64,000 nucleotides of DNA from positions 4,680 to 68,679 of the forward strand of contig JBGUKY010000022.1 in the NCBI GenBank assembly GCA_045114635.1. Reading direction: 5' to 3'. Shown piece by piece: positions 1-64,000 of the stretch. Made by a program: the position numbers and the translations under genes. How positions within the stretch are numbered: the first letter of the stretch is position 1; each line of letters opens with the position of its first letter. The notes beneath the pieces were generated by a model. That model did not search any database. It worked only from the letters and a program-made list of their open reading frames with translations, and was not told where the DNA came from. Source of the stretch: Candidatus Enterousia sp. GTDB lineage: Bacteria > Pseudomonadota > Alphaproteobacteria > Rs-D84.

Positions 1-47
1 TGTTAAAGTTCAGCGGGGCAAGCTGCCACGTGGTAAGAATACAATAA
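1..47 (+). CDS. 3' end of an upstream ORF cut by the window edge (product unknown)
   Basis: Frame 3 is open from the window edge to TAA at 45-47 (...LKFSGASCHVVRIQ*), ending 6 nt before the virB10-like start. Too short to identify. A virB9-like gene would fit the position, but that is context only. Confidence 0.25.
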   Translation, partial: LKFSGASCHVVRIQ

Positions 48-53
48 AAAGAA

Positions 54-2462
54 ATGAAAAGTTTAAAACAACAATTTAAAGAATTTCAAACAACTACGCC
101 TAAACATATCCAATGGATATTGTTGGGCGCGGCATTTGTTGTTGTTATAATTTTGTTGGTATTATTACTAGGTCACAAATCACACAGCACATCTGCTGAA
201 GAAATGAACGAAAATGTTTATCTTGATGTCGAACCTCAAGTAATAGATTTGACTAATGTAGAAATTGGAACATCAGACAGCAAAAATATCAATGTTTCTG
301 TCAATGCACCTGTTGTCATAGACAGTATTCATACCGGTGTTAATGAAATAAAAACAACGGATACTTGTGATAATCTGACCGATGTTTGTATAATTAAGGT
401 TATCTATCGTCCAACTGTTGAAAAAAAAGAATCTGATACCACATTGAAAATAAATTGGTATATCGAATCACAACCAGACATTATAAAAACTAGAGAGGTT
501 TCTGTAAAATATTCTTCGTGGAAAAAAGAAGAAAAAAAACCAGAGCCTGTCATAATTCCTGAACCAGAACCAATTATTATAGAAGAACCAGAAATAATTG
601 AACCAGAACCAATTATTCCAAAGGCTGTTGAAGAAATAAAAACTATCGCAGTTGAAAATCCTTTCAAAGAAGATCCTGTTGAAAAGTTTGCATTGCCACC
701 TGAAAAATGTTCTGAATTCGCAATTCCAGGTTATGATCAATCTGGTCGTCAAATTGGTTGGATAAAACCAGAACGTGGTGCAAATTATTTTCATCCTTTT
801 TCTGATAAAGATTGTTCGAATCCAACTGGTAAATATGATTTGGCAACCGGTATTATAACCTCGTTATCTGATGGGTCAAAAATTGGTACTGATTCAGATC
901 ATATTGGTTATCGCAATGTACGTTCTCGTAATTTAACTGTTCCTCAACTAAGTGCACCAAAATCATTAACAAGCAATGGTAAGTTTAGTGCAGATGCAGT
1001 TTGGGAAGCGACAGATACCGAAGGTAATGCAATAATAGCACAAGAAGTAAAAAAATTCGATAAAACAGCAACAGAGGATTTTGACAAACTTGCATTAAAA
1101 GGTTCTGGTTTTGATGCTGAATCAGTAACGTCTTCACGTCCATATGACCGTACATTTATATTACGTCAATTCAAACCTATTCCTGCAACAATAGTATCCG
1201 AAGTTCGCGCAGACCCAAGTGTTTACGGTTACAACAAAAATGGCGGAATACCTGAAAATGGAAAAAACGAAAATTACAGCATACCAGTTCGCGCAACAGT
1301 CGATAGAAATGTTTATTCTGATGATGGTCGCACAATAATATTACCAACAGGAACATTATTAATGGGGTATTTGGACGGCAACTTACCAGGTCCTTATCAG
1401 GCATTTGGACGCATGAATATAAAATGGTATCAATTTATTCGTCCAGATGGTGTAGAGTTTAACTTTACGGAAGGCCAAGATCCTTATTCGGCTGACGCCC
1501 AAGGTCGTATGGGGGTTCCAGGACATGGAAGTACTGATTATGTAGAACAAATGGTTATGCCAATTTTAACATCGCTTGTTCCAGCGGCGGTTAATATGAT
1601 TGCTCCAATAGCAGATACTGTTATCAATCAAATTGATTTGGATAATAACACAATTGTTCAATCTGGAACAATTCGTTCTTCAGAATTGGCAAAACAGGAA
1701 GTTATAAATACATGGAATAAAATAACCCAAAAATTATTAGTAGATGCAATTGATAATACTGTTCCACCATTTTCAATTGCTGCTGGTACACGTATAAATG
1801 TATTTTCTCCTGTCGATTTAGTTGTCACATGTGATGAAAATATAAACAAGGGTAAAAAATGTGCATTTACAACGTACAGCAATAATCCACGTCGTAGATG
1901 GGCAGATCTGAAAGATAGAGCGCGACCAAATACTCAAGATTCTTCTTGGGTTGGTCAAGTACGTTCATTTGATTTGATGCAATATTGCAGTACAGATAGC
2001 AATGGTAAAGTTTCTATTGGATCAAATTGGGCATCTTCTGGATATGATTACAGAACAGTTTATATGTACTGTGAATCACAAAATTATCAAGCCAAGAATA
2101 ATGCAAAACAAGCGGCTTACACAGAAAGCGTTAAACAACAAGCAGAAAAGAAATATGGCAACATCCAATTTAATCAAACAAAAGGCATATATGATACAAG
2201 TGGTCAAACTGCAGAACAACAAAAAGCATATAATCAAGATATACTTGGTTTGAAATATGATGATGAAGATAACATTATAAATCCTTGGGCAACACCAGCC
2301 GCTGATCCGATAGTTGAAGAAGTATTAACTTGTGATGATGGCAGTGCGCCTGATATGAACGGTTGTTGCGCAGGCGAAACATATACTGATATGGGTGATC
2401 AAGGATTCAATTGTTGTCCAGATAGCGGTGGTGATTGTTTTCCACCAATAGAAGTTAATTAA
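54..2462 (+). CDS. virB10: VirB10/TrbI-family type IV secretion protein, unusually long (802 aa) with extra N-proximal and C-terminal regions
   Basis: Single N-terminal TM helix (WILLGAAFVVVIILLVLLLG). Pro/Glu-rich spacer (PEPVIIPEPEPIIIEEPEIIEPEPIIP). Residues ~362-592 carry VirB10/TrbI barrel-domain hallmarks (IPATIVSEV..., VRATVDRNVYSDDGRTIILPTGTLLMGY, RMNIKWYQFIRPDGVEF, DAQGRMGVPGH, AAGTRINVFSPVDLVV). An intrinsic terminator follows. Confidence 0.8.
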   Translation: MKSLKQQFKEFQTTTPKHIQWILLGAAFVVVIILLVLLLGHKSHSTSAEEMNENVYLDVEPQVIDLTNVEIGTSDSKNINVSVNAPVVIDSIHTGVNEIKTTDTCDNLTDVCIIKVIYRPTVEKKESDTTLKINWYIESQPDIIKTREVSVKYSSWKKEEKKPEPVIIPEPEPIIIEEPEIIEPEPIIPKAVEEIKTIAVENPFKEDPVEKFALPPEKCSEFAIPGYDQSGRQIGWIKPERGANYFHPFSDKDCSNPTGKYDLATGIITSLSDGSKIGTDSDHIGYRNVRSRNLTVPQLSAPKSLTSNGKFSADAVWEATDTEGNAIIAQEVKKFDKTATEDFDKLALKGSGFDAESVTSSRPYDRTFILRQFKPIPATIVSEVRADPSVYGYNKNGGIPENGKNENYSIPVRATVDRNVYSDDGRTIILPTGTLLMGYLDGNLPGPYQAFGRMNIKWYQFIRPDGVEFNFTEGQDPYSADAQGRMGVPGHGSTDYVEQMVMPILTSLVPAAVNMIAPIADTVINQIDLDNNTIVQSGTIRSSELAKQEVINTWNKITQKLLVDAIDNTVPPFSIAAGTRINVFSPVDLVVTCDENINKGKKCAFTTYSNNPRRRWADLKDRARPNTQDSSWVGQVRSFDLMQYCSTDSNGKVSIGSNWASSGYDYRTVYMYCESQNYQAKNNAKQAAYTESVKQQAEKKYGNIQFNQTKGIYDTSGQTAEQQKAYNQDILGLKYDDEDNIINPWATPAADPIVEEVLTCDDGSAPDMNGCCAGETYTDMGDQGFNCCPDSGGDCFPPIEVN
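560..617 (+). repeat. in-frame 19-bp perfect direct repeat (39-bp period) within the Pro/Glu-rich spacer of the VirB10-like gene
   Basis: TGAACCAGAACCAATTATT occurs at 560-578 and 599-617, encoding the repeated EPEPII units. Confidence 0.85.
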
Positions 2463-2490
2463 AAGATCCGCGAAAGCGGATTTTTTTATT
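2461..2490 (+). terminator. intrinsic terminator after virB10-like gene
   Basis: ATCCGC-GAAA-GCGGAT stem-loop followed by TTTTTTTATTT. Confidence 0.75.
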
Positions 2491-2493
2491 TAT

Positions 2494-2535
2494 CCGATTC
2501 GATTATGATTATATGAAAAATCTAATTCGAATCGG
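2494..2535. promoter_or_regulatory. perfect 9-bp inverted repeat CCGATTCGA / TCGAATCGG (24-bp spacer), part of a cluster of ATTCGA(T/A)T motifs
   Basis: Arms at 2494-2502 and 2527-2535 are exact reverse complements. Related octamers occur at 2497, 2525, 2538 (7/8) and 2580. Confidence 0.3.
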
Positions 2536-2600
2536 TTTTTCGATTTGTGTTTCTATTTACGGTTGTATAATTTTACACAATTCGATTTTTATTATACTTT

Positions 2601-2631
2601 AAAGTGCATTAGGAAATAATGCACTTTTTTT
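2601..2631 (+). terminator. terminator-like hairpin 30 nt upstream of the 2662 gene (possible attenuator or end of a short transcript)
   Basis: AAAGTGCATTA-GGAAA-TAATGCACTTT (11-bp perfect stem) followed by a T run. Confidence 0.5.
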
Positions 2632-2661
2632 AATAACAAAAAAACAAAAGGAGAAAAGATT

Positions 2662-3015
2662 ATGTTATTAAATACGATAAAAAAAGATGAAGTATCAACA
2701 ACAGAAAAATTTCAAAATGCAGAACAATTGTGGTTTTGGTTTTTATATTCAAAATCTGTACAAAATGGCTTCCATTATCACCGTTCTTCAATTAAACGCC
2801 CGTGCGAAATATTAGATGTAGAAACACTTGTCACCAAACTTTATTTATGTGGCAAACTAAGTGCAGACCAATTAGATGTTATGAAAAAATTTGGCGATAA
2901 AAAACGTGCGCCACACCAATATATTTATTCTGAAAATCGTGCAGCAGCACTTTGGCGATCTGCTATGGATGTGTTGACTATTTACGCATCAAAAAAAGGT
3001 TGGTTGGTTGATTAA
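2662..3015 (+). CDS. hypothetical protein (117 aa), no family recognised
   Basis: Strong SD (AAGGAG) 8 nt upstream of the ATG. No competing ORF. Lies between two terminator-like hairpins together with the next gene. Confidence 0.65.
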   Translation: MLLNTIKKDEVSTTEKFQNAEQLWFWFLYSKSVQNGFHYHRSSIKRPCEILDVETLVTKLYLCGKLSADQLDVMKKFGDKKRAPHQYIYSENRAAALWRSAMDVLTIYASKKGWLVD

Positions 3016-3030
3016 AAAAGGACAAATGAT

Positions 3031-3369
3031 ATGTTATATATAGGTTTTTCGAATTATTCTCATAAAATTCATTCAAAAATATTTTGTCATAAATATAAAC
3101 ATTGCGCACCTGTTATAATTAATAACAATAGTGTTATAATTTATCAGTTTGTTTGTATAGGTAAAATCGTAAAAATAACCATTAAAAGAAATGATTTAAA
3201 AACACTTAAAAAGCACGGCTGGACATTTGTAAGATATTCCAGAATATCTAAACCAATAATAATAAAACGTGGTTTAACTTGTGTTCAATTTACTAAAAAT
3301 GTGTGTGGCATAAAAAATATTATGCTACAAACGCCACTTGCTTTATTCAAGTATTTACAAACCAAATAA
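3031..3369 (+). CDS. hypothetical protein (112 aa); weak His...Cys pattern reminiscent of permuted NlpC/P60-LRAT hydrolases
   Basis: SD-like AAGGA upstream of the ATG. The motifs KHCAPVI ... LTCVQFT loosely resemble the H-x-[GA]-[IV] ... [NT]C-x-x-F order of permuted papain-like enzymes. The protein is short and this is not a confident assignment. Confidence 0.55.
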   Translation: MLYIGFSNYSHKIHSKIFCHKYKHCAPVIINNNSVIIYQFVCIGKIVKITIKRNDLKTLKKHGWTFVRYSRISKPIIIKRGLTCVQFTKNVCGIKNIMLQTPLALFKYLQTK

Positions 3370-3393
3370 AAATGCCCAAACGGGCATTTTTAT
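3366..3393. terminator. bidirectional intrinsic terminator between the 3031..3369 ORF and yidC
   Basis: AATGCCC-AAAC-GGGCATT flanked by A and T runs. Confidence 0.7.
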
Positions 3394-4937
3394 TTAATTG
3401 TCTTTTTTATTATATACATTTGTAAAATACCAAATAAGTTAGATACTGTCCAATAAAGAACTAATCCGGCCGGCATCCATGCAAACATCACTGTAAACAA
3501 CACAGGCATCCATTTCATTACGCGTTGTGTAGATGCTGTAATATCATTTGCGTTTGATGTTTGTTTTGGCGATTGTAAATATTGTTGCAACCACATTGTT
3601 GCCCCCATCAATATTGGCAATATAAAATAAGGATCCATAACCGCTAAATCAGATATCCACAAAAAGTGTGCGGAACGCATTGGTACAGATATCAGTAAAG
3701 CTTTATATAATGCAAAAAAGATTGGAATCTGTATCAACATTGGCAAACATCCAGACATCGGTGAAGTTTTATGTGTTTGATAAACCTTCATCATTTCCAT
3801 TTGAAGGCGTGCTTTATCATTAGCATATAATTTTTGAACACGTTGTAATTCTGGTTGCATTCTTTGCATCGCCATTGTTGAAACGTATGATTTACGTGTC
3901 AATGGCCATATCAACAATCTTAAAATCAGCGTCATCAAAATAATTGCAATACCATAATTACCAACCAAAACATACAACCAATTTATCATCCATAACATAG
4001 GTTGTGCGAAAAACCAGAACCAACCATAATCCATTGTTTTTGACAATCCTGGAATATTATGTGACGCAGCCTTTAATACATCACTTTGACGTGGCCCAGC
4101 GAAAACAAAAGTGTTTATTTCTGAATCTTGTTTTGCAGCAATTTTAACAGGTGCTACATTTGTTTGTGCAAAATATAAATCACCACTCTTCTTCAAACTT
4201 ATTGTTTGGTCTTTGGCATCAATAGAAGCAACTGTTTCCCAATATTGTTCTGCAAACCCAAAAGATGCATTAACCGAAGAATACGCGAAAGATTTTTTAT
4301 TTAATTTATTCCAATTCACATAGTCTAAATTAGAATTAGCATAAACAACACCACCCGTTTCAACAGCAGCAGATGTTTTATCATTTGCGTTTTGTGTAAT
4401 TTGAACATATGGCGCAACACTGATTTCTTTGTTTGAATTATTTTTAATTGTATCAGATATCTTTATAACATAGCCTTCAACTGATATATTACGTGTAAAA
4501 TGAACATTAGAAGCGTTCCAATGCATTACACCATTTTTCAATTCCCAATGTGTGTTTATATTTGGAACACTAACATCAGATGATACATAACCAATTTCAA
4601 CAAAGTTGTTTTCTTCATTTAATAACGCAACACGTTCATCAGATTTAGAATCTTTTTTATGTTTATTTAATGATACATTTGAAATACGCAATCCTTGAAC
4701 ATCAAAAGCAACATCTTCGCTTGCAATACTTTTCTTTGCAGTCTTAGATTGTTCAACAGTAATTGGCGCAACTTCTTTTATTTCTGTATTTTGTGGCTTA
4801 AACCATACACCCATTATCCACCATGCGAACAAGAACAATATCAACCACCACAAAAAACCAGAAAACTTTGATGGTTTTTGTGTGTTCATTTTATTCCACT
4901 GATTAAACCCAGATTGATTATCCATATATTGTACCAT
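3390..4937 (-). CDS. yidC: membrane protein insertase YidC
   Basis: 515 aa. N-terminal TM, a large periplasmic domain, then a C-terminal 5-TM core with typical YidC sequence (YGWFWFFAQPMLWMINW, IAIILMTLILRLLIWPLT, MQPELQRVQKLY, GCLPMLIQIPIFFALY). Confidence 0.9.
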   Translation of the reverse strand: MVQYMDNQSGFNQWNKMNTQKPSKFSGFLWWLILFLFAWWIMGVWFKPQNTEIKEVAPITVEQSKTAKKSIASEDVAFDVQGLRISNVSLNKHKKDSKSDERVALLNEENNFVEIGYVSSDVSVPNINTHWELKNGVMHWNASNVHFTRNISVEGYVIKISDTIKNNSNKEISVAPYVQITQNANDKTSAAVETGGVVYANSNLDYVNWNKLNKKSFAYSSVNASFGFAEQYWETVASIDAKDQTISLKKSGDLYFAQTNVAPVKIAAKQDSEINTFVFAGPRQSDVLKAASHNIPGLSKTMDYGWFWFFAQPMLWMINWLYVLVGNYGIAIILMTLILRLLIWPLTRKSYVSTMAMQRMQPELQRVQKLYANDKARLQMEMMKVYQTHKTSPMSGCLPMLIQIPIFFALYKALLISVPMRSAHFLWISDLAVMDPYFILPILMGATMWLQQYLQSPKQTSNANDITASTQRVMKWMPVLFTVMFAWMPAGLVLYWTVSNLFGILQMYIIKKTIK

Positions 4938-4951
4938 TTATATTTTCCTTT

Positions 4952-5512
4952 TTATTTACAACTACATTTTTTTCTGTTTAAAAACATATTTATTAAATAT
5001 AAAATAACCCCGAATGTAATAAACATATCACCAACATTAAATATCGCTGGAAAAGTCCAAAGGCCACCAATATGCCATTGTATAAAATCGGCAACAGCCC
5101 CGTAATGAACACGATCGACAAGATTACCAATCGCACCACCAATAATCATCGCAAGCGGCCATTTTTCGTAATCGCAAGATTTTTTGATCATGTAATAAAC
5201 CAACCATAAAATAATCAATGCTGTGATTATACTTAAAATAACAGGCATCACCGAATTAAATGCTGAAAACGAAACACCTTTGTTCCATACAAAATGTATA
5301 TTGAACAAATTTGATAACCCGTAATCACCACCAATTAAATCGCGCCATGAAATAATTACACCGTTTATATGGCATTTTGCACAGATAGCATTTGGATTAA
5401 AAATCACATCTCCATATTTATTTGACAACAAATCTAACAAATACTGTTTTGAAAAGAAATCAGCGGCAAAAACCACCAAAATAATTGCTATATATTTTAA
5501 AAACTTTTTCAT
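4952..5512 (-). CDS. lspA: lipoprotein signal peptidase II
   Basis: 186 aa, 4 TM. Motifs VWNKGVSFS and GGAIGNLVDRVHYGAVADFI are typical of LspA. Directly upstream of yidC on the same strand. Confidence 0.85.
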   Translation of the reverse strand: MKKFLKYIAIILVVFAADFFSKQYLLDLLSNKYGDVIFNPNAICAKCHINGVIISWRDLIGGDYGLSNLFNIHFVWNKGVSFSAFNSVMPVILSIITALIILWLVYYMIKKSCDYEKWPLAMIIGGAIGNLVDRVHYGAVADFIQWHIGGLWTFPAIFNVGDMFITFGVILYLINMFLNRKKCSCK

Positions 5513-5569
5513 ATTTTCTCCGTTTTCAAAAATATAGCAATTAGATGTGATAAAATCAAATATAAATCA

Positions 5570-7273
5570 TTATTTGGTATCAATAGGTTTCTTGATATTT
5601 TCGTACCCATTTTCACGCAAATGACTGATCAAGGCGCTTATCTTTGGTTTTGAAATGCCTAATCCTGTCATAACATCCCCCCCCAAAATAAATGATGATT
5701 CTATAATTTCTGGTGTCGCAGATTTTACGCCCATTTTTAATAAGTCACGTGAAGATCGTAAGTTGTGTGCACGTGCAAATATTTTTATACGTTTTGATAG
5801 CCCATTAACAGTTTGAACAATATCACGTGCAACCTCTTCATCATTCAAAGAAATTACTACCGCATGTGTTTTGGTAACTTTAAGCCCCGCTGCCAACAAT
5901 ATTGCCTTTTTCTTGGAATCGCCATAGATAACATTATATCCTGATTCTCGTGCCATAACTACTTCATCTACATTGCCATCAATCGCAACATACGATATAT
6001 TTTCTGTTTCTAACATTTGAGCGACAATTTGTCCCATACGACCAAATCCACAAATTATAACCGTTGGTGTTATATCATTTGTTCTTTCTGATAATTTTTT
6101 ATTATTAGAACCATTGAAAATCTTGCCTGCTTTCAACAATAAATCATATATCAAAAGCAATATTGGTGTCATCATAATAGAAACGATTATGACAGCTGTT
6201 AAAATTTCTTGGCTTTCAGCAGGAATCGCAGAAATACCGTTCGTTTTCATGGTTTGTAAAATCAACAACGCAAATTCACCACCTTGCGCTAACATAAGCG
6301 ACATTAAAAACGCTTCGCGGGTTTGAACATGACGGACACGTGCAACAATATACAAAGCAAAGAATTTTATAAACACCAGGCCAGCAACACCTATTAACAC
6401 CATTGACCAATTATCCATCAAAAATGGCAAATTTATTCCCATACCTAACACAATAAAGAAGAAAGCCAAGAACAATGTTGCATACGGTTCAATAACCGCA
6501 TTAACCTGATGTCTGTAAACAGTTTCGGACATCAACATACCTGCCAAGAAAGCCCCCAATGCTGGCGGCAACCCCATTAAACTTAAAACCACAGCCCATA
6601 CAGCAATATTTACCATTATTGCCAAAACAAATGCTTCTGTAGATTTAATACGCGCCACAACACGCATCAACGGATTTATAATGAATTTTGATACAATAAT
6701 AACACCTAAGATTAATCCCAAAGACATTACCAAAATATCAATAGCGGAAGCCCCCAAACTGATTGATTTGCCCGCCATAATTGGTAACATCGCAAGCAGA
6801 GGAATTGATAATAAATCTTGGAACAATAAAATCGAAAACGTCTGACGTCCCATATCTGTTTGTAGTTGATTTCTATCAATCAATATCTGTAAATCTTCTG
6901 ATGTACTGGACATTGCTAAAATCAAAGATATCATAACAGTTCCCATCAATGACCAAGGCGTAATTCCAACAAGTATAGGGAAAAGCATTACAGCAACCAT
7001 TAAAACCTGGGATGCACCAAGACCAAATATCGTTTTTCTTAATTGCCAAAGTCGTTGCATATTGATTTGTAAACCGATATTAAACCAAAGGAACATCACA
7101 CCCAGTTCACCCAAAAAGTTCCAGGTTCCAGACAATTCGAACAAACCAAACACATGCTGACCAGCCAAAATACCAGTCAATAAAAATGCTAACAATGTTC
7201 CCATCTTAAAAAGTCGCATGAAAAATACTGCTACAAATGCTATTGCGAAAAATAAAAGTGTTGCTGTTGACAT
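5570..7273 (-). CDS. CPA2-family monovalent cation/H+ antiporter with C-terminal TrkA-N (RCK) domain (KefB/KefC-like)
   Basis: 567 aa. About 12 TM segments, followed by a Rossmann motif VIICGFGRMGQIVAQML and an RCK-like tail. Confidence 0.85.
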   Translation of the reverse strand: MSTATLLFFAIAFVAVFFMRLFKMGTLLAFLLTGILAGQHVFGLFELSGTWNFLGELGVMFLWFNIGLQINMQRLWQLRKTIFGLGASQVLMVAVMLFPILVGITPWSLMGTVMISLILAMSSTSEDLQILIDRNQLQTDMGRQTFSILLFQDLLSIPLLAMLPIMAGKSISLGASAIDILVMSLGLILGVIIVSKFIINPLMRVVARIKSTEAFVLAIMVNIAVWAVVLSLMGLPPALGAFLAGMLMSETVYRHQVNAVIEPYATLFLAFFFIVLGMGINLPFLMDNWSMVLIGVAGLVFIKFFALYIVARVRHVQTREAFLMSLMLAQGGEFALLILQTMKTNGISAIPAESQEILTAVIIVSIMMTPILLLIYDLLLKAGKIFNGSNNKKLSERTNDITPTVIICGFGRMGQIVAQMLETENISYVAIDGNVDEVVMARESGYNVIYGDSKKKAILLAAGLKVTKTHAVVISLNDEEVARDIVQTVNGLSKRIKIFARAHNLRSSRDLLKMGVKSATPEIIESSFILGGDVMTGLGISKPKISALISHLRENGYENIKKPIDTK

Positions 7274-7298
7274 GTTTCTCTCTCCCCGTTTTATCTTA

Positions 7299-8132
7299 TT
7301 ATATCAGATTTGAATCAATTTTATGCGAAATTTTTAAGAATAATTCTGGTTGTATTTCTTCTGCGCGCTCAGTCCCGGTCAAACCGTATTGTTCCCAATC
7401 TATTTTTATTATTCCGCGTATCATTTTACGTCTTTGCCCGAATAATTTGGCCGTTAATTTTTCCAGTTTTGATATATCGCTTATTTTACTTATTTTATTT
7501 TTATTCGGAATAATTTGAACAACTGCAGATTGAACTTTTGGTCGTGGAACAAATGCAGTATTTGGAACATCAAATAATATTTTAGTGTCCGCAATTAAAT
7601 TACATAACACAGACAATCTGCCGTATTGCGCATCACCAACCTTTGCAACTATACGTTGCGCAACTTCTTTTTGAAACATCAAAGTTAGTGATTTTATATT
7701 ATTACCATTTGCAATTTTATGCATCCAACCAATCAATAATTCAGTACCAACATTATATGGTAAATTAGAACAAATTGCGAAACCATTCTTATCTAGATTT
7801 GATAAATCAGTTTTTAATGCGTCACCGAAAATAACTTCTAATTTACCATCCGAAGCATCAATTATTTTAGATAATATAGGTTCGGTTGTTTTATCTTTTT
7901 CTATTGCTACTAATTTTTTAGCACCAGACATTAAGATGGCACGTGTTAAACCACCTGGTCCAGGTCCAATCTCTACCACAGTCATTTTTTCTATATCTGG
8001 TATACTGCGTGCTATGCGTGATGTAAGATTTAAATCAAACAAAAAGTTTTGACCGAATTGTTTTTTGGGTTCCAAACCGCTTTCGCGCATCATTTCTGAT
8101 ACAGGTGGCAAAGATGCAATTTTATCTGTCAT
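7299..8132 (-). CDS. rsmA: 16S rRNA (adenine1518/1519-N6)-dimethyltransferase
   Basis: KKQFGQNFLFD start motif, SAM-binding VVEIGPGPGGLT, NLPYNVGT motif. Confidence 0.9.
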   Translation of the reverse strand: MTDKIASLPPVSEMMRESGLEPKKQFGQNFLFDLNLTSRIARSIPDIEKMTVVEIGPGPGGLTRAILMSGAKKLVAIEKDKTTEPILSKIIDASDGKLEVIFGDALKTDLSNLDKNGFAICSNLPYNVGTELLIGWMHKIANGNNIKSLTLMFQKEVAQRIVAKVGDAQYGRLSVLCNLIADTKILFDVPNTAFVPRPKVQSAVVQIIPNKNKISKISDISKLEKLTAKLFGQRRKMIRGIIKIDWEQYGLTGTERAEEIQPELFLKISHKIDSNLI

Positions 8133-8719
8133 AATTTTTTACGCCCCCCGAAAGCCAGTGTCAGTGTTCCATCATCAATATAATCTAAATCACCACCCAG
8201 CGGCACACCAGATGCTAATTCAGAAAAAGATACGTTTGTGTCCGCGATTGATGAAATTATATATTGCTGGGTTGTTTTACCTTCGACAGTGTTTGGCAAT
8301 GCAAATATTATTTCTTCGATATTTTCATTTTTAATGCGTGACGGTATATTTGAAATATTTAAATCATCAGGTGTAACACCATTTACACCAGACAAATTGC
8401 CCCCCAACACGTGATAACGTCCACGAAAAACACCAGATTTTTCAAGCACCAACACATCAGATAAATCGCGCACTATACACAACTGACCATTTTTACGCGC
8501 ACTGTCCGAACAATATTCACAAATATCGCCATCCGTTAAAACACCGCATACAGAACAAGGATGAATTGATTTCGATGCGTCCATTAATGCATCAGCCAAA
8601 GATTCTGCACGTCCTGTTTTATCTTGTAACAAACCAATAACTATACGTGTTGCAGCACGTGTCCCAACACGTGGTAATTTGGCAAATTGTTTAATAAGTT
8701 TTTCTATCTTTATATTCAT
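8129..8719 (-). CDS. recR: recombination protein RecR
   Basis: 196 aa. LPRVGTRAATRI HhH motif, Cys4 zinc finger (CSVCGVLTDGDICEYC), Toprim segment. 4-nt overlap with rsmA. Confidence 0.9.
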   Translation of the reverse strand: MNIKIEKLIKQFAKLPRVGTRAATRIVIGLLQDKTGRAESLADALMDASKSIHPCSVCGVLTDGDICEYCSDSARKNGQLCIVRDLSDVLVLEKSGVFRGRYHVLGGNLSGVNGVTPDDLNISNIPSRIKNENIEEIIFALPNTVEGKTTQQYIISSIADTNVSFSELASGVPLGGDLDYIDDGTLTLAFGGRKKL

Positions 8720-8731
8720 ATCTATTCGTCT

Positions 8732-9865
8732 TTAATGAAATATATAACTGTCTATACCATTTGCCGCTGCCGCGTTTTTAGCGTTTTGCGCGGCGCTTTC
8801 TGACAAACCGTTTACCCGCACACGATAAAGCCCACTTTCATTTTGTTGTATATCGGCACTTAATCCTATTGCATTTTTAACTTTTTGAGCCTGACTTTGT
8901 GCCGAAGAATAAGATGAAAAAGCACCAAATTGAACACCGGCGCCACCAGTAGAGACACTTGGTTTAATTTTTGGTTCTGATTTTTTATCCGTGGCATATT
9001 TTGCAATAGGATTCGCACCTGTTGGTGACTCTGTATAGGTTTGTTGTGGTTTAACATAAACAGTATTTGTTTTACCAGCCGCAGCAAAGCCACGATTCAA
9101 CATCTTTGTAGCAACTTCCGCGCGCACATCTTTGTTTTCAGCGCCCAAAACAACAGCGATTAAATGAACATCATCACGTTTAGCGGTTGCGACCAAAGAA
9201 TATTTTGATTTATTTGTAAACCCTGTTTTCATACCATCACATCCAGGATAAGTGCCAAGCAAACGATTACCGTTTGTGTATGTTTTACCGTCATAGGTCC
9301 ATGTTTTAATTCCAAAATATTTCCAATATTGTGGAAAATGTTTATACACAGCCATCGAAAGCAATGCTATATCACGCGCAGTAGACATATGATCATTATT
9401 TGGTAAACCAGAAGAGTTTTCAAAATTAGTATTTTGCAGTCCTATTTCATTTGCAACACGCGTCATTAAATTTGCAAAGTTACCTTCCTTGCCGCCCTGA
9501 AGATTTTCAGCCAATACACGCGCGACATCATTTGCAGAATGTACAGCAACAGCCTTGATTGCGTTTTCTACTGTGATTTTGCTGCCAGCTGGCAATCCCA
9601 ATTTTACAGGTTCGGCATTCGCCGCATATTTAGACACAATTAAATAATCATCCAAATGTAATCTGCCATGTTCCAGCGCATCAAAAGTTAAATACAATGT
9701 CATTATTTTTGTTAATGATGCAGGATAATTTAATTGATTTGCATTTTCTTGATATAAAACACGTCCTGAATCAATATCAGCAACTAATACAGCCTTGTAC
9801 TGTGCGGCACCCGCAACACCACAGAACAAAAACAACGAAACAATAAATGATAAAACTCTCTTCAT
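8732..9865 (-). CDS. D-alanyl-D-alanine carboxypeptidase (peptidase S11, PBP5/6-like) with C-terminal SPOR domain
   Basis: Signal peptide. Active-site motifs SLTK, SANDV (SxN) and KTGFT. The C-terminal ~70 aa (GVQFGAFSSYSSAQ...LYRVRVNGLSESAAQ) looks like a SPOR domain. Confidence 0.85.
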   Translation of the reverse strand: MKRVLSFIVSLFLFCGVAGAAQYKAVLVADIDSGRVLYQENANQLNYPASLTKIMTLYLTFDALEHGRLHLDDYLIVSKYAANAEPVKLGLPAGSKITVENAIKAVAVHSANDVARVLAENLQGGKEGNFANLMTRVANEIGLQNTNFENSSGLPNNDHMSTARDIALLSMAVYKHFPQYWKYFGIKTWTYDGKTYTNGNRLLGTYPGCDGMKTGFTNKSKYSLVATAKRDDVHLIAVVLGAENKDVRAEVATKMLNRGFAAAGKTNTVYVKPQQTYTESPTGANPIAKYATDKKSEPKIKPSVSTGGAGVQFGAFSSYSSAQSQAQKVKNAIGLSADIQQNESGLYRVRVNGLSESAAQNAKNAAAANGIDSYIFH

Positions 9866-9971
9866 AACAGATAAATCATAGTAAAAATACTATAATTCGG
9901 TCAATAACAAAAATATTGACAAACAGCATTCAAATATTACAATCACACGACAATAATAAAAAGGATAAAAT

Positions 9972-10223
9972 ATGTCAGAATCATTTGAACCAATTGGACA
10001 AACACATAGTAAAAACACCAAAACAAACGCTTGGGAACCTGCTGTATGGGCTTTTATTTGTGGTGCAACAACACTAACAACCATAGACACTTTGACAATT
10101 TCTGACATTGCTCCAAAATGGTTAAAAATTGTAACTGTATTAACAACAGCAGGACTAGCTGCTGGCAGTGCTTACAAAACATACAAATCTGTGAAAGCTA
10201 TAAACAATACAAAACAACGTTAA
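9972..10223 (+). CDS. small membrane protein (83 aa, two hydrophobic segments), unknown function
   Basis: SD-like AAGGA 6 nt upstream of the ATG. An intrinsic terminator follows. The antisense ORF 9890..10108 has no such signals. Confidence 0.5.
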   Translation: MSESFEPIGQTHSKNTKTNAWEPAVWAFICGATTLTTIDTLTISDIAPKWLKIVTVLTTAGLAAGSAYKTYKSVKAINNTKQR

Positions 10224-10250
10224 AAAAACCGGGGTTGACCCGGTTTTTTA
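10222..10250. terminator. bidirectional intrinsic terminator (small membrane ORF / pyk)
   Basis: AAAAAAACCGGG-GTTGA-CCCGGTTTTTT. Confidence 0.75.
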
Positions 10251-11618
10251 ATCTAATGTTCGCAGACTGATTTTATCATCATCTACGATAACAAGTTTTC
10301 CGATTCCTATACCAAACTGACGCACTGATTCAAATGCCAATCTTTGACCGAACAAAGATGAATCAAGCAATGGAAATACACCGCGAACCAAACTTAACTG
10401 ATTTGCAGTTGTTTCATCACCACATACTGCAATAATTGGAATATCAGGACGACGACATGCTATCTGTGTTGCGATATCTGTATCGCGTGCAAATACAACA
10501 ATAGCAACAGCTTTGTTCAAATATGCCATCGAAGATACCGAACGCGACCAATCGTTTTCTGGCAAATTATCTATGCGCGACCAATCATATGGATTTGCAA
10601 TAGCATCCGCATCAGAATAAGACAAAATTTTATCCATGGTTTCGATTACATTAACTGGATTATCACCAATGGTTGTTTCTTCCGAAGTCATTGTGGAATC
10701 AGCGCGCAAATATGCGGTATTTGCAACGTCTGATATTTCCGCACGCGTTGGAAATTCAGAATGTACCATACTTGATAACATTTGTGTTGCCATAATAACA
10801 GGACGGTTTAATTTTCTGCATTCGCGAATAATATGACGCGATACAGCCGGAACTTGTTCAAAAGGTAATTCAACCGCCAAATCACCGCGTGCGATCATTA
10901 TCGCATCTGCTGCTGTTGCTATATCTACAATACGATCAACAGCATTTGGACGTTCTATTTTTGCGATGATTTTTATTGGGTGTGATGTTCTTTGATTGAT
11001 AAAATCACGAACGAATGCGATATCTTCCGCCCTTTGAACAAAAGACAATGCAACATAATCAGGATTTTTTGTAATTGCGTATTCAAGGTCGGCCTTGTCT
11101 TTCGCAGTTAAAATTTCTGTATCAATATCTGTATCAGGCAAATTAAAACCACGACGCGACCATATTTCATCACCACGCACAACTGTTGTTTCAATTTTAT
11201 CATCAAATACAGCATCAACCTTTAATTCGATCTTGCCATCATTCAATAAAACCCTGTCACCAATATTCAATGATTTCATCACATCTGCGTCGGGCAACTG
11301 GACTCGAACTTCATTGCCAGGGGTTGGATCAGAATCAAGTGTGAACTTTTGTCCTATCTTTAACGGATAATGGTTTTCCGTTTCAAATGCCCCTATTCTG
11401 TGTTTTGGCCCCTGAATATCAACTATGATCCCCACAGGAATATTTAATTCTTTACTTACAGAACGTATCATATCTATCTTGGCACCCTGAACATCGCCAG
11501 TATCATGACTGAAATTAAGGCGGCACATATTTACCCCGGCCTTTATCATTTTTTTGATTATTTCACGGCTTTCGCTATTTGGTCCAATGGATGCTGTAAT
11601 TTTCGTAAATCTTGTCAA
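10248..11618 (-). CDS. pyk: pyruvate kinase
   Basis: 456 aa. KITASIGP...AGVNMCRLNFSHD N-terminus, the MIARGDLAVELP motif and MATQMLSSM are typical of Pyk. Confidence 0.9.
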   Translation of the reverse strand: MTRFTKITASIGPNSESREIIKKMIKAGVNMCRLNFSHDTGDVQGAKIDMIRSVSKELNIPVGIIVDIQGPKHRIGAFETENHYPLKIGQKFTLDSDPTPGNEVRVQLPDADVMKSLNIGDRVLLNDGKIELKVDAVFDDKIETTVVRGDEIWSRRGFNLPDTDIDTEILTAKDKADLEYAITKNPDYVALSFVQRAEDIAFVRDFINQRTSHPIKIIAKIERPNAVDRIVDIATAADAIMIARGDLAVELPFEQVPAVSRHIIRECRKLNRPVIMATQMLSSMVHSEFPTRAEISDVANTAYLRADSTMTSEETTIGDNPVNVIETMDKILSYSDADAIANPYDWSRIDNLPENDWSRSVSSMAYLNKAVAIVVFARDTDIATQIACRRPDIPIIAVCGDETTANQLSLVRGVFPLLDSSLFGQRLAFESVRQFGIGIGKLVIVDDDKISLRTLD

Positions 11619-11718
11619 TGCTCTCTCCTGCGTTCACAATAGAAAATATTTGATTTTTATTATTGATAATATATCATATAGTTTATCTTACAATACATAA
11701 AAAAACAAGGGGAAGAAT

Positions 11719-11967
11719 ATGAAAAACGCAAATCATGGTGCAATTGATAATGCTCAATTAATAAGTATCATTGAACGTATTGAAAAATTAAATGAAGATA
11801 CTGCGGCTATTGCTGCTGACATTAAAGAAGTTTATAGTGAGGCTAAATCAGCAGGATACGATCCAAAATACATTCGTCAAATGATACGTTTGCGTAAATT
11901 GGACCCAGATGAATTGGATGAAGCAGACGAATTAACAAAAATGTATCGTGATGCATTAGGATTATAA
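11719..11967 (+). CDS. gapR: DUF2312/GapR-family DNA-binding protein
   Basis: 82 aa. QLISIIERIEKLNEDTAAIAADIKEVYSEAKSAGYDPKYIRQMIRLRK matches the conserved GapR/DUF2312 pattern as I recall it. That family is essentially alphaproteobacterial. Confidence 0.8.
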   Translation: MKNANHGAIDNAQLISIIERIEKLNEDTAAIAADIKEVYSEAKSAGYDPKYIRQMIRLRKLDPDELDEADELTKMYRDALGL

Positions 11968-12282
11968 ATGAAAACATTCACAAGACGCATTGAAAACTTC
12001 ACCTGCGCCCATTGTGGCGCAGATGTTTTAGGTAATGGGTACACGAACCATTGTCCAAAATGTTTGTGGTCAAAACATGTTGATAATAATCCGGGCGACA
12101 GACAATCAACATGTGGCGGCATGATGAAACCAATTGCTGTTGCGCCAGACAAGGACGGATATATCATCACACACAAATGTGAAAAATGTGGCAAAACAAT
12201 AAAACAACATACCGCAGAAAATGATGATATAGATACAATAATTGCAATATCATCAAATCCTGATTTTATTTTCGGGAAATAA
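11968..12282 (+). CDS. RNHCP-domain zinc-ribbon protein
   Basis: 104 aa. FTCAHCGADV...YTNHCPKCLWSKH...CGG...HKCEKCG matches the RNHCP-domain arrangement. The start codon abuts the gapR stop. Confidence 0.7.
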   Translation: MKTFTRRIENFTCAHCGADVLGNGYTNHCPKCLWSKHVDNNPGDRQSTCGGMMKPIAVAPDKDGYIITHKCEKCGKTIKQHTAENDDIDTIIAISSNPDFIFGK

Positions 12283-12300
12283 TATGACAAAGGATTAACA

Positions 12301-13095
12301 ATGACAAAAACTATTATTGCTATTGGTGGTGGCCATATGGGACAAGTCAAAGTATATGAAGACGGTCATTGCGAACAAAGGCCTTGGGACACCGAACAGG
12401 CGGACAGAAAGATTGTAGCATTAGCGCGCAAAAATAAAGAACAACCAATTGTTGTATTTATTGGTGCTGCAAGCAATGATAGTGCATCTTATTTTGAAGC
12501 GGTTAAAGAATTGTTTGAAAACCGTCTTGGGTGTGTTGCTAAAAATCTTATTCTGACAGATTTAACACAAAGACCAAGCACCGAACAAATTCGCGAAATG
12601 ATTATGGGCGCCGATATTGTTTATGTTGGTGGTGGTAACACTACAAGACTGATGAACGCTTTGAAAGATTCTGGCACAGATAACATACTACAAGAGGCAT
12701 ATAATAATGGTGTTATTATGTCTGGTAACAGTGCTGGTGGTTGTGTTTGGTTTGAATATTATGATAATGACGAAGACGAAGATTTTGATGGCACAGAATC
12801 CACATTTAAAACAAAACGCGCTTTGGGTTTTGTAAAAGGGTATTTCTGCCCACATTGGAATACAAAACCAGAACAAGGGATAGATAAAGAAGCAAGTTCC
12901 AAAGATGCCATAAAAAGAATGTTAATCAAAGAATCTAAGTTTGGCTATGGTGTTGATGAACCTGCTGCTATTATGATTCAAATTGATGGCGACAAACAGA
13001 TTATGACTGAAATCATATCTAAACCAGGCGCGAGAGTTTACAAATTGAATCAAGATAAGCAAAACATTCGTCCTGATAACAACCTGCAAAGATAA
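12301..13095 (+). CDS. peptidase S51 family protein (dipeptidase E / cyanophycinase-like)
   Basis: VYVGGGNTTRLMNAL...GVIMSGNSAGGCVW contains the GGGNT and G-x-SAG nucleophile motifs of family S51. Confidence 0.75.
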   Translation: MTKTIIAIGGGHMGQVKVYEDGHCEQRPWDTEQADRKIVALARKNKEQPIVVFIGAASNDSASYFEAVKELFENRLGCVAKNLILTDLTQRPSTEQIREMIMGADIVYVGGGNTTRLMNALKDSGTDNILQEAYNNGVIMSGNSAGGCVWFEYYDNDEDEDFDGTESTFKTKRALGFVKGYFCPHWNTKPEQGIDKEASSKDAIKRMLIKESKFGYGVDEPAAIMIQIDGDKQIMTEIISKPGARVYKLNQDKQNIRPDNNLQR

Positions 13096-13105
13096 AAACA
13101 ATATC

Positions 13106-13220
13106 TTGCTTTTACGAATATTTGTAATACAATTTAAGTGTGTAATTTGAACAAAAGGATAAAACCGATGCGTATGTAATATTGTAATTTTTTATAAATC
13201 ACACATAGAAATATGTGTCT
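13106..13220 (+). promoter_or_regulatory. candidate promoter plus leader (mini-ORF and hairpin) upstream of the ABC-F gene
   Basis: TTGCTT (13106-13111), 16-nt spacer, TACAAT (13128-13133). AAGGA SD then ATG CGT ATG TAA (13168-13179). Hairpin ACACATA-GAAA-TATGTGT (13201-13218) about 30 nt before the ABC-F start. Confidence 0.35.
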
Positions 13221-13248
13221 GTTTAATTGCAATAGCAGAGGTTTTATT

Positions 13249-14631
13249 ATGGCTTTAATTTCTTTATCAAATGTATCTTTTGGTTATAACGACAATAATT
13301 TATTGGACGGTGTGTCAATTGCTTTTAAAACACATGAACATGTTGCAATTATTGGCGATAACGGATCTGGTAAAACAACAATGTTAAAGTTGTTGTCTGG
13401 GGATTTATCGCCTGATTCTGGTAACGTTAGTCGGAATGCAAGTATATATATGTTGAATCAAATCAATGTATCTGATTCTAAAAGTGGTGGCGAACAACAA
13501 ATGTCTGCACTTATGCGCGCTTTTGAATCTGGGGCTGATATTTTATTGTTGGACGAACCAACAAACAACCTTGATTCTGACGCCAAACAAGTATTTTTTA
13601 ATCAATTAAACAACTATCCAAATGGTGTTGTTATTGTTTCACACGACCGAGAACTTTTACAACAAATGGATAAAATCATTGAATTACAAAACGGCAAATT
13701 AAAAGTATATGGTGGTAATTATGATTTCTATCTGACACAAAAACAGATTGAATCGGATAGCATTTATTCAAAATATACTGACACACAAAAATCTATTGCA
13801 AAATTGAATAATACTATGAATATTGCCCAAAACACTCGTCAACATCATGAAGCAAAACAACAAAAAGAAATCGGTACAGCCAGACGAAGCAGATTGGAAG
13901 CAAATGCTCTGAAAGGCAAAAGCATTGAAACAGAAGCAAAGAAACGAGCAGTTATCCAAAAGAAACTGAACGAACAAATATCCCTGCAACAATCTTTGTC
14001 TGAACAAATGCGATTTGAGCCTATTAAAATTCCTATGCCAAACAAGCCGTTTTACAGCAAAGAATTGGTACAAATATCTGGTTTGTGTTTTGCTTATGGT
14101 TCTAAACAGATTTTTGATAATTTTGACTTTACTATGTATGGCGGTCAGCGTGTTCGTATTGTTGGAAAAAACGGGTCTGGTAAATCAACATTGTTAAAAA
14201 TTATATGTGGTGAATTAAAACCACAATCTGGAACAGTAAAAACATTTGGTAAGATCACTTATTTGAATCAAGATTTATCTGTATTAGATAAAAGCAAAAG
14301 CATAGTTGAAAATATAATAGAAATATCAGGTTGCTTGAAACACGATGCACATGCGATTGCTGCTAATTTTGGTTTTCGTGGTGATTCTTCTATGAAACGC
14401 GTTGGTGTGTTATCGGGTGGTGAATTATTAAAAGCAACATTAGCAGCGGTTCTTGGCAGCCCTGAACAACCAGATTTGTTAATACTGGACGAACCTACAA
14501 ATAATCTTGAAATCAAAAGCATATCAATTTTGGAAGAAGCATTGAACCAATATCATGGTGCAATATTGCTGGTATCACACGACGATATGTTTGTTAAAAA
14601 CATAAAAACAGATACAGAAATATATTTATAA
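13249..14631 (+). CDS. ABC-F family ATPase (two NBDs joined by a charged linker, no TM domain); architecture resembles ARE-type Vga/Msr/Lsa proteins
   Basis: Two Walker A motifs (GDNGSGKTT, GKNGSGKST), two signature/Walker B blocks (SGGEQQ...LLLDEPTNNLD, LSGGELLK...LILDEPTNNLE), and a Lys/Gln-rich ~100-aa linker. NBD1 is compact. Start moved to ATG 13249 (AGAGG upstream) because the track start at 13213 lies inside a hairpin. Confidence 0.85.
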   Translation: MALISLSNVSFGYNDNNLLDGVSIAFKTHEHVAIIGDNGSGKTTMLKLLSGDLSPDSGNVSRNASIYMLNQINVSDSKSGGEQQMSALMRAFESGADILLLDEPTNNLDSDAKQVFFNQLNNYPNGVVIVSHDRELLQQMDKIIELQNGKLKVYGGNYDFYLTQKQIESDSIYSKYTDTQKSIAKLNNTMNIAQNTRQHHEAKQQKEIGTARRSRLEANALKGKSIETEAKKRAVIQKKLNEQISLQQSLSEQMRFEPIKIPMPNKPFYSKELVQISGLCFAYGSKQIFDNFDFTMYGGQRVRIVGKNGSGKSTLLKIICGELKPQSGTVKTFGKITYLNQDLSVLDKSKSIVENIIEISGCLKHDAHAIAANFGFRGDSSMKRVGVLSGGELLKATLAAVLGSPEQPDLLILDEPTNNLEIKSISILEEALNQYHGAILLVSHDDMFVKNIKTDTEIYL

Positions 14632-14660
14632 AAAAGTCCCGAATATTTCGGGACTTTTTA
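14632..14660. terminator. bidirectional intrinsic terminator (ABC-F / pyrG)
   Basis: AAAAGTCCCGAA-TAT-TTCGGGACTTTT. Confidence 0.8.
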
Positions 14661-16229
14661 TTACTTTCTTTTCGCAGCGGCTATAAATGCATTAAACAAT
14701 GGATGGCCACTAAATGGACTGCTTTGAAACTCTGGATGGAATTGGCCCGCTATAAAGAACGGATGCGATGGTATTTCTACAATTTCTGGTAATTTACCAT
14801 CAGGTGATATTCCAGATATTATCATCCCCGCCTTTTCCAGCGCATCTTTATATTTGATATTCACTTCGTATCTGTGGCGATGACGTTCAGAGATGCTTGT
14901 TGTACCCCATATTTTTTCTGCCAAAGTCCCTGGTTTAATTTCACAAGGATATGCACCCAAACGAAGTGTTCCGCCCATGTTTTCTTTATCACAATCCGCC
15001 ATAATATCTATCACAGGCGTACAATTTTTTGCGAATTCAGTAGAATTAGCGTTTTTATCACCAACAACATTTCGCATAAACTCTATAACAGCAACCTGCA
15101 TACCTAAACAAATACCCATAAATGGAATCTTGTTTTCGCGCGCGTAATTAGCAGCCGCAATTTTGCCGTCCACACCACGCGTTCCAAATCCGCCAGGTAT
15201 CAAGATACCATCAACATCGGCACAATCTTCTGGGGTAAAGTGTTCTGCATCTATCTTTTTTATTTTTAAATGAACATTGTTTTGAACACTTGCGTGGAAC
15301 AATGCTTCATTCAAAGATTTATAAGCATCAGCAATATCAAAATACTTTCCAACCATACCAATTGTACATGTTGGCAAATCGTTATTAAGATGATGTTCAA
15401 TCTTTTTGAATTTCGACACATCGCCAGCCGCATTTGGCAAACCAAAATGTTCTGCCATTATCGCAAACACATCTTGTTCATCATAAACAAGCGGTATTTT
15501 ATAGATATTATCCACGTTCATACTTGTTATAACGTTCTTGGCTGGCAAATTACAGAACATACCGATTTTAGCACGTTCTTCGGCTGTCAACATACGCGGC
15601 GAACGAACAAACAACATATCGGCCTGGATACCTGTTTCTAATAATCTACGCACAGACATTTGGGTTGGTTTTGTTTTTAATTCACCACTTTGTTCAAGAT
15701 ATGGTGCCAAAGCAAGATGCGCAAACAAAACATTTCTGCGTCCAATATCGTTGGCGAATTGACGTATTGATTCAAGGAATATTTTCTGTTCAATATCCCC
15801 GACCGTTCCACCAATTTCGCAAATTACAAAATCTGTATCTGTTGGCAACGCAATATGTTCTTTAATCTTGTTTGAAACATGCGGAATCATTTGAACAGTT
15901 GCACCCAAATAATCGCCACGACGTTCAGCATTTAAAACTTCCCAATAAATACGCCCGCCAGAACAAGAATCATTTCGCGACAGTTTTATCCCCAAAAACC
16001 TTTCGTAATATCCCAAATCAAGATCTGTTTCAAAACCGTCATTAGTCACATAAACTTCCCCATGCTGTAATGGCGACATAGTTCCCGGATCAATATTTAA
16101 ATACGGGTCAAATTTACGAACATGAACACTATATCCACGGGATTGAAGAAGGGCGCCCAACGATGCCGCTGAAACGCCCTTACCTAAACTCGATACAACC
16201 CCGCCAGTAACAAAAATATATCTTGGCAT
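14661..16229 (-). CDS. pyrG: CTP synthase
   Basis: 522 aa. MPRYIFVTGGVVSSLGKG N-terminus and a glutamine amidotransferase domain with GICLGMQ and a HPEF-type tail. Confidence 0.95.
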   Translation of the reverse strand: MPRYIFVTGGVVSSLGKGVSAASLGALLQSRGYSVHVRKFDPYLNIDPGTMSPLQHGEVYVTNDGFETDLDLGYYERFLGIKLSRNDSCSGGRIYWEVLNAERRGDYLGATVQMIPHVSNKIKEHIALPTDTDFVICEIGGTVGDIEQKIFLESIRQFANDIGRRNVLFAHLALAPYLEQSGELKTKPTQMSVRRLLETGIQADMLFVRSPRMLTAEERAKIGMFCNLPAKNVITSMNVDNIYKIPLVYDEQDVFAIMAEHFGLPNAAGDVSKFKKIEHHLNNDLPTCTIGMVGKYFDIADAYKSLNEALFHASVQNNVHLKIKKIDAEHFTPEDCADVDGILIPGGFGTRGVDGKIAAANYARENKIPFMGICLGMQVAVIEFMRNVVGDKNANSTEFAKNCTPVIDIMADCDKENMGGTLRLGAYPCEIKPGTLAEKIWGTTSISERHRHRYEVNIKYKDALEKAGMIISGISPDGKLPEIVEIPSHPFFIAGQFHPEFQSSPFSGHPLFNAFIAAAKRK

Positions 16230-16307
16230 AAGCTTTTCTCCTTATGCTTAATCAGCGTAAAAAATTATTGGTTGCACGTCAAGCAAATAAAATCCTATAA
16301 TCAAAAT

Positions 16308-18287
16308 ATGAAAGAAATCCTGGATATCCAATATAAAAATTTGTTTTTATGGACACCTTTTGTTGTGGCATTTGGCGCCGCATTGTATTTTTCATTGGGT
16401 GTTGAGCCAAACTTTCATTTTCCAATTATTATAACAGCCCTTGTTTGTGGGATATTTTACAAATACAAAAATGTTGTTATACGCGCTTTGGCTTTATTTC
16501 TGTTTGGTTTCTTTTACGCGATGTCTTTCACACAAATAATAGACACACATCAGATTAAAGATTCTTTTGATTTTGTTTCTGTAAATGGTGTTGTCAAAGA
16601 TGTTGATTTTACATCTGATTCAACGCGTGTTTTATTAAGTGTAAACGGACAACAAATTGATGAAAGTTTACCAAATAAAAATCTTAATATTCGTGTTTCA
16701 ATCAAAGAAGACGTACCGGACATTGGTGATACGATAAGCGGTAAAATAAAAGTATTTCATCCATCACCAAAATATACACCGTCTTCTTTTGATTTTGCAC
16801 GATGGGCATATTTTTCAAAAATATCAGGCACAGGCTTTTTCAAAGATTACGAAATTATAAAATCAGAAAAACAAAACAGTATACGCACATTTATTCACAA
16901 CAAATCTGATTCCGTTTTGACAGATGCGCTTGTTCTTGGATATAAAAAAGTTATCCCAGAGAAAGAAAGCACAGTATGGAAATCTGTTGGTGTTGGTCAT
17001 GTATGGTCTATAAGTGGATTTCATATGACACTTATCGGTGGATGGTTATTCACACTGTTTTATTTGATATTTCGTTCAATACCATATATAACAAAACGAA
17101 TCCCAGCAAAATATCCAGCGATTATCTGTGCTTGGTTCGGTTTAATCTTTTATTTATGTATATCTGGAATAAGCATCGCGACACTTCGTGCATTTTTAAT
17201 GGCATCTTTGGTGTTTGTCGCAACTTTGTTGGGTCGTGGAATATTATCTTTACGAAACGCGGTATTGGCATTTTTAATAATATTTTTATTAAATCCATAC
17301 GCTGTTATGAACGCTGGTTTTCAATTATCATTTGCCGCTATATTTGGACTTGTTTGGTTCTTTGATGACAAACAATATACTAAACGAACATATATTCGTA
17401 AAATATTTCATTATATTTGTTTGTTATTTACAACAGCATTTATCGCAACAATATTTACATTACCATTTATAATCGCACATTTTGGATATATACCAATTTA
17501 TAGTTTAATCGGCAATATTATCCTTTTGCCTATATTTTCAATTGCGATTATGCCACTTGTTGTGATTGGGACAATATTTGCTTTATTCGGCAACCATTTT
17601 ATTTTGAATATAACAAACAGTGTTTATAATTTCGCATTATCAATCGCAAATCATATATCCGATTTACCATATGCGAACTTACAAATATCAAATCTTTCAA
17701 ATATAAGTCTTGTATTTATAGTTATAGGATTTTTGTGTTTGATATTGATAAACAAACCTGATGTCAAAAACTTTTTTATTAAAAATATAAACTATGTATT
17801 ATGTGCATGTTTCATATTAATTGGCACAACAATACATACGACACAATCAAAACCATTGTTTTACGCAACATCTGATCATGAACTTGTCGCGTTTAATGTG
17901 AACAACAAATTACAGTTCAATAAATCACGTGCATCAAAAAATTTCTTTGCTTTTAATTCATGGTATGAATTCAATAATGAACCACAACCAAATAAAAACC
18001 AAAGATACAAATGTGATCATGGTTTTTGTGTTTATAAAACACCAAAATGGAATTTGGTTTACATGCAAAACTTTACAGCAATTTTGGATAATATTGAAAA
18101 TGTTTGTAAAGATAAAAGCACAGATTATATCGTTACACCATTTGAAATAGATTCTAAAAATTGTCACGCAAAAATACTTAAAAACGGTTTAATGATTTAT
18201 CCAAATGGAAGTATTACAGAAATTATTAATCAGCGTCCGTGGCATAATCAGCCCGCACAAAATAAAGACCAGACGCAGGAGCATTGA
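16308..18287 (+). CDS. comEC: ComEC/Rec2-family DNA internalisation channel protein (no recognisable metallo-beta-lactamase domain)
   Basis: Polytopic protein with the competence-domain motif GVGHVWSISGFHMTLIGGW. I saw no HxHxDH motif in the C-terminal third. Start set at ATG 16308 (MKEILD) rather than the TTG at 16272. Confidence 0.8.
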   Translation: MKEILDIQYKNLFLWTPFVVAFGAALYFSLGVEPNFHFPIIITALVCGIFYKYKNVVIRALALFLFGFFYAMSFTQIIDTHQIKDSFDFVSVNGVVKDVDFTSDSTRVLLSVNGQQIDESLPNKNLNIRVSIKEDVPDIGDTISGKIKVFHPSPKYTPSSFDFARWAYFSKISGTGFFKDYEIIKSEKQNSIRTFIHNKSDSVLTDALVLGYKKVIPEKESTVWKSVGVGHVWSISGFHMTLIGGWLFTLFYLIFRSIPYITKRIPAKYPAIICAWFGLIFYLCISGISIATLRAFLMASLVFVATLLGRGILSLRNAVLAFLIIFLLNPYAVMNAGFQLSFAAIFGLVWFFDDKQYTKRTYIRKIFHYICLLFTTAFIATIFTLPFIIAHFGYIPIYSLIGNIILLPIFSIAIMPLVVIGTIFALFGNHFILNITNSVYNFALSIANHISDLPYANLQISNLSNISLVFIVIGFLCLILINKPDVKNFFIKNINYVLCACFILIGTTIHTTQSKPLFYATSDHELVAFNVNNKLQFNKSRASKNFFAFNSWYEFNNEPQPNKNQRYKCDHGFCVYKTPKWNLVYMQNFTAILDNIENVCKDKSTDYIVTPFEIDSKNCHAKILKNGLMIYPNGSITEIINQRPWHNQPAQNKDQTQEH

Positions 18288-18972
18288 CACCAGCAGCACT
18301 GCGATCCTTGGCATCAAATATTTCATCAATATCTAACTTTTTTCCCATACCAATTTCTACCAAAGTGCCAACCATGTTGCGCACCTGATGATGTAAAAAA
18401 GAACGCGCAGAAAATTCAAAAATTATTTCATCGCCGTTTTTAGTGATTGTACACGAATCCAAAGTTTTAATTGGTGACTTTGATTGACATTGTATAGAAC
18501 GAAACGATGTAAAATCGTGCTTGCCTATCAATTTTTGTGCTGCCACTTTCATTTTTTCAACATCTAATTTTTGCGGCACCCACCAAACACGATTTTTCTG
18601 TAAAACAACCGGTGCATTACGATTCAAAACAATATATTTGTAATGTCTTTTCTTACATGAAAAACGCGCATGGAAATCATTATCTACTTTTTCACAATTT
18701 AAAACAGATACAGGTTTATCAACAAGATAAAAATTCATAGCACGCATAACTGTATCTGGACTTTGTTCTTTATCCAAATCAAAGTGCGCAACCATATTGA
18801 TTGCATGCACACCTGCATCAGTGCGTCCCGCACCATATACGATAACTTTTTCACTACAAAACTTAAATATTGCATCTTGCAAACAAGATTGTACAGATGA
18901 CCCCTGACGGTTTTCTTGCCAACCGATTAAATCTGTTCCATCGTATTCAATATTTATTTTGTATCGTGTCAT
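18226..18972 (-). CDS. truA: tRNA pseudouridine(38-40) synthase
   Basis: 248 aa. YDGTDLIGWQ, catalytic GAGRTDAGVHA, RSFLHHQVRNMVG. Confidence 0.9.
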   Translation of the reverse strand: MTRYKINIEYDGTDLIGWQENRQGSSVQSCLQDAIFKFCSEKVIVYGAGRTDAGVHAINMVAHFDLDKEQSPDTVMRAMNFYLVDKPVSVLNCEKVDNDFHARFSCKKRHYKYIVLNRNAPVVLQKNRVWWVPQKLDVEKMKVAAQKLIGKHDFTSFRSIQCQSKSPIKTLDSCTITKNGDEIIFEFSARSFLHHQVRNMVGTLVEIGMGKKLDIDEIFDAKDRSAAGVNAPASGLYFVRADYATDAD

Positions 18973-18974
18973 TT

Positions 18975-19271
18975 TTATCTGTTTTTGAACCTAAAGCCTG
19001 TACGTTCCAACAACCATTTCTTTATCGGATTGATTTGATTATACCATTTCCAATATGGTTTTCCATTGTCACAAGATGCCAAACCTTTAACTTCTGCTAT
19101 TTCACTCATGCGTTCTGCACACAAACGTTCTTTTGATACATCTTCATTTTCACCAACAAAAATACATCCATGACAATCTGTTTTTTCATTTGATCTATCC
19201 CTGTTCATATCATCAACATAATTGTTATGATGTTTTGTTTCTTTCTTGTTTTTATTTGTATAAAAAATCAT
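18975..19271 (-). CDS. small Cys-containing protein (98 aa), paralogue of the adjacent gene; unknown family
   Basis: Aligns along most of its length with the 19282..19593 product (H-x-NY-[VI]-D, C-x2-C, LCA, EIA-x-V-x-G, C-D, KWYN, P-x-KK, LE-x-[ST]-GF). Its stop lies 2 nt from the truA start. Confidence 0.6.
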   Translation of the reverse strand: MIFYTNKNKKETKHHNNYVDDMNRDRSNEKTDCHGCIFVGENEDVSKERLCAERMSEIAEVKGLASCDNGKPYWKWYNQINPIKKWLLERTGFRFKNR

Positions 19272-19281
19272 TTTTATCTCC

Positions 19282-19593
19282 CTATCTTGCTTTTAAATCA
19301 AAACCAGATTTTTCCAATATCATTTTTTTCAATGGTCCGACAAAATTATACCATTTAAAACGAGATCTTGCAGAATCACAAGTTCCTGCTCCTTGTACAA
19401 TTGCGATTTCATCTATGTGTTTTGCACACAATAACTTGTCCTGAACAACCACCAAATGTTTATTTTTACCACAATATATGCACATCCAACAGCTTACACA
19501 ATTTTTCTTATTAGTGTTTCTAACGCTATCAATATAATTGTCATGTTGTACAGCTTTGCTTTTACTGTCAGTTGTATAATTTGCTACAATCAT
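19282..19593 (-). CDS. small Cys-containing protein (103 aa), paralogue of the adjacent gene; unknown family
   Basis: See 18975..19271. Contains CVSCWMCIYCG plus LCAKH and GTCD. 10-nt spacing from its paralogue. Confidence 0.6.
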   Translation of the reverse strand: MIVANYTTDSKSKAVQHDNYIDSVRNTNKKNCVSCWMCIYCGKNKHLVVVQDKLLCAKHIDEIAIVQGAGTCDSARSRFKWYNFVGPLKKMILEKSGFDLKAR

Positions 19594-19704
19594 TAATTAT
19601 TCCTTTTATTTTGTTTTTGGTGCGTTTATATATGTAATACATTTATAGTATATAGTTGGAACCATATCGCTTTTATATATGTATTTCTTTTTTTGTAAGT
19701 TATT

Positions 19705-20517
19705 TTATTCTCCGTACTTTATATCTGCACCATGAAGACCATTTACAAAACTTTTCCAATCCATCGGATTTTTTCCTGCTGGTTGTATTCTTGTAATGTT
19801 CAATGTGTTATCTTCTATTCTTGTTTCTAATATTTTGACATCAATGCCATTTATTTTTGTACGACCACACCCCAGCGCACGAATTTGATTATGAATTTTA
19901 ATTGGTGATTCTTTCCAATCTATTATTTCATCATCACCTTCAAATTTGCGTGTAAAAGTTGGCTCTCCAACTTGTGGCACGGCAACAAATGCATTTGGAT
20001 TTGACATATATTCATCAAGCATTTTAATTGCAATATTCGATACTTTTGCTTCAACAGTTTCATTTGTATCATTTTCGGCAATTTCTATGTTTTTTCGCAT
20101 ATAGATATCGCCCGCATCCATTTCAGGCGTCATTGCCATCAAGCACACATCCATATCTTTATCACCGTTTAATATCGCAGTTCTTATTGGTGATGGACCA
20201 CGATATTTAGGCAAAGAACTTGGATGAATATTGATACAAAGCGCAGCATTCAAAACATTGTCACGTAATATAACACCATAAGAAAACACAAGTATCATAT
20301 CTGGTTTGTCAGTGATTGAATCAAACTCTTTGATACTTGTATGTATATTCAAACCACGTTTTTCTGCCCACTGATGTACAGGTGATGGTGTTAAAATATG
20401 TTTACGCCCCATTGGTTTTGGCGCACGTGTAAACACAGCAATAACATCATGCTTGTTGGCCAAATTATCAAAAACAGGAACAACAAAATCGTTAGTTCCC
20501 ATTAAAATAAGTTTCAT
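19705..20517 (-). CDS. fmt: methionyl-tRNA formyltransferase (short form, 270 aa)
   Basis: Formyltransferase core (NIHPSLLPKYRGPSPI) and a C-terminal Fmt-type domain. 4-nt overlap with def. Confidence 0.85.
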   Translation of the reverse strand: MKLILMGTNDFVVPVFDNLANKHDVIAVFTRAPKPMGRKHILTPSPVHQWAEKRGLNIHTSIKEFDSITDKPDMILVFSYGVILRDNVLNAALCINIHPSSLPKYRGPSPIRTAILNGDKDMDVCLMAMTPEMDAGDIYMRKNIEIAENDTNETVEAKVSNIAIKMLDEYMSNPNAFVAVPQVGEPTFTRKFEGDDEIIDWKESPIKIHNQIRALGCGRTKINGIDVKILETRIEDNTLNITRIQPAGKNPMDWKSFVNGLHGADIKYGE

Positions 20518-21017
20518 TTATGCCCCCGATTAACCTTTCTCATCAACATTTCACGCTTTACACCAGACAAATAGTCAATAAACAACACACCGTCCAAGTG
20601 ATCTGTTTCATGTTGTACTATACGCGCTGGAACACCAGACATTTTCGCACACAATGTTTCACCGCGTTCATTCATCCATTCTACATCAACACTTGCTGGA
20701 CGACGCACATTAGAATAAACAGGCAAACCATCAGAACCCAAAACAGATAAACAGCCTTCTTCCATAACGCATGTATCTTCGCTTTTTGATATAATTTTTG
20801 GGTTTATCATGCGATATATTTCGTTAGTATCAGGATCCATCATAACTAAAAATCTTTGTGTAATGCCAACCTGTGGCGCTGCAAGACCAACCCCGTTCTG
20901 ATCCGCCATCATTTTAACCATTTCATCCATGGTCTTTAACAATTCTGGCGTGATGTCTGATACAGGGGTGCATTTTTCTCGCAAAACCAAATCACCACAA
21001 AGTTTCATTTGCAACAT
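20514..21017 (-). CDS. def: peptide deformylase
   Basis: All three Def motifs are present: GVGLAAPQVG, EGCLS, HETDHLDG. Confidence 0.9.
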   Translation of the reverse strand: MLQMKLCGDLVLREKCTPVSDITPELLKTMDEMVKMMADQNGVGLAAPQVGITQRFLVMMDPDTNEIYRMINPKIISKSEDTCVMEEGCLSVLGSDGLPVYSNVRRPASVDVEWMNERGETLCAKMSGVPARIVQHETDHLDGVLFIDYLSGVKREMLMRKVNRGHK

Positions 21018-21069
21018 TTATAAAACCCTTTTATAATCTGTGTAACAGATTGTAGCAAAGGATTTTTAA

Positions 21070-21948
21070 ATGACAACTTATATTTTCGCTCTTTTGATTA
21101 TTATCACAGTATTGCTTTTGGTTCTGGTTTTCCGCAAAAACACCGTCGATTTATCATCTTTGCGTGAAGATAACGCACGTCTGCGTGAAAGATTGGCAGA
21201 AAGATTGGGGACACTTTCTCAAAATGCTTTGGAATTAAAGAATATAAGTTCTGACATTGCTAACTTCAAAGATATTTTAATGGGCAACAAACAAGCACGT
21301 GGAACATTCGGCGAAAGACAATTGGAAGATTTAGTTACCGATATCATGCCACCGGAAACTTACGACTTTCAAAAAGTATTAGAAACTGGGGTTCGACCAG
21401 ATTGTGTTATAAGATTACCATATCCCCCAGGCGATATGATTATTGATAGCAAGTTTCCACTGGAAAGTTATAACCGTATATTGGAAAATAAAAACGATGG
21501 TATGGCACGCAAACAATTTGAATTAGATGTTCGTAAACATATTGATGCAATTGCAGAAAAATACATTATTCCGGGGGTCACAGCGGAAAGCGCAATGATG
21601 TTTATTGCATCTGAATCCATCTTTACAGAATTACATACAAGATTTCCAGACACAATAGCATATGCCGCACATAAAAAAGTGTTTATTGTATCACCTTCTA
21701 CACTGTGGGCGACATTAAACACAATCCGCGCAGTATTATCAGATATAAAAATTAAACGCGTGGCTGGCAGAATAAAACGCGAACTCGATTTGTTATTAAC
21801 AGACTTGTCACGACTTGATGAACGCGCATCAAAAGTTGATCAACATTTCACACTTGCACAAAAGGATATGGCTGATTTACAAACATCTATTTCCAAAATT
21901 ACCCCACGTGCAGAAAAATTACGTGATATGGATTTTGGCGAAGATTAA
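21070..21948 (+). CDS. rmuC: DNA recombination protein RmuC (short, 292 aa)
   Basis: N-terminal TM/coiled-coil, then an RmuC nuclease-like core (RPDCVIRLP...IIDSKFPLESY...MFIASESIF). Divergent from def. Confidence 0.8.
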   Translation: MTTYIFALLIIITVLLLVLVFRKNTVDLSSLREDNARLRERLAERLGTLSQNALELKNISSDIANFKDILMGNKQARGTFGERQLEDLVTDIMPPETYDFQKVLETGVRPDCVIRLPYPPGDMIIDSKFPLESYNRILENKNDGMARKQFELDVRKHIDAIAEKYIIPGVTAESAMMFIASESIFTELHTRFPDTIAYAAHKKVFIVSPSTLWATLNTIRAVLSDIKIKRVAGRIKRELDLLLTDLSRLDERASKVDQHFTLAQKDMADLQTSISKITPRAEKLRDMDFGED

Positions 21949-22244
21949 ACGAAAGTTCTTGTTTTTTCATCCAGTCGAACTTTTAATTCCCATACAGGCG
22001 ACAAACCCAGATCATTAGGCTTGTCTGTTATGGATACGGATAATAATTTGCATTTGATTGTTTTATCGGTATATCCATCATGGAAAAACACATATTTCCA
22101 CAATTTCTTTTCACCATTAATAATCGGATTAAATTTGTTATTCCAATAATCTTTACATTCGCGATATTCAGATGTCTTTTGACCAGATTTGATTTTTTCA
22201 AACCAAACATGTTTCAAAACAAGATGCAATATTTCGCACGACAT
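21945..22244 (-). CDS. ASCH (PUA-like) domain protein
   Basis: 99 aa. FEKIKSGQKTSEYRE matches the ASCH F-x-x-I-x-x-G-x-K-T-x-E-x-R pattern. Confidence 0.65.
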   Translation of the reverse strand: MSCEILHLVLKHVWFEKIKSGQKTSEYRECKDYWNNKFNPIINGEKKLWKYVFFHDGYTDKTIKCKLLSVSITDKPNDLGLSPVWELKVRLDEKTRTFV

Positions 22245-22255
22245 AAAATGTCTTA

Positions 22256-22852
22256 TTATTTTCTTAAACCTGTTTTTGGATCAATCCATACTTGTTCTTT
22301 CGCAATTTCCATCATTGGCATATCTGACGAACTATCTGAATAAGAACGAATTACATTTGGAATATATTTGTGTTCCATTGCCCATTTATCCAATGCAACA
22401 ACTTTATTTTTATTCCAACATAAAAACTTGTACTTATATGGCTTTTCTTTATCCATTTGCGAACAAATCACAGCATCAAATTTCATATCAGCAACAAGAT
22501 GAGGAATTAAATAATCAGGACTTGCAGAAATAAGAATTACTATGTTACCTGCTTTTTTTTCTTTGGCAACCTGATCAGCCGCCCAACCAAATCTATTGTG
22601 TTTGTGTGATTTTATAACATCGGCAGAAAAATCACGAACCATTTTTGGTGTTATAAAATTACGAATAGTTTCACGCCACCAAATACCATTGCGGTTCAAC
22701 AAAGATCCGACTCCAGCAATCAACACACAAGGTACAAACAACCATGGACGAACAGAATGTTTGAAACAATATTTAAAAAACTCTGCGTTTGAATCACTTG
22801 CTGACAGGGTTCCGTCAAAATCAAAAACTACTATATCTTTTTTCTGCAACAT
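22256..22852 (-). CDS. HAD-superfamily (subfamily IB-like) phosphatase
   Basis: Motif I VVFDFDGTL, motif II ILISASP, motif IV YSDSSSDMPMM. Confidence 0.75.
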   Translation of the reverse strand: MLQKKDIVVFDFDGTLSASDSNAEFFKYCFKHSVRPWLFVPCVLIAGVGSLLNRNGIWWRETIRNFITPKMVRDFSADVIKSHKHNRFGWAADQVAKEKKAGNIVILISASPDYLIPHLVADMKFDAVICSQMDKEKPYKYKFLCWNKNKVVALDKWAMEHKYIPNVIRSYSDSSSDMPMMEIAKEQVWIDPKTGLRK

Positions 22853-22855
22853 ATC

Positions 22856-23509
22856 TTATCTTTTTTTCTGAACTTCTTTTGCGTATTTATTCCATGTTTG
22901 TTCACGAATAATTTTTTTACGTTCTACTGCGAATTCGACACTTGAATTGATCGAATCTATTCTGGCTATATTAGATTCAAATTTTCTTTTCAATCTTGGA
23001 TCGTTTATTACATTAAAAAATTCACTGTTTAATAATTGTTTATCAGTATATTTATCTGATAAAAACAACATTAAATCATAAAACCATCTTTGGTTTTTAC
23101 GTATGTAAGGCATTGTAGGCACAGAATGTCCTCCATTATAACAAACACTATCCGATTCAACTTCTTCACAAAATAAATCTGATATTACAGCTTCTTGTCC
23201 AAGCACTCCTAACATAAATCTGCGTAATCGTATATCTTGTATATTCTGTTTTATATATTCTTTAGAATATATTTTTAACAAGCATTTATTAGCATCATGA
23301 AAATTTTTTACTTTTTCATCACGAAGATACATCAAATTTGTTGCCATTCTATATTCTGGATGCACAGTCAAAGCGCTATCTGTTTTATGCTGTACCGTTG
23401 CCAGTTGGCTTTCCGATAATTGTTTATTACCACAAGAAGCCATAGTAAACACCGCCGTTGTTACAACACCAGCTGTTTTAATTCCAGAAACAATTTTATT
23501 ATTTTTCAT
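22856..23509 (-). CDS. putative lipoprotein, unknown function
   Basis: Signal sequence ending in the lipobox-like FTMASC. 3-nt spacing to the HAD gene. Sits in the efflux operon. Confidence 0.6.
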   Translation of the reverse strand: MKNNKIVSGIKTAGVVTTAVFTMASCGNKQLSESQLATVQHKTDSALTVHPEYRMATNLMYLRDEKVKNFHDANKCLLKIYSKEYIKQNIQDIRLRRFMLGVLGQEAVISDLFCEEVESDSVCYNGGHSVPTMPYIRKNQRWFYDLMLFLSDKYTDKQLLNSEFFNVINDPRLKRKFESNIARIDSINSSVEFAVERKKIIREQTWNKYAKEVQKKR

Positions 23510-23549
23510 GTTTTACCTTTTTTACATAAAAAATATATTTTGTTAACAC

Positions 23550-26500
23550 TTATTTTGTCCTATAGATTCTTTTACGCAATTTCTCCATAAGCGTAAATAT
23601 AGCAGGTGTCAAAGTGAATGTCCACACCAAAGAAGCACTCATACCACCTATCATAACGGCACCCATTGCAACCTTTAATCCGTCATTCGACCATAATTGC
23701 GGCACCATACCAGCAACAACAGCTATCGTTGTCATCCATATCATACGCTTTTTATCCATCAATTCTTGCCAAAGAACTTTTTGTGCATCTTCACCTTTTT
23801 GGACACGCGCAACAGTTGGTTCCAACACCAAAATATTGTTATTCACAACCAAGCCAACTAACATAATAAACGCCAACATAGCACCAACATTAAACGAAGC
23901 ACCAGACAAGAACAACACAATAAACACACCAGCAAAACACGTGATTATAGATGTTGCAATTGTGAAAGGATGTATAAACGAATTCATGATTGCAGCCAAT
24001 AACATAAACGTCAAAATTGTTGCCAACAAGAACGCACGTGCAATTTCAGTTGTTGATTCATCTTGAATTTCGGACATACCAGCAAACGAAGCACTGTATC
24101 CTGGTTCCCAATCCATAGCATCCAAATATTTTTGTATTTCTGCCTGGACAGGTCCAACCGTAGATTTACCAATATTGATATCTATTTCTGTGATACGGTT
24201 TTTGTTAATACGATAAATATTGGAAGTTGCAGGAACATTTTCTATAGTCCCAAGTTGTGAAAGCGCAACCATACCTTTCTTAGAGTTCACATAAACACTG
24301 TCAAACATAGATTGTTTTTTGAACTGTTTTTCAAACTCTAAAACGATCGGATATTCATCACCCTTTTCTTTGTATTTATAACTATCATTTCCAAACAAAG
24401 CAGTACGCAAAGTAGACCCTGCCTGAGAGTTTTTTACACCCCAGAAATTCATCTTTTCACCATCAGGCACAAAACGAATTTCATTATTTGGTGTTTGTTG
24501 CGCCAATACTGCACTTTGCACTGCATCTATGTTATTTACAATATCTATGATCTGATTTGCATATGCTGTACGCTTTGCATCATCTTCACCGTACACATTT
24601 AATTGCATATCAGAATTAAATCCTGAACCACTTATATATTCACCAGCGCGAATCTGAATTTCTGCATCAACAATGTCCGACAAAGCCGGCAACATTTTTT
24701 GTGCTAACTTTTTATCACTGATATCACGTTTTGTAATATCAACCAAAGCAACTTTGACACTTATATTTTGCAAACCTCTATCACCGATTTTGATTGTTGT
24801 AGATTCTACTTCTGGAAACTCTTTAACACGTTTATCTATTTCACGTGCGATAGCTTCTGATTTAGAATACACACTGCCCATCGGCGCACGCGCTGTTACA
24901 GTTATTTCGTTTGCATCTGTTGATGGTGAAAACTCGTTTCCAACAAATTTCATCAACTGGGCAGACATAATCAATACCGCAAACGCACCAATAACAACAA
25001 TCAACGGATGACGCATTTGGTATTGATACCAGCCACGTAAACGCGATTGATTATTGTGTTCTTCAATTTCTTTGACATCACGTTTAGTTTGGATTTTACG
25101 TGGCAATCTTAATAATTTTGCAATCATCATTGGTGTCAAAGTGAAAGAGAATAACAATGACAACAAAGTTAAATACACAACAGTCATTCCAAACTGCAAC
25201 ATGAATTGACCAACAATTCCGCCCATAAACGCCAAAGGCAAGAACACAACAACATTTGTTCCAACACCAGCCAGCACTGGCACAGCAACCTTACGCGTAC
25301 CGTCTTCTGCTGCTTGTTCTGGTGTTTTACCACTACGCAATTCAGTCAAAGCAGATTCAATCAAAATAATAGCATTTGACACCAAAGTCCCAAGCGCCGT
25401 TGCGTATGCTAATAATGTCATTGCATTGATTGTAAATCCTGATTCATCCATCAAGAAGAACCCTGACAACAAAGATGCAGGAATAACAACACCAGCAATA
25501 ACTGTTGAACGCCAATTACGTGTAAATGCCAATAATACGATAATCGTAAACACAACCCCCAAAATAATACCGTTAATAGTATTATTTGTATTTTCAGACA
25601 CGTGTGTTGAAGAATCAGATACTATATACATTGACGCATCTGGGAAATGTGTTTTAAGTTCATTTTCAAAATCTGGTATTTTTTTATTCAATGCTTGCGA
25701 AATTTTAATAGCATTACCATCAGAAGATTTTACAACAGACAATATCACAACATTTTCACCATTATGAAGTGCACCTTTTTCAATATCGCGCGCAGCATCT
25801 GTTACACTTGCAACATCTGATATTTTAAAGGTTTCGCCTTCGACAGTTGTGATTTCCAAATTAGAAATATCTTTTATATCTTTAAATTCACCAACGAAAC
25901 GAACATTTTCTGAATTGATTGATGTTTCAATTTTTCCCCCAGGAACATTCAAATTGTGTGAAGCGATTGCAGTTACAATATCAGTAATTGTTACACCACG
26001 CGCAGCCATTAAATCAGGATCCATCGCGATACGCACCGCACGTTGTAAACCACCAAAAGTATTAACAGATGCAACACCTTTGACTGCTGTTATTTTATTT
26101 GAAAGAGTATCAGAAACATATTTTTCAACATCTCTTGGATTGCCACCTTGGATAACAATATCAAGAACTGACGTTTGCAATGGGTTTAATTTAGCAATAA
26201 CAGGTTGTTTCAAATCATCAGGAAAAGAATTAGCCAAACCATCTATTTTTGCTTTTATTTCATTTGCCTTGTCATCAACATTCACGCCTAAATTAAATTC
26301 AGAAATTACAAAAGCCGAGTTTTCATAAATCTGGGATGTAATTTTTTTCACACCTGCCACTTCGGACATCGCATTTTCTGCTTTCTTTACAACCTGACTT
26401 TCAAGTTCTTCTGGGGTTGCACCAGGGTAAATAAATGTGGCCGTCACATAAGGGAAATCTATTGACGGTGTACGTTCAATATTCATCTTCGGAAAAGAAA

Positions 26501-26573
26501 CTAATCCCAACACCACAAAGAATAAAACGAACATTATTGTTGTAACTGGTTTACGAATAAAAAACTTTAACAT
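23550..26573 (-). CDS. RND-family efflux transporter permease (AcrB/HAE1-like)
   Basis: 1007 aa. Typical AcrB layout of 12 TM segments with two large periplasmic loops. N-terminus MLKFFIRKPVTTIMFVLFFVVLG. Confidence 0.9.
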   Translation of the reverse strand: MLKFFIRKPVTTIMFVLFFVVLGLVSFPKMNIERTPSIDFPYVTATFIYPGATPEELESQVVKKAENAMSEVAGVKKITSQIYENSAFVISEFNLGVNVDDKANEIKAKIDGLANSFPDDLKQPVIAKLNPLQTSVLDIVIQGGNPRDVEKYVSDTLSNKITAVKGVASVNTFGGLQRAVRIAMDPDLMAARGVTITDIVTAIASHNLNVPGGKIETSINSENVRFVGEFKDIKDISNLEITTVEGETFKISDVASVTDAARDIEKGALHNGENVVILSVVKSSDGNAIKISQALNKKIPDFENELKTHFPDASMYIVSDSSTHVSENTNNTINGIILGVVFTIIVLLAFTRNWRSTVIAGVVIPASLLSGFFLMDESGFTINAMTLLAYATALGTLVSNAIILIESALTELRSGKTPEQAAEDGTRKVAVPVLAGVGTNVVVFLPLAFMGGIVGQFMLQFGMTVVYLTLLSLLFSFTLTPMMIAKLLRLPRKIQTKRDVKEIEEHNNQSRLRGWYQYQMRHPLIVVIGAFAVLIMSAQLMKFVGNEFSPSTDANEITVTARAPMGSVYSKSEAIAREIDKRVKEFPEVESTTIKIGDRGLQNISVKVALVDITKRDISDKKLAQKMLPALSDIVDAEIQIRAGEYISGSGFNSDMQLNVYGEDDAKRTAYANQIIDIVNNIDAVQSAVLAQQTPNNEIRFVPDGEKMNFWGVKNSQAGSTLRTALFGNDSYKYKEKGDEYPIVLEFEKQFKKQSMFDSVYVNSKKGMVALSQLGTIENVPATSNIYRINKNRITEIDINIGKSTVGPVQAEIQKYLDAMDWEPGYSASFAGMSEIQDESTTEIARAFLLATILTFMLLAAIMNSFIHPFTIATSIITCFAGVFIVLFLSGASFNVGAMLAFIMLVGLVVNNNILVLEPTVARVQKGEDAQKVLWQELMDKKRMIWMTTIAVVAGMVPQLWSNDGLKVAMGAVMIGGMSASLVWTFTLTPAIFTLMEKLRKRIYRTK

Positions 26574-26585
26574 CTTGCTTTCCCC

Positions 26586-27221
26586 TTATTTTTCTATTTT
26601 GACTTTGTCGCCGTTTTTAACGTTGGATAAAATAACAACATCACCAGAATTGATTCCTGATTTGATTAATGCTTTTTCCATATCACGATTTTCTATTGTA
26701 ACTTCACGTAATTGTGCAACACCATCTTCAACAACATATACAGAACTGCCACGCAAAGCAGACACCGGAACATAAAAACCGTTCTTTTTATTTTCAGCGT
26801 ATTGCAAACCATTTTTACAACCCGCTGTTCTTATTACATGCATACCAGTATCCAAATCTATGTTGTGAGACACAGACACTACTTTGCAATCGCCAATTTT
26901 TTGGCCAACTTTGAAATATCCAAGACGCGCCCCAGATACATATGCGCGATTATTATTGATTGTCAAAGGTTCATATAAGACACCATCCGTCTTTTCCATA
27001 TTCAAAATATATACAGGGACACCGTTTTGGGAGTTATTGCGAATAATATTGAAAACTTCAAAATTGTTTTCTTGGCTAACCGCATAAAAGCGACCAGCAA
27101 ACAAACTTATAACGCTTACTATAACGATTGTATAAATAACGTTTTTCGATTTACGTGTTTTAAGTTTTTTAACAATGTTTTCTATTCTTTCTGTTTTCGT
27201 TAGTTTCGCCATTTTATTCAC
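26586..27221 (-). CDS. short RND periplasmic adaptor (membrane fusion protein-like, 211 aa)
   Basis: N-terminal TM anchor. The C-terminal segment YVPVSALRGSSVYVVEDGVAQLREVTIENRD...SGINSGDVVILSNVKNGDKVKI is typical of MFP beta-barrel/MP domains. Its position between OMF and RND genes supports the call. I could not see the alpha-hairpin or lipoyl parts. Confidence 0.65.
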   Translation of the reverse strand: MNKMAKLTKTERIENIVKKLKTRKSKNVIYTIVIVSVISLFAGRFYAVSQENNFEVFNIIRNNSQNGVPVYILNMEKTDGVLYEPLTINNNRAYVSGARLGYFKVGQKIGDCKVVSVSHNIDLDTGMHVIRTAGCKNGLQYAENKKNGFYVPVSALRGSSVYVVEDGVAQLREVTIENRDMEKALIKSGINSGDVVILSNVKNGDKVKIEK

Positions 27222-28533
27222 CTAATTTTTTTATAGATTCACCAGCCATCAAGATATTGTATTTTGCATTCAATACCGCCATATCTGTTTGGAAAAGCGC
27301 ACCAGATACATCTGACAATTCTATTGCCGAAGTTTGACCTGCGGCAAAACGATTCACGGATACATCATATGCTTTTTGCGCCAAAGAATGTGCTTCATTT
27401 AATTTGCCAAGATTGTCGCAAAGATGTTTGTATTTCTTTATCGCAGTATTATATTCCTGACGTATCAATTTCTTAGATTTATCAAGTTCTTGATGAGCGG
27501 CTTCTGCATTCATTGCTTCGATTGTTGCATTTGCAGAATGAAGACCACCATTAAACAAAGGAACCTTTAGAGCCAATCCCCAGTATGCAGCTTGACTCCC
27601 TTCTTTATCTAACAAACCGCCTGCATTATTTGCCAAAGAATAATATGAATATGAACCAACTGCTGCCAATGTTGGATACCCTCCGGCGCGTTTAGACGAA
27701 GCATTAGATTCATACATTTTTATTTGTTTTTGATAAATATCCCATTGTGGATTTGATGTTAATTCTTTCACGTCCATCGCTTCAAATTTTTCAGGGAAAT
27801 TATCTGTTAAAACAACATCTTCTGTTTCATCAATGCCAGCCATTATTTTCAACATATTATACGCTGTATCACGATTGAACATCGCATCAGACAAATTGAT
27901 TTCTTTGGTTGCAATATCGGATTCAATTTTAATCAAATTGCTACGATTTGCACGACCCGCAGCAGTAAGTTTCTTTTTCGCAGCACGCGCATTATCAAGA
28001 TTTTTCTGACTTGCCACAACAATTTCATCTGTCATTTTTGCAGTCCAATAAAGGTTTGCCGCTGCATATTTTACTTCGCGCACAGTCAACTCTTTGGCCG
28101 ACTTTGACATATCAATCGCATCATGCACAGCATCAACCGCATTACCAATTTTTCCGAAAGTATAAATTGGCTGTGTTATCTGAACTCCCGCCGATAAAAG
28201 ATTATCTGGCAATTCGTTTGGTATTGATATTTCCGGGAACTTATATTGTAAATACGCCCCTATTTCAGATGGGAAAGTAATACCTTGGGAGCTTGTTGGA
28301 TTTTTAGGATCGATCAAGTTCATATAAGAAATACTTCCATCAATAGACATCCAACGATTTGCGTTTACAGCACTTAATTGTGCTTTTGCTTTTTTAATAT
28401 TTGCGTCTGCCTTTTTTACATCGTTAGATTCAGCAACGATTTTATCAACCGCATCATTCAATGATAAATCCAAAGCAAAAGCACCAGGGATAACCATTAA
28501 CGCACAAAAAATCGCAAAAAATAATTTACGCAT
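27214..28533 (-). CDS. TolC-like outer membrane efflux protein
   Basis: 439 aa. Signal peptide (ALMVIPGAFA) and two OEP-type repeats with long helical segments. 8-nt overlaps with its neighbours. Confidence 0.8.
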   Translation of the reverse strand: MRKLFFAIFCALMVIPGAFALDLSLNDAVDKIVAESNDVKKADANIKKAKAQLSAVNANRWMSIDGSISYMNLIDPKNPTSSQGITFPSEIGAYLQYKFPEISIPNELPDNLLSAGVQITQPIYTFGKIGNAVDAVHDAIDMSKSAKELTVREVKYAAANLYWTAKMTDEIVVASQKNLDNARAAKKKLTAAGRANRSNLIKIESDIATKEINLSDAMFNRDTAYNMLKIMAGIDETEDVVLTDNFPEKFEAMDVKELTSNPQWDIYQKQIKMYESNASSKRAGGYPTLAAVGSYSYYSLANNAGGLLDKEGSQAAYWGLALKVPLFNGGLHSANATIEAMNAEAAHQELDKSKKLIRQEYNTAIKKYKHLCDNLGKLNEAHSLAQKAYDVSVNRFAAGQTSAIELSDVSGALFQTDMAVLNAKYNILMAGESIKKLGE

Positions 28534-28975
28534 TTAAAACCTCCATCTTTTTTAAGATTTCATTTATTGTTTTTACTGTTTCTGCCAACTTATCTTCGTC
28601 TTCTTGCGGCAAAACTTTACACAAAGATTCCAAACCATGCATGAATTTGTCTATCAATTTTTCAGCCAATGCCTTACCTGATTTAGTCACTTCATACCAA
28701 GTATCACGATGATCATCATCATCAACAGAACGAACAACCAATTTATCTTGTTCTAATTTACGAAATACAGCACAAAGATTAGCGGTGGACATTACTTCGC
28801 GATTTGCAAAATCTTTCAATTTGATTTTGCCCGCCATATAAAGACGCACCAAAACAGACATTTGCTGTCTTGTGTTTTTGGAATGTTCTTCTAATAACGG
28901 CTGTAATCTGCTTGAAAGGCGTCCCATAATACGCATATTTTCCGCCATCAAATTCGTCACTTCTGTGTGAGTCAT
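28526..28975 (-). CDS. MarR-family transcriptional regulator
   Basis: Winged-HTH core (QMSVLVRLYMAGKIKLKDFANREVMSTANLCAVFRKLEQDKLVVRSVDDDDHRDTWYEVTKSG). Start set at ATG 28975 (AAGGGG SD) rather than 29008. Confidence 0.8.
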   Translation of the reverse strand: MTHTEVTNLMAENMRIMGRLSSRLQPLLEEHSKNTRQQMSVLVRLYMAGKIKLKDFANREVMSTANLCAVFRKLEQDKLVVRSVDDDDHRDTWYEVTKSGKALAEKLIDKFMHGLESLCKVLPQEDEDKLAETVKTINEILKKMEVLNA

Positions 28976-29064
28976 TAAAAGCCCCTTTATAATTATTAAA
29001 AAGCACAAATTATTAAAAACTCTAATGATTATAATTTTATTGGGAATAAAGTCAAGAGCAAAAT

Positions 29065-29079
29065 ATTAAAAATTTTAAT
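29065..29079. promoter_or_regulatory. palindrome ATTAAAA-A-TTTTAAT upstream of marR (possible operator)
   Basis: 7-bp perfect inverted repeat about 90 bp upstream of the MarR start. AT-only sequence, so a chance occurrence is plausible. Confidence 0.2.
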
Positions 29080-29147
29080 AATTTTTACAAAAACACTAAC
29101 TTTTTTATTGCAAAACAGTATAAACTATATATAATAACCAAAGTCCT

Positions 29148-29221
29148 TGGAGCGTCGTCTAATGGTAGGACAAGAGATTTTGGTTCTCTTTATCATGGTT
29201 CGAATCCGTGCGCTCCAACCA
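29148..29221 (+). tRNA. tRNA-Gln (anticodon UUG), CCA encoded
   Basis: Hand-folded cloverleaf. Acceptor TGGAGCG/CGCTCCA, D stem GTCT/GGAC, anticodon stem AGAGA/TCTCT with loop TTTTGGT, T arm CATGG-TTCGAAT-CCGTG, discriminator A plus CCA. 74 nt. Confidence 0.9.
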
Positions 29222-29229
29222 GAATAAAC

Positions 29230-29256
29230 AAAAACACCCTTTTGGGTGTTTTTATT
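29230..29256 (+). terminator. intrinsic terminator after tRNA-Gln
   Basis: AAAAACACCC-TTTT-GGGTGTTTTT followed by ATTT. Confidence 0.7.
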
Positions 29257-29260
29257 TATT

Positions 29261-29400
29261 CCTGGGCGCACGGATCCGCCAGAGCGAAGCGCATGGCGAA
29301 TACGCAGATGAACAATTAACAACCGCGCAAAAACGGATATTTTTAATAGAGTTTTTGCTCTGCGGTTGGTTATTGTTCATCAAGGTCTCGTGCGCATTCC
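29261..29400. other. GC-rich structured/palindromic element of unknown function (candidate ncRNA, palindromic repeat element or att remnant)
   Basis: By my hand count the first 46 nt are 31/46 G+C, in an otherwise AT-rich intergenic region. A long imperfect hairpin pairs 29307-29334 (GATGAACAATTAACAACCGCGCAAAAAC) with 29351-29381 (GTTTTTGCTCTGCGGTTGGTTATTGTTCATC). A small hairpin CGCCA-N12-TGGCG lies at 29277-29298. An outer pairing joins GCGCACG (29266-29272) and CGTGCGC (29389-29395). Confidence 0.5.
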
Positions 29401-29459
29401 AGAAGTTTTTATGGCCGGTTTAATTTTTGCTTTTGTTCGTTTTTTCAGGTATAATAGGA

Positions 29460-30323
29460 ATGAAAAACGATATGGTAAAAAGAGCATTATTTTTATTCGC
29501 TTTGATTATATCTGGCACAGCTGTGGCAGAAAGTTTTTTATCTGCACAACAATTCCCAAAAACTTTTGATGATTTGGGATTTGCAGAAAAGCAAGAATTC
29601 AAAGCCGAAGATTATGCTTTGTTTGCTGATTTAAGTGCTTATGATCAATTAAACATTGTTTATACCGATCAAGAAATTGCTGACGAAATCGCAATTCATG
29701 AAATGGAACAACAAACGAACCCGACTGGTTCTACAACCGTAACAAGCCCTGGTTCATATTGCAAAGCCAATCACCCTTCTATCAAGGCAGGACAAACACT
29801 TCCTGTTGGGAAACCTGTTCTTGAATCAGATTACACATATTGTTCCGGATACGGACAAAGAAACTTTGGCACAAAAGATCAACCAAAATATGACAACCAT
29901 TATGGCTTTGATATCGGCTGCACAGAAAAGCACTATGATAAACCAGTATTCGCTACTGCCGACGGTGTTGTAGAAGCGGTAAAAACAAATCATCGTGGAA
30001 GTTCCGCTGGAAATTATATTCGCATAAATCATGGAAATGGTTTTACAACATATTATATGCACCTTAATCAAATACATGTAAAACAAGGGCAAAAAGTTTC
30101 GGCTGGTTGTCAAATTGGAACCATTGGAAATACTGGTGGTGCAAAGGCATTTAAAAACACACTCCAAGAAGATTATCCAACAATGCGCAAAAGCATTTCA
30201 CACCTGCATTATGAAATGCATTACAGCGGCAAAGAAAGTTCTGTATCCGGCATAAAAATCAAACATGGTTTTTCGAACAGCAAATCTATAGATCCAGCTT
30301 ATTTTATGGGGACAAAAAAATGA
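29460..30323 (+). CDS. secreted M23-family metallopeptidase
   Basis: Signal peptide (KRALFLFALIISGTAVA). M23 motifs HYGFD (HxxxD) and HLHYEMH (HxH), with NTGG between them. The exact start is uncertain (ATG 29460 or 29472; the track TTG at 29427 is unlikely). Confidence 0.85.
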   Translation: MKNDMVKRALFLFALIISGTAVAESFLSAQQFPKTFDDLGFAEKQEFKAEDYALFADLSAYDQLNIVYTDQEIADEIAIHEMEQQTNPTGSTTVTSPGSYCKANHPSIKAGQTLPVGKPVLESDYTYCSGYGQRNFGTKDQPKYDNHYGFDIGCTEKHYDKPVFATADGVVEAVKTNHRGSSAGNYIRINHGNGFTTYYMHLNQIHVKQGQKVSAGCQIGTIGNTGGAKAFKNTLQEDYPTMRKSISHLHYEMHYSGKESSVSGIKIKHGFSNSKSIDPAYFMGTKK

Positions 30324-30853
30324 ATATAAATATGGATGACATTTTTGAATTCTATGAATTGCGCATAAAGTGCCATGTGACATCTATGAATTATTTTGCA
30401 TCGTTGTTTGGCTATCATTTTCCAGAACATGATTCTGACAAAGTCCGCGAACCAATACGCACAGGATATGCATATATATTTTATAAAACATATCACAAAA
30501 ACTTTCACGTAACACCAGAACACGAAGCATTATGTAAAGATGCCATAAAACTTCATCATGGTTATGCAATGCATCACATTCAACATTACAAAAGCGCCAA
30601 AGATATTCCAGATATACATTTGTATGAAATGATATCTGATTGGGCATCTGCCAATTTTGAACAAATGAATATTATTCACGACCCGGAATCCGTTTCTTTA
30701 CAAGAATGGTTTGATAATAAAATGGCAGACCAGGAATGGACACAACATCAACTGGACATAATTGAAAAATCGTTTGATATAATAAATAAAAACACCGACG
30801 TCAAAACTATTACAGAGATTTGGCAACCAATACTTGAAAATTCAGATTTATAA
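30320..30853 (+). CDS. His-rich HD-motif protein resembling the DUF5662 family
   Basis: 177 aa. PEHDSDK ... HVTPEHE ... KLHHGYAMHHIQHY ... LYEMISDWASA follows the HD-x-SK ... HH ... EM-x-x-DW order I recall for DUF5662. ATGA overlap with the M23 gene. Confidence 0.6.
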   Translation: MNINMDDIFEFYELRIKCHVTSMNYFASLFGYHFPEHDSDKVREPIRTGYAYIFYKTYHKNFHVTPEHEALCKDAIKLHHGYAMHHIQHYKSAKDIPDIHLYEMISDWASANFEQMNIIHDPESVSLQEWFDNKMADQEWTQHQLDIIEKSFDIINKNTDVKTITEIWQPILENSDL

Positions 30854-30873
30854 GATTAAAATCAATTCTAATT

Positions 30874-30948
30874 GGTCCCATCGTCTAGCGGTCAGGACAT
30901 CGGATTCTCATTCCGGTAACACGGGTTCGATTCCCGTTGGGACTGCCA
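30874..30948 (+). tRNA. tRNA-Glu (anticodon CUC), CCA encoded
   Basis: Hand-folded. Acceptor GGTCCCA/TGGGACT (G1-U72), D stem GTCT/GGAC, anticodon stem TCGGA/TCCGG with loop TTCTCAT, T arm ACGGG-TTCGATT-CCCGT, discriminator G plus CCA. 75 nt. Confidence 0.9.
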
Positions 30949-30953
30949 AAATT

Positions 30954-30984
30954 AAAAACACCGGCATTTACCGGTGTTTTTTAT
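30954..30984. terminator. bidirectional intrinsic terminator (tRNA-Glu / nucleoside phosphorylase)
   Basis: AAAAACACCGG-CATTTA-CCGGTGTTTTT. Confidence 0.8.
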
Positions 30985-31745
30985 TTACTTATAAAATCAG
31001 CAAGTTCTAAAGCGATTTCAAAATGTTGGGCATCGTGTTGCGTTCCAATGTCAGAGTCACCCAAAGCATGACGTTCATCCCATTCAGGCGCATCAAGTAA
31101 ATCACCACTTGTAAAAAACACATACAATTCAAGCCCTCGAAAATCGCACATTGCCTGAACCCCTGCGCTTTCCATTTCAACACTTATACATCCTGCCGCC
31201 TTACGTTTTTCAAAATTACCGCGTGTTTCACGATAGAAAGAATCTGTTGTCCAAGTTTTTCCACGAACAAATGGTAATTTGTTTTGTTCCATAAATTCAC
31301 ATACTTTTTCACAATTAGGAACTTCAACCCAATCACTTGCCGGCATATAATGATAAGAAGTTCCTTCATCTCTCCAAGCAGCATCTGGAACCATTATTTT
31401 ACCACGAGCAATTTCTTTGTTTAAACAACCGGCACCACCAAAAAGAACATATTTCTTGGTATTAATTTCACCTAAAGCTTCTTCAATAGAACCGACACAC
31501 GCTGGTGCACCAACATAAGTTTTGAATAAAGCGAACTTTTTACCATTTCTTTCAATCAGCCATATTGGTGTGACACCTGTGACAAAATGAAGTTCACCAA
31601 TTTTTGTCGGATTAAAATGAGACAATACGTATTCTTCTATTTTATGCGAGAATGTAACAATACAGGCATCAACAACCACAGCATTTTTGTTTTCTGGTGG
31701 ATTTATAATTGCAGTGGTCACATTATCAAAAGTATCTGTTATCAT
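30981..31745 (-). CDS. nucleoside phosphorylase, PNP/UDP family 1 (uridine/purine nucleoside phosphorylase-like)
   Basis: 254 aa. LFGGAGCL and ISVEMESAGV motifs are typical of the DeoD/Udp fold. Confidence 0.8.
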   Translation of the reverse strand: MITDTFDNVTTAIINPPENKNAVVVDACIVTFSHKIEEYVLSHFNPTKIGELHFVTGVTPIWLIERNGKKFALFKTYVGAPACVGSIEEALGEINTKKYVLFGGAGCLNKEIARGKIMVPDAAWRDEGTSYHYMPASDWVEVPNCEKVCEFMEQNKLPFVRGKTWTTDSFYRETRGNFEKRKAAGCISVEMESAGVQAMCDFRGLELYVFFTSGDLLDAPEWDERHALGDSDIGTQHDAQHFEIALELADFISK

Positions 31746-31789
31746 GTTATATCCTTTTTATAAAATATATTATATCATAAAACACACAA

Positions 31790-31817
31790 AAAAACACCGG
31801 TATTCACCGGTGTTTTT
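31790..31817 (-). terminator. intrinsic terminator after the MerR-family gene
   Basis: AAAAACACCGG-TATTCA-CCGGTGTTTTT. Same hairpin family as the one at 30954. Confidence 0.75.
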
Positions 31818-31832
31818 GTAATTTTTTATATT

Positions 31833-32219
31833 TTAATCAAGAAACATTTTGGCCTGTTTCAAAAGATTTATCGCGATATCTATATCATCATTATTTATGT
31901 TTTTTACAGACGCCGTTTTTAGTGGTTTTATGCCGGCATTTACCGGTGTTTTTGTATTATTTACTTCGGCATCAAAAGTGCCATTATGTAAAACCTTTTT
32001 TACACCGGCAATTGTCATACCCTTATCATAAAGTAATGATTTTATCGCACGCAATTTTTCAATTGTTTCACGTCTGTAATAACGACGATTGCCAGCACCG
32101 GTTACAGGACGCACAGCGCCCGCAAATTGTTTTTCCCAATAACGCAAAGTATGCGCAGGCACATCCAATTCTTTGGCGACTTCATTTATCGGAACAAAAA
32201 ATTCGTTTTTGTTTTCCAT
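31833..32219 (-). CDS. MerR-family transcriptional regulator
   Basis: N-terminal HTH (VPINEVAKELDVPAHTLRYWEKQF...RRYYRRETIEKLRAIKSLLYDKGMTIAGVKKVL) followed by a non-conserved tail. Confidence 0.8.
   Translation of the reverse strand: MENKNEFFVPINEVAKELDVPAHTLRYWEKQFAGAVRPVTGAGNRRYYRRETIEKLRAIKSLLYDKGMTIAGVKKVLHNGTFDAEVNNTKTPVNAGIKPLKTASVKNINNDDIDIAINLLKQAKMFLD
31933..31966. repeat. copy of the terminator-flank sequence from 30961-30990, embedded in the MerR-family coding region
   Basis: The 21-nt sequence CCGGCATTTACCGGTGTTTTT is identical at 30961-30981 and 31933-31953. Both copies are followed within a few nt by ATTTACTT. ACCGGTGTTTTTGTA is also shared with the terminator at 31806-31820. 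Confidence 0.7.
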
Positions 32220-32235
32220 GTGCCTGCGTGTTTTT

Positions 32236-35004
32236 TTATTCTGTTACTTCGTTATCAACAACTGTTTCCGGCGTTGTCACGGTTTCTTCGATGATTTCAT
32301 CATCATTTTCTTCTTCGTGGTCAATCGCGATTGCAGATACAACCTTTTCACCTTCGGCTGTACGGAACAATGTAACACCTGCGGTTGAACGGCCAGCGAT
32401 ACGAACGTCACGTGCAGGCGTTCTGATAATCTTGCCACCGTTTGTAACCATCATAATATCTTGATCATCGTGTATTGGGAACGAACCAGCAACTGCTGTA
32501 TTTTTACCGCCCAATTTGATATTGGTAAATCCATTACCGCCACGATGTGTTAAACGATATTCATAAGATGATGTACGTTTTCCAAATCCATTTTCAGAAA
32601 TTGTTAAAATGAATTCTTCGCTCAGTGCCATCTTTGCCATTTGTTCATCACTTAATACCAATGTTGTATTTTCTTCTTCGGCGTCTGCTTCTTCTTCGAT
32701 ACCCGTTTGTGCACGACGCAAAGCGCGACTTTGCTTTACATACGCAGCACGAACCACAGAATCAGATTCACCATGATTCAACATTGCCATACCAATGATA
32801 TAATCACCTTTTTGTAATGACAATCCGCGAACACCAGTTGAATTACGTCCTGCGAATATACGAATTTCAGGAACAGCAAATCTTATGCAACGGCCACGAT
32901 ATGTAGAAAGGAACACATCTTGATCTTCGGTGCAAGGAAGCACTGAAATCAATGAATCGCCTTCATCCAATTTCATTGCAATTTTACCGTTTGAACGAAT
33001 TGAATCAAAATCAGACATACGGTTACGGCGAACTGTACCAGATGCTGTTGCGAACATAAGGAAATGTTCTTTACCAGATTCTGCAACGCGTTGTACTTCT
33101 TCTTCTGGAACTGGCAAGATTGCAGTTATCGTTTCACCTTCGGTCAATGGCAATAAATTAACCAATGGACGTCCCTTGCCTGCGGCAGATGCTTCTGGCA
33201 ATTTATATGTCTTTAATTTATAGCACAATCCCTTTGAAGAGAAGAATAACAATGGTGTATGAGTATTTGCAACAAACACATCAACAACATAATCGTCATC
33301 TTTGGTTGTCATTGCGTTACGTCCCTTGCCACCACGTTTTTGTGCGCGATATGTATCCAAGCTTACACGTTTGATATATCCAGTATTAGAAACAGTTACA
33401 ACCATATCTTCGCGGGCAATCAAATCTTCGATATCAATATCGATTTCAGCATCAGATATTTCGCTGCGTCTTGGTTGTGACCAGTTATCACGAACAGCTG
33501 TTGTTTCTTCACGAATAATTTGAACAATACGTTCATGGCTGCTTAAAATCGCCAATAAATCTTTGATTGTCGCACCAAGTTCTGTCAAATCATTATGTAT
33601 CTTATCACGTTCCAAACCAGTCAATCTGTGCAACTGCAATTCAAGAATTGCTTTTGCTTGATCTTCACTCATATAGAACATGCCATCTTTGTATTCTGTG
33701 TTTGGATCATCAATCAAATTGATATAACTTTCGATATCAGATGCAGCCCAACCACGTGAAAGCAACGCAGTCTTTGCATCATCTGGGTTTGCAGATTCTT
33801 TAATCAATTTGATAACTTCGTCCAAATTGCCACAAGCCACAGACAAACCAAGCAATGTATGTGCACGATTGCGGGCCTTGTTCAAATCAAATATAGTTCT
33901 GCGTCTGATAACTTCTTCACGGAATTCAATAAATGCATCTAATACTGTGCGAACAGTGAATAACATCGGACGGCCACGATTTAATGCCATCATATTCACT
34001 GGGAAATTAGATTGCATTTCTGTATCTTGGAACAAGTGATTCAAGACAACCTCTGGCATTGTGTCGCGTTTCAATTCGATTACAACACGCAAACCTTCCT
34101 TGGAAGATTCATCACGAATATCGGTAATACCTTCGATTTTTTTGTCTTTGACCAATTCAGCAATCTTGATGATAAGTTGTGATTTATTAACCTGATAAGG
34201 TAATTCATCAACAATTATCGCCTGATGATCATGAACTGTTTCAAAATGGGTTTTTGAACGAACGATTATCGAACCGCGTCCTGTTGTGTGCGCTTTGTAA
34301 GCACCCGCATGTCCCATAATAATTCCACCAGTTGGAAAATCTGGTCCAGGTATAATTCCAAACAATTCATCATCGCTAATATTTTTATTATCCAAAATTG
34401 CCAAAATACCGTTGCAAACTTCGCCCAAATTATATGTTGGAACATTTGTTGCCATACCCACAGCAATACCAGATCCACCATTTACCAAAAAGTTAGGGAA
34501 CTTGGTTGGCAAAACAATCGGTTCTTGCAATGTACCGTCAAAGTTTGGTTGCCAATCAACAGTATCTTTATCCAAATCTTCCATCAATGATGCACCAAGT
34601 TTAGAAAGGCGTGCTTCGGTATAACGCATAGCAGCAGGTTTATCACCGTCACGTGAACCAAAGTTACCTTGACCCTGAACCAACATTTCGCCCATAGAAA
34701 AGTCTTGGGCCATACGTGCCATTGCTTCATAAATAGAAGAGTCACCATGTGGGTGATAACGTCCCATCACGTCACCAACGATACGCGCAGATTTCACAGT
34801 TGCTTTTGTTGCAGGCGCAACTTCGTTCATAACATACAAGATACGACGATGCACAGGTTTACAACCATCCCTTACGTCAGGCAATGCACGGTCTACAATA
34901 ACAGACATCGCGTAATCAAGGAACGATGTTCGCATTTCATGTTCGATAGGTGAAGTAGGAACTTTTACTTCATTAATTTCATTTGTTTCAATTATATCAG
35001 ACAT
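32236..35004 (-). CDS. gyrA: DNA gyrase subunit A
   Basis: 922 aa. [18 protein letters not shown], the QRDR-type [19 protein letters not shown], the catalytic [10 protein letters not shown], and C-terminal beta-pinwheel repeats with an acidic tail. Confidence 0.95.
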
Positions 35005-35110
35005 ACTTGTTTTCCCCTATTTTTTGCTAAATAAAACATAGCAAAAAAATAGCGTTTCGGTCAAGAAATAAAGCACAAAAACAGCAAAAAAATTCACTCT
35101 ATTATATTGC

Positions 35111-35138
35111 TTGACAAAACCTGTTTGTGTATTAAAAT
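35111..35138 (+). promoter_or_regulatory. sigma70-like promoter for the small ORF/rpmH unit
   Basis: TTGACA (35111-35116), 16-nt spacer, TAAAAT (35133-35138). Confidence 0.4.
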
Positions 35139-35167
35139 AAAGTGTGTGAATAACAAGGAAAACAAAA

Positions 35168-35278
35168 ATGAAAACAAGCGGTGTATTTTTACCTTTTTGG
35201 AAATTAATGGGCCTTATTTTCGTTTATTATTTGTTTGTTGAAGGCCTTAAACAGCTTGGTTTGGTAAAAACTAAATAA
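35168..35278 (+). CDS. possible small hydrophobic protein (36 aa)
   Basis: ATG preceded by AAGGAA. Encodes MKTSGVFLPFWKLMGLIFVYYLFVEGLKQLGLVKTK, downstream of a sigma70-like promoter and upstream of rpmH. No homology evidence is available. Confidence 0.25.
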   Translation: MKTSGVFLPFWKLMGLIFVYYLFVEGLKQLGLVKTK

Positions 35279-35337
35279 AATAGTTGAAATTCAAAAAAAC
35301 TTATGATTAAATAAGACGCAGTCAAAAGGATAAAACA

Positions 35338-35490
35338 ATGGCAACAAAAAGAACATATCAACCATCTAAAACACGTCGTGTAAAAACACACGGATTTCGT
35401 GAAAAAATGGCAACTAAAAGCGGACGCGATGTTTTGAACCGCCGTCGTGCATGTGGCCGCAAACGTTTGGCCGTATCCGCCGTTAACTAA
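35338..35490 (+). CDS. rpmH: 50S ribosomal protein L34
   Basis: Not in the ORF track because it is under 60 aa. My translation is [50 protein letters not shown], a canonical L34. SD-like AAAGGA upstream and an intrinsic terminator downstream. Confidence 0.9.
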
Positions 35491-35511
35491 AATGGTGGTT
35501 AAAACGAAATT

Positions 35512-35540
35512 AAAAATCGCCAATCGGCGATTTTTTTATT
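35512..35540. terminator. bidirectional intrinsic terminator (rpmH / TM2 gene)
   Basis: AAATCGCC-AATC-GGCGATTT followed by a T run. Confidence 0.8.
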
Positions 35541-35845
35541 TATTTTTTTACAAATATATTTTCTGGTTTACCTAAATTACATACGGCATAAACTAAATCT
35601 ATTATCCACCAAATACCAGTAATAAAAATTCCATACAGCGTGCAAGTCAAAATCAACATCACAACACCAGAAGCTGTTTTTCCCGCATAAAAACGATGGG
35701 CGCCAATTAAACCGAAAAACCACAACAACAATAAATATACAACTGTTGATTTTGTTAAATCATATTCAACATAACCACATTTTGGACAAGCTTTTGCTTT
35801 ATCAGAATGACGTGCACCACATTCACGACAATAAATCATAGCCAT
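35540..35845 (-). CDS. TM2-domain membrane protein with N-terminal zinc ribbon
   Basis: CRECGARHSDKAKACPKCG zinc ribbon followed by a TM2-type segment (LLLLWFFGLIGAHRFYAGK). Confidence 0.8.
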   Translation of the reverse strand: MAMIYCRECGARHSDKAKACPKCGYVEYDLTKSTVVYLLLLWFFGLIGAHRFYAGKTASGVVMLILTCTLYGIFITGIWWIIDLVYAVCNLGKPENIFVKK

Positions 35846-35912
35846 AATTACCCCTTTTGATTACACAAAGGAATGATATCATAAATTACAAAAAAACAAC
35901 ATTAAATAAATT

Positions 35913-36641
35913 TTATTGTTTATCCCAATGACACACTATTTTTGCATGTTCGATTTCATCGGTCATAATTTTGTGACGTGTAACATTACCATCAAAGGCA
36001 ACTTCGATACGCACAGTTGGAGTATTTGGATTTATCTCGTGTTCAAAATACACATCTATGCCGCGCAATTTGTGTTCGTTACGATATTCAAAACCGACAC
36101 TTTCTGTTGCCCATACTGTATAAACAGCATTATTAATATGTTGATTAACATCAATATCATCAAAACGACATGCCATAACATGCGATTTAGTTGGGATAAA
36201 GTCAGGACATTTATCAAAATCACGATCCCAAACACGTTCATCAATACCATTCCAATCTGGGATATATTCACTTATACGCACAGGACGACGCGTTTCAAGA
36301 TTTATCAAAACCCATTGTGATATTGCACGAATTTTTAAATTACCATGTTCATCACGAATTTCAAAATCACGTTCGCTGCGAACACCACCAGGAACAGTTG
36401 GCCATGTTGTATATGTTAATTTTTCTTTTGCACGTGGCATATCGATAATATCAACAAACATATGTGTCACAACCCATGCAACATTATGCGCAAAACAATA
36501 TTCACGCCCCGCCCCCAAAAGATCAGCATGTTTTCCCGCCAATCCTTGCAATTCATTCATTAACATGATTGGGCGCATTAAACCGTATCTGTCACATTGA
36601 TACGATTTTAATATGTGTTCTTCAATCAGTTTTGTTGCCAT
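35913..36641 (-). CDS. acyl-ACP thioesterase family protein (FatA/B-like hot-dog fold)
   Basis: 242 aa. Double hot-dog layout with DIDVNQHINNAVY, typical of the acyl-ACP thioesterase family. Confidence 0.75.
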   Translation of the reverse strand: MATKLIEEHILKSYQCDRYGLMRPIMLMNELQGLAGKHADLLGAGREYCFAHNVAWVVTHMFVDIIDMPRAKEKLTYTTWPTVPGGVRSERDFEIRDEHGNLKIRAISQWVLINLETRRPVRISEYIPDWNGIDERVWDRDFDKCPDFIPTKSHVMACRFDDIDVNQHINNAVYTVWATESVGFEYRNEHKLRGIDVYFEHEINPNTPTVRIEVAFDGNVTRHKIMTDEIEHAKIVCHWDKQ

Positions 36642-36668
36642 GGTTATCTCTCCTGATATTATGGGTAA

Positions 36669-39068
36669 TTATTCATTGTTTTGAACAACAACAAAATCGG
36701 TTTCTTTTCCCAAAATAATTTCATTTGCACGCGCCGCAGATTTAATAAGGCCATGCAAAATTTCTGGTGTATCACTTGGGATTGTCAAAGTTTCCAATTT
36801 TGCACCATTACCAATTTTTCTTTCTGTACGAAGCCCGCGAACATTTTTCAAAATATCCAGCGCAATATTCATTTGCGATACATCTGTATCGTATTCAGCA
36901 TTAACAATTGGATATTGTGTTAAATGTAATGTTTCGCCGCCTTCGAAATCTTTATAGATTTTTTGCCACAATTCTTCGGTAACAAATGGAATAAATGGTG
37001 CATACAAACCAATTATTGCACGCAATACTGTGTACAAAGTCCATTGTGCAGACAGCTTTGATTCAACACTGTATTTTTCAGGTGCCCAGAATCTGTCCTT
37101 GATAAATTCAAGATACTGGTCACAGAATATATCCCAGAAAAATGTATCAATCGCAGCACGTGAATTATAGTTGTCATATTTATCAAGATTCTTGCGCGTT
37201 TCTGCGATTGCCTTGTTCAATTCCGATAACACCCATCTGTCTTCAACAAAACGTTCAGATACTGGTATTTGCTTTGATGTTTTTGGATCAAAATCTGTAA
37301 GGTTCATCAAAACATATCTTGATGCATTCCAAAGTTTTGTTAACAATTTCGAACCGCGTTTAACCTCATCATCACTGTATCTTAAACTTGTTCCAATAGG
37401 TGCCGTTGCAATCCAATAACGCAATGCATCTGCGCCAAACTTGTCAACCGCTGACAATGGATCTGTACCATTACCCTTAGTCTTTGACATTTTTTGTCCC
37501 TTGGAATCCAGAACAAGACCATGGAAGTTCACGGTATGAAAAGGCACATCACCCATAACATACATACCCATCATAACCATACGCGCAACCCAGAAAAAGA
37601 TTATATCTGCGCCAGTATACAAAAGATCTGTTGGATAATACTTTTTCAATTCAAGCGTATCATCTGGCCAACCCAATGTTGAAAACGGCCAAAGCCCGGA
37701 AGAAAACCAAGTATCCAAAACATCGCTATCGCGTGTTAATGTTTTGCCACCAGATTGTTTTATTGCTTCTTCTTCTGTTTCTGCAACATAAACATTGCCT
37801 TCGCTATCATACCAGGCAGGTATATGGTGTCCCCACCACAACTGACGCGAAATGGTCCAAGGACGAATATTTTTCATCCATGCCATAAACAAATTATATC
37901 TGTGATCAGGCAAGAACTTTATTTTACCTTCTTCCACTGCTTTAATAGCAGGTTCTGCTAATTTTTCAGCATCAACAAACCATTGTGTTGTTAACATTGG
38001 TTCAACAGGCACATTACCGCGTTCTGAATATGGCGTTGGAATAATTTTATCTTCAATTTTAACCATTAAACCTGCTGCTTCCAAATCTTCAATAACAGCG
38101 TTACGCGCAACATATCGATCCATACCACGATATTTTTCTGGAACAACACTTTCATTATTTAATTTTGCATCCGGTGTTAAAATACACAAAGGTTCAAGAT
38201 TATGACGAACACCAACTTCCCAGTCGTCAAAGTCATGTGCAGGTGTAATTTTTACCGCACCGGTACCCTTTTCAGGATCAGCATGTTCATCGGCAATAAC
38301 TGGTATTTCAATATCTGTTAATGGGATAATTGCTGTCTTGCCAATCAAATGTTTCAATTTTTCGTTTTCTGGATGAACCGCAATCGCTTTATCACCGAAC
38401 AAAGTTTCTGGACGTGTAGTTGCAATTTCAATAAAACCACCATCTTTAAGTGGATAATTGAAATAATAAAATTTTCCATGTTCTTCACGCGTATCGATTT
38501 CCAAATCGGAAACAGAAGTCTGTTGTTTTGGGCACCAGTTCACAAGACGTTTTTCACGATAAATCAAGCCTTCGTTGTACATCTTTACAAATAATTTAGT
38601 AACCGCACGTGACAAACCTTCATCCATTGTGAATCTTTCACGTTTCCACACAGGCGTCACACCCAATACATGTAATTGGTTCATTATTTGTCCGCCCTTG
38701 TCAGCCTTCCATTGCCATGCATGATCTAATTTTTCTTCCAAAGACAAACTATGTGGATTGATACCACGTTTTGATAAATCACGTTCTACTAACAACTGTG
38801 TTGCGATTGAAGCATGATCGGTTCCTGGCTGCCACAAAACATCAAATCCAGCCATGCGTTTATAACGACAAACAATATCGGTCAACACATTATCCAATGC
38901 GTGCCCCATATGCAAGTTACCGGTCACATTTGGTGGAGGCATCATAACACAAAATGACTTCTTTGGAGATGTAACATCATTATCCCAAAAATGGTTATCA
39001 TCCCAAAACTTTTGTATTTTGGTTTCTAATTCGCGTGCTTCTATATTTTTACCCAATTCGATATTCAT
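36669..39068 (-). CDS. valS: valyl-tRNA synthetase (short, 799 aa; no C-terminal coiled-coil extension)
   Basis: PPPNVTGNLHMGHAL (HIGH region), TTRPETLFGD editing-domain motif, KMSKTKGN (KMSKS). The protein ends shortly after the anticodon-binding region. Confidence 0.95.
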   Translation of the reverse strand: MNIELGKNIEARELETKIQKFWDDNHFWDNDVTSPKKSFCVMMPPPNVTGNLHMGHALDNVLTDIVCRYKRMAGFDVLWQPGTDHASIATQLLVERDLSKRGINPHSLSLEEKLDHAWQWKADKGGQIMNQLHVLGVTPVWKRERFTMDEGLSRAVTKLFVKMYNEGLIYREKRLVNWCPKQQTSVSDLEIDTREEHGKFYYFNYPLKDGGFIEIATTRPETLFGDKAIAVHPENEKLKHLIGKTAIIPLTDIEIPVIADEHADPEKGTGAVKITPAHDFDDWEVGVRHNLEPLCILTPDAKLNNESVVPEKYRGMDRYVARNAVIEDLEAAGLMVKIEDKIIPTPYSERGNVPVEPMLTTQWFVDAEKLAEPAIKAVEEGKIKFLPDHRYNLFMAWMKNIRPWTISRQLWWGHHIPAWYDSEGNVYVAETEEEAIKQSGGKTLTRDSDVLDTWFSSGLWPFSTLGWPDDTLELKKYYPTDLLYTGADIIFFWVARMVMMGMYVMGDVPFHTVNFHGLVLDSKGQKMSKTKGNGTDPLSAVDKFGADALRYWIATAPIGTSLRYSDDEVKRGSKLLTKLWNASRYVLMNLTDFDPKTSKQIPVSERFVEDRWVLSELNKAIAETRKNLDKYDNYNSRAAIDTFFWDIFCDQYLEFIKDRFWAPEKYSVESKLSAQWTLYTVLRAIIGLYAPFIPFVTEELWQKIYKDFEGGETLHLTQYPIVNAEYDTDVSQMNIALDILKNVRGLRTERKIGNGAKLETLTIPSDTPEILHGLIKSAARANEIILGKETDFVVVQNNE

Positions 39069-39201
39069 TGTTTGCCTCTGTATTTTTCCAAGTCAAATTT
39101 TACACAATAAAAACATAAAATCAAGTAAATGAACGAAAAACGTTCCTAGTGAAAAACCGCGCCAAAAAGCATATGATTTTTATGTAAAAACTGGGGGACA
39201 C

Positions 39202-39564
39202 ATGAACAAAATCATCAAAATGCTTATCAAAGAATCTATTCATAACAACCGCATACATCATACAGCCACAAATATTGGCGATAAATACCTTGTTTTAGAC
39301 AAACAGGGGCACATTATATTGTCTGTTATAAATGGCTGGGCAACAAATAATTACAGTGTCTTTGTTAACAATAAAAATGTATTGGCTGTACATTGGGATC
39401 AAAGCAATTCAAAACCATTAACACCCGAACAAAAAGACATGGTCGATATAATCAACGCATGCAAAGAAAAAATAGACCTTCAAGAAACAGCCCAAACAAT
39501 GAACGGAACAGAACTGGAAATGGCTAATTTTTTACAAAAATCTTTGTGTGATATACGGCATTAA
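39202..39564 (+). CDS. hypothetical protein (120 aa)
   Basis: GGGGG SD-like run upstream of the ATG. No family recognised. 4-nt convergent overlap with comF. Confidence 0.5.
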   Translation: MNKIIKMLIKESIHNNRIHHTATNIGDKYLVLDKQGHIILSVINGWATNNYSVFVNNKNVLAVHWDQSNSKPLTPEQKDMVDIINACKEKIDLQETAQTMNGTELEMANFLQKSLCDIRH

Positions 39565-40283
39565 ATAGCATGCACAACACGACAGAAAGAAACCGCGTAT
39601 ACGGCATCAGCACCGGCCTTGCGTAAAACACGGTTCAATTCATAAAATGTTGCACCAGACGTCATAACATCATCAACAAGTAAAATCTTTTTACCCCGAA
39701 TATTATCTAATTTTTTAACATCAAATACACCACGTATATTTTCACGTCTTTGTCTTGCCGTTTTGTGTCCCATATCGTTTCTATATTTACGCGAAACACT
39801 ATCAACATCCAGAACCGCATTAAAATGTTTTGCAATTGGACGCGCCAATAACGTGGCCTGATTATATCCGCGCTTAAACAATCTTTTATATGCAAGCGGT
39901 ACAGGCAAAACAACATCTATATCCAGATTCAAATCACGCAAACAATTTATCATAGAATTAGACATCAATGTCTGATATTTCAACATTGACGCATGTTTAA
40001 ACGGTAACATTATATTTTTAGAAACATCATCATATACACATGCTGACCTGATAAAATCTAAATCACATTCACCCGCAGCACAATGCGGACAAAGTGGTGT
40101 TGGTCCTAAATCAAGATCAGCAGGGAAAGGATATCCACACTTAAAACATTTTGGATTTGATATCCAATTAAAACGCGACCAACATTTTGCACATAATGTT
40201 CCATGTACATCAACAAAATCGCCGCATACGGGACATACTGGGGGATATATAAATTTTAATAAAGATTTAAACAAACTTACCAC
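39561..40283 (-). CDS. comF: ComF-family phosphoribosyltransferase-like protein
   Basis: N-terminal double zinc-ribbon (CPVCG...CAKCW...CFKCG...CPHC) and a PRTase motif ILLVDDVMTSGAT. Confidence 0.8.
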   Translation of the reverse strand: MVSLFKSLLKFIYPPVCPVCGDFVDVHGTLCAKCWSRFNWISNPKCFKCGYPFPADLDLGPTPLCPHCAAGECDLDFIRSACVYDDVSKNIMLPFKHASMLKYQTLMSNSMINCLRDLNLDIDVVLPVPLAYKRLFKRGYNQATLLARPIAKHFNAVLDVDSVSRKYRNDMGHKTARQRRENIRGVFDVKKLDNIRGKKILLVDDVMTSGATFYELNRVLRKAGADAVYAVSFCRVVHAI

Positions 40284-41506
40284 GACATACTTTTGTATGT
40301 TTTTGTAGACACTGTATCACCAAACATATTGCGTTTTTGCTGACGCAAAGATTCGAATACATCACCAGAAATTATACGCAAAACAAACACATCATCATCA
40401 CGTTGTGATAATACTGGAATAATACGTTGATCAGCAATACCTGTATCACGCAAAACCTGTTCTACTATGGCCAAACGTTTAGCGGCCAATTTACGAGAAT
40501 CTTTACTGTGTGTCACAGATTCTGGTATTGCGATTTGAATAGCACGCTTTGGATTATTTACAACAATAGATGCTGTTTCTGTCAAAATGTTATAATTTTC
40601 ACGAGATAAACCACTGTCGCCATTAAGGAAAGATATCTTTATTTCCATTGGGCGAACACCGCCTTCCATTTCAGACAAATCACGCGCCGCTGAAAAACCT
40701 TCGCTATCAAAAGACATATCACTGACAGTATCAAATCTGTCATCAACTTGATATGTTGATAAATGTTTATTTTCTGACAAATATGTCTTTTTAAACGCCT
40801 TTTTCAATTCGTTTGGCGACATCTTTGTCATATCGTTTTTAACAGACGCCATCTTTGGTTCTGCGACATTTGTTGCGCTACGATTTGCAATTTGTTTTTG
40901 TGTGTCCATTGAAACAACATTACGACGAACAGAAACAGCCTTTTCAGCATCAGGTTTTGTCATAACATTCGTGCTACCTGCAATAGGTGTACGCACAGTT
41001 ACAGGTCTTGCATTTGCCATTTGATTTTCCAATTCAGACAAACGCGCAACTTCTGCTCGCAATTGTTTTAATTCGTTCAATGCTTCATCACGAGAAACAC
41101 GATTTGAAACTGATTGCCCAGCGCTTGCAAGTTGGAAAGATTCAGAGTCCAAACTTTCTTCTGGCAACATCGCATCTGATCTTATAACAGCAATTTCATC
41201 CATACGTGGCATACGAAGTGGTGCATCTGTATTTCGCGCCCACAAATCAGAACTTGGACGATTTGGTTTTAAAACATCAGCGGCAACCGTTGGCGCCGTC
41301 ATTTTTGTAGCACTACGCGCAACAACTTTTCTTTCTGTTTTTGCAACAGGTGCAACCGCAACTGTTCTTTGCGAAACAATTTCTTCACCGAAAGCTGCAC
41401 GTGCAGACACATCTCCACGTGACACATCAACAACAGGCAAATACGCCGCATTTGCGCCACTTACAGTCATTAAACACAAAACAAAAATCGATGAAAAATA
41501 TTTCAT
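40277..41506 (-). CDS. secreted protein with coiled-coil and degenerate OmpA/MotB-like C-terminal domain
   Basis: Signal peptide (LCLMTVSGANA), a long low-complexity region, and a coiled coil (LNELKQLRAEVARLSELENQ). The C-terminus (IKISFLNGDSGLSRENYNILTE...RKLAAKRLAIVEQVLRDTGI) loosely follows the OmpA_C pattern. 7-nt overlap with comF. Confidence 0.55.
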   Translation of the reverse strand: MKYFSSIFVLCLMTVSGANAAYLPVVDVSRGDVSARAAFGEEIVSQRTVAVAPVAKTERKVVARSATKMTAPTVAADVLKPNRPSSDLWARNTDAPLRMPRMDEIAVIRSDAMLPEESLDSESFQLASAGQSVSNRVSRDEALNELKQLRAEVARLSELENQMANARPVTVRTPIAGSTNVMTKPDAEKAVSVRRNVVSMDTQKQIANRSATNVAEPKMASVKNDMTKMSPNELKKAFKKTYLSENKHLSTYQVDDRFDTVSDMSFDSEGFSAARDLSEMEGGVRPMEIKISFLNGDSGLSRENYNILTETASIVVNNPKRAIQIAIPESVTHSKDSRKLAAKRLAIVEQVLRDTGIADQRIIPVLSQRDDDVFVLRIISGDVFESLRQQKRNMFGDTVSTKTYKSMSW

Positions 41507-41558
41507 TCCTTTCCTTCCTTAGACTAATCATAGAACAAATCACGAATCGGGGGCAAGT

Positions 41559-41587
41559 AAAAAAATGCCCGAACGGGCATTTTTTAT
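41559..41587 (-). terminator. intrinsic terminator after murG
   Basis: AAAAAATGCCC-GAAC-GGGCATTTTTT. Overlaps the murG stop codon. Confidence 0.7.
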
Positions 41588-42630
41588 TTTGTAACTGTAT
41601 CGGCTATTTTTTGAACTGCTAAATTCTCCACATAAGACTTGCTTGCCATCTTATCAAGACGCGTTGGATTATCAAACAAATCATCAAGTGTGGCACTTAA
41701 CCATTTAGCTGTGAATTTACTTTGTTCAATATTGAAACCACCACCAAGTTTTGCAAAAGAAGTCGCATTTGCCGCCTGATCTGGATTGATATTTAACGGA
41801 ACCAATATTGCCGGACGTCCAATTGTTTCTAATTCGACAACAGTACTTGCCCCACTTCGTCCAATAACCATATCCGCATCAATAATTGTTGATGCCATAT
41901 CACGAATAAAAGATAACACATTAGCATGAATTTTATGGGACGCATAAAAACGTTGCAACTTTTCTACATTTTCAGGACGCGTTTGATGTGTAACGAATAT
42001 TTTCTTATTTTTTATCCCAGCAATAGCAACAGGCACAATTTCGTCCAATATCTGTGCACCAAGAGATCCACCTGTCACCAAAATCTTGTTTTCGTGTTTT
42101 AATGGGGCATTCGCATTTTTTATAAAATCATCTCTTACTGGAAGCCCTGTATAAACAACTCGCACATTTGTATTGTTTGGGATACCATCCACATGTTCAA
42201 AACTTGTCATCAAAGTTTTAACCCAACGCATAGCAAATTTATTCGCACGTCCAATCGCAGCATTTTGTTCATGTAAATATGTTGGTATTTTCCAAACATG
42301 CGCTGCAAAAACAGCAGGCACAGACGCATACCCACCGAAAGCGACCAATTTATCAGGTCTTGAAAACACAAAACGTAATATTAAAGCAACAGCAGATACA
42401 CCTATCTTGGCAAGCGCAATCATTTGTTGAATTTTCGATTTCGCACCAACGCCTGCGGCCCAAATAAACGCGACTCGTGCTCTTGCAGGCTTACCATCTT
42501 TGACCATCTTCATAACACGGCCATCTGTCGAAATCGTTATTTTATGCCCACGTCTTTCCAGTTCTTTGGCAACGCTTAAAGCAGGAAACACATGTCCACC
42601 TGTTCCGCCTGTTGCAATCCATATTTTCAT
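41584..42630 (-). CDS. murG: UDP-N-acetylglucosamine-N-acetylmuramyl-(pentapeptide) pyrophosphoryl-undecaprenol GlcNAc transferase
   Basis: 348 aa. IATGGTGGHVFPALSVA N-terminus, VTGGSLGA, RSGASTVVELETIGRPAILVP. Confidence 0.9.
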   Translation of the reverse strand: MKIWIATGGTGGHVFPALSVAKELERRGHKITISTDGRVMKMVKDGKPARARVAFIWAAGVGAKSKIQQMIALAKIGVSAVALILRFVFSRPDKLVAFGGYASVPAVFAAHVWKIPTYLHEQNAAIGRANKFAMRWVKTLMTSFEHVDGIPNNTNVRVVYTGLPVRDDFIKNANAPLKHENKILVTGGSLGAQILDEIVPVAIAGIKNKKIFVTHQTRPENVEKLQRFYASHKIHANVLSFIRDMASTIIDADMVIGRSGASTVVELETIGRPAILVPLNINPDQAANATSFAKLGGGFNIEQSKFTAKWLSATLDDLFDNPTRLDKMASKSYVENLAVQKIADTVTK

Positions 42631-42644
42631 ATCTTACCCCCGAT

Positions 42645-43802
42645 TTATCTATTCCATGTGTCTTCACGAATAAGCGCCAAAACTATTCCAAATAACACAC
42701 AAAAAGTTATAAAGGAAACACCACCATAAGAAACAAATGGCAACGTCATACCTTTATCTATAATCAAATGAAGTGCTGTAGTTAAATTAAAACATATTTG
42801 TCCTGCAAATACTGCGGCCGCCCCTGCAAGAGCATAAACAACAAAGTCATCACGCGCTGATACTGCATGTCGTATCAACTTACTAAAAACAAGAAACAAT
42901 AACAAAACTAAAGCACAAGCACCTATGGCACCCCAATCTTCCGCAATAGAAGCATAAACAAAGTCGTTTATAGATTCAGGTAAAACATCTTTGACATACG
43001 CTTCTTCCCCACTTCCGAAAAGACCACCATGTTTAATAGAGTTTATTGAATACCATGCCTGTGTTCGTGGAACTATGTCAAAAATATGTGCAGCGCGTGC
43101 GCGAATATGTGGCATAAAAGCTATTGCTGCGGCACCAAGAGCTGCAAAGCCACCAAATGCTGCCGGCAAAAACTTTAATGGGAAACCCGCAACAAACGCC
43201 ATTATAAATAAAACACCACAATACAAAACAGCCGTTCCTACATCAGGATGTCTAAACATCAATGCCACACACAGCGCAAATATTGCCAGATACGGCCACC
43301 AACTTTGCCATTTCGCACGCCATGCATCTTTATTAAGGAATATATCACTTCCATACAATTTATGCATGTATGATAAAAACCAGGCTGTTACAACAATAAA
43401 GAAAGGTTTTAATATATCAGCAGGCATAAAAAATGTCCTGCCGTTTAAACCAATCCATCTATGACTTCCGTTTTTGATAACCTGAAAAGGGTTATGAAAA
43501 GAAGTTAGCAACAATGCGATTATCCCGACAGCCAATCCCACAACAGATATTCGTATGATTTGCTTTTTACTCAACATACTGAAACCAAACAAACATAACA
43601 AACCAAATGTATATGGAACAAACCCTTGTTTAATATAATGAAACCAAGGATTTCCTAAACGTGCAGCATCAGCGGATCCAGCGGTTATCATAGTAAACAG
43701 GCCGATTGCTACTAAGCCCAGAATTACCAACAATAAATTTCTGTCTATTTCAAAATACCAACCTGTTAATTTGCTTTCTTCGCCATGCGTGATTCTTAAC
43801 AT
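42645..43802 (-). CDS. ftsW: SEDS-family cell division protein FtsW
   Basis: 385 aa, 10 TM. SEDS motifs (RWIGLNGRTFFMPADILKP, DFVYASIAEDWG, GMTLPFVSYGG). Position between mraY and murG. Confidence 0.9.
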   Translation of the reverse strand: MLRITHGEESKLTGWYFEIDRNLLLVILGLVAIGLFTMITAGSADAARLGNPWFHYIKQGFVPYTFGLLCLFGFSMLSKKQIIRISVVGLAVGIIALLLTSFHNPFQVIKNGSHRWIGLNGRTFFMPADILKPFFIVVTAWFLSYMHKLYGSDIFLNKDAWRAKWQSWWPYLAIFALCVALMFRHPDVGTAVLYCGVLFIMAFVAGFPLKFLPAAFGGFAALGAAAIAFMPHIRARAAHIFDIVPRTQAWYSINSIKHGGLFGSGEEAYVKDVLPESINDFVYASIAEDWGAIGACALVLLLFLVFSKLIRHAVSARDDFVVYALAGAAAVFAGQICFNLTTALHLIIDKGMTLPFVSYGGVSFITFCVLFGIVLALIREDTWNR

Positions 43803-43814
43803 TTACGATACCTA

Positions 43815-44918
43815 TTATGCAAACTTCAACAATATCAATGCCAATCCCGAAAACAAAATAGACAAGACAAAAAATCTATCTACTATTTTTGTTTCTGACC
43901 ATCCAAGTTCTTCAAAATGATGATGTAATGGTGCACGCAAAAATATTCTTTTGCCTTCACCTGTCAATTTACGTGTTGCCTTAAAGAACATTGTTTGTAT
44001 AAACGAAGACAATAAAATCAATACCATCATACCTGCTGCAACTCCCATGATGATTTCTGATTTAAGCAACATTGCAACCGTTCCCATAAAACCACCAAGT
44101 GCAAGTGATCCAACATCACCCATAAATATGCTCGCGGGTTTTGCGTTAAACCACAAAAATCCAAGAACACCGCCAAAAACAGCACCCAATACACCATAAA
44201 GCGCGCTTGTTTGAGGTAAGAATATAACAGCATCCATAAATCCTGTACGTGTTGCACCATACAATGCCACAACCAAAACAATCAATACTGGCAAATAAAG
44301 TTTAGAAAGCATTCCGTCCAAACCATCCGTGATATTTGTCGCATTCGCAGAACCACATATTACAAAATATGCGAATACATAATACAAGAAACCAACACCC
44401 CAAGCCGCCAAAGGCAATTCAATACTTGATCCTAGAACGATTGATAAATTAGGAACATACCCTGGCATTGTTTTATTTATAAAATACGCCAAAATACCAA
44501 CACATATTGCTTCCAAACCTAAACGCATAGACGGAGACAAACCATTTGATGCTTTCTTTGATTGGCTGCTTATTTTTTTATAATCATCAACGAAACCTAT
44601 CGTTCCAAACATAAGCAATGAAGCAAGCGCTATCCAACCTGTTGCATTATGCATTGGCATAAACAAAAGAGAAGCAACAAACACAGCAATCAAAATTAAA
44701 ACACCACCCATTGATGGAGTACCTGCTTTCTTTTTGTGTTCTGCTGGAACATTTTCACTTATTGGTTGGCCATCACCTTGGATTTTATGCATCAATCTTA
44801 TAAACCCACGTCCAAACACAATCATTATCAAAAAAGCCATTCCAAAAGCGGCCGCAAATTGTGTCCAACCACTTGCAAAAAATTGTATTCCGCGGCTTAT
44901 TAAAAAATCAGTCAGCAT
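43815..44918 (-). CDS. mraY: phospho-N-acetylmuramoyl-pentapeptide transferase
   Basis: 367 aa. KAGTPSMGG, NATNITDGLDG, MGDVGSLALGG, APLHHHFE motifs. Confidence 0.95.
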   Translation of the reverse strand: MLTDFLISRGIQFFASGWTQFAAAFGMAFLIMIVFGRGFIRLMHKIQGDGQPISENVPAEHKKKAGTPSMGGVLILIAVFVASLLFMPMHNATGWIALASLLMFGTIGFVDDYKKISSQSKKASNGLSPSMRLGLEAICVGILAYFINKTMPGYVPNLSIVLGSSIELPLAAWGVGFLYYVFAYFVICGSANATNITDGLDGMLSKLYLPVLIVLVVALYGATRTGFMDAVIFLPQTSALYGVLGAVFGGVLGFLWFNAKPASIFMGDVGSLALGGFMGTVAMLLKSEIIMGVAAGMMVLILLSSFIQTMFFKATRKLTGEGKRIFLRAPLHHHFEELGWSETKIVDRFFVLSILFSGLALILLKFA

Positions 44919-44987
44919 AAAAAACTCCTTTTATACTGACTATTTTATCATAAAAAAAGACCAAACAAAATGAATATCTGTATATTT

Positions 44988-47036
44988 TTAAAATATGCCC
45001 CCAACCACAGCTTTTTCAACTTGTTTTTCAGCATTTTGTGGTTTATTAGGATATTGACCTTCCTTGAAAACTTCATTAACAATTATACCTTCTGGATCTT
45101 GTGATGCAGCAACACCTGTATTTCTGTTGACACGAACAAAAGTCAAACCGTCCGGCACAGAAAATGGCTGATTACTTTCGTCTTTTAATGCGACTTTCAT
45201 AAAATCAGCAAACACACGTGCCGCCATATGAGAACCAGCACCTTTGCCTAATGGTTTTGGTGTGTCATATCCCAAATAAACACCAGCAATCAGATTTTTA
45301 GAAAAACCGATAAACCAAACATCTTTCACCATATTTGTTGTTCCTGTTTTTCCAGCAATTGTATGACCTGCAACACGCGCTTGTTTACCAGTACCGCGTT
45401 CCACAGCACCCTGTAATATAGAAACTAACTGGTATAAACTTTGTGGATCAGACAAAGGTTCTGATTTTTCTTCTTCCTTTGGTGGCATCAATGCAACATT
45501 CCAGTCAATCTGCTGATGTTTTTTTCCACCCAATACATTACCGTATCTATCTTCGATATAATCCACCATTTTGGGTTCAATCGCACGGCCACCATTTATA
45601 AATGCAGAATATCCCAATACCAATTTCTGCAATGTTGTTTCACCACTCCCCAGGGCCAATGATTCATTCATCTGCGATAAATCTTTTGGGTACACACCAA
45701 ATCTTTGTGCTGTATCAATAGAATCACGAACACCAATTTGTTCAACCAATCGAACAGTTGGTACGTTACGTGATGTTTCAAGTGAAAAACGAAGTGGAAT
45801 ATTTCCTAAAAACTTTCTGTCGTAATTTTCAGGTTTCCATTCTTTATTATTTTCACGCCAACCAACGATAGGTGCATCTAATATTAAACTTTCAGGACTA
45901 TACCCTTTTTCAAGTGCAGCCAGATACACAAAAGGTTTTATTGTTGAACCAATTTGACGATACGCTTGCGTTGCACGATTAAAGGAACTTTCTTTAAAAG
46001 AACGCCCGCCAGACATCGCCAAAATACGTCCGGTATGTGGATTCATCGCAATAATAGCACCTTGTAATTTTGGTTCTGTTGCAGATTTATTTTTATTAAA
46101 TTCATCCAATTCTTTACTCAATGCGGCAGTGGCGGCTCTTTGAAATTCCGGATTAATTGTGGTCTTTATATAAAGTCCTTCGTTATATAAAGTATCTCGC
46201 CCTATACTTTCCAATAATTTACGACGTACATCTTCGGCAAAATATTGGAAATCCATTTCCATTTGTGCTGTAAATCCAGTGTTTATATCCAATGGTTCCT
46301 TCATTGCTTCATCGGCCATTTCTTGTGTTATATAACCATCATCAACCATACGGCGCAAAACATAATTGCGACGTTCGACAGCCCGATTTCTGTCGTTTGG
46401 AGCTTTTGGTAAAGACGCTAAAAACGCACATTCTGACAAAGTTAATTCTTTTACAGGTTTATTAAAATACATCAATGCAGCAGATCCGACCCCATATGCG
46501 CGTGCACCAAGAAATATTTCATTCAAATAAAGAGTCATTATGTGTTTTTTTGAAAAACTACGTTCCAAACGCAACGCCAAAATTGCTTCCTTGACCTTTC
46601 TGGAAATAGTTCTATCCGAAGTCAAAAAGAAATTTTTTGCTACTTGCTGTGTGATTGTTGATGCTCCGGTAAATTTGGTATCAAAACCCAACAGTCGCAT
46701 ACCATTGTTAAGACTTGCACGAATAATACCTTGGACATCAATACCAGGATGTGTCCAAAAGTTTTGATCTTCAGCGGCGATAAAAGCGTTTATTAACTGT
46801 GGTGGCATATCATCAAAATCAATAAACACACGTCTTTCTTCTGCATATTCTATAAGCAAAGATCCATCAGAAGCGTACAAACGTGTTGCCACAGGTGGTG
46901 TATATGTTGCCAATTTTTTATAATCTGGCAAATCGTGTCCATGAATCAAAACTAACACCGCCAAACCAGCAATAACGGCGACAATGCACCAAAAAATAAA
47001 GTTAATAAATATACGAAAATATTTTTTAAATTTCAT
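44988..47036 (-). CDS. mrcA: bifunctional class A penicillin-binding protein (PBP1A-type glycosyltransferase/transpeptidase)
   Basis: GT51 motifs EDQNFWTHPGID, GASTITQQ, RKVKEA. Transpeptidase motifs STIKP, SRN, KTGTT. Confidence 0.9.
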   Translation of the reverse strand: MKFKKYFRIFINFIFWCIVAVIAGLAVLVLIHGHDLPDYKKLATYTPPVATRLYASDGSLLIEYAEERRVFIDFDDMPPQLINAFIAAEDQNFWTHPGIDVQGIIRASLNNGMRLLGFDTKFTGASTITQQVAKNFFLTSDRTISRKVKEAILALRLERSFSKKHIMTLYLNEIFLGARAYGVGSAALMYFNKPVKELTLSECAFLASLPKAPNDRNRAVERRNYVLRRMVDDGYITQEMADEAMKEPLDINTGFTAQMEMDFQYFAEDVRRKLLESIGRDTLYNEGLYIKTTINPEFQRAATAALSKELDEFNKNKSATEPKLQGAIIAMNPHTGRILAMSGGRSFKESSFNRATQAYRQIGSTIKPFVYLAALEKGYSPESLILDAPIVGWRENNKEWKPENYDRKFLGNIPLRFSLETSRNVPTVRLVEQIGVRDSIDTAQRFGVYPKDLSQMNESLALGSGETTLQKLVLGYSAFINGGRAIEPKMVDYIEDRYGNVLGGKKHQQIDWNVALMPPKEEEKSEPLSDPQSLYQLVSILQGAVERGTGKQARVAGHTIAGKTGTTNMVKDVWFIGFSKNLIAGVYLGYDTPKPLGKGAGSHMAARVFADFMKVALKDESNQPFSVPDGLTFVRVNRNTGVAASQDPEGIIVNEVFKEGQYPNKPQNAEKQVEKAVVGGIF

Positions 47037-47083
47037 AAAGTTAATTTTATGCTAAATATTTTGACAATGCAAGTTAATGAATT

Positions 47084-47108
47084 AAAAAAACCGGCGATGC
47101 CGGTCAAT
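47084..47108 (-). terminator. intrinsic terminator after the SuhB-like gene
   Basis: Minus strand reads GACCGGC-ATCG-CCGGTTTTTTTT. Confidence 0.7.
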
Positions 47109-47109
47109 T

Positions 47110-47820
47110 TTACAATTCTACCTTACCATTGGTCGCGATTATATCTCCTGTATCAGTTGAAATTTTTCCACCAGATTCCGTAATCAATAATTCGCCTGCG
47201 GCAATTTCAGCATAATCAATAGGATCAGAAATAAATGCATCCAGTTTTCCAGCAGCAACCCAAGCCAAATCCAATGCAGGACAACCTGTTTCACGTGCAT
47301 TACCCGCGATTATCGGACGAATACCATTTGTGTTATAACCAATTGTTAAATCTGCTGGATCTACCAAATTAGAAACGCGAATTTTTTCAGAATGGTATGC
47401 AGAAAATACATATGCGCCCTTGCCTGCTTCACCATAATATAACCTTTCATCAATTGGGGAATATATCAAAGCAATTTTTGTTTCGCCATTAGTACGCAAA
47501 GCCAAAGAAATTGCAAAATGTGAATTTCCACGAACAAAATTAGCCGCGCCAGATAATGCCAAAACAAATTCGTCGCGTCCGTCCCCAGCCTTTGAAACAT
47601 CTGGTGTCAACAAACCAGCCGACGGACGAACCAATTGCAAATCAGATAATATGCTTTCTTCAATTCTGTTTGCTGCTTTCGCAACAAAATCGCGCGCACT
47701 TTTCAAAGATTGCTGTAAGTTTTCAACTTCGCCAAAGTCATGACGCAAACCACTTGCAGTGTTCTGCAATGCTGCGAACATTTTATTTAATTCTGTTGAA
47801 CCTTTAATCAGCAAATCCAT
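47110..47820 (-). CDS. inositol monophosphatase/SuhB-family protein with degenerate metal-binding motifs
   Basis: Alignable with SuhB (DFV...NRIEE, ANFVRGNSHFAISLAL, ALDLAWVAAGKLDAF, AAGELLITESGG). However, the canonical EE and DP-[IL]-DGT motifs read TPDVS and LALSGA here. Confidence 0.75.
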   Translation of the reverse strand: MDLLIKGSTELNKMFAALQNTASGLRHDFGEVENLQQSLKSARDFVAKAANRIEESILSDLQLVRPSAGLLTPDVSKAGDGRDEFVLALSGAANFVRGNSHFAISLALRTNGETKIALIYSPIDERLYYGEAGKGAYVFSAYHSEKIRVSNLVDPADLTIGYNTNGIRPIIAGNARETGCPALDLAWVAAGKLDAFISDPIDYAEIAAGELLITESGGKISTDTGDIIATNGKVEL

Positions 47821-47847
47821 AAGGGCGCCTTTTGGTTTAAAAGATTA

Positions 47848-48060
47848 TTAAAATTTGAAACCTGCAAATTTGCTTTTGAATTCTTCTGCACGTTTACCTT
47901 TTGCACCTTCGTTGCTGCGTTGACCAGTCCATGCAGGGTGGTTCAAATTGTCAGTAGACAAAACCAAATCTTTTTTAACAGAAGAATACATTTTTACTGT
48001 TTTACCGTCAGTTGTTGTGACGTTGATTTCGTGATATTCTGGATGAATTCCTTTTTTCAT
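47848..48060 (-). CDS. rpmE: 50S ribosomal protein L31 (Cys-less form)
   Basis: MKKGIHPEYHEINVTTTDGKTV... is canonical L31. No CxxC zinc motif. A sigma70-like promoter lies upstream. Confidence 0.9.
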   Translation of the reverse strand: MKKGIHPEYHEINVTTTDGKTVKMYSSVKKDLVLSTDNLNHPAWTGQRSNEGAKGKRAEEFKSKFAGFKF

Positions 48061-48100
48061 CGTATCGTCCTTTGTTTAAAATTACCTAAATAGCCCGAAG

Positions 48101-48128
48101 ATTATACCTGCTTTTTTATTAAAATCAA
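48101..48128 (-). promoter_or_regulatory. sigma70-like promoter for rpmE
   Basis: Minus strand reads TTGATT, 16-nt spacer, TATAAT, about 40 nt upstream of the rpmE ATG. Confidence 0.5.
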
Positions 48129-48151
48129 GATAAAGTTGCTATTTCTGGGTG

Positions 48152-48664
48152 TCAATATTGCCCGATACAGCCCAAATAAGAATTACCAGTCGATTCGATA
48201 ACATTTATAAACTGATTTTGATTATTCCCAGAAAATAATGCCAAAATTGTTCCGGCATCTGTTGCCAACATATCGGACACTGTTGCAATTGAAGAATTCA
48301 TTTTCTTGAAAAAACCGCTAGAAGGTCTTATTTCTGCGGCTAACAATTGGTTTTTACCATGTAAATTGGCTGTGTTTGATGGAACAATGACCATCAATTG
48401 ACATTCTGGTGAAACGATAATTTTTTCAACGATAACCCCATCGCCACCCAACAATTCGCCCCACCACCCAGTAGATTCACAAAGCACCGGATAATAAACA
48501 ACAGCATCTTTCTTTTCTTCAAATATAGCACTGATATCAAGGTCTTCCAAAACAACCTCTGGCATAAGGCCGGTCAGGTTATTTATAACCTTGCGCGACA
48601 ATTGGTAATCAGCATTACCATTTGTTTTATGTGGCCAATAAAGAATCGGAATTTTACTCATCAC
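48152..48664 (-). CDS. hypothetical protein (170 aa), no family recognised
   Basis: Long ORF with local codon usage and no strong competing frame. Soluble. Confidence 0.5.
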   Translation of the reverse strand: MMSKIPILYWPHKTNGNADYQLSRKVINNLTGLMPEVVLEDLDISAIFEEKKDAVVYYPVLCESTGWWGELLGGDGVIVEKIIVSPECQLMVIVPSNTANLHGKNQLLAAEIRPSSGFFKKMNSSIATVSDMLATDAGTILALFSGNNQNQFINVIESTGNSYLGCIGQY

Positions 48665-48690
48665 TGAGAATTATATCAGATTCGGAAGCA

Positions 48691-48723
48691 ATAAAAAAGT
48701 GGCCTTTGTTAAATAAACCACTT
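48691..48723 (-). terminator. possible terminator after paralogue A
   Basis: AAGTGG / CCACTT stem with a 15-nt loop, then a T run on the minus strand. Weaker than the other terminators. Confidence 0.4.
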
Positions 48724-48729
48724 GATTTT

Positions 48730-50022
48730 TTATTTTTTTATTGCTGACGCCCATTTTTTAAGGTTTTCCCACATTATATTTATGTCTTTTTTTGCTGTTT
48801 CATAGTATTTATCTGATATTTGTATCTTGAAAAGCATATTGGTCAATTGCGGGATCATAGTCATAAACATGGCAATAAACACACCCATTAACAAAAAGGT
48901 GATCATGTTATAATCCTGGAAAATCAAGCTGTCCATCAACATTTTCGAATCGTTACTTGCGATTGCTTGTTGTAAAACATTCGCGCCTGTCCACCCACCA
49001 AATGCAGCGTTAATAAACATAACAGAGAAACCCAAAAATACTACAGTCAAAGCAATTCCGACAACTGCTTTTATTACGTCGTCTATCATTTGGCGAATCG
49101 TTCTGCCACCTTTTGGAAACAAAGCAAAGTTTTCATCATCAAACATCCAAGACATCAACATCAACGGCAACATTACCAAATCCATAGATAATTTTATAAA
49201 AATTTCCAGGAAATACAGCGGTATTGGCAAAAGAGCGAAAAAATACAAAACCAATATTAAAATTCCACAAAATAAAATCGGAATATTTGGGAAAATTGGG
49301 ACATTTGCCAATATTTTGTGCATATAATCTGTATCAAATGCCATATTCATCATGGTCCAACCAACAGTCATACCCAAACCTGTCACTTGATGAACATTTG
49401 CAACCTCACATGCCAATTGGTGCCTTAGTTTTGGCGAAAAAGCACCATACGCTGATGCCTCTGATGATACAGACACAGGGTCAGCAAGCGCTGTTGCAAC
49501 CATACACTCTGAAAATTTATTATTATCAGATACGATATAATCAAAAGAAGTCCCTATTACCAATGCTGGTTCAATCAATACATTTGTTATCAAGCGCGGC
49601 AACGGCAACAATAACAAAACAATCAACACACCTAACCTGAAAATATGTGTTCCGAAATTACCCATTATTTTTGATACATTGTCCACTTTATTGTTCAGAG
49701 TTCCGTATAACAAATTCCAAGCAATAAAAATTGCTAATAATGTCGCAGACATAGGGATTATGACATGCGATAGCGCAGACCAAACCTTTGGCAACAAGTC
49801 TGACATAGAAATCATAACATCAGAAAAAATCTGACATGTCCAACATGATGTAAAGAAATCCAGTGCGTCTTTGATATTCACAGGCGCGGCTGTACGCCAT
49901 ATTGAAACTCCTATAATACCGACACCTACTGCGGCCCCACCCAAAACAAACGGGGCGACACCCCAAGATGACATTGGTAATAATGCTAAAAACCACAACC
50001 AAAACTTTTTTAATACTTTCAT
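48730..50022 (-). CDS. polytopic membrane protein, paralogue A of a five-member family (candidate VirB6/TrbL-like)
   Basis: 430 aa from ATG 50022 (MKVLKKFWLWFLALLP...). Many TM segments, SCWTCQIF motif, PRLITNVLIEPALV helix, Lys-rich tail WENLKKWASAIKK. The track start at 50100 is a GTG overlapping the divergent gene, so I disfavour it. Confidence 0.7.
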   Translation of the reverse strand: MKVLKKFWLWFLALLPMSSWGVAPFVLGGAAVGVGIIGVSIWRTAAPVNIKDALDFFTSCWTCQIFSDVMISMSDLLPKVWSALSHVIIPMSATLLAIFIAWNLLYGTLNNKVDNVSKIMGNFGTHIFRLGVLIVLLLLPLPRLITNVLIEPALVIGTSFDYIVSDNNKFSECMVATALADPVSVSSEASAYGAFSPKLRHQLACEVANVHQVTGLGMTVGWTMMNMAFDTDYMHKILANVPIFPNIPILFCGILILVLYFFALLPIPLYFLEIFIKLSMDLVMLPLMLMSWMFDDENFALFPKGGRTIRQMIDDVIKAVVGIALTVVFLGFSVMFINAAFGGWTGANVLQQAIASNDSKMLMDSLIFQDYNMITFLLMGVFIAMFMTMIPQLTNMLFKIQISDKYYETAKKDINIMWENLKKWASAIKK

Positions 50023-50029
50023 GATTTTA

Positions 50030-50038
50030 ATTATACCA
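50030..50038 (-). promoter_or_regulatory. extended -10 element (TGgTATAAT) on the minus strand, 7 nt upstream of the paralogue A ATG
   Basis: Minus strand reads TGGTATAAT-TAAAATC-ATG. If functional it would give a leaderless or near-leaderless mRNA. Confidence 0.3.
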
Positions 50039-50054
50039 CAAATTAAGATAAATG

Positions 50055-50063
50055 TGATATAAT
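50055..50063 (+). promoter_or_regulatory. extended -10 element (TGaTATAAT) for the four-gene paralogue B-E operon
   Basis: TGATATAAT at 50055-50063, 27 nt upstream of the ATG at 50091, with AAGAGAGA between them. Confidence 0.4.
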
Positions 50064-50090
50064 TCAATACATAAAAAATAAAAAGAGAGA

Positions 50091-51395
50091 ATGCACACAC
50101 AAAACACTGTGATATTGCGCTTGTTTAAGCATGCCCAAATGTTCTTTGGGGCGTTTGTTTTGTGCGCTTTTTTTACTAATTCTGCACACGCAGATATAAT
50201 CGACGCTTATAACCTTGCACCATTTGTTCCATTGGTTCTTGAAGAGATGATGAATATGGCAACATCTCTTTACAATTTCTTTGTCGGCAAAGGCGATGGA
50301 TTGATATATTTGTGCATTTATGCTTTTGTCGCTTTTTACATAGGGTTATATCTTGTCAAAATGCATTTACCAAAAGACTGGCTTTCATTTTTTGGTTTTT
50401 CAAATGGCGGTGAAATGTGGGAATCAAAAATTGACGTTTGGAAAATCACTGACAATGTTTTAAAACCTTGTATTCGTGCTATCGTGGCCGCTGTATTTTT
50501 ATTACAAATAAAACCAGTTTATGTAACAGAATGGTTGGTAAACCCATTCTTAGAATTCGGATCTATTTATACAGAACAGATTTTGAAAAACATAAATCAC
50601 TCTACATTATCCACCACAGATGCACCTGCTTGTCCTGCATCGATTGAAGAAAGCGGATGGATTTCAAAACGCAGTTGTGATTTTCTTGTTAAACCCGTCT
50701 ATGTAATTTCCCAAGAAAATAATAAAGTTATCAGATATGGTTTTAATTTTATAAAAACAGGTATTCGTGGCATGATGACATTGATACCACATGGCGGCGA
50801 AGATCTGTTAAACATAATAACAGGTATAATGCTATTGTTTGCTTTTATATCCGCAAATGTGTTTATGGCTCTGTTGATAATTGGTGCTATATTTGAATTC
50901 TGTCTGGCGCTTATCATGTATCCATTTAATGTATTGGGATGGGTCGCAAAAAAATCTGATCAATGGATGGATATTTGGCCCGCTTTCTCACAAATAATTA
51001 GTGCATTAAAAAATCTTATTATCACTATGATCGCTTGCGCTTTCATATTATGCGTAAACATCGCTATTGTTCACGCACTATTTAATTGGTCTTCATCTGT
51101 ATTCGTTGTTGCTGCGGGCGGCGTTTCTACAAGCAACGTTCCTTCTATTACAAACAGTGCGATGAATTTTGGGCAACACTCTATTTTGTGGTTATCAGCA
51201 TTATTGACATTCTTTTTGATGCAAAACATATTCAACACGACACGTGATAGATTAGATAAGGTGTACACGAAAGATACACCTAAAGATTTGTACAATAATG
51301 TAACAAACGATGTACAAACCTTGTGGAAAAAAATAAAAGCAACACCAGAAACAATAAAAAATATTGTATCTGCAGCAGAAAAAGCGAAGAAGTAA
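50091..51395 (+). CDS. polytopic membrane protein, paralogue B (signal peptide subtype; candidate VirB6/TrbL-like)
   Basis: 434 aa. Signal peptide ending SAHA, FVPL motif, YVTEWLVNPFLEF helix, IMYPFNVLGWVAKKSDQW core, Lys-rich tail. AAGAGAGA SD-like sequence upstream. Confidence 0.75.
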   Translation: MHTQNTVILRLFKHAQMFFGAFVLCAFFTNSAHADIIDAYNLAPFVPLVLEEMMNMATSLYNFFVGKGDGLIYLCIYAFVAFYIGLYLVKMHLPKDWLSFFGFSNGGEMWESKIDVWKITDNVLKPCIRAIVAAVFLLQIKPVYVTEWLVNPFLEFGSIYTEQILKNINHSTLSTTDAPACPASIEESGWISKRSCDFLVKPVYVISQENNKVIRYGFNFIKTGIRGMMTLIPHGGEDLLNIITGIMLLFAFISANVFMALLIIGAIFEFCLALIMYPFNVLGWVAKKSDQWMDIWPAFSQIISALKNLIITMIACAFILCVNIAIVHALFNWSSSVFVVAAGGVSTSNVPSITNSAMNFGQHSILWLSALLTFFLMQNIFNTTRDRLDKVYTKDTPKDLYNNVTNDVQTLWKKIKATPETIKNIVSAAEKAKK

Positions 51396-51398
51396 AAA

Positions 51399-52586
51399 AT
51401 GCAAGAATTGGCAAACTCTTTAATAGACAGCGGCATACAATGTTGGACATGTCCTATATTTGATACCTTGTTTGCCATAGTTTCTAATACTGCGGCGGCC
51501 GCATATCAACGCCTTTGTCTTTTCAGTGTTGTTATATTTGGTGTACTGTTTGCTTTTTATTGTCTTAACATTGTATGGCAAAACATAAAAAACGGTGCAA
51601 AAGATTCATTTTTTGATAAAACTTTGCGCCCAGTGCTAATAAAATCTTTAATAGCAATTAGTATATTGGGTATGGGCTTGGTCGTTCCAAGATTTATTTC
51701 CACAATAACGTTTGAACCAGTAGCCGTCGTAACTCTACAATACACAAAAATGCTTGTGCCACCTGATTATTCAATCCCCGCATATGAAAATGCTATTAAA
51801 CTTGGGGAAAATGGATTTTTTAATCCTGAATTGCGTGATACAATCATACAAATTTTAGAAACATCTATTGCTAATTTCCAAGTGTATATAAAAATTGGAA
51901 TCGCAATAATAAATGAAGCATTCACCATAAAAGCATTACATGGAATTGGTTCACTTATAAAACACATCATTATTTGTTTCATCGGCATATTCTTGACATA
52001 TAACTTTGTAAAATTGTTTATTAAATATTCTTTCTGTTTCATGGATGTTATCTTTGCAATGGCTATGTTCGCATTCTTTTTCCCATTATCTGTTGTGTTG
52101 TTCATATTCCGCGATGCAAAAGATGCTCCCGATTGGCTGAAAGGACTCGGTTCCAAATTGGGCGGCGGACAAATTAAAAAATTGATCAATGCAATTGCAT
52201 CTATGTCTGCTTCTATTTTGACATATACTGTTATCATGTTAATTATTCGTGGATTTCTTGATGCAAATGGTGTCAGTGCAGATTCTGTACAAAACACATA
52301 TGAATCTTTGTTCGATTTTGATTTAGAAAATTCAAGCGCTATGCAAATTACTTTTGCTGGCGCAATAGTATTAGTTTATGTTGTAAATTATATCGCAGGG
52401 AAAATACCACAAGTTACAGAAAAAATATTAGATGCATTTAATATCAAACAAGAAAACGAATTATCTGAATCGATGGGCAAGGATGCACTACAATTAACAC
52501 AAATAGTTTTTGATAAAACAAAAGAATTAGCAAAGACAATTATTAATCCAAAAGACACTAAAACCGAAGAAAAGAAAGAAAAATGA
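51399..52586 (+). CDS. polytopic membrane protein, paralogue C (CWxC subtype; candidate VirB6/TrbL-like)
   Basis: 395 aa. QCWTCPIF motif, PRFISTITFEPVAV helix, FFFPLSVVLFIFRDAKDAPDWLKG core, KTEEKKEK tail. 3-nt gap after paralogue B. Confidence 0.75.
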   Translation: MQELANSLIDSGIQCWTCPIFDTLFAIVSNTAAAAYQRLCLFSVVIFGVLFAFYCLNIVWQNIKNGAKDSFFDKTLRPVLIKSLIAISILGMGLVVPRFISTITFEPVAVVTLQYTKMLVPPDYSIPAYENAIKLGENGFFNPELRDTIIQILETSIANFQVYIKIGIAIINEAFTIKALHGIGSLIKHIIICFIGIFLTYNFVKLFIKYSFCFMDVIFAMAMFAFFFPLSVVLFIFRDAKDAPDWLKGLGSKLGGGQIKKLINAIASMSASILTYTVIMLIIRGFLDANGVSADSVQNTYESLFDFDLENSSAMQITFAGAIVLVYVVNYIAGKIPQVTEKILDAFNIKQENELSESMGKDALQLTQIVFDKTKELAKTIINPKDTKTEEKKEK

Positions 52587-54037
52587 TAAAAAAGTGGTTG
52601 ATAGAAACAGGCTTAAAACTTTTAATCGGCGCAATAGCGTTAGGTGTCGGCATTTGGTATTTAAGCAGTTCTATTGGGGGCGCATCACTTTCTTATACAA
52701 GCCTTGATAATTTTATGCAACAAATAGGTACTCAAAACGGGGATCTTTCTTCGATCAACGGATGTTTTTTGTGTGTATATCTTGCTGAATTGTTCGCGGT
52801 CATAGGACGCGCTACAGAATTATTATGGTCAGGTATCGTACATCATTTATGGATACTTATGGCTGTGGGCTTTGGTATATTCATAGTATTTCACACATTG
52901 ACATTTATCAGAGAACAATCAACATCAAAAGATATAAAAGATTTAACAGATAAAGAAGTTAAACTTGATTTCAAAAAATGGTTTGAAAAAGTTTGGAAAA
53001 CCGGAATCCGTGTATTGATTGCTGGCGCATTAATCGGCGCATTAAATTGGGGCGGAACAAACACATTGAAAACTGTTTCAAATGTTATTGTTACACCCGT
53101 CACATATCTTGGTACAACATTCGCAACGATTGCAACAGGTGTTATAAATGGTGCAAAATGTGAAATACCAGAATACAGCAACAAAGCAGAAGATATTTTA
53201 ATTCCTGTATCTCATCCTTTGATGTGTGCAATCGGAAATCTGAATACAGTAATGTTGGCTGGTGCAGGTGGTGGTTTTGCTTTGATGAATTATGCATGGC
53301 TTGATTTGAATGATCGTGCTGGTGGTGTATTTACTTGGCTCGCAGGTCTTGCGCTCGTGATAATGTTCCTTGTTATCGGATTTGATTTGTTGTTCAAAAT
53401 ATTGAGTGTATTCTTTAAACTTGTATTTATTATTATCTTTATGCCTCTTTTGATTGCAGCGGCAGCTTTTGAACAAGTATGGGGATTGGCCAAAGGATTG
53501 TTTGATAACGCAGTAAAAATGCTTATTACTTCTGCAGTAAGTATATTAAAGATATGCTTAAAAATAGTTGTTATCTATGCTGTTGTATATTTTGCAGCAG
53601 ACACATTTTATCCTGGCCCAGAAGATGGATTCACAAGCATATTACCACCAATGGTTTCAAATATAAAATCGGAAAACATGGATGCTAAAACAATGTCTGT
53701 AATAAATGTATTTTCTACATGTGAAAAAGTGGCTTTGATTGATGGTAAAATGGACAAAGATAAATTCACTACATGTTTTAAGACACAAAAAAATATTGTT
53801 GAAAAAAAGTATCCTGATGCATTTGATTTTATGGATGATGGATTTGACTTTTTGTTATTTATGATTGGTGTATTCTTGTTATACTTTTGGATTGTTTCGC
53901 CAGAAATTGATAAAATATTTGGCAAAGAAGACAAAGAAACATTCGATTACGGCGGATGGCTTAAAGATTTTGGAAAGTCAGTATATGATGCACCAATGAA
54001 AATATTCCAGGCAGTTCATGATAAATCAAAAAAGTAA
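52583..54037 (+). CDS. polytopic membrane protein, paralogue D (CxxC subtype; candidate VirB6/TrbL-like)
   Basis: 484 aa. GCFLCVYL motif, NVIVTPVTYL helix, IIFMPLLIAAAAFEQVWGLAKG core, VHDKSKK tail. ATGA overlap with paralogue C. Confidence 0.75.
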   Translation: MIKKWLIETGLKLLIGAIALGVGIWYLSSSIGGASLSYTSLDNFMQQIGTQNGDLSSINGCFLCVYLAELFAVIGRATELLWSGIVHHLWILMAVGFGIFIVFHTLTFIREQSTSKDIKDLTDKEVKLDFKKWFEKVWKTGIRVLIAGALIGALNWGGTNTLKTVSNVIVTPVTYLGTTFATIATGVINGAKCEIPEYSNKAEDILIPVSHPLMCAIGNLNTVMLAGAGGGFALMNYAWLDLNDRAGGVFTWLAGLALVIMFLVIGFDLLFKILSVFFKLVFIIIFMPLLIAAAAFEQVWGLAKGLFDNAVKMLITSAVSILKICLKIVVIYAVVYFAADTFYPGPEDGFTSILPPMVSNIKSENMDAKTMSVINVFSTCEKVALIDGKMDKDKFTTCFKTQKNIVEKKYPDAFDFMDDGFDFLLFMIGVFLLYFWIVSPEIDKIFGKEDKETFDYGGWLKDFGKSVYDAPMKIFQAVHDKSKK

Positions 54038-54048
54038 AGGGACAAAGA

Positions 54049-55332
54049 ATGCAGATTCGTAAAATTTTAAAACATTTGTTTATTTGTATTTTTTGTGCAA
54101 CTTGTTTTGTTGGCTCGTCTTATGCCGCTGGCAACATACCACATGGTGATATTGGCGAATACGGCAACTGGATAACCACCGACAACATGGCAAAATACAA
54201 AGATAATTTGTCTGGGGATGTTGAAAGTTTCCAACAAACATTTCAAACGAATTTACATTCTACAAATTTTGTCCCGCTAGAAGTTAAACTTGGCCTTTCT
54301 TTTATGAAAGCACTATCTGCTATTGATAAAGTATTACAAATATCACTTGTACGTTTTACAATAATATTCCTTTTCATAATGTATGCTTTTTGGATTGGAT
54401 TGGAAGCATACAGATTGATTCGTGACACGGGTGATTACAAGAAAGCTTTATACGATATATTTATCAATGGGATAAAGATTGCAGCATGGGTTATTGTATT
54501 AAATTATGGCCCTGCAAAATTATTCACAATACTTATAACACCAATACTTGCACTTAGTATAAGTTTATCTGATTTTATATTAAACGCTGTTGCACAATCA
54601 TACAATGTTGTTATTCCAGATACATGCGCAACAATACATCAATATGTTGATGCAAATACAACAGGACAACTTTTGATAGGTTCTGATGCAGCCGCTAACA
54701 TTATGTGTTTGCCTGCACGTCTTTCAGTATATTTTTATCATGCCACCGCAAGTGCTTTTGAATGGATGGTCAATGGGCTCAAGAATAATCTGACTATGTT
54801 TATTACTGGCGCAGTATGTGTTGTTATGTTCATTGGTTGTATATTCAAATATGCATTTATGACTCTTGGGGTTGTGGTCAACTTATTCTTAACTCTTTTG
54901 ATGTTACCTTTTACTGCTGTCGCTGAATCTTTACCAAAAACAAAAGAAACAAATTATGCAGGACAAATCTTTTCTGGATTTTTGGGACTATTCAAGACCA
55001 AGAAATTATCTGATGTAATATCTGTATTCATAGATGCCGCTATTTATTTTGTATCACTTTCTATTGTCATATCCATATGTGCTGCATTGCTAACCAATAT
55101 AATATCTATTACAGGACAAAATACTTATCATGTTGGATCTGCTATGACAAGTATATTATGCGCAGGTATAATATTTTACTTCGCAAATCAGGCAGACAAA
55201 TTGGCAAAAGACATTGGTGGCAAAATAGACAATTCATTTGGTGAACTTTTACAGAAAGATACAAAACAACTTTGGACTGACACAAAAAATCTCGGCGGAA
55301 AAATATTCAAAGCTTGGGCGAACAAAAAATAA
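54049..55332 (+). CDS. polytopic membrane protein, paralogue E (signal peptide subtype; candidate VirB6/TrbL-like)
   Basis: 427 aa. Signal peptide (VGSSYA), FVPL motif, FTILITPILAL helix, LLMLPFTAVAESLP core, KIFKAWANKK tail. AAGGGA SD upstream. Confidence 0.75.
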   Translation: MQIRKILKHLFICIFCATCFVGSSYAAGNIPHGDIGEYGNWITTDNMAKYKDNLSGDVESFQQTFQTNLHSTNFVPLEVKLGLSFMKALSAIDKVLQISLVRFTIIFLFIMYAFWIGLEAYRLIRDTGDYKKALYDIFINGIKIAAWVIVLNYGPAKLFTILITPILALSISLSDFILNAVAQSYNVVIPDTCATIHQYVDANTTGQLLIGSDAAANIMCLPARLSVYFYHATASAFEWMVNGLKNNLTMFITGAVCVVMFIGCIFKYAFMTLGVVVNLFLTLLMLPFTAVAESLPKTKETNYAGQIFSGFLGLFKTKKLSDVISVFIDAAIYFVSLSIVISICAALLTNIISITGQNTYHVGSAMTSILCAGIIFYFANQADKLAKDIGGKIDNSFGELLQKDTKQLWTDTKNLGGKIFKAWANKK

Positions 55333-55334
55333 AA

Positions 55335-57410
55335 TTAAATAAACTTTACAAAGTCACGCGCAACATTTTTAATTCCGCGCGTTTTAAAAGCAACGGTTAA
55401 TGTTTTACCATTTTCTGCGATTACAACACCTGTCCCCATTTCTGAATGAGCAATCATTTTCCCAATCACAGAATCTGTTTTGAATTTTGGTTTTATATGT
55501 TTTTCTGACGAATAATTTTGCCGTGGTTGTTCACCGCCATTAAAACTTATATATCTTCTATCAATTTCATTGATAAAGCGAGACGGCATTTGATAGTTCC
55601 ATTGACCAAATACAGTACGCCCCATAGCATTTGTAATTATCGCCCTGGTTTTCGCGCGGGTAATAGCAACATAGGCAAGGCGTCTTTCTTCTTCTATATC
55701 AGAATCTGATTTTTTTTCGTTTGGAAATATACCCTCTTCCCAGGCAGGTAAAAACACCGTATCAAACTCTAAACCCTTGGCCGCATGTATCGTCATAATA
55801 TTAACTACATTTTTGTTGTCAGATTCATTATCATTATCATCTGTCATCATCAATGCAGCGTGTTCCAAAAATTCAGGAAGTGTATTATATTTTACAACAA
55901 CACTATTTATCAATTCGCTTATGTGTTCTAACCTTTCGCTTGTATCTATATCTTTTGATTCGCGCCACATTTTAAGATAGCCACTGTTTTCCAACAATTG
56001 TTGCACAGCATCTTTTGGTGTCGTATTTTTCCAATCAAAATCAAAAGCAGATAAAAAGTCCGTTGCAGCCGCTTGTTGTTTAGCCGATAATTTGGTTGTT
56101 TTTAATGCGTCCATTAAACTTTTACCACTTTCACGTAATTTGGCAATAGCACCATCACCAAAACCACGTCGTGGTTTTGAAATAATCCTTTCAAAAGAAA
56201 TATCATCAAATGGATAAACCAACAATCTTATATATGCGATTACATCACGTATTTCCATTCTATCGTAAAACTTTGTCGTACCGACAAGACGATATGGAAT
56301 TCGTTGAAGCGTAAATTCTTCTTCAAAAATTCGTGATAAAGATCCAGCACGAATCAATACGGCAAAAGAAGAAAAATTATTATTTGAATTACGTGAAATT
56401 GTATGTGCAATAAAATGTGCTTCATCTTTGGCCGAAGGCAAAGTTAATATATATACAGGTTCGCCATCGCCGACACCTGGTGCAGTACGCAAATCTTTAC
56501 CAAGGCGTCCCATATTGTTTTTTATCAAAGAATTTGCTGCACCCAATATATTTGCAGTGCTTCTATAGTTCGTTTCAAGCCTGATTATTTTTGCATTTGG
56601 ATAAGTTTTTTCAAATTCCAAAATATTTCTTATTTCAGCACCACGCCAAGAATATATAGATTGATCATCGTCGCCTACACAACAAATATTCGGATTTTCT
56701 TTATCGGCAGTTAACATTTTTAACAAATTCATTTGTGCCGCATTTGTATCTTGAAACTCGTCCACCAATATATATTTAAATTGATTTTGATATTTGCGCA
56801 ATATTTCATCGTGTGACACGAATAATTTTAAAACGAACAAGATTATATCACCAAAGTCAACTGCGCCCAGGCGGGCTAATTCTGTGTTATATTCACGCAA
56901 TATTTTTTGTCCCACAACCGAAAGGGGCATTTTAGAGAAATCTGTAACACCTTTATCTTTTATATTAGATATTCTTTCCACCCAATCAGATGGATTAAAA
57001 TCCTTGGTATCAAGTCCAAGATTAGTTATAACGCGTTTCAATACAGACTTTTGATCATCTTCACCATAAATAAGGAAATCACGTCGTAGTCCTGCAGCTT
57101 CATAATTGGCACGTAAAATACGCAAACAAATTGAATGGAATGTCCCCATCCACAAATCACCACACAAATGCGATATTTCACTGTATCCAGCAACCCGAAA
57201 GCGCATCTCGTTAGCCGCCTTGTTTGTAAACGTCAGCGCCAGTATTTGCCAAGGATATGCGTATCCACTATACAAAATATGTGCCACACGGGACGTTAAA
57301 ACGCGTGTTTTGCCTGTTCCTGCACCAGAAAGCACCAACAAAGGCCCTTCCAATGTGGTAACGGCCTGTACTTGTTGTTCGTTCAAATCAGACATATAAT
57401 CAGCGGACAT
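55335..57410 (-). CDS. uvrD: UvrD/Rep/PcrA-family ATP-dependent DNA helicase
   Basis: 691 aa. Walker A SGAGTGKT, DEFQDTN, YRST, TIHAAKGLEF, VAITRAK motifs. Confidence 0.9.
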   Translation of the reverse strand: MSADYMSDLNEQQVQAVTTLEGPLLVLSGAGTGKTRVLTSRVAHILYSGYAYPWQILALTFTNKAANEMRFRVAGYSEISHLCGDLWMGTFHSICLRILRANYEAAGLRRDFLIYGEDDQKSVLKRVITNLGLDTKDFNPSDWVERISNIKDKGVTDFSKMPLSVVGQKILREYNTELARLGAVDFGDIILFVLKLFVSHDEILRKYQNQFKYILVDEFQDTNAAQMNLLKMLTADKENPNICCVGDDDQSIYSWRGAEIRNILEFEKTYPNAKIIRLETNYRSTANILGAANSLIKNNMGRLGKDLRTAPGVGDGEPVYILTLPSAKDEAHFIAHTISRNSNNNFSSFAVLIRAGSLSRIFEEEFTLQRIPYRLVGTTKFYDRMEIRDVIAYIRLLVYPFDDISFERIISKPRRGFGDGAIAKLRESGKSLMDALKTTKLSAKQQAAATDFLSAFDFDWKNTTPKDAVQQLLENSGYLKMWRESKDIDTSERLEHISELINSVVVKYNTLPEFLEHAALMMTDDNDNESDNKNVVNIMTIHAAKGLEFDTVFLPAWEEGIFPNEKKSDSDIEEERRLAYVAITRAKTRAIITNAMGRTVFGQWNYQMPSRFINEIDRRYISFNGGEQPRQNYSSEKHIKPKFKTDSVIGKMIAHSEMGTGVVIAENGKTLTVAFKTRGIKNVARDFVKFI

Positions 57411-57485
57411 TTTTTCAATTTTCTATATTGTAATTTATAAAAGATTTCTATACAATCATTTTGTTCGAAAAAATAAGGAAGGGTT

Positions 57486-58172
57486 ATGGGTCGAATAATT
57501 TGCTTTGATATTGAAACAACTGGCTTTGAATACATGCGTGGCGACCGCTGTATTGAAATCGGCGCGGTTGAATTGATAGATGGCAAATTAACAGACAACA
57601 CTTTCCATGAATACATAAATCCCGAAGGGAAAATAATCCCACCAGAAACATATATGGTGCATAAAATATCGAACGCCTTTTTGGAAGACAAACCAAAAAT
57701 GTCTGAAATCGCACCAAAGTTTTTAGAATTCATAGGCGATGCACAAATTGTTGCCCATAATGGTTTGGACTTTGACTTCCCGTTTATAAATTACGAATTA
57801 GAAAAGTTGAATCTAAAACCTATTCCACGTTCACAAATGTTGGACAGTATTGTTATCGCACGCAATCGTGTATATGGCCCCAAAAGTTATACTCTTGATG
57901 CTTTGGCAAAATGGTTTGGTGTATCATTGACCGCGCGTGCTGATGCGCACGGTGCGTTGATTGACGCGGAAATTTTGGCACATGTTTATAACGAACTTGA
58001 AAATACAGCACCAGCGATTGATGTAAAAGAATTAGTTGAAAAACAACATGATGCATTTTTAAAGACACCTAAAATTGGCTCCGATTTTCCAAAGCGCAAA
58101 TTCGAAGTTCCTGCTGACGAACTTGAAACACATAATCAATTTATGGAAAAATTATTAGCAGAAGAAAATTAA
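57486..58172 (+). CDS. dnaQ: DNA polymerase III epsilon subunit (DEDDh 3'-5' exonuclease)
   Basis: Exo I ICFDIETTG, Exo II VAHNGLDFDFPF, Exo III HGALIDAEILAHVY. AAGGAAGGG SD upstream. Confidence 0.9.
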   Translation: MGRIICFDIETTGFEYMRGDRCIEIGAVELIDGKLTDNTFHEYINPEGKIIPPETYMVHKISNAFLEDKPKMSEIAPKFLEFIGDAQIVAHNGLDFDFPFINYELEKLNLKPIPRSQMLDSIVIARNRVYGPKSYTLDALAKWFGVSLTARADAHGALIDAEILAHVYNELENTAPAIDVKELVEKQHDAFLKTPKIGSDFPKRKFEVPADELETHNQFMEKLLAEEN

Positions 58173-58202
58173 AAAAATCGGACACATTGTCCGATTTTTT
58201 AT
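58171..58202. terminator. bidirectional intrinsic terminator (dnaQ / Cys-rich protein gene)
   Basis: AAAAAATCGGACA-CAT-TGTCCGATTTTTT. Confidence 0.8.
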
Positions 58203-60502
58203 TATTCACACATACTGTGTTCAAGTTCACCTTGGGTGCCACCGGCAGGCACGGTACCTTCTTCACAAGATCTGCATATACCAGCATCTGTACGATATTG
58301 ATTGCTTGAACAAGATATTACACAAGCACCGTTCCAAACAGAATATCCTGATTTACATTTGCAACGATCATTTGCAAGCCCAGAGATAGTTCTATTAATA
58401 TCAGTGCTATTATATTCAACACATACATTGTTTTCATATGTTTTACATGTTTTTTCATTATAAAATTCTGAATTATCTGGACAAAGCAAAGATTGATAAA
58501 ACATTTCTGAAATACCATTTATCAATTTCATTTGTCTTTTATATTCTGCGTTTGATTCTGTATCTGATATAGCAGATATAGCATCACCCATTTCTTTATC
58601 ATATGCGAACACAGCGTAACCACAAGTCAATGCAACATTATAACAAGCACCTGTCATAACCTTGTAAATATTTTCAATTGATGCAGAAGATGTCCACGAA
58701 GTAATTTGTGTATTTTGTTGATTATAACAATCACGAACATCACTCATACAACTTGATGCATAATCAGAAATAATTTTTGATTGAGCGGCTTTGATATTCA
58801 CCATCGCACGCTGTACATAATTTACAACCACATCATTGTATGGATCATATGTTGATTTTTTTCCAGATTGAATATATGTATAATCCTGGCATTTATCCAA
58901 CACAGCACGGCAAAGTCCACCTTCCTTCACTGTTGCGCCTGTTCCAATTTTCTGCATTAAATAATTAACGATACAAGCACCATCGTGTCCACTGCATAAA
59001 GCATCACTAGAAGAATTTTTAATAAAATCTCCATTTATTTTTGTGTTGCTGTAACTGTTTTCTGCAATGGCATCTGGGTCATTCAAGAAAGCAGTTATGT
59101 TCGCGATATTTTGTCCCAACACAACATTACCATTTTCATCAATATATTTTTTCGTTGGATCCAAACATTTCACATAACCTTCGCCACAAACCATATCGTC
59201 CAACATACATTTTTCAAGTGCGCCAACACATTCTTTGATATCATATTCGTTTTTATTTTGTAAAACAGCCAAACGTGCTTTCTGCAACATTAAATTTGCA
59301 CTGCGCACATTGTTAGTTAATGTCTGATTTAATTTGACCAAACCTTGTTCATATGCGACGCAATCTTTATCGATAGCTAAATCATAATTACCAGAAATCT
59401 GATCTTCTGTACCGCCTGCATCTTTACAACGATCTAACACTGTTTTACAACGTTTTTTTGCTTCGTTATAAAGTGCCTTACCACGTTTAGATGAAATATC
59501 ATTACTTGATGAAGAACCAAACATATCAAGCGAAAACATATCAGATGAATCAGATGAAAAATCAAAATCCATATCCAACAAAGAATCTGATGTTGATGAT
59601 GAAGTCAAAGTCGTAGACGAAGTTGGATCTTTGATCATATCAGCAATATCGTCAAGCATAGAACGTGTTTGGGTATTATCTTTCGTTTTACCCATTTCTA
59701 ATTCAGCTTCGGTTGCGGACATAATTGCACGAATTTCATCTGCAGATAAACCAACATAACGAATTCTTTGTGCAACATCATTTAATTCAACATTTGCATC
59801 TTCGACCGCCTTTTGTGCCTTGGCGTATTTAGCCAAGTTAGCAGAACAAGAACATCTTTTTTGATTAGTATCTACAACAGAACAAAATTGATCCATACAT
59901 TCGTTGTACTGTTGTTGACAAGTAGAATTTAAATCAGAAGTCTTTTCTAAAATATCTTTTGCTTCGGCCAAAGATTCAGCAGTCACAAGTTTTTGTTGTT
60001 TTTGTGAACCGAATATTGATGCACGTGATTGAACACCACGAACCTGTTCATCAATATTAGATCCTGTTTGAAGACCTGTATTTCCAATTGTTGCACGTCC
60101 GCCAACTTCGGCAGTAGATGCACGCAAAACAATTCCTGCACGACGTGCAGCCGCAGTACTATTTATGCTTGCAGCTTCTGTTCTGGCACTACGACCAACA
60201 GTATTCACACCATCTTCCAATGTTGCACGTTGACTATTTGGTCGCACATTAACAGAACGCGATACAACATTGCCAGATTGTTTTTGTGACCCACGTGATG
60301 CAACATCAACTTTTTTTGCATTTGACACTGTTCTTGAAATATTCGAACTGGAACGATTTCTTGCAACGTTTTTTTCGGTTGATTGTTCAACCTTTTCAGA
60401 AGAATTTTTTGTTGGAATTGTACGGGATATAGAACCATCCGCCGCAAAAGCATTTGCAACGCCAAACACAGTTATGAAAAAACATAACAAAAATCTTCTC
60501 AT
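58202..60502 (-). CDS. large secreted Cys-rich modular protein (766 aa), unknown family
   Basis: Signal peptide (VFGVANAFA). Basic Ser/Arg/Asn-rich Cys-free region (~aa 21-190), a Cys-rich helical region, a Ser/Asp-rich linker, and a C-terminal EGF/furin-like Cys pattern (CKCKSGYSVWNGACVISCSSNQYRTDAGICRSCEEG). AAAGGAA SD upstream; terminators on both sides. Confidence 0.75.
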   Translation of the reverse strand: MRRFLLCFFITVFGVANAFAADGSISRTIPTKNSSEKVEQSTEKNVARNRSSSNISRTVSNAKKVDVASRGSQKQSGNVVSRSVNVRPNSQRATLEDGVNTVGRSARTEAASINSTAAARRAGIVLRASTAEVGGRATIGNTGLQTGSNIDEQVRGVQSRASIFGSQKQQKLVTAESLAEAKDILEKTSDLNSTCQQQYNECMDQFCSVVDTNQKRCSCSANLAKYAKAQKAVEDANVELNDVAQRIRYVGLSADEIRAIMSATEAELEMGKTKDNTQTRSMLDDIADMIKDPTSSTTLTSSSTSDSLLDMDFDFSSDSSDMFSLDMFGSSSSNDISSKRGKALYNEAKKRCKTVLDRCKDAGGTEDQISGNYDLAIDKDCVAYEQGLVKLNQTLTNNVRSANLMLQKARLAVLQNKNEYDIKECVGALEKCMLDDMVCGEGYVKCLDPTKKYIDENGNVVLGQNIANITAFLNDPDAIAENSYSNTKINGDFIKNSSSDALCSGHDGACIVNYLMQKIGTGATVKEGGLCRAVLDKCQDYTYIQSGKKSTYDPYNDVVVNYVQRAMVNIKAAQSKIISDYASSCMSDVRDCYNQQNTQITSWTSSASIENIYKVMTGACYNVALTCGYAVFAYDKEMGDAISAISDTESNAEYKRQMKLINGISEMFYQSLLCPDNSEFYNEKTCKTYENNVCVEYNSTDINRTISGLANDRCKCKSGYSVWNGACVISCSSNQYRTDAGICRSCEEGTVPAGGTQGELEHSMCE
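59492..59626 (-). repeat. Ser/Asp/Thr-rich low-complexity coding tract
   Basis: Encodes TSSTTLTSSSTSDSLLDMDFDFSSDSSDMFSLDMFGSSSSN in the 766-aa protein. Confidence 0.8.
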
Positions 60503-60552
60503 TTCCTTTCGTTAATTATATCACAAAAACAGGTTAAAAAAAAGCAGATTCA

Positions 60553-60581
60553 TAAAAAAACACCGCCCAAAAGGGCGGTGA
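60553..60581 (-). terminator. intrinsic terminator after rpmA
   Basis: CACCGCCC-AAAA-GGGCGGTG with a T run on the minus strand. Confidence 0.8.
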
Positions 60582-60602
60582 AAATAACAAAATAATTGCG
60601 TA

Positions 60603-60869
60603 TTATTTTGATTCGGTATCAGGAACCACAGAAACTGTTTTTCTGTCGCCGTTGCCACGTTTGAATGTGACGATACCTGCGATTTTTGCGAACAGTGTAT
60701 GATCTTTACCCATACCAACATTCAATCCTGGGTGAACCGCAGTTCCACGTTGACGAATGATGATATTGCCTGGGATAACGTGGGCACCGCCACTTTTCTT
60801 TACACCCAATCTGCGTCCGGCTGAATCGCGTCCGTTTGTTGATGCGGAACCCGCTTTCTTATGTGCCAT
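60603..60869 (-). CDS. rpmA: 50S ribosomal protein L27
   Basis: [24 protein letters not shown]... is canonical L27. Confidence 0.95.
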
Positions 60870-60895
60870 AATTAAACTCCTTCGTTTGTGGACTC

Positions 60896-61195
60896 TTAGG
60901 CCTTGATTGATTTAATTTTCAAAACAGTGATGTACTGACGATGACCGGCAGTTCTACGATAGTTTTGACGACGTTTTTTCTTGAATACCAAAACCTTGTC
61001 ATCACGTTTTTGTTCAATAACATCAGCAACAACAGTTGCGCCAGCCAACAAAGGTGTGCCAACTTTGTCACCAACCATTAATACTTGGTCGAAAGTGACC
61101 GAACCAGTAGCATCAAGTTTTTCAACTTTGATAATATCGCCCTCTTGAACGCGATATTGTTTTCCACCAGTCTGAAAGATTGCAAATGTAGCCAT
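60896..61195 (-). CDS. rplU: 50S ribosomal protein L21
   Basis: [20 protein letters not shown]... is canonical L21. A near-consensus promoter lies upstream. Confidence 0.95.
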
Positions 61196-61259
61196 TATAC
61201 TTTCTCTTTTGTTTTGTTTGTTAACTTAAAATTATGCTTTCGCACAAAATTTTATGCAA

Positions 61260-61287
61260 ATTATACCTACAAAATACCAAAAGTCAA
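61260..61287 (-). promoter_or_regulatory. near-consensus sigma70 promoter for rplU-rpmA
   Basis: Minus strand reads TTGACT, 16-nt spacer, TATAAT, about 60 nt upstream of the rplU ATG. Confidence 0.55.
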
Positions 61288-61328
61288 CAATTTTGTCTAA
61301 AAAATTATGCAAATCATATTAACCAGCG

Positions 61329-61353
61329 CAAAAAAACACCGCCGAAGCGGTGA
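61329..61353 (-). terminator. intrinsic terminator after the 61361..63814 gene
   Basis: CACCGC-CGAA-GCGGTG with a T run on the minus strand. Confidence 0.75.
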
Positions 61354-61360
61354 AAAACAA

Positions 61361-63814
61361 TTATTTATCTCTAAGCTTATATTCCGATTCTCTTATTTCT
61401 TTATCAAGTTGGACTGTAGCTGCATTATATTTTCTTAACCATGTTTTACATTCTTCTATGCCACTAGGTTCAACATTGCACGTTGCATCTGCCCCCGTCC
61501 CTTTACAATCATTTATTTGCTTTGTAAGAAAATCGTTTGCTGTATTAATTCCCAATTTCAACTCAGCCTTAGCGTACCTATCACATTTCTTATTATCAAT
61601 TTGTGTTCTCAAAGTGTTATAATTTTCGCGCAAACAGTCCAGTGTTCCCTGCATAGTTTTACCAGAACAATCACGATATCGGGATGCTTTTGAACTGCTA
61701 CTTCCCAATAATCCCGAAGACGAATCATCATCTTTTGCGCCGGCGGCTTCTAATGTAGCTGTCAACGTAGCCTTTTCAAGTTGTGTCTTTAATCTGCGCA
61801 ATGTAGCAGAAAGGTATTCATATTGTTTATACATCTGCTGTGAAACGACAGTTGTTTTCAAACCAATTATTTCCTTCATATCACCAAACATTTCTTTTTG
61901 ATGAGAATCATAATCCTGCTTTTTATTTTTATAATTGTCTGACTTTGCATCCCAACCTTCTTCTCGTTTTATACAACCTTCGTCTGTCGGTTCATAATTT
62001 TCTTTACAGAATCTAACTTTACATGTTATTCCGCCACTTTGACTTGAATCTGCCCAAACTATTTTATCCAATCCTTTTGTAATTTTGGCATTTGCTTGGT
62101 CCTTGTATTCGCCTTTTGTCGCCTTTGTTGTACAATTATATTTGTCTGTTTTTACACTTTCTGATGCATTATCTTTTCCAACGTTATACAAATGCGTATC
62201 GCAGATCGCAAAGATTGGACTTACATAGCCACATTCTTCTTTTTCTTCGGCCATAAAGTCAGATTTATTCATACCTGCTTTTATATCTTTCACACACAAA
62301 GGATAATTATTAACCCCTTGTGCCGACTTGCTTAATGTCGCCTTTTCCAGCACATCAACATACTCTGAAGCATCACAATAAGCTATCAATTCTTTGGCTT
62401 CTCTGCCTTTTGTTTTTCTTGGTTCGTTTTGATTTAACCACACATCTAATTTATCAATATCGACAAGACCGGCACCATTTTTATTTTTTGTTCTGCGTCT
62501 GAACAACGCCGACGAATCCAGCGCACCTGATGCACACGCAACCACAGTTCCATTTGATGTGCTGTCCACTGTTGGATTTACCCAACCTTCATAAACCTCA
62601 TCTTCACTGCTTAATACTTTTAATAATGTACAAGGTTTACAACTGGACTTTATCTTGTCGTTCATACAGTTTTCAAGCACACGTGATGAATCTGCTTTTT
62701 TGTCCATATATGCAGCAGCAAGCACAGATGAACAAGCGGACATTTTATCAAATTCTGACATTTCTGCAGGACAAGAATATGGCGTACCATTATTGCCAAC
62801 ATATTCTATTTTTGCACCTCTTTCGCACATATATTGTCCCCAACGATTACATGAATTATTTAACATCATGTAAATATCAGACAGATTTACACCAACCAAC
62901 TGTGCCAATTCCAATGCATCATAAACTTTATCAATTGTGTTATCATATGGGGTTAAAAATTCTGTTGCCAATTCACGCCATTTTTTAATACGTTTTGGCC
63001 CTTCGCAATTATTACCGCGTGCATCACATTTTGCATATTCAAACGCAGCATTCATTACTGTTTTAACTTCTTTCAACGACACTTCGGCATTTTCAAGTTC
63101 GGTCATAATTTGGCCAGTAATTTTTTGACGTTCCAAAACATCAGCAGAGATGCCACGATTTATCGCATCTTGTTGATATGCCGATACGCCAGCTTCGTTT
63201 TCTTTTGCAGCATCAGTTGCCGCCGTTTTCATGTTTTCAAGTGCAGCAGCAGATTGGGCAGCCTGTTGTGCAAGTGCAGCCTGAAGTTGTTGTTGCGATT
63301 CAGCCTGTTGTTGTGCCATCTGGGCTTGCATTTGCTGCATCTGATATTGCATTTCTTGCATTTGTTGTTGCGATTGCTGTGCAGCCGCTTGCGCTGCAGC
63401 CTGTTGTGCCGCCGCATTTTGTTCGTTTATTTTGGCATTAGAACTCGCTACCAATTGGGCAGACATATATTCTTCCAAATCTGCGCCATATTGTTTACAT
63501 GATGAATTAGATTGAACACAACCTTTTACTATAGCAGAAGCCACAAAATAATCAGAACAACCACCGTTACTACATTTTGGTTGCGCACAACGCAAAATCA
63601 AAGCATTACAGTTTCCAAAGTCAACCTTGGCCGTCGCATTATTGCCATCATAACGACCGTTTGACATCATTGCCCATTGATTATTATTCGCATTGCTTGG
63701 ATTATATGCGGTCAAATTAGATCCCGCAGTTGTCGCAACAGGACTAGCCGCCGATGCAAACGCAACCGGCGCAAAACATAGCATTATTGTTAAAATGCGC
63801 GATAAATTATTCAT
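61361..63814 (-). CDS. large secreted Cys-rich modular protein (about 817 aa), distant paralogue of 58202..60502
   Basis: Signal peptide from ATG 63814 (MNNLSRILTIMLCFAPVAFASA). Cys cluster (FGNCNALILRCAQPKCSNGGCSDY), a long Gln/Ala coiled-coil tract, many paired Cys, and a GSSSS-containing linker followed by a C-x-LDC module as in the other protein. Confidence 0.75.
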   Translation of the reverse strand: MNNLSRILTIMLCFAPVAFASAASPVATTAGSNLTAYNPSNANNNQWAMMSNGRYDGNNATAKVDFGNCNALILRCAQPKCSNGGCSDYFVASAIVKGCVQSNSSCKQYGADLEEYMSAQLVASSNAKINEQNAAAQQAAAQAAAQQSQQQMQEMQYQMQQMQAQMAQQQAESQQQLQAALAQQAAQSAAALENMKTAATDAAKENEAGVSAYQQDAINRGISADVLERQKITGQIMTELENAEVSLKEVKTVMNAAFEYAKCDARGNNCEGPKRIKKWRELATEFLTPYDNTIDKVYDALELAQLVGVNLSDIYMMLNNSCNRWGQYMCERGAKIEYVGNNGTPYSCPAEMSEFDKMSACSSVLAAAYMDKKADSSRVLENCMNDKIKSSCKPCTLLKVLSSEDEVYEGWVNPTVDSTSNGTVVACASGALDSSALFRRRTKNKNGAGLVDIDKLDVWLNQNEPRKTKGREAKELIAYCDASEYVDVLEKATLSKSAQGVNNYPLCVKDIKAGMNKSDFMAEEKEECGYVSPIFAICDTHLYNVGKDNASESVKTDKYNCTTKATKGEYKDQANAKITKGLDKIVWADSSQSGGITCKVRFCKENYEPTDEGCIKREEGWDAKSDNYKNKKQDYDSHQKEMFGDMKEIIGLKTTVVSQQMYKQYEYLSATLRRLKTQLEKATLTATLEAAGAKDDDSSSGLLGSSSSKASRYRDCSGKTMQGTLDCLRENYNTLRTQIDNKKCDRYAKAELKLGINTANDFLTKQINDCKGTGADATCNVEPSGIEECKTWLRKYNAATVQLDKEIRESEYKLRDK
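63239..63427 (-). repeat. Gln/Ala-rich (CAG/CAA/GCx) low-complexity coding tract
   Basis: Encodes NEQNAAAQQAAAQAAAQQSQQQMQEMQYQMQQMQAQMAQQQAESQQQLQAALAQQAAQSAA. It generates spurious antisense ORFs. Confidence 0.85.
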
Positions 63815-63888
63815 CTCTCTTGGGTATAATTTTATCATAAAAAACATTTTGTGTAAAGAGTCAAGATTGTGTTTTTATATTTTTATTC

Positions 63889-63916
63889 AATAAAAAAAAC
63901 CGCCCAAACGGGCGGT
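63889..63916 (-). terminator. intrinsic terminator after the right-edge partial ORF
   Basis: ACCGCCC-AAAC-GGGCGGT with a T run on the minus strand. Confidence 0.75.
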
Positions 63917-63920
63917 CATA

Positions 63921-64000
63921 TTAATTACCTGTTGTCTGCTGCGTTGTCTTTTTCCAACTACGCAAACAGCCACCTTCGTCAGAATATCTTGCACCATCAC
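63921..64000 (-). CDS. 3' end of an ORF entering from the right window edge (unknown)
   Basis: The minus-strand frame is open from the edge to TAA (complement of 63921-63923), reading ...DGARYSDEGGCLRSWKKTTQQTTGN*. An intrinsic terminator follows. Confidence 0.3.
   Translation of the reverse strand, partial: DGARYSDEGGCLRSWKKTTQQTTGN

Follow-up and report, generated by a model that had tools for sequence, protein, structure and literature searches.

An enlarged VirB10 protein with a cysteine-rich C-terminal extension in a dispersed type IV secretion system of Candidatus Enterousia

Among the subunits of type IV secretion systems (T4SS), only VirB10 is known to us to cross both membranes and to act as the gate of the outer-membrane channel, and in every studied system known to us the barrel ends the protein. 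Together with VirB9 (and VirB7) it builds the outer-membrane core, a 14-mer that spans both membranes. The window (the whole analysed stretch of DNA, 64,000 nucleotides from a Candidatus Enterousia genome of the order Rs-D84) opens with a gene for a VirB10 homologue that continues far beyond its barrel and is not followed by virB11 or virD4. Is this long protein a genuine core subunit, what are its additional parts, and to which machine does it belong? The gene product is an envelope-spanning T4SS core subunit of about twice the usual VirB10 length: a canonical bitopic VirB10 (TrbI family) to which three extra folded periplasmic modules have been added.

Identity and architecture of the protein

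The virB10 frame starts with ATG, its coordinates include the stop codon (Table 1), and the protein ends in ...CFPPIEVN. The original prediction had described an 802-aa frame with a TM helix, a Pro/Glu-rich spacer and a TrbI-type barrel, and this is borne out by the ORF and by a Pfam TrbI match (PF03743) of 57.7 bits (cut-off 35). The match covers aa 376-587 (profile positions 8-184 of 188) and thus places the barrel, predicted at aa 362-592, above threshold. The top NCBIfam match was VirB10 (NF038091, 60.9 bits, aa 412-589); this is far below the equivalog cut-off of 220, and the protein is therefore a divergent member of VirB10. Among PDB sequences the barrel matched ComB10, CagY and TrwE. 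Foldseek searches with the modelled barrel found TrwE (7o3j_A, E 3e-7) and CagY (6x6k_AY, E 1e-6), in a set of matches which also included X. citri VirB10, TraF and ComB10 (7o3j_A, 6gyb_C, 6x6k_AY, 3jqo, 2bhv; E 3e-7 to 4e-4). In a plasmid search (198 records) only the barrel was matched, with ~28% identity confined to aa 347-591; no record covered more than 30% of the protein and no extended VirB10 was found on plasmids.

Table 1. Features of the virB10 locus. Positions are those of the window, except for those prefixed C22, which refer to the whole contig that contains it.
Feature	Position	Strand	Basis or remark
virB8	C22:2545-3240		VirB8, 38.8 bits
3' end of virB9	1..47	+	gene starts upstream at C22:3260; 488 aa
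virB10 homologue, 802 aa	54..2462	+	ORF, Pfam TrbI, Foldseek, full-length homologues in at least 80 species genomes
aa 1-41, short cytoplasmic tail and single TM anchor (WILLGAAFVVVIILLVLLLG)	54..176	+	sequence; AF2 helices 2-14, 17-39
aa 55-156, predicted Ig-like beta-sandwich, PapD/ASH type, invariant C105 and C112	216..521	+	AF2 pLDDT ~90; Foldseek
aa 161-215, Pro/Glu/Ile-rich spacer, predicted disordered	534..698	+	sequence; pLDDT <50
aa 216-285, small, highly conserved predicted beta domain, invariant C219 and C254	699..908	+	pLDDT ~86; many invariant columns
aa 356-592, TrbI/VirB10 beta-barrel domain	1119..1829	+	Pfam, NCBIfam, PDB sequence matches, Foldseek
aa 495-567, two long helices and short loop, predicted antenna projection (outer-membrane channel)	1536..1754	+	AF2, analogy
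aa 593-754, VirB10-specific part of extension, predicted alpha/beta, invariant C593, C603, C645, C673	1830..2315	+	
aa 755-802, terminal six-Cys module, C-x10-CC-x14-CC-x6-C-F-P-P	2316..2459	+	invariant C760, C771, C772, C787, C788, C795
terminator-like hairpin, end of virB8-virB9-virB10 operon	2461..2486	+	scan and sequence; 11-bp stem and T-run
two small ORFs downstream of virB10	2662-3015 and 3031-3369		not virB11/virD4
five tandem, weakly paralogous polytopic membrane proteins, candidate VirB6 array	48730-55332		

The AF2 models predict four folded parts: the Ig domain, the small beta domain, the barrel with its antenna helices, and the tail. Their pTM is low (0.32 and 0.37), and the packing of the domains is not given by them. 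A TM anchor followed by a Pro-rich periplasmic region is the VirB10-type layout, and it is present here as a hydrophobic stretch at aa ~20-41, modelled as a helix at aa 17-39, and a PE-rich stretch at aa 161-215. Between them, a segment predicted as beta-strand-like at aa ~55-150 was assigned by AF2 and Foldseek to an Ig domain of the PapD/ASH type; its matches were the ASH/PapD-like domain of CEP192 (6fvi, E 9e-6, TMt 0.62), the PapD-like domain of HYDIN (2e6j, TMt 0.70) and pilus chaperones. The spacer contains a 15-nt unit twice and has a dN/dS of 0.16-0.58, and the beta domain that follows it has one of 0.03-0.10. No named relative was found for this beta domain, which also occurs in the VirB10 of other Rs-D84 families. 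Sister-family VirB10 proteins keep both the Ig and the mid domain, the former being weakly detectable. The N-terminal additions are thus spread across the order Rs-D84.

The barrel is modelled with moderate pLDDT and is under purifying selection (dN/dS 0.02-0.08). Its two long helices (495-525 and 540-567) have low pLDDT and a nearly invariant sequence, and are predicted to form the antenna by analogy to those of TraF and VirB10 (PMC6536674). The identity and architecture of the protein as a VirB10 with extra modules are held with high confidence. The view that it is a structurally elaborated core-complex subunit is supported by the HMM matches, the fold, the virB8 and virB9 genes upstream, and the conserved folded extra regions.

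The C-terminal extension and its six-cysteine module

Beyond ...AAGTRINVFSPVDLVV the protein continues for 210 aa. About ten Cys had been counted in this extension and the number is exactly ten (positions in Table 1), all of them invariant in 81 sequences. The tail has a dN/dS of about 0.04-0.22 and a confident AF2 model (pLDDT 80), in which a beta-hairpin is predicted between the CC pairs of the six-Cys module, the last ~45 aa of the protein. Neither the tail nor the other proteins carrying the module had a match in Pfam, NCBIfam or PHROGs, and a profile of 50 diverse six-Cys modules searched against all PDB sequences gave none either (E<=10). With Foldseek no relative of the tail fold was detectable in the PDB; the weak matches included the granulin chains 1g26, 2jye and 2jyu. 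The six-Cys module thus appears to be a previously undescribed domain.

The module is not confined to VirB10. It was found in four architectures among the library matches (VirB10 and at least three other types of envelope protein), and the carriers, which have signal peptides or TM anchors, include an inner-membrane protein of ~700 aa whose periplasmic arm is rich in Pro, a 95-aa TM protein and small secreted proteins. In 143 of the 150 library matches it lies 1-17 residues from the C-terminus (within 7 in 142). A second copy is present in the source genome at C12:2012-2299. A ~590-aa membrane protein has the module in relatives and lacks it in the source genome, so in certain settings proteins can do without it. 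By its distribution, the module is a portable, lineage-placed C-terminal addition to unrelated exported or membrane-anchored proteins.

The tail as a whole has a narrower distribution. Within the order, all matches to the tail profile at E<=0.001 fall in a single family, bar one weak match. Sister-family VirB10 proteins (626-808 aa) reach the end of the barrel at residue 614-697 and have tails of 12-134 aa with at most two Cys. The tail is therefore specific to one family within Rs-D84 and was acquired in that family's ancestor.

What might such a tail do? It would decorate the outer-membrane core on the periplasmic side or serve it as a docking module, stabilised by disulfides; the original prediction had likewise proposed a disulfide-bonded addition on the outer-membrane side of the machine. 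The 14 Cys of the protein would form seven disulfides in the envelope, and fourteen copies of the extension would form an extra periplasmic ring or skirt on the core complex. This ring could stabilise the complex, perhaps replacing the undetected VirB7-type lipoprotein, while the six-Cys module may dock it to an envelope ligand also bound by other module-bearing proteins. Such a specific role (a disulfide-bonded periplasmic ring, stabilising and docking) is proposed tentatively, at a clearly less than even chance. It is unlikely that the six-Cys module is a lineage-specific docking domain which ties the T4SS core, the ~700-aa inner-membrane protein and the small secreted proteins to one outer-envelope or partner-cell ligand; if true, the VirB10 tail would physically couple the secretion channel to a structure with which this metabolically dependent bacterium touches other cells. 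As to the redox state, the genome encodes a membrane-anchored DsbA-like CPYC protein, with which oxidation in the envelope is plausible. DsbB was not found in the genome (~90% complete), which leaves the oxidation pathway incomplete as seen.

A surface-exposed tail, acting as an adhesin or a target-recognition domain for a partner cell, is unlikely. Cys-rich mini-domains are typical of extracellular proteins, and dependence on other cells has been predicted for the lineage (PMC12306168). In VirB10 the antenna loop does reach the surface (PMC6536674), but the tail comes after the last barrel strand and not in that loop, and no known VirB10 has the path through the outer membrane that the tail would require. 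Inner-membrane-anchored proteins with Pro-rich spacers, and the 95-aa TM protein, likewise end in the module, so a periplasmic location fits better. With a dN/dS of 0.11-0.22, the family-specific tail evolves more quickly than the barrel (0.02-0.08), yet its module is strongly conserved (0.04-0.11), unlike host-facing adhesin tips.

Metal binding (Zn or Fe-S) by the Cys clusters, which would make the tail a metal-stabilised or redox-sensing domain, is decidedly unlikely. Its two vicinal CC pairs at fixed spacing resemble laddered disulfide mini-domains, and the ligand patterns of His, Asp and Glu are absent. The ten invariant tail Cys and the undetected DsbB would suit this explanation, and the organism is an anaerobic fermenter without respiratory chains (PMC12306168), so that classical quinone-coupled disulfide formation is doubtful. 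However, the DsbA-like CPYC protein is present, and the signal peptides and TM anchors that precede the module place it outside the cytoplasm. The disulfide-stabilised periplasmic module is the preferred reading.

The virB8-virB9-virB10 operon and the dispersed system

Both virB8 and virB9, for which the region before position 1 was to be inspected, lie directly upstream of virB10 with gaps of 19 and 6 nt. VirB9 has a CagX/VirB9 domain (78.1 bits) and a C-terminal SPOR domain (21.5 bits, cut-off 21). The three genes form one operon beside secE-nusG-rplK. No gene for a VirB7-type small lipoprotein was found between nusG and virB8, where the gap is taken up by secE and a tRNA-like stretch. Downstream, the original prediction of a terminator followed by two unrelated small genes holds for the terminator hairpin. 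The word unrelated has to be amended: the two genes, which have no Pfam, NCBIfam or PHROGs match, are conserved next to virB10, in 79/80 and 76/80 relatives respectively. Synteny extends over the whole region, and this conservation therefore proves neither linkage nor its absence.

The rest of the machine is encoded elsewhere in the genome. VirB3 (24.8 bits) and VirB4 (401 bits) are encoded by paired genes on contig C21, a full-length VirB11 (TIGR02788, 148 bits) on C14 and a VirD4-type coupling protein on C8, with virB8-virB9-virB10 on C22. VirB4 and VirB10 gave one match each in the genome. Among the 42 high-quality genomes of the family, VirB4 was found in 41 and VirD4 in all. The statement that virB10 is not followed by virB11 or virD4 is thus correct for the locus; both genes sit on other contigs, and what looks like a gap is due to the scattering of the genes and not to their loss. 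An HMM search of the genome for VirB6 (Pfam TrbL) had no match. The five-gene array far downstream in the window had no Pfam or NCBIfam match, and shallow hhalign comparisons with three plasmid VirB6 proteins were negative. VirB2, VirB5 and VirB7 were not identified in the ~90% complete genome either, and the completeness of the machine is therefore not fully shown. The system is a chromosomal P-type (VirB/VirD4) T4SS, dispersed and rvh-like by gene layout, and not an orphan core.

The latter alternative, in which the virB8-virB9-virB10 trio would stand alone, either as an envelope conduit that works without ATPases or as a DNA-uptake core of the ComB kind, is highly improbable. It would agree with VirB6 escaping HMM detection and with a neighbourhood in which virB8 and virB9 are the sole further T4SS genes within ~45 kb of virB10 (position 48730 being the start of the candidate VirB6 array). 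An orphan, ATPase-free core is rejected because VirB3, VirB4, VirB11 and VirD4 are all encoded in the genome, VirB4 and VirD4 being near-universal in the family; a ComB-like system is rejected because ComB systems, to our knowledge, lack VirB11 and VirD4.

The extension was also looked for in relatives, as had been suggested, and it was found in at least 80 species-level genomes (Candidatus Enterousia and relatives in the order Rs-D84), each with this full-length architecture and the complete set of ten Cys in the tail. The best 120 cluster representatives are 789-865 aa long (one exception, 679 aa) and 57-81% identical, and nearly all cover 98-100% of the query (76-84% in nine). The frame is open through the tail and the terminal Cys module in 80/80 independent genome loci, including a closed 958-kb chromosome, and purifying selection spans the barrel-tail junction. 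That an error of assembly or annotation joined virB10 to a downstream gene through a frameshift is practically impossible despite the unusual length and some library matches of 130-500 aa that span the tail alone, since 80 independently assembled genomes (one of them closed) share the continuous frame, the junction is under purifying selection, and the short matches, which begin within the barrel or the tail, resemble fragments cut off at contig edges. Taken as a whole, the explanation combining the VirB10 identity, the dispersed T4SS, the acquired modules and the role proposed for the tail is likely.

Significance and comparison with known systems

Bacteria of the Candidatus Enterousia lineage are abundant in gut and rumen and have genomes below 1 Mb, and we know of no described way in which they interact with partners. 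The genomic study of the Rs-D84 lineage makes no mention of secretion systems (PMC12306168), and a literature search found no paper that ties Rs-D84 to type IV secretion. A family-wide VirB/VirD4 machine is therefore a candidate for such interaction. With its natural, strongly conserved and folded 210 aa beyond the barrel, Enterousia VirB10 demonstrates that further structure can be added at this face of the core complex, and it gives structural studies of core decoration a starting point. The envelope proteins that carry the six-Cys module form a small set and merit joint study.

Canonical VirB10/TraF/TrwE proteins of P-type (MPF-T) systems (pKM101, R388, Agrobacterium and other alphaproteobacterial plasmids) share the bitopic topology, the Pro-rich spacer and the antenna barrel, and are likewise encoded after virB8 and virB9. 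The size and gene context expected of them were found in two alphaproteobacterial plasmid VirB10 proteins (403 and 407 aa), which end ~25 aa after the barrel and have virB11 and virD4 directly next, but the size was exceeded by a third, from an ordinary contiguous virB operon on an Erythrobacter megaplasmid (529 aa, ~76-aa tail). The reference plasmid proteins thus have 403-529 aa with 24-76 aa past the barrel, followed by virB11 and virD4, whereas Enterousia VirB10 has 802 and 210 aa; only in the latter is the barrel preceded by an Ig domain and a beta domain with two Cys.

The rvh T4SS of Rickettsiales is likewise a chromosomal system of alphaproteobacteria with reduced genomes, and its genes are spread over several islets, with virB3-virB4 paired; the likeness is one of gene layout. 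The five tandem polytopic proteins recall rvhB6a-e, with VirB6 homology not reproduced in the shallow tests. Unlike Enterousia, with its single VirB4 and its virB11 and virD4 each alone, rvh has duplicated virB4, virB8 and virB9 and keeps virB8-9-10-11-D4 together. RvhB10 is of ordinary size.

Granulin-type laddered-disulfide beta-hairpin mini-domains, the source of some of the weak Foldseek matches, share with the six-Cys module the small size, the vicinal CC pairs and the predicted hairpin. For the tail as a whole there is an artificial parallel. GFP, at ~240 aa, is about the size of the tail. An X. citri VirB10-msfGFP chimera, whose name alone implies a C-terminal fusion, forms periplasmic T4SS foci and still kills (PMC7286519). 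A tail-sized partner in 14 copies is thus tolerated in a functional machine, with no relation in sequence or fold to the Enterousia tail; by this analogy, a tail after the barrel is sterically plausible. The N0-domain ring of X. citri VirB7 shows that cores can bear an extra peripheral ring (PMC6536674). That ring sits on a different subunit and is likewise unrelated to the tail in sequence and fold.

CagY of the Helicobacter Cag system and DotG of Dot/Icm also have the VirB10 barrel in a much larger protein with lineage-specific periplasmic structure. In both, all of the extra mass precedes the barrel, and the protein stops where the barrel does. Enterousia VirB10, in contrast, has a substantial folded domain after the barrel.

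The virB10 frame and its conservation

The original prediction described an oversized VirB10/TrbI homologue, and every checked detail of its account of the reading frame proved correct. The membrane helix and the Pro/Glu-rich spacer are present (see table), and the TrbI-type barrel, placed at aa ~362-592, corresponds to a Pfam TrbI domain at aa 376-587 (57.7 bits against a cut-off of 35). Past the last barrel motif there are 210 further residues with exactly ten cysteines (about ten had been claimed), ending in ...CFPPIEVN. The NCBIfam VirB10 model is the top match for aa 412-589 at 60.9 bits, far from its equivalog cut-off of 220; the protein is too divergent for that model. The sequence also matched the solved structures of ComB10, CagY and TrwE. 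Pfam score, fold, topology and genomic neighbourhood all place the 802-aa protein in the VirB10/TrbI family.

Searching 5.8 billion proteins by word index yielded at least 912 relatives. The top 120 cluster representatives have lengths of 789-865 aa (679 aa in one case), share 57-81% identity with the query and in nearly all cases cover 98-100% of it (only 76-84% in nine). With each species represented by a single genome, a scan detected relatives in 154 genomes. The 80 loci kept, one of them on a closed 958-kb chromosome, bear labels such as Candidatus Enterousia or uncultured Alphaproteobacteria and come from the rumen and from the gut of horses, chickens and humans. The survey of relatives proposed for the extension found the frame uninterrupted through the tail (aa 593-802) and the terminal Cys motif in all 80. 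An assembly artefact as the source of the long frame is ruled out by the full-length relatives and these 80 open frames.

All ten tail cysteines are invariant in an alignment of 81 tail sequences, as are C105, C112, C219 and C254 in the full-length alignment. Pairwise dN/dS between VirB10 and seven relatives, rough because dS is near saturation, was 0.02-0.08 in the barrel, 0.03-0.10 in the small mid domain (aa ~216-285, two Cys), 0.04-0.11 in the terminal six-Cys module (the last ~45 aa), 0.11-0.22 in the rest of the tail, 0.15-0.35 in the Ig domain and 0.16-0.58 in the linkers.

Features of virB10, its surroundings and other genes of genome G000 (window positions unless a contig, C2 to C22, or aa is named)
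Feature	Location	Strand	Description
virB10	54-2462	+	802 codons, ATG start (ORF analysis)
VirB10 N-terminal tail			19 residues
VirB10 hydrophobic helix	aa ~20-41		single
VirB10 beta-rich stretch	between helix and spacer
VirB10 Pro/Glu/Ile-rich spacer	aa ~161-215
T-run hairpin	2461-2486		3' of virB10 stop; hairpin scan
Second terminator-like hairpin	2601-2627
orf117	2662-3015		117 aa; same position in 79/80 related genomes
orf112	3031-3369		112 aa; same position in 76/80 related genomes
14-bp-stem hairpin	3364-3395
Five tandem polytopic membrane protein genes	48730-55332	-; +	456 aa (-); 434, 395, 484, 427 aa (+)
rplA, rplK, nusG, secE	C22, upstream of virB8	-
virB8	C22, upstream of virB9	+	231 aa; PF04335, 38.8 bits
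virB9	C22:3260-4726, end at window 47	+	488 aa; CagX, 78.1 bits
virB3	C21, adjoins virB4		99 aa; PF05101, 24.8 bits
virB4	C21, adjoins virB3		804 aa; TIGR00929, 401 bits
virB11	C14		331-aa ATPase; best match TIGR02788, 148 bits, full length
VirD4-type coupling protein	C8		755 aa
GspE/PilB-type ATPase	C12:24835-26457	-	540 aa; PF00437, 223 bits
DsbA-like protein	C2:50758-51579	-	273 aa, membrane-anchored, CPYC active site; PF13462, 69.9 bits
95-aa module protein	C12:2012-2299	-	one TM helix, then module directly
214-aa membrane-anchored protein	C12:2302-2946	-
Coiled-coil membrane protein	C3:24951-26717	-	588 aa; cytoplasmic coiled coil, one TM helix, acidic/Pro-rich periplasmic arm

Structure and origin of the added parts

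An AlphaFold2 model built from a 62-sequence alignment has a mean pLDDT of 64, with confidence depending on the region. The beta-strand-like segment expected at aa ~55-150 was modelled as an all-beta domain at aa 55-156 (pLDDT ~90), and aa 220-285 are also beta (~86). The barrel, of moderate confidence, carries a pair of long helices (aa 495-525 and 540-567), assigned here to a putative antenna projection. Two tail parts, aa 640-745 and 760-800, are confident. In the Foldseek comparison with T4SS core structures that had been suggested, run against the PDB, the barrel matched the C-terminal domains of VirB10 proteins: TrwE (7o3j_A, E 3e-7), X. citri VirB10 (6gyb_C), CagY, TraF (3jqo) and ComB10. 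The N-terminal domain matched PapD/ASH-type Ig folds, namely CEP192 (6fvi, E 9e-6, TMt 0.62), HYDIN (2e6j, TMt 0.70) and pilus chaperones.

VirB10 proteins in other families of the order are long too (626-808 aa), with the barrel ending at residue 614-697, and they retain the Ig-like and mid domains with the respective Cys pairs. The barrel is followed there by a tail of either 12-35 aa or 65-134 acidic, low-complexity residues, with zero to two cysteines. Within the order, a profile of the window protein's tail matched 93 of 121 genomes, all from the window's own family except for one weak match; in an even sample of the class (301 genomes, 253 genera) only the window's genus was matched. The additions before the barrel are therefore shared across the order, and the tail arose in a single family. 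One divergent genus of this family lost the first four tail cysteines and kept the six-Cys module. The different post-barrel tails of sister-family members L101, L102, L104 and L105 (65-134 aa, acidic, low-complexity, Cys-poor) suggest that the VirB10 C-terminus is a recurrent site of addition in the order.

Gene neighbourhood and the rest of the machine

The window spans C22:4680-68679 of a genome assembly that comprises 873 kb in 22 contigs and is ~90% complete. The search upstream of the window found virB8 and virB9 directly before virB10, with intergenic gaps of 19 and 6 nt. At 488 aa, VirB9 is longer than the plasmid references (roughly 270-430 aa), and its C-terminus is a SPOR domain scoring 21.5 bits (cut-off 21). 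SPOR domains bind peptidoglycan, and this one would anchor the core complex in the cell wall. Downstream lie the terminator and two small genes that had been predicted. A second terminator-like hairpin lies ~110 nt past the first, just before orf117, and another hairpin separates orf112 from the convergent yidC. Relatives keep the order nusG / virB8-virB9-virB10 / orf117 / orf112 / yidC; this does not prove that orf117 and orf112 are part of the T4SS, since the flanking housekeeping genes are equally syntenic. Neither orf117 nor orf112 matched any family, PHROGs or PDB entry.

VirB3, VirB4, VirB11 and VirD4 are encoded on other contigs. Among evenly sampled genomes of the family, VirB4 was found in 41 of 42 of high quality and VirD4 in all 42 (61/61 overall). 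VirB10 is a component of a VirB/VirD4 machine that occurs throughout the family and is encoded at dispersed sites. A bare VirB8/VirB9/VirB10 core devoid of ATPases is contradicted by these genes. No VirB2, VirB5 or VirB7 was identified in the genome, and no protein in it matched Pfam TrbL (VirB6). The five tandem membrane proteins, weakly paralogous to one another, had no Pfam or NCBIfam match and did not match three plasmid VirB6 proteins by hhalign, a shallow profile-profile comparison; their layout recalls the rvhB6a-e array of Rickettsiales. The genome also encodes a GspE/PilB-type ATPase; type IV pili were not reported in a published genome survey of the lineage.

The six-Cys module, its proposed role and known systems

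With the tail alone as query, 217 matches were found among 1.84 billion representative proteins. Among them, the full tail is confined to the C-terminus of VirB10 homologues of ~800 aa, or of fragments of these. The module also forms the C-terminus of signal-peptide proteins of ~160-280 aa with one to three tandem copies, of proteins of ~680-850 aa (cytoplasmic coiled-coil region, one TM helix, Pro-rich periplasmic arm) and of ~90-aa TM proteins. The spacing C-x10-CC-x14-CC-x6-C is found in 100 of 159 modules, and in 143 of 150 proteins the module ends 1-17 residues from the C-terminus (within 7 in 142). No carrier has a Pfam family, and a profile of 50 modules matched no PDB sequence. Some carriers are Ala-rich and resemble proteins of higher-GC organisms, so the module may, judging from sequence, reach beyond the window's family.

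Complete Enterousia genomes contain three or four module-bearing genes; the studied genome has two, virB10 and the 95-aa TM protein gene. The latter adjoins the gene of the 214-aa protein, relatives of which bear the module themselves in other genomes (e.g. P0253, P0206). The 588-aa coiled-coil protein, encoded beside a GcrA-like gene, is without the module, which ends its orthologues in relatives (~700-850 aa).

All added domains would be periplasmic, because they follow the TM anchor; for the tail, a role as a surface-exposed adhesin is an improbable alternative. The 14 invariant cysteines are probably best explained as seven disulfides, and a metal-binding role of the tail is more improbable still. 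A DsbA-like protein is encoded; no match to DsbB (PF02600) was found in the ~90% complete genome of this non-respiring anaerobe. The tail is about GFP-sized. An X. citri VirB10-msfGFP chimera, a C-terminal fusion as its naming implies, forms periplasmic foci of assembled machines and still supports killing (PMC7286519, PMC6536674). There would therefore be room for fourteen tails at the C-terminal end of VirB10, where they may add a ring or skirt to the periplasmic side of the outer-membrane core, similar in principle to the X. citri VirB7 N0 ring and the Cag and Dot/Icm core accessory proteins. Other envelope proteins carry the same module at the tip of long flexible arms, which makes docking or anchoring to a shared envelope ligand a more likely function than a catalytic one specific to the T4SS. 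This specific role for the extension is tentative, possible rather than probable.

Secretion systems go unmentioned in a genomic study of these bacteria (PMC12306168), and no paper in the library searched connects Rs-D84 to type IV secretion. In three alphaproteobacterial plasmid virB operons used as yardsticks, virB11 and virD4 directly follow virB10 in every case, as had been stated for canonical systems. The stated size of 380-480 aa held for two plasmid VirB10s (403 and 407 aa, ending ~25 aa past the barrel match) but not for the third (529 aa, ~76 aa past it). PLSDB plasmid records matched no part of VirB10 except the barrel. The Enterousia system resembles the Rickettsiales vir homolog (rvh) T4SS in how it works and in layout, but it has neither the duplicated virB4 nor the virB11-virD4 pair after virB10 that are rvh hallmarks. 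To our knowledge, a conserved folded post-barrel VirB10 domain ending in a portable Cys module has not been described. CagY and DotG, the known oversized VirB10s, carry their extra mass before the barrel only, whereas the Enterousia VirB10 has a conserved folded domain after it.

What the first reader, a model, noticed from the sequence alone, without database searches (positions are those of the whole stretch)
48730..55332. Five-gene array of paralogous polytopic membrane proteins (divergent VirB6/TrbL-like?) unlinked to other T4SS genes
Seen in sequence: one minus-strand gene (48730-50022) and four tightly packed plus-strand genes (50091-55332, with a 3-nt gap, an ATGA overlap and an 11-nt gap) encode 395-484-aa proteins. 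Each has many hydrophobic segments and ends in a Lys-rich amphipathic tail (WENLKKWASAIKK; TLWKKIKATPETIKNIVSAAEKAKK; KELAKTIINPKDTKTEEKKEK; MKIFQAVHDKSKK; KNLGGKIFKAWANKK). They share motifs in the same order. There is an N-proximal element of two kinds: C-[WF]-x-C-x-[IY]-[FL] in A, C and D (SCWTCQIF, QCWTCPIF, GCFLCVYL), versus a cleavable signal peptide plus FVPL in B and E. There is a helix with a conserved Pro (PRLITNVLIEPALV / PRFISTITFEPVAV / YVTEWLVNPFLEF / NVIVTPVTYL / FTILITPILAL). There is a central helix-Pro-helix followed by a polar, Trp-containing stretch (FFFPLSVVLFIFRDAKDAPDWLKG; IIFMPLLIAAAAFEQVWGLAKG; IMYPFNVLGWVAKKSDQW). That last element resembles the core of Agrobacterium VirB6 as I remember it (…AIGPLILVGYIFDRTRDIAAKWIGQ…; from memory, unverified). 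Established knowledge: tandem amplification of virB6 into 4-5 copies is the signature of the Rickettsiales rvh type IV secretion system, where the array follows virB3-virB4. Inference: this is either a new variant of that theme or a distinct, undescribed membrane complex. Its copies are shorter and fall into two subtypes. It uses a divergent promoter and has no adjacent virB3/virB4, and the only other T4SS gene in the window (virB10) is 48 kb away. To my knowledge the CWxC motif is not a described VirB6 feature.
Basis: partly seen in the sequence, partly recalled or inferred. Interest (0 to 1): 0.75.

Follow-up and report, generated by a model that had tools for sequence, protein, structure and literature searches.

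The report
Five divergent VirB6 secretion-channel paralogues
A tiny-genome gut bacterium (Candidatus Enterousia) carries five unannotated, very divergent copies of VirB6, the inner-membrane core protein of type IV secretion machines; the copies sit apart from the other secretion genes, much as in Rickettsia, in a lineage where this was not known.

Summary

They are true paralogues. Profile-profile probabilities are 81-99% for 8 of 10 pairs, against 12% or less for reversed controls.

The same array, in the same order, is present in all 73 related loci with enough flank.

No Pfam or NCBIfam model hits them. Three lines of evidence still place them in the VirB6/TrbL superfamily:
- Their joint profile retrieves proteins that pass the Pfam TrbL threshold, at E of about 1e-16 to 1e-20.
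- A bridging profile links all five (99.4-100%) to canonical VirB6 (95%, E 2.7e-8; reversed control 0.4%).
- AlphaFold models of A and E both have R388 TrwI/VirB6 as their best PDB match.

virB10 lies in the window. In a relative, virB8 and virB9 lie just upstream of it.

This is a Rickettsia-like scattered T4SS with amplified VirB6, here in a domain-only form. It belongs to a CWxC-motif subfamily that forms arrays of three to five in uncultured Alphaproteobacteria.

The T4SS ATPases could not be searched for. It is a new variant of a known kind, of moderate interest.

The parts
48730..50022 (-). Paralogue A (430 aa): VirB6-like inner-membrane protein of the CWxC subtype. It has an N-terminal signal-like segment, invariant C60-W61-x-C63, and a conserved loop Cys pair (C173/C205).
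   Evidence: ORF. 819 homologues, all unannotated. Profile links to C, D, E and B. AF2 model with pLDDT 78.6 and pTM 0.72, whose top PDB matches are TrwI/VirB6. Conserved residues.
50023..50090 (.). 68-nt divergent control region holding an inverted pair of extended -10 boxes. On the minus strand, TGTGGTATAAT (50040-50030) lies 7 nt before the ATG of A, which predicts a leaderless or near-leaderless mRNA. On the plus strand, TGTGATATAAT (50053-50063) lies 27 nt before the ATG of B, with AGAGAGA directly upstream of that ATG. Each box's TGTG, read on the other strand, forms the -35-like A[TC]CACA of the opposite promoter.
   Evidence: Sequence. These positions are at least 90% conserved in 55 distinct intergenic sequences from genomes whose proteins are only 50-83% identical; the spacer is 62-71 nt in most loci. 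The minus-strand promoter was also flagged by the consensus scan. Promoter function is inferred, not shown.
50091..51395 (+). Paralogue B (434 aa): VirB6-like, of the signal-peptide/FVPL subtype without CxxC. It has a conserved loop Cys pair (C181/C196).
   Evidence: 99.4% to the bridging profile.
51399..52586 (+). Paralogue C (395 aa): VirB6-like, CWxC subtype. It has no N-terminal signal segment, and its core FFFPLSVVLFIFRDAKDAPDW matches the VirB6 P-x8-F-[DE]...W pattern.
   Evidence: 99% to A; 99.9%.
52583..54037 (+). Paralogue D (484 aa): VirB6-like, with CFLC in place of CWxC, an N-terminal anchor, and an extra loop carrying C380/C398. Its start overlaps the stop of C (ATGA).
   Evidence: (99.8%).
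54049..55332 (+). Paralogue E (427 aa): VirB6-like, signal-peptide/FVPL subtype, with a loop Cys pair (C193/C220).
   Evidence: 99% to B; 99.6%. AF2 model with pLDDT 84.4 and pTM 0.77, whose top PDB matches are TrwI/VirB6.
48152..48661 (-). 169-aa soluble protein of unknown function, lying directly downstream of A on the same strand. It is possibly co-transcribed with A; membership in the system is unproven.
   Evidence: Present next to A in 81/81 loci at 63-96% identity, so it is more conserved than A-E. No Pfam hit. No hit among PDB sequences.
54..2462 (+). VirB10 homologue (802 aa): TM segment, Pro-rich region, TrbI domain, and a Cys-rich C-terminal extension. It is the only other recognisable T4SS gene in the window, 48 kb from the array.
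   Evidence: Pfam TrbI 1.8e-15. tblastn to annotated plasmid virB10 genes at 27-30% identity. In the relative L090 it is preceded by virB8 (PF04335, 3e-6) and virB9/CagX (4e-20).

Best explanation
The five genes encode highly divergent members of the VirB6/TrbL superfamily, the polytopic inner-membrane protein that forms the base of the central stalk of type IV secretion systems. They belong to a subfamily found in uncultured Alphaproteobacteria. That subfamily is marked by an N-proximal G-C-W-x-C-P-x-F motif and typically occurs as tandem arrays of three to five paralogues.

In Candidatus Enterousia (order Rs-D84) genomes are under 1 Mb and a partner-dependent lifestyle is predicted. Here the array has been fixed as exactly five domain-only paralogues. 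They are transcribed from one compact divergent promoter region: A in one direction, and a translationally coupled B-C-D-E operon in the other.

The most likely function is to supply the VirB6 stalk base, that is the inner-membrane channel, of a chromosomally scattered, Rickettsia-like T4SS. The virB8-virB9-virB10 operon of that system lies 48 kb away.

Shown: paralogy, VirB6 homology and fold, strict conservation of the array, and presence of virB8, virB9 and virB10.

Inferred: that the five proteins work with those VirB proteins, and that they co-assemble. Solved VirB6 is a pentamer, so one attractive but unproven reading is a hetero-oligomeric stalk base built from the five paralogues. The substrate is unknown; effectors delivered into a partner cell and DNA uptake or release are the candidates.
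For: Homology:
- The five-paralogue profile finds 1083 representative clusters at E<=1e-3.
- Hits outside the five orthologue groups include P0249, P0275, P0237, P0276 and P0283. They pass the Pfam TrbL gathering score (34.5, 29.8, 29.1, 29.0 and 27.8 bits against 25.9). They were retrieved at E 5e-19, 7e-17, 2e-20, 7e-17 and 2e-16.
- 19 of 56 distant hits match TrbL at E<=0.01, always over TrbL positions of about 80-197, which is the central hairpin.
- The bridging profile gives 99.4-100% to A-E and 95.2% (E 2.7e-8, 258 columns) to 123 canonical VirB6 sequences; the reversed control gives 0.4%. The hallmark core aligns: LlPLxIvxWVFpxT against APiFIxxlLFxxT.
- NCBI itself names P0275 a 'type IV secretion system protein'.

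Fold:
- The top PDB hits for both AF2 models are TrwI/VirB6 chains (7o3v, 8rtd, 8rt9), with Foldseek probability up to 1.00, TM-score by target 0.43-0.55, and 320-348 aligned columns. Unrelated helical proteins follow, almost all at probability 0.5 or less.

System context:
- VirB10 is in the window.
- VirB8 and VirB9 lie upstream in the relative L090, flanked by housekeeping genes.

Selection:
- The array is intact in 73/73 loci with sufficient flank, across species in which A is only 50-83% identical.
- The intergenic promoter region is conserved.

Precedent:
- Rickettsia has five about 80%-divergent VirB6 paralogues and a T4SS scattered over three loci (PMC2653234).
- VirB6 forms a pentamer at the stalk base in R388 (PMC9259494).
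Against: - No direct Pfam or NCBIfam match for any of the five, even at E<=10.
- Direct hhalign of each paralogue family against rhizobial VirB6 is no better than a reversed control.
- A family profile against PDB sequences does not find TrwI.
- Foldseek E-values are modest (2.5e-3 to 1e-1) and RMSD is high (8-12 A).
- No virB3/virB4 lies next to the array here or in any of six outgroup loci.
- Array size in other lineages is 3, 4 or 5, so five is not a universal requirement. That weakens the one-of-each pentamer idea.
Confidence: 0.75

Rival explanations
1. The proteins descend from VirB6 but have been exapted into a separate inner-membrane complex that no longer works with a T4SS. One possibility is a conduit or transporter for scavenging metabolites in a bacterium that lacks standard uptake systems.
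For: The array is never adjacent to virB3/virB4, either here or in six outgroup loci. A is paired with a highly conserved soluble protein of unknown function in 81/81 loci. Outgroup arrays are followed by a conserved double-HTH regulator and conserved unknown genes rather than vir genes. The Enterousia literature notes missing standard transporters and many hypothetical membrane proteins (PMC12306168). T4SS ATPases were not found, though they could not be searched for.
Against: virB8, virB9 and virB10 are retained in these very small genomes. They would have no obvious partner for the inner-membrane stalk without a VirB6, and no other VirB6 candidate was seen. Rickettsiales show that scattered vir genes still form one system.
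Confidence: 0.13
2. The system is a ComB-like DNA-uptake T4SS. VirB6-10 homologues would bring DNA across the outer membrane and ComEC would take it across the inner membrane, feeding a cell that cannot make nucleotides.
For: The virB8-9-10 operon is not followed by virB11 or virD4. A ComEC gene is in the window at 16308-18287 (Pfam Competence, 1.4e-51). Enterousia lacks nucleotide biosynthesis (PMC12306168). By general knowledge, the Helicobacter ComB system is a T4SS split into two operons without VirB11 or VirD4.
Against: ComEC is widespread and not diagnostic. Absence of virB11/virD4 next to virB10 does not show that they are absent from the genome. ComB systems, by general knowledge, have one ComB6, not five.
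Confidence: 0.1
3. The resemblance to VirB6 is an artefact of hydrophobic composition, and the five proteins are an unrelated family of helical membrane proteins.
For: Direct sequence and profile comparisons with canonical VirB6, Pfam and PDB sequences are all non-significant.
Against: Reversed-sequence controls, which keep composition, fall to 0.4% where the true bridging comparison gives 95.2%. Five intermediates pass Pfam's curated TrbL cut-off. Two independently predicted models both rank TrwI/VirB6 first among 350,542 PDB chains. The P-x8-F-[DE] core aligns in register.
Confidence: 0.02

Closest known systems
Rickettsiales vir homologue (rvh) T4SS with RvhB6a-e (PMC2653234)
   Same: There are five tandem VirB6 paralogues that differ from each other by about 80% or more. 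The T4SS genes are scattered over separate chromosomal loci among housekeeping genes. The host is a genome-reduced, partner-dependent alphaproteobacterium.
   Different: Rickettsia copies are 674-1154 aa with large flanking extensions; these are 395-484 aa, roughly the bare VirB6/TrbL domain. The Rickettsia array follows virB3-virB4, whereas here no vir gene is adjacent and one paralogue is transcribed divergently. Rickettsia copies are recognised by PF04610/COG3704; these are not. The lineage is Rs-D84/Enterousia, which NCBI places in Alphaproteobacteria incertae sedis, not Rickettsiales. Orthology with RvhB6a-e could not be tested because no Rickettsia sequences were available.
TrwI/VirB6 of plasmid R388 (PDB 7O3V, 8RT9, 8RTD; PMC9259494)
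   Same: It is the best structural match for models of both subtypes. It shares the long-helix architecture and a central hydrophobic hairpin containing a conserved Pro.
   Different: Sequence identity is 11-15%. TrwI is a single gene that forms a homopentamer and is encoded within a contiguous trw/virB operon. It has no CWxC motif in canonical relatives (0/123). Whether A-E assemble as a pentamer is unknown.
Unannotated CWxC-type VirB6-like arrays in other uncultured Alphaproteobacteria (loci L121-L126, L131; for example MBR7158659.1 and MDY6408150.1)
   Same: They share the N-proximal GCWxCPxF motif (45/48), signal peptides, and tandem arrays unlinked to virB3/virB4. HH probability to A-E is 99.4-100%.
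   Different: Most are larger (440-960 aa). Arrays hold 3, 4 or 5 genes, all on one strand. They are followed by a conserved double-HTH regulator. Some reach the Pfam TrbL threshold. There is no B/E-type (FVPL) subtype and no detectable one-to-one orthology with A-E.

Membership tests
VirB6/TrbL superfamily (Pfam PF04610) | Direct match of the protein to the curated family model | tested here: not met
   No PF04610 or NCBIfam hit for any of A-E, even at E<=10. hhalign against a profile of 123 VirB6 sequences gives probability 1.5% or less, the same as the reversed control.
VirB6/TrbL superfamily (Pfam PF04610) | Homology demonstrable through intermediate sequences (transitive profile link) | tested here: met
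   The five-paralogue profile retrieves five proteins above the TrbL gathering score at E 5e-19 to 2e-16. The bridging profile gives 99.4-100% to A-E and 95.2% (E 2.7e-8) to canonical VirB6, with a reversed control of 0.4%.
VirB6/TrbL superfamily (Pfam PF04610) | VirB6 fold as seen in TrwI of the R388 stalk | tested here: met
   AF2 models of A (pTM 0.72) and E (pTM 0.77) both rank TrwI/VirB6 chains first in the PDB, with probability up to 1.00 and TM-score by target 0.43-0.55. E-values are modest (2.5e-3 to 1e-1).
VirB6/TrbL superfamily (Pfam PF04610) | Polytopic inner-membrane topology with a large periplasmic loop and a central TM hairpin carrying the conserved Pro, followed by an aromatic-acidic pair and a Trp | tested here: met
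   Hydropathy shows the same order of segments in all five. G253 and P286 (A numbering) are invariant across paralogues and relatives. P-x8-F-[DE] aligns with the VirB6 core APIFIxxLLFD. The Trp is conserved in A, B and D at 97% or more and in C at 80% or more, but is absent in E. Sidedness of the loops is predicted only.
VirB6/TrbL superfamily (Pfam PF04610) | Encoded together with other T4SS genes | tested here: inconclusive
   Not adjacent to any vir gene. virB10 lies 48 kb away in the window, and virB8-virB9 lie upstream of it in a relative. VirB2, B3, B4, B11 and D4 could not be searched for.
VirB6/TrbL superfamily (Pfam PF04610) | Assembles as a pentameric stalk base contacting VirB5, VirB2 and VirB8 | not testable with these tools
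   Only single-chain structure prediction was available. Pentamer precedent comes from PMC9259494.
Rickettsiales rvh-type VirB6 array | Tandem amplification into 4-5 highly divergent VirB6 paralogues | tested here: met
   Five paralogues at 15-21% identity, conserved in 73/73 complete loci.
Rickettsiales rvh-type VirB6 array | Array directly follows virB3-virB4 | tested here: not met
   The flanks are uvrD/dnaQ on one side, and a 169-aa unknown gene, rpmE and an IMPase gene on the other.
Rickettsiales rvh-type VirB6 array | Paralogues carry large N- and C-terminal extensions (674-1154 aa) | tested here: not met
   The proteins are 395-484 aa. Only some A orthologues carry a C-terminal extension of about 220 aa.
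Rickettsiales rvh-type VirB6 array | Orthology with RvhB6a-e / placement within Rickettsiales | not tested
The host genus is Alphaproteobacteria incertae sedis in NCBI and order Rs-D84 in GTDB.

The most novel reading that the evidence does not exclude
The five paralogues are not redundant. They co-assemble one-of-each into a symmetry-broken hetero-pentameric VirB6 stalk base. Three positions would carry a periplasmic CxxC redox or metal site, and two would carry the FVPL variant. The tight operon and shared promoter would enforce the stoichiometry. If so, Enterousia offers a minimal, domain-only model that would explain why VirB6, alone among T4SS parts, is repeatedly amplified to about five copies in host-dependent Alphaproteobacteria, including Rickettsia.
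Probability: 0.2. Interest if true: 0.8.

Novelty: new variant of a known kind. Interest (0 to 1): 0.55.

Why it matters
VirB6 amplification has been treated as a peculiarity of Rickettsiales, and its purpose is unexplained. This finding shows the same theme in a different, very abundant group of genome-reduced gut and rumen Alphaproteobacteria. Every copy there is annotated 'hypothetical', and no published genome description found in the held paper library mentions a T4SS.

It defines a recognisable subfamily, the CWxC-type VirB6-like proteins, which current Pfam and NCBIfam models mostly miss. T4SSs are therefore probably under-called in these lineages.

The Enterousia copies are stripped to the bare domain and fixed at exactly five, which equals the subunit number of the solved VirB6 pentamer. 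They therefore give a tractable system for testing whether the paralogues form a heteromeric stalk.

The finding also gives these predicted obligate symbionts or parasites a candidate machine for interacting with a partner cell.

Tried and rejected
- Pfam and NCBIfam scans of A-E found nothing.
- A second word-indexed protein search, using the five-paralogue alignment, returned mostly the same close A orthologues and added little.
- A family profile against PDB sequences gave only spurious low-complexity or coiled-coil hits and did not find TrwI.
- Direct hhalign and hmmsearch with a rhizobial VirB6 profile against A-E and their relatives were not significant. Single VirB6 sequences with phmmer were also not significant.
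- tblastn of a TrbL-positive relative (P0276) against 72,556 plasmids found no match, so the subfamily appears to be chromosomal.
- The generic promoter and terminator scan was not enriched over shuffles. Comparative alignment of the intergenic region was informative instead.
- The conserved 169-aa neighbour could not be identified through Pfam or a profile against PDB sequences.
- Looking for a published T4SS inventory of Enterousia failed. One paper has no T4SS mention and no held supplements. The 2023 Enterousia paper is not held. A search for Rs-D84 plus 'secretion system' gave nothing relevant.
- A strict 'five everywhere' rule was considered and rejected, because outgroup arrays have 3, 4 or 5 members.
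- One-to-one orthology between A-E and the outgroup paralogues was considered and rejected. Paralogues within L122 resemble each other more than they resemble L123 or Enterousia copies.

Full report
**Observation.**
The window contains the five ORFs exactly as described. They are A 48730-50022 (-), B 50091-51395 (+), C 51399-52586 (+), D 52583-54037 (+) and E 54049-55332 (+). The spacings are a 3-nt gap, an ATGA overlap and an 11-nt gap.

A simple hydropathy scan shows one shared plan in all five:
- An N-terminal signal or anchor segment, absent in C.
- A short polar stretch carrying CWxC/CFxC (A, C, D) or FVPL (B, E).
- Two TM helices, the second with a conserved Pro.
- A polar loop of 70-130 residues with a conserved Cys pair in A, B and E.
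- A long hydrophobic hairpin with an invariant Gly and Pro.
- A short charged stretch, usually containing Trp.
- One or two further TM helices.
- A Lys-rich tail.

**Paralogy.**
Pairwise identity is only 15-21%, and single-sequence BLAST is weak but colinear. I extracted 66-75 orthologues of each paralogue from related loci and compared the resulting profiles.
- Local hhalign scores are 49-117 (probability 81-98.5%) for 8 of 10 pairs.
- Reversed-sequence controls, which keep composition and hydrophobic periodicity, score 15-33.
- A and C pair most strongly, as do B and E. B-C and B-D are not significant on their own.

**Host and conservation.**
Homologues of A are all unannotated proteins from uncultured Alphaproteobacteria of animal guts. 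Several are named Candidatus Enterousia. The best match is 84% identical.
- In 81 loci from different species (A 50-83% identical), all five genes occur in the same order and orientation in 73. The other eight loci are cut by contig ends.
- Enterousia (GTDB order Rs-D84) has genomes under 1 Mb. It lacks most biosynthesis and is predicted to depend on a partner organism (PMC12306168). That paper does not mention a T4SS.

**What the proteins are: sequence evidence.**
Pfam and NCBIfam find nothing. An exhaustive HMMER search with the five-paralogue profile finds 1083 representative clusters at E<=1e-3 and 347 at E<=1e-10.
- Most of the top 150 hits are orthologues of A-E.
- About 35 lie outside those groups. 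They are closest to A and C, and many are 600-877 aa.
- Of 56 distant hits, 19 match Pfam TrbL/VirB6 at E<=0.01, always over the central part of the model.
- Five exceed the curated gathering score of 25.9 bits: P0249 (34.5), P0275 (29.8), P0237 (29.1), P0276 (29.0) and P0283 (27.8).
- NCBI names P0275 a 'type IV secretion system protein'.

A profile of 48 of these outgroup proteins matches the five Enterousia families at 99.4-100% (E 4e-21 to 3e-41, 306-375 columns). It matches a profile of 123 canonical, PF04610-positive VirB6 sequences at 95.2% (E 2.7e-8, 258 columns). The reversed VirB6 control gives 0.4%. In that alignment the VirB6 hallmark core APiFIxxlLFxxT lines up with LlPLxIvxWVFpxT.

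Direct comparison of each Enterousia family with VirB6 is not significant, although it is colinear. The sequence link is therefore transitive.

**What the proteins are: structural evidence.**
The AlphaFold models are of reasonable confidence: A has pLDDT 78.6 and pTM 0.72, and E has pLDDT 84.4 and pTM 0.77.
- Foldseek against 350,542 PDB chains ranks TrwI/VirB6 chains of the R388 T4SS stalk first for both models. Probability is up to 1.00, TM-score by target is 0.43-0.55, and 320-348 columns align.
- Unrelated helical proteins follow, almost all at probability 0.5 or less.
- E-values are modest and RMSD is high. This fits a very distant relative modelled in a different conformation.

**System context.**
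- The ORF at 54-2462 is a VirB10 homologue (Pfam TrbI 1.8e-15; 27-30% identity to annotated plasmid virB10).
- Metagenomic relatives show that the gene is preceded by virB8 and by a virB9 with a SPOR domain. The block is flanked by nusG-rplKAJ and yidC, with no virB11 or virD4.
- The T4SS genes are thus scattered among housekeeping genes. This is the pattern described for Rickettsia, which also has five about 80%-divergent VirB6 paralogues (PMC2653234).
This remains the main gap.

**The wider subfamily.**
- The N-proximal motif is not peculiar to this window. G-C-W-x-C-P-x-F occurs in 40/48 outgroup proteins, or 45/48 allowing F, Y or L in place of W. That count includes all five TrbL-positive proteins.
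- It also occurs in A (67/67) and C (73/76), and as CFxC in D (74/74). It is absent from B and essentially absent from E (1/69), and from 123 rhizobial VirB6 sequences.
- Outgroup proteins also sit in tandem arrays: five in L122, L123 and L131, four in L126, and three plus one nearby in L124. None is beside virB3/virB4.
- Paralogues within one lineage resemble each other more than those of other lineages. The amplifications are therefore either independent or homogenised.

**Regulation.**
The 68-nt region between A and B is strikingly conserved, at 90% or more at many positions in 55 distinct sequences. It holds an inverted pair of extended -10 boxes.
- TGTGGTATAAT on the minus strand (50040-50030) ends 7 nt before the ATG of A. 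This predicts a leaderless or near-leaderless transcript.
- TGTGATATAAT on the plus strand (50053-50063) lies 27 nt before the ATG of B, with AGAGAGA directly upstream of that ATG.
- Each box's TGTG, read on the other strand, forms the -35-like hexamer of the opposite promoter.

This supports coordinated divergent transcription of A and B-C-D-E. It is inference from conservation, not a measurement.

**Mechanism.**
In the R388 structure, VirB6 forms a pentamer inserted in the inner membrane at the base of the stalk. It is proposed to recruit pilin through its first TM helix (PMC9259494).

The best-supported reading is that A-E provide this stalk base for the Enterousia T4SS. Several features make co-assembly into a mixed ring attractive: five strictly conserved, non-interchangeable paralogues, a shared promoter region, and translational coupling. 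It is unproven, and arrays of 3-4 elsewhere argue against a universal one-of-each rule. No paper in the held library pairs VirB6 with 'heteropentamer'.

The CxxC element lies just before the first TM helix on the predicted periplasmic side. A disulfide or metal site is possible but untested.

**Rivals.**
- An exapted, T4SS-independent complex.
- A ComB-like DNA-uptake system working with the ComEC gene in the window.
- A compositional artefact, which the reversed-sequence controls make very unlikely.

**Verdict.**
The feature is a new variant of a known kind: a Rickettsia-like VirB6 amplification in a different lineage. It is domain-only, invisible to Pfam, and belongs to a CWxC-marked subfamily. 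Interest is moderate (0.55). It would be higher if the heteromeric-stalk idea or a T4SS-independent role were demonstrated.

Noticed in passing
window 48152-48661 (-): A 169-aa soluble protein lies directly downstream of paralogue A in 81/81 related loci at 63-96% identity, so it is more conserved than the VirB6-like genes themselves. It has no Pfam hit and no hit among PDB sequences. It may be a conserved partner or an unrelated housekeeping gene.
   Followed up: partly
window 54-2462 (+); L090 7757-12523: The VirB10 homologue is unusually long (802 aa) with a Cys-rich C-terminal extension. In the relative L090 it follows virB8 and a 496-aa virB9 that carries a SPOR (peptidoglycan-binding) domain. 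The operon lies between nusG-rplKAJ and yidC, with no virB11 or virD4.
   Followed up: partly
window 58202-60502 (-) and 61361-63847 (-): Two large proteins (766 and 828 aa) have signal-peptide-like N-termini and no meaningful Pfam match. They may be surface or secreted proteins of this host-dependent bacterium.
   Followed up: no
window 16308-18287 (+): A ComEC competence channel gene (Pfam Competence 1.4e-51 plus DUF4131). It is relevant to the idea that the T4SS could serve DNA uptake in a cell unable to make nucleotides.
   Followed up: no
L019, L022, L027, L029, L032, L074 (A orthologue, about 10001-11950); P0139, P0145, P0150: In some Enterousia lineages the A orthologue carries an extra C-terminal extension of about 220 aa (640-714 aa in total) with no Pfam match. 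This recalls the extensions of Rickettsia RvhB6 proteins.
   Followed up: partly
L122 16021-17013, L124 15409-16404, L126 11584-12564 and the genes downstream: In outgroup lineages the VirB6-like array is followed by a highly conserved 326-331-aa protein with two HTH_3 domains, then by several conserved proteins with no Pfam match. This may be a further, unrecognised part of the same system.
   Followed up: partly
L123 4967-5227; L122 13964-14185; L131 16603-16815: Small 70-86-aa ORFs sit at the edge of, or inside, outgroup arrays. The two that were translated (L123, L122) are two-TM hairpin proteins. They might be VirB3- or VirB2-like, but this was not tested. The Enterousia array has no equivalent.
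   Followed up: no
L057 (OZ246409.1, 612567-633853): A complete 716,531-bp chromosome titled 'uncultured Muribaculaceae bacterium' carries the full A-E array, with A 55% identical. The taxonomic label looks wrong for this record. It would be the ideal genome for a full T4SS inventory.
   Followed up: no
window 50000-54000: GC skew turns positive only over the B-E block (+0.015 and +0.16, against about -0.1 to -0.24 in the flanks). This matches the only long plus-strand gene run in this part of the window, so it is a strand effect and not a sign of foreign DNA. GC content there is slightly lower (0.34 against 0.37).
   Followed up: partly

Follow-up and report, generated by a model that had tools for sequence, protein, structure and literature searches.

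Two unrelated families of cysteine-rich exported proteins beside the rplU-rpmA operon of a Candidatus Enterousia genome are candidate stalks for variable surface heads

Introduction

What are the two large, cysteine-rich proteins encoded on either side of the ribosomal genes rplU and rpmA in Candidatus Enterousia, are they related to each other, and what might they do for a bacterium whose genome, as analysed here, comprises 0.87 Mb? Bacteria of the order Rs-D84, including Enterousia, are common in the guts of ruminants, horses and humans and have genomes of less than 1 Mb. A preliminary description of the locus, which lies in a stretch of 64,000 nucleotides that was analysed as a whole (the window), had proposed that the two products, here called P0001 and P0002, are disulfide-stabilised surface or secreted proteins of a family without a name, which share modules and reflect paralogous expansion around the operon. 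For background on the organism and its lifestyle we rely on a published account, which describes the Enterousia lineage as anaerobic and devoid of a respiratory chain (PMC12306168). Searching the literature for Rs-D84 together with cysteine-rich proteins returned no result.

Results

Genes, signals and neighbourhood

Both genes are located on the minus strand and each is followed by its own terminator-like hairpin, in agreement with the preliminary description (Table 1). P0001 comprises 766 aa; the full open reading frame of P0002 (61361-63847, minus strand) encodes 828 aa, and the MNNLSR start at 63814, which is common to the orthologues, gives 817 aa. As far as sequence can tell, the two genes are real and conserved and look monocistronic. 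That they are non-functional or misannotated reading frames is hardly credible, given the intact frames, the orthologues of P0001 in 301 species representatives, the more than 1000 clusters in each family, the many invariant residues among the orthologues of both proteins, the individual terminators and the promoter-like site ahead of P0002.

Table 1 Features of the locus. Positions refer to the window; the aa ranges within P0002 are given as in the analysis.
Feature	Positions	Strand	Basis
Terminator-like hairpin, two-way, between P0001 and convergent dnaQ	58172..58200	.	hairpin scan
P0001 gene, encodes a Cys-rich exported protein of a multigene family spread across the order	58202..60502	-	766-aa ORF and translation
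P0001 variable C-terminal tail, aa 674-766	58205..58483	-	orthologue identity and indels; predicted beta-hairpins
P0001 putative Cys-stapled helical core, aa 175-673	58484..59980	-	AF2 model, Cys conservation, C-x6-C enrichment
P0001 acidic Ser/Asp-rich disordered linker within core, aa 293-334	59501..59626	-	pLDDT <50 in both models
P0001 Cys-free basic Ser/Thr/Arg/Asn-rich N-terminal tract, aa 21-174	59981..60442	-	composition, pLDDT, conservation profile
P0001 signal peptide, aa 1-20, MRRFLLCFFITVFGVANAFA, followed by A	60443..60502	-	read from sequence
Terminator-like hairpin 3' of rpmA, ~58 nt ahead of P0001 ATG	60561..60580	-	hairpin scan
rpmA (L27)	60603..60869	-	PF01016 in syntenic locus
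rplU (L21)	60896..61195	-	PF00829 in syntenic locus
Promoter-like TTGACT-16-TATAAT (11 of 12) before rplU	61260..61287	-	motif scan
Terminator-like hairpin 3' of P0002	61337..61352	-	hairpin scan
P0002 gene, exported Cys-rich protein of a single-copy family, 817 aa from MNNLSR; ORF extends to 63847	61361..63814	-	
P0002 C-module, aa 545-828	61364..62215	-	separate ORFs in relatives, class switches
P0002 mosaic middle, aa 346-544, conserved blocks between hypervariable Cys-bearing inserts	62216..62812	-	orthologue alignment
P0002 conserved core, aa 206-345	62813..63232	-	identity 0.72-0.82 per 20-aa block
P0002 Gln/Ala-rich predicted coiled-coil tract, aa 141-205	63233..63427	-	sequence
P0002 conserved N-terminal segment and first Cys cluster (C-x6-C-x4-C-x4-C, then C-x6-C)	63488..63754	-	119 orthologues, invariant columns
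P0002 signal peptide, MNNLSRILTIMLCFAPVAFA, followed by S	63755..63814	-	read from sequence
Promoter-like TTTACA-17-TAAAAT with TG, before P0002 MNNLSR start	63829..63857	-	motif scan
Terminator-like hairpin 3' of upstream P0001 paralogue	63898..63917	-	hairpin scan
3' end of P0001 paralogue (742 aa, G000:C22:68600-70828), runs off the window	63921..64000	-	homology search

The signal peptides reported earlier were recovered, since both N-termini read as Sec-type signals ending in AFA, in P0001 as ANAFA followed by A. Export of P0001 by the Tat pathway was considered and ruled out, because its RR pair is not kept among the orthologues, where it varies to RK, KK or KR. The absence of a lipobox, L-[AS]-[GA]-C, was borne out at both signal ends; a Cys in the h-region of the P0002 signal, which is kept in 97% of the orthologues, has a Leu at its -1 position and does not fit. 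In line with the earlier reading, which saw no C-terminal beta-barrel, Pfam detected no autotransporter, TPS or other beta-barrel domain in P0001, P0002 or the paralogues. As P0001 and P0002 contain neither a lipobox nor a barrel, a transmembrane segment or a known sorting signal, they would be periplasmic by default as Sec substrates. No outer-membrane export route was found linked to the two genes, the only secretin operon being an orphan located elsewhere.

The proposed sharing of modules did not hold. P0001 and P0002 match each other by BLASTP with E values of at least 11, a profile built from the 11 P0001 paralogues misses P0002, and profile-profile comparison with hhalign aligns the signal peptides only, with probabilities of 2.4% and 4.4% in runs with shallow and deep profiles. 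The GSSSS linker, which had been taken for a shared module, is of low complexity and not kept in the P0001 orthologues; its neighbouring Cys are also spaced differently, C-x6-C as opposed to C-x10-C. What the two proteins have in common is a short C-x6-C-x4-C spacing, which also occurs in other Cys-rich families of the genome (30 copies versus 9.2 expected). At the level of sequence, P0001 and P0002 are two unrelated, undescribed families. The two are thus no paralogous pair; the gene in this region that is paralogous to P0001 is a third one, which lies directly upstream of P0002 across the window end and has syntenic copies in two further loci (L010 and L012).

The idea that such genes were inserted on both sides of the ribosomal operon was borne out in part. 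Among 80 species representatives, 40 have rpmA immediately upstream of the P0001 orthologue and about 57 have dnaQ/uvrD downstream of it, whereas a P0002 orthologue upstream of rplU is restricted to about 19-21, all of them close relatives. From these counts we conclude that the linkage of P0001 is old and that the adjacency of P0002 is clade-specific.

Two families of different copy number and spread

A profile search of the genome revealed 10 paralogues of P0001, so that the family has 11 members and takes up roughly 3% of the genome. It is present in 57 of the 61 genomes of the order Rs-D84 and was not found in 149 other alphaproteobacterial genera; altogether, it comprises more than 1375 homologue clusters, and clustering at 50% identity gives 1021. 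The P0002 family is single-copy and limited to one family of the order. P0001 and its orthologue on another Enterousia contig (L010) share 73% identity, and the same comparison gives 82% for uvrD and 72-81% for the VirB6 paralogues. The loci of the 11 P0001 family members are scattered among housekeeping genes, with no recurrent neighbour family, and offer no clue to function. When used as queries against the genome, the N-terminal tract and tail of P0001 and the N-terminal segment, coiled coil and C-module of P0002 each retrieved only themselves.

Neither protein could be assigned to a described family. Pfam matches were due to chance or low complexity for P0001 and P0002 (E ≤ 1) as well as for their orthologues and paralogues, the only match of the Gln/Ala tract of P0002 being the low-complexity TFIIA; NCBIfam yielded weak matches far below the family cut-offs, and profile searches of the PDB retrieved no relative of either protein. 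A precomputed tag, PF27023, is present on two orthologues; no mention of it was found in the literature.

Probable pairing of the cysteines

Both proteins contain 31 Cys, 30 of which are in the mature part. Closely spaced pairs had been noted before, and indeed they are enriched in both: P0001 contains nine gaps of exactly C-x6-C compared to 1.07 in shuffled sequences (about 9-fold; none of 5000 shuffles reaches nine), and P0002 contains 14 Cys gaps of 2-10 residues compared to 8.1 (p = 0.007), including three C-x6-C (p = 0.06). The number of mature Cys is even in all of the 115 P0002 orthologues, in 113 of 119 P0001 orthologues and in 135 of 146 P0001 family representatives. Across 111 aligned P0001 family sequences, 16 Cys are kept in 98-100%; 44 of these sequences have both C432 and C531, 67 have neither and none has just one of them. 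In P0002, C572 co-occurs with C625 (r = 0.98) and C755 with C800 (r = 0.93). Based on this parity and co-occurrence, we infer that all mature cysteines of both proteins are almost certainly paired in disulfides. Parity as such indicates paired Cys and would fit intramolecular bonds and an intermolecular lattice alike. The earlier view of disulfide-stabilised exported proteins of families without a name is supported by these patterns and by the lack of Pfam, NCBIfam, PDB and fold matches.

At G000:C2:50758-51579, the genome encodes a DsbA-like protein with a CPYC site and an N-terminal membrane domain; DsbB was not found in any of the 26 genomes of the order searched and VKOR was not found in this genome. 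In an anaerobic lineage, these absences weigh against the disulfide reading. The same absences, the anaerobic habitat (PMC12306168) and the recurrence of four-Cys units across several families of the genome would suit metal or redox proteins, in which C-x6-C-x4-C-xn-C clusters hold Zn or Fe-S instead of forming disulfides. However, Cys are gained and lost by twos rather than fours, and counts of 22, 26, 30 and 34 occur, which are not multiples of four; furthermore, the Sec export of unfolded chains is ill-suited to Fe-S proteins, and C432 and C531 are about 100 residues apart in different helices, as in structural staples. We therefore consider metal binding very improbable.

Conserved stalk-like cores and variable ends

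With a deep alignment, AF2 gave a confident model of P0001 as an elongated bundle of helices that are 33-52 residues long (pLDDT 81.5, pTM 0.66), while an earlier run with 27 orthologues had been too poor for use (pLDDT 56.8). The core contains eight C-x6-C pairs, most of which are located inside predicted helices according to sequence and model. Foldseek searches with the model against the PDB or BFVD gave nothing below E = 0.2; the leading matches, to spectrin repeats and phage fibres, had TM-scores of up to about 0.3.

The Cys-free basic N-terminal tract and the Ser/Asp linker of the preliminary description were both recognisable. The tract has a net charge of +10, a Ser and Thr content of 24% and a pLDDT below 50; residues 41-95 are variable, and residues 100-160 are highly conserved among orthologues (RRAGIxLRASTAEVGGRATIG...). 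The C-terminal tail, in contrast to the conserved cores (identity 0.7-0.96 in the block profile versus 0.02-0.5 in inserts and tails), is an insertion hot spot with indels across the orthologues and one Cys-knot beta-hairpin unit (CKCxxGYxVWxGxC...). An EGF/furin-like character, which had been suggested for this end, is plausible in view of beta-hairpins predicted with a pLDDT of about 88-91, but finds no family match: the best Pfam hit, TNFR_ELAPOR1_6th (E = 0.049), is below the cut-off and the Foldseek hit to the EGF domain of factor Xa has an E value of about 6-7. In relatives that are 40-61% identical to P0001, the tails beyond the core span 19 to about 1250 aa. Listeria-Bacteroides repeats (PF09479, E down to 7e-41) occur along with CxxCxxGxY arrays in four long relatives, found among the best 150 family representatives; a Pfam scan did not detect PF09479 in P0001, P0002 or the paralogues of this genome.

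P0002 is built in two parts. The Gln/Ala coiled-coil tract reported earlier was retrieved at aa 141-205. The C-module consists of a variable insert, a conserved helix (EIIGLKTTV..LEAAGAK), a Ser/Gly linker and a C-terminal cassette, which belongs to one of two divergent classes; on the core tree, the class changes at least 17 times. In other species the C-module is encoded as a secreted protein of its own: most genomes of the genus have it as a distinct open frame of 238-284 aa, and at one locus (L014) it forms a 256-aa ORF that translationally abuts the N-part. As the two parts are encoded by separate adjacent genes in other species, they probably work as a complex.

The alternation of conserved cores with hypervariable inserts and tails fits the surface or partner-contact role envisaged before, and it also bears on two other explanations. 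One is a periplasmic scaffold, in which a disulfide cross-linked lattice or struts would stiffen the envelope of a cell with a reduced genome, much like the cysteine-rich outer-membrane complex of chlamydiae, and the variable regions would be unconstrained loops. The Sec signal without a further sorting feature, the high conservation and core-gene-like distribution, the long helices and coiled coil of periplasm-spanning size and the lack of a linked outer-membrane exporter would all be in line with it. Tails that vary in length between 19 and about 1250 aa and can contain Cys-knot arrays and PF09479 repeats are, however, hard to accommodate in a periplasm, the switching between P0002 classes looks like diversifying exchange, and genes for peptidoglycan synthesis are present, including in the window, so that a substitute for peptidoglycan is not obviously needed. 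We hold a scaffold to be rather unlikely.

The other explanation concerns released effectors or toxins, which would fold and become oxidised in the periplasm before their release by a T4SS or the secretin, with partner or host cells as their targets; the release of pertussis toxin via Ptl serves as the model. The genome does encode a secretin and a dispersed VirB-type T4SS, with five VirB6-like genes (48730-55332) and the VirB10 homologue with a Cys-dense end that had been noted before and is confirmed as a TrbI/VirB10 homologue (54-2462), and variable C-termini recall the architecture of polymorphic effectors. Against this, scans of family members revealed neither an enzymatic nor a toxin domain, no small immunity-like gene was seen 3' of the P0001 paralogues, conservation is highest in the large stalk and not in any known kind of delivery domain, and the VirB6 array is linked through housekeeping genes only. 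Release as effectors is therefore quite improbable.

Discussion

We favour, at about an even chance, the view that P0001 and P0002 are exported by Sec to serve as structural proteins in the envelope or on the surface, i.e. as stalks that display variable heads. After export, every Cys would enter an intramolecular disulfide, as suggested by parity and co-occurrence. In P0001, C-x6-C pairs on adjacent helices may staple these to each other, for example C425/C432 with C531/C538, a helix-to-helix scheme that is based on one co-occurring pair (C432/C531) plus spacing, and such twin stapling would result in the rigid, elongated bundle of the AlphaFold model. The invariant stalk would be preceded by the basic, disordered N-terminal tract as a tether and end in a hypervariable head; in P0001 this is the single Cys-knot hairpin unit, and in relatives it may consist of Cys-knot and Listeria-Bacteroides repeats in long arrays. 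P0002 appears to follow a similar plan, with a Cys cluster, the Gln/Ala coiled coil, conserved blocks that are putatively Cys-stapled, inserts of variable sequence and a C-terminal module that comes in allelic forms. Variable binding modules shown on the surface could mediate attachment of this metabolically dependent bacterium to the partner cells, host mucus or particles that it lives on, and surface display for attachment is the role that we infer to be the likeliest.

Several known systems resemble parts of this arrangement. Chlamydial OmcB, together with OmcA and MOMP, offers a parallel as a large, Sec-exported, Cys-rich envelope protein with a basic N-terminus in an obligately dependent bacterium. 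The basic N-terminal region of OmcB is a glycosaminoglycan-binding adhesin, and disulfide cross-linking gives the chlamydial complex its rigidity. However, neither P0001 nor P0002 matches Chlam_OMP6 or DUF11 in Pfam (E ≤ 1), and there is no relation in fold, OmcB being beta-rich whereas the P0001 model consists predominantly of long alpha-helices; moreover, the P0001 family has 11 members with variable tails. CHCH proteins of the mitochondrial intermembrane space with twin Cx9C or Cx3C motifs, in which two disulfides join two antiparallel helices, correspond to the proposed arrangement of C425/C432 and C531/C538, but in P0001 the spacing is x6, many staples would occur in one exported protein of 500 residues, and no homology exists; the oxidation machinery is also different, with a DsbA-like protein here and no Mia40.

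Helicobacter Hcp proteins are likewise secreted and built of helical repeats with regularly spaced Cys pairs bridging helices, yet they consist of 36-residue Sel1 repeats (PF08238) with C-x7-C, whereas P0001 has long, non-repetitive helices with C-x6-C and no 36-residue period, and Pfam detected no Sel1 match in P0001, P0002 or the paralogues. Surface proteins of the Giardia VSP type (CxxC repeats) or with PF09479 repeats share the combination of a conserved stalk and a variable, repeat-built distal part. Unlike such stalk-and-head adhesins, P0001 has one Cys-knot unit, a stalk fold without a solved relative and no membrane anchor, autotransporter barrel or sortase/T9SS signal. Finally, Chlamydia Pmp, Rickettsia Sca and Anaplasma Msp2/P44 are comparable as multigene families with conserved and hypervariable regions, at about 3% of a sub-megabase genome, but they use autotransporter or porin barrels, none of which was found in P0001, P0002 or the paralogues.

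The investment of roughly 3% of the genome in 11 copies, in addition to further Cys-rich families, and a conservation about like that of the secretion machinery suggest that these proteins are central to the contact of the cell with its surroundings, which makes P0001 and P0002 candidates for an apparatus of partner or host attachment. In its broadest form, this would mean that Rs-D84 has a modular surface-display system of its own, with a twin-C-x6-C stalk of a new fold, a basic N-terminal tether and exchangeable heads, acting as the attachment organ of an episymbiont or parasite and oxidised, in a strict fermenter, independently of DsbB and quinones; we regard this extended proposal as speculative and unlikely. 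Paired disulfides in a lineage without DsbB (and, in this genome, VKOR) or quinones also pose a biochemical puzzle. In practical terms, P0001 and P0002 are possible antigens or markers by which these uncultured bacteria could be enriched or visualised.

P0001 and P0002 represent two unrelated families of exported Cys-rich proteins

The preliminary description had assigned shared modules to P0001 (766 aa) and P0002, the two Cys-rich proteins encoded on either side of rplU-rpmA. This claim did not hold, since BLASTP found no match between the two, an HMM built from all 11 P0001-family members did not match P0002 at E ≤ 10, and profile-profile comparisons with shallow and deep alignments aligned the signal peptides only (probability 2.4% and 4.4%). 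What the proteins have in common is a short C-x6-C-x4-C spacing motif, which opens their Cys-bearing parts and which also occurs in several further Cys-rich families of the genome (30 copies vs 9.2 in shuffles); such a motif points to a shared habit of construction and is no proof of homology. Unrelated exported Cys-rich proteins of the source genome repeat C-x6-C-x4-C-x6-8-C (e.g. CQTVALSCVKSMCGKDYESC), and the recurrence of this four-Cys unit across families suggests a common structural staple. The same 0.87-Mb genome also contains four giant ORFs (1692-3962 aa, 54-146 Cys each).

Both proteins have the signal peptides noted before, which read as Sec-type and end in AFA. The basic Cys-free N-tract and the Ser/Asp linker, an acidic one, of P0001 and the Gln/Ala tract of P0002 are also present. 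Tat export of P0001 is unlikely, since its RR varies among orthologues, and the signal-peptide Cys of P0002 does not fit a lipobox. Each mature protein contains 30 Cys. Exact C-x6-C gaps number nine in P0001, compared to a shuffle mean of 1.07 (nine was reached in 0 of 5000 shuffles), and three in P0002 (p = 0.06); gaps of 2-10 residues number 15 and 14, respectively, the latter against 8.1 expected (p = 0.007). Every P0001 paralogue retains an N-tract that lacks Cys and is rich in Ser/Thr (37-206 aa, net charge 0 to +23), ahead of an acidic Cys-bearing body, the net charge of which is between -19 and -37 where the paralogue is full-length. The Cys-dense tail ascribed to the VirB10/TrbI homologue is also present: this 802-aa protein has a TrbI domain (aa 376-587), a C-terminal extension of about 215 aa and seven Cys in its last 45 residues (…CDDGSAPDMNGCCAGETYTDMGDQGFNCCPDSGGDC…), in a pattern unlike that of the C-x6-C families.

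The P0001 family is multigene and order-wide, with 10 paralogues of P0001 in the source genome, dispersed singly among housekeeping genes and without a recurring neighbour. Of 61 genomes of the order, its profile matches 57, with 13-18 matched pieces each within Enterousia's own family and 1-10 each in other families. Across the class, 150 genera were sampled and the own genus was the sole one matched; a library of 1.8 billion proteins contains 1021 clusters of the family at 50% identity. P0002 is single-copy; within Enterousia's GTDB family, each of the 32 genomes sampled has it, compared to 0 of 29 from the order's other families. Both families indeed remain without a name, as neither has a relative in Pfam, NCBIfam or PDB, and our literature search found no paper on either. 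Two orthologue clusters of P0001 (P0052 and P0079) bear the precomputed Pfam tag PF27023.1; a recent Pfam release may already include a model touching this family.

Linkage of P0001 to rplU-rpmA is older than the bracketing arrangement

The window covers C22:4680-68679 of the source genome (873 kb, 22 contigs, ~36% G+C), which belongs to Enterousia (alphaproteobacterial order Rs-D84), MAGs of which come from rumen, horse, sheep, yak and human gut. Members of this lineage have genomes below 1 Mb, are fermentative without respiratory chains and probably depend on other cells (PMC12306168). On the minus strand, a 742-aa gene running past the window end is followed by P0002, rplU, rpmA and P0001, beyond which lie the convergent dnaQ, uvrD and five VirB6-like genes.

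Positions of the features and their identity to counterparts at the orthologous locus of L010, a further contig from Enterousia. Bare positions refer to the window; G, genome (G000, source genome); C, contig.
Feature	Position	Strand	Basis	Identity to L010 locus
P0001 gene	58202-60502	-	ORF	73%
P0002 gene	61361-63847 (longest ORF)	-	ORF	59%
Upstream paralogue				68%
uvrD				82%
dnaQ				90%
VirB6 paralogues				72-81%
VirB10/TrbI homologue	54-2462	+		
409-aa ORF	40277-41506	-		
P0001 paralogue with hydrophobic end	G000:C7:70409-72565	-		
DsbA-like protein	G000:C2:50758-51579	-		
Secretin operon	G000:C8:32994-34637			
Run containing the secretin	G000:C8:27884-35592	-		
Protein with four-Cys unit	G000:C21:5711-8902			
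Protein with four-Cys unit	G000:C7:8247-9527			
Protein with four-Cys unit	G000:C4:41710-42963			
Giant ORF	G000:C20:10860-20111			
Giant ORF	G000:C10:37-11925			
Giant ORF	G000:C18:14837-22996			
Giant ORF	G000:C11:15894-20972			
Rearranged locus	G202:C1:240636-247765			
Split P0002 locus (G158:C1)	L014 3125-6082	-		

Terminator-like hairpins follow the 742-aa gene, P0002, rpmA and P0001, in agreement with the separate terminators described for the latter's gene and that of P0002. In the longest P0002 ORF, a promoter-like TTTACA-17-TAAAAT falls within codons 1-11, and the start used by orthologues corresponds to M12, which gives an 817-aa protein and matches the length estimated before. Only about 58 nt separate the rpmA terminator from the P0001 ATG, with TGaTATAAT 12 nt ahead of the latter. 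An own promoter and read-through from the strong rplU promoter are both candidates for P0001 transcription. The alternative that the genes are not expressed appears unlikely.

Among 80 species representatives, the P0001 orthologue has dnaQ/uvrD downstream in about 57 and rpmA directly upstream in 40; about 19-21, all from among the closer relatives, have a P0002 orthologue on the upstream side of rplU. From these counts we conclude that the linkage of P0001 is old and that the bracketing of rplU-rpmA, correctly seen here, is clade-specific on its P0002 side. The paralogous expansion proposed for the locus is not supported for P0001 and P0002, which are unrelated; the P0001 paralogue found here is the 742-aa gene immediately upstream of P0002. 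In one species the locus is rearranged as family member, rplU-rpmA and P0002-like gene, with a partial second rplU copy (71 aa matched) 3 kb upstream. Two species-representative records titled 'Bacteroides fragilis' (L070) and 'Muribaculaceae' (L092; 716-kb chromosome) contain loci clearly of the Enterousia type, with a P0001 orthologue, rplU, rpmA, dnaQ and uvrD, and probably stem from mislabelled MAGs. Elsewhere in the window, a 409-aa ORF of the cell-wall gene cluster, flanked by murG and the gene of a ComF-like phosphoribosyltransferase, has no Pfam match at E ≤ 0.001.

Cys counts carry the statistical signature of complete pairing

All 115 P0002 orthologues that could be scored have an even number of mature Cys (range 22-34). 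The same applies to 113 of 119 orthologues of P0001 and to 135 of 146 P0001-family representatives; some of the odd-numbered sequences may be fragments. In an alignment of 111 P0001-family sequences, 16 Cys are present in 98-100%, 11 of them in every sequence, and C432 and C531 occur together in 44, are both missing in 67 and never occur alone. Since these two are the inner members of the C-x6-C pairs C425/C432 and C531/C538, about 100 residues apart, their co-occurrence indicates that the pairs are not bonded within themselves; instead, they are predicted to staple helix to helix. Such an arrangement would resemble that of CHCH domains, in which twin CxnC motifs join helices. Coupled gain and loss is also seen in P0002 (C572/C625, r = 0.98; C755/C800, r = 0.93). 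Metal-binding proteins would be another way to account for so many Cys, but this is unlikely: the counts include 22, 26, 30 and 34, and Cys come and go two at a time, neither of which suits Cys4 sites.

The search for a disulfide machinery suggested earlier was successful in part: a DsbA-like protein (273 aa, Thioredoxin_4, CPYC, N-terminal membrane domain) is the only disulfide-oxidoreductase candidate found, but DsbB was absent from all 26 genomes searched, which represent 10 genera of the order, and VKOR was not found in the source genome. Exported proteins are rich in Cys predicted to be paired despite the absence of DsbB from these genomes and of VKOR from the source genome, in a fermenter without quinones.

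P0001 is predicted to be a helical rod with a conserved core and variable ends

AlphaFold with 27 orthologues gave a poor model of P0001 (pLDDT 56.8); residues 165-766 with 110 diverse family representatives reached pLDDT 81.5 and pTM 0.66, with 290 residues at ≥ 90. The model contains long helices (residues 175-207, 223-247, 366-417, 557-603 and 652-673), interspersed with shorter ones that bear Cys; the acidic linker (residues 296-330) is disordered, and beta-hairpins form the C-terminal part. Among solved and viral-predicted structures, Foldseek gave no match at E < 0.2; the top-ranking matches were to spectrin repeats, with TM 0.15-0.25, and, in the case of the tail, to EGF domains of factor Xa (E 6-7). 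Hence, P0001 is confidently predicted as a helical rod, with a new fold as far as the model goes.

In blocks of 20 residues, identity among P0001 orthologues is 0.7-0.96 over the core and lower at aa 41-80 (0.25-0.36), at aa 461-500 (~0.5) and in the tail (0.3-0.5), with minima of 0.17 (aa 641-660) and 0.02 (aa 681-700). Orthologues carry one to several CKCxxGYxVWxGxC units and unrelated insertions, and in relatives that share 40-61% identity throughout the core, 19 to about 1250 aa follow it. Listeria-Bacteroides repeats (PF09479), which are typical of cell-surface proteins, are significant in four long members (1701-1845 aa, E down to 7e-41), two of which also contain several CxxCxxGxY units; other members of 2100-2300 aa carry further Cys-rich arrays. 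At the end of one paralogue lies a hydrophobic segment resembling a glycine zipper (…AAGGLSAGASAGTMINAGWGTAIGGVVGAVGAGVLGAMSGG…), a possible membrane anchor and the sole such candidate in the family in the source genome.

P0002 is a mosaic of two parts

Like P0001, P0002 is a mosaic, in which conserved blocks alternate with variable ones. Its C-terminal cassette falls into two deeply divergent classes, which need at least 17 switches on the conserved-core tree, a count that tree error may inflate, compared to about 37 with shuffled labels, suggesting exchange of cassettes between lineages. The last ~285 residues correspond to a separate 256-aa secreted protein in another Enterousia species (L014). 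Its gene abuts, on the downstream side, that of the N-module, a 728-aa protein with a Cys-rich tail of another kind, at a locus that does not adjoin rplU. In most sampled genomes of the genus the C-module occupies its own open frame (238-284 aa), and the fused form found here is the minority state. Because the two modules are separate in most of the genus and fused here, they are suggested to act together.

Possible function

Taken as exported proteins, P0001 and P0002 would form rigid, disulfide-stapled stalks, the variable ends of which would be displayed outward, where they would meet partner cells, host mucus or particles. We hold this surface-display reading with middling confidence; its chief gaps are the missing outer-membrane route and the missing re-oxidant of DsbA. 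A purely periplasmic scaffold seems rather unlikely to us, and released effectors appear more improbable still.

The source genome also encodes an orphan secretin (547 aa, PF00263). Nothing links its operon to the P0001 and P0002 genes, and no ATPase or pilin is encoded nearby; it is a possible outer-membrane conduit, within a run of genes for unannotated signal-peptide proteins.
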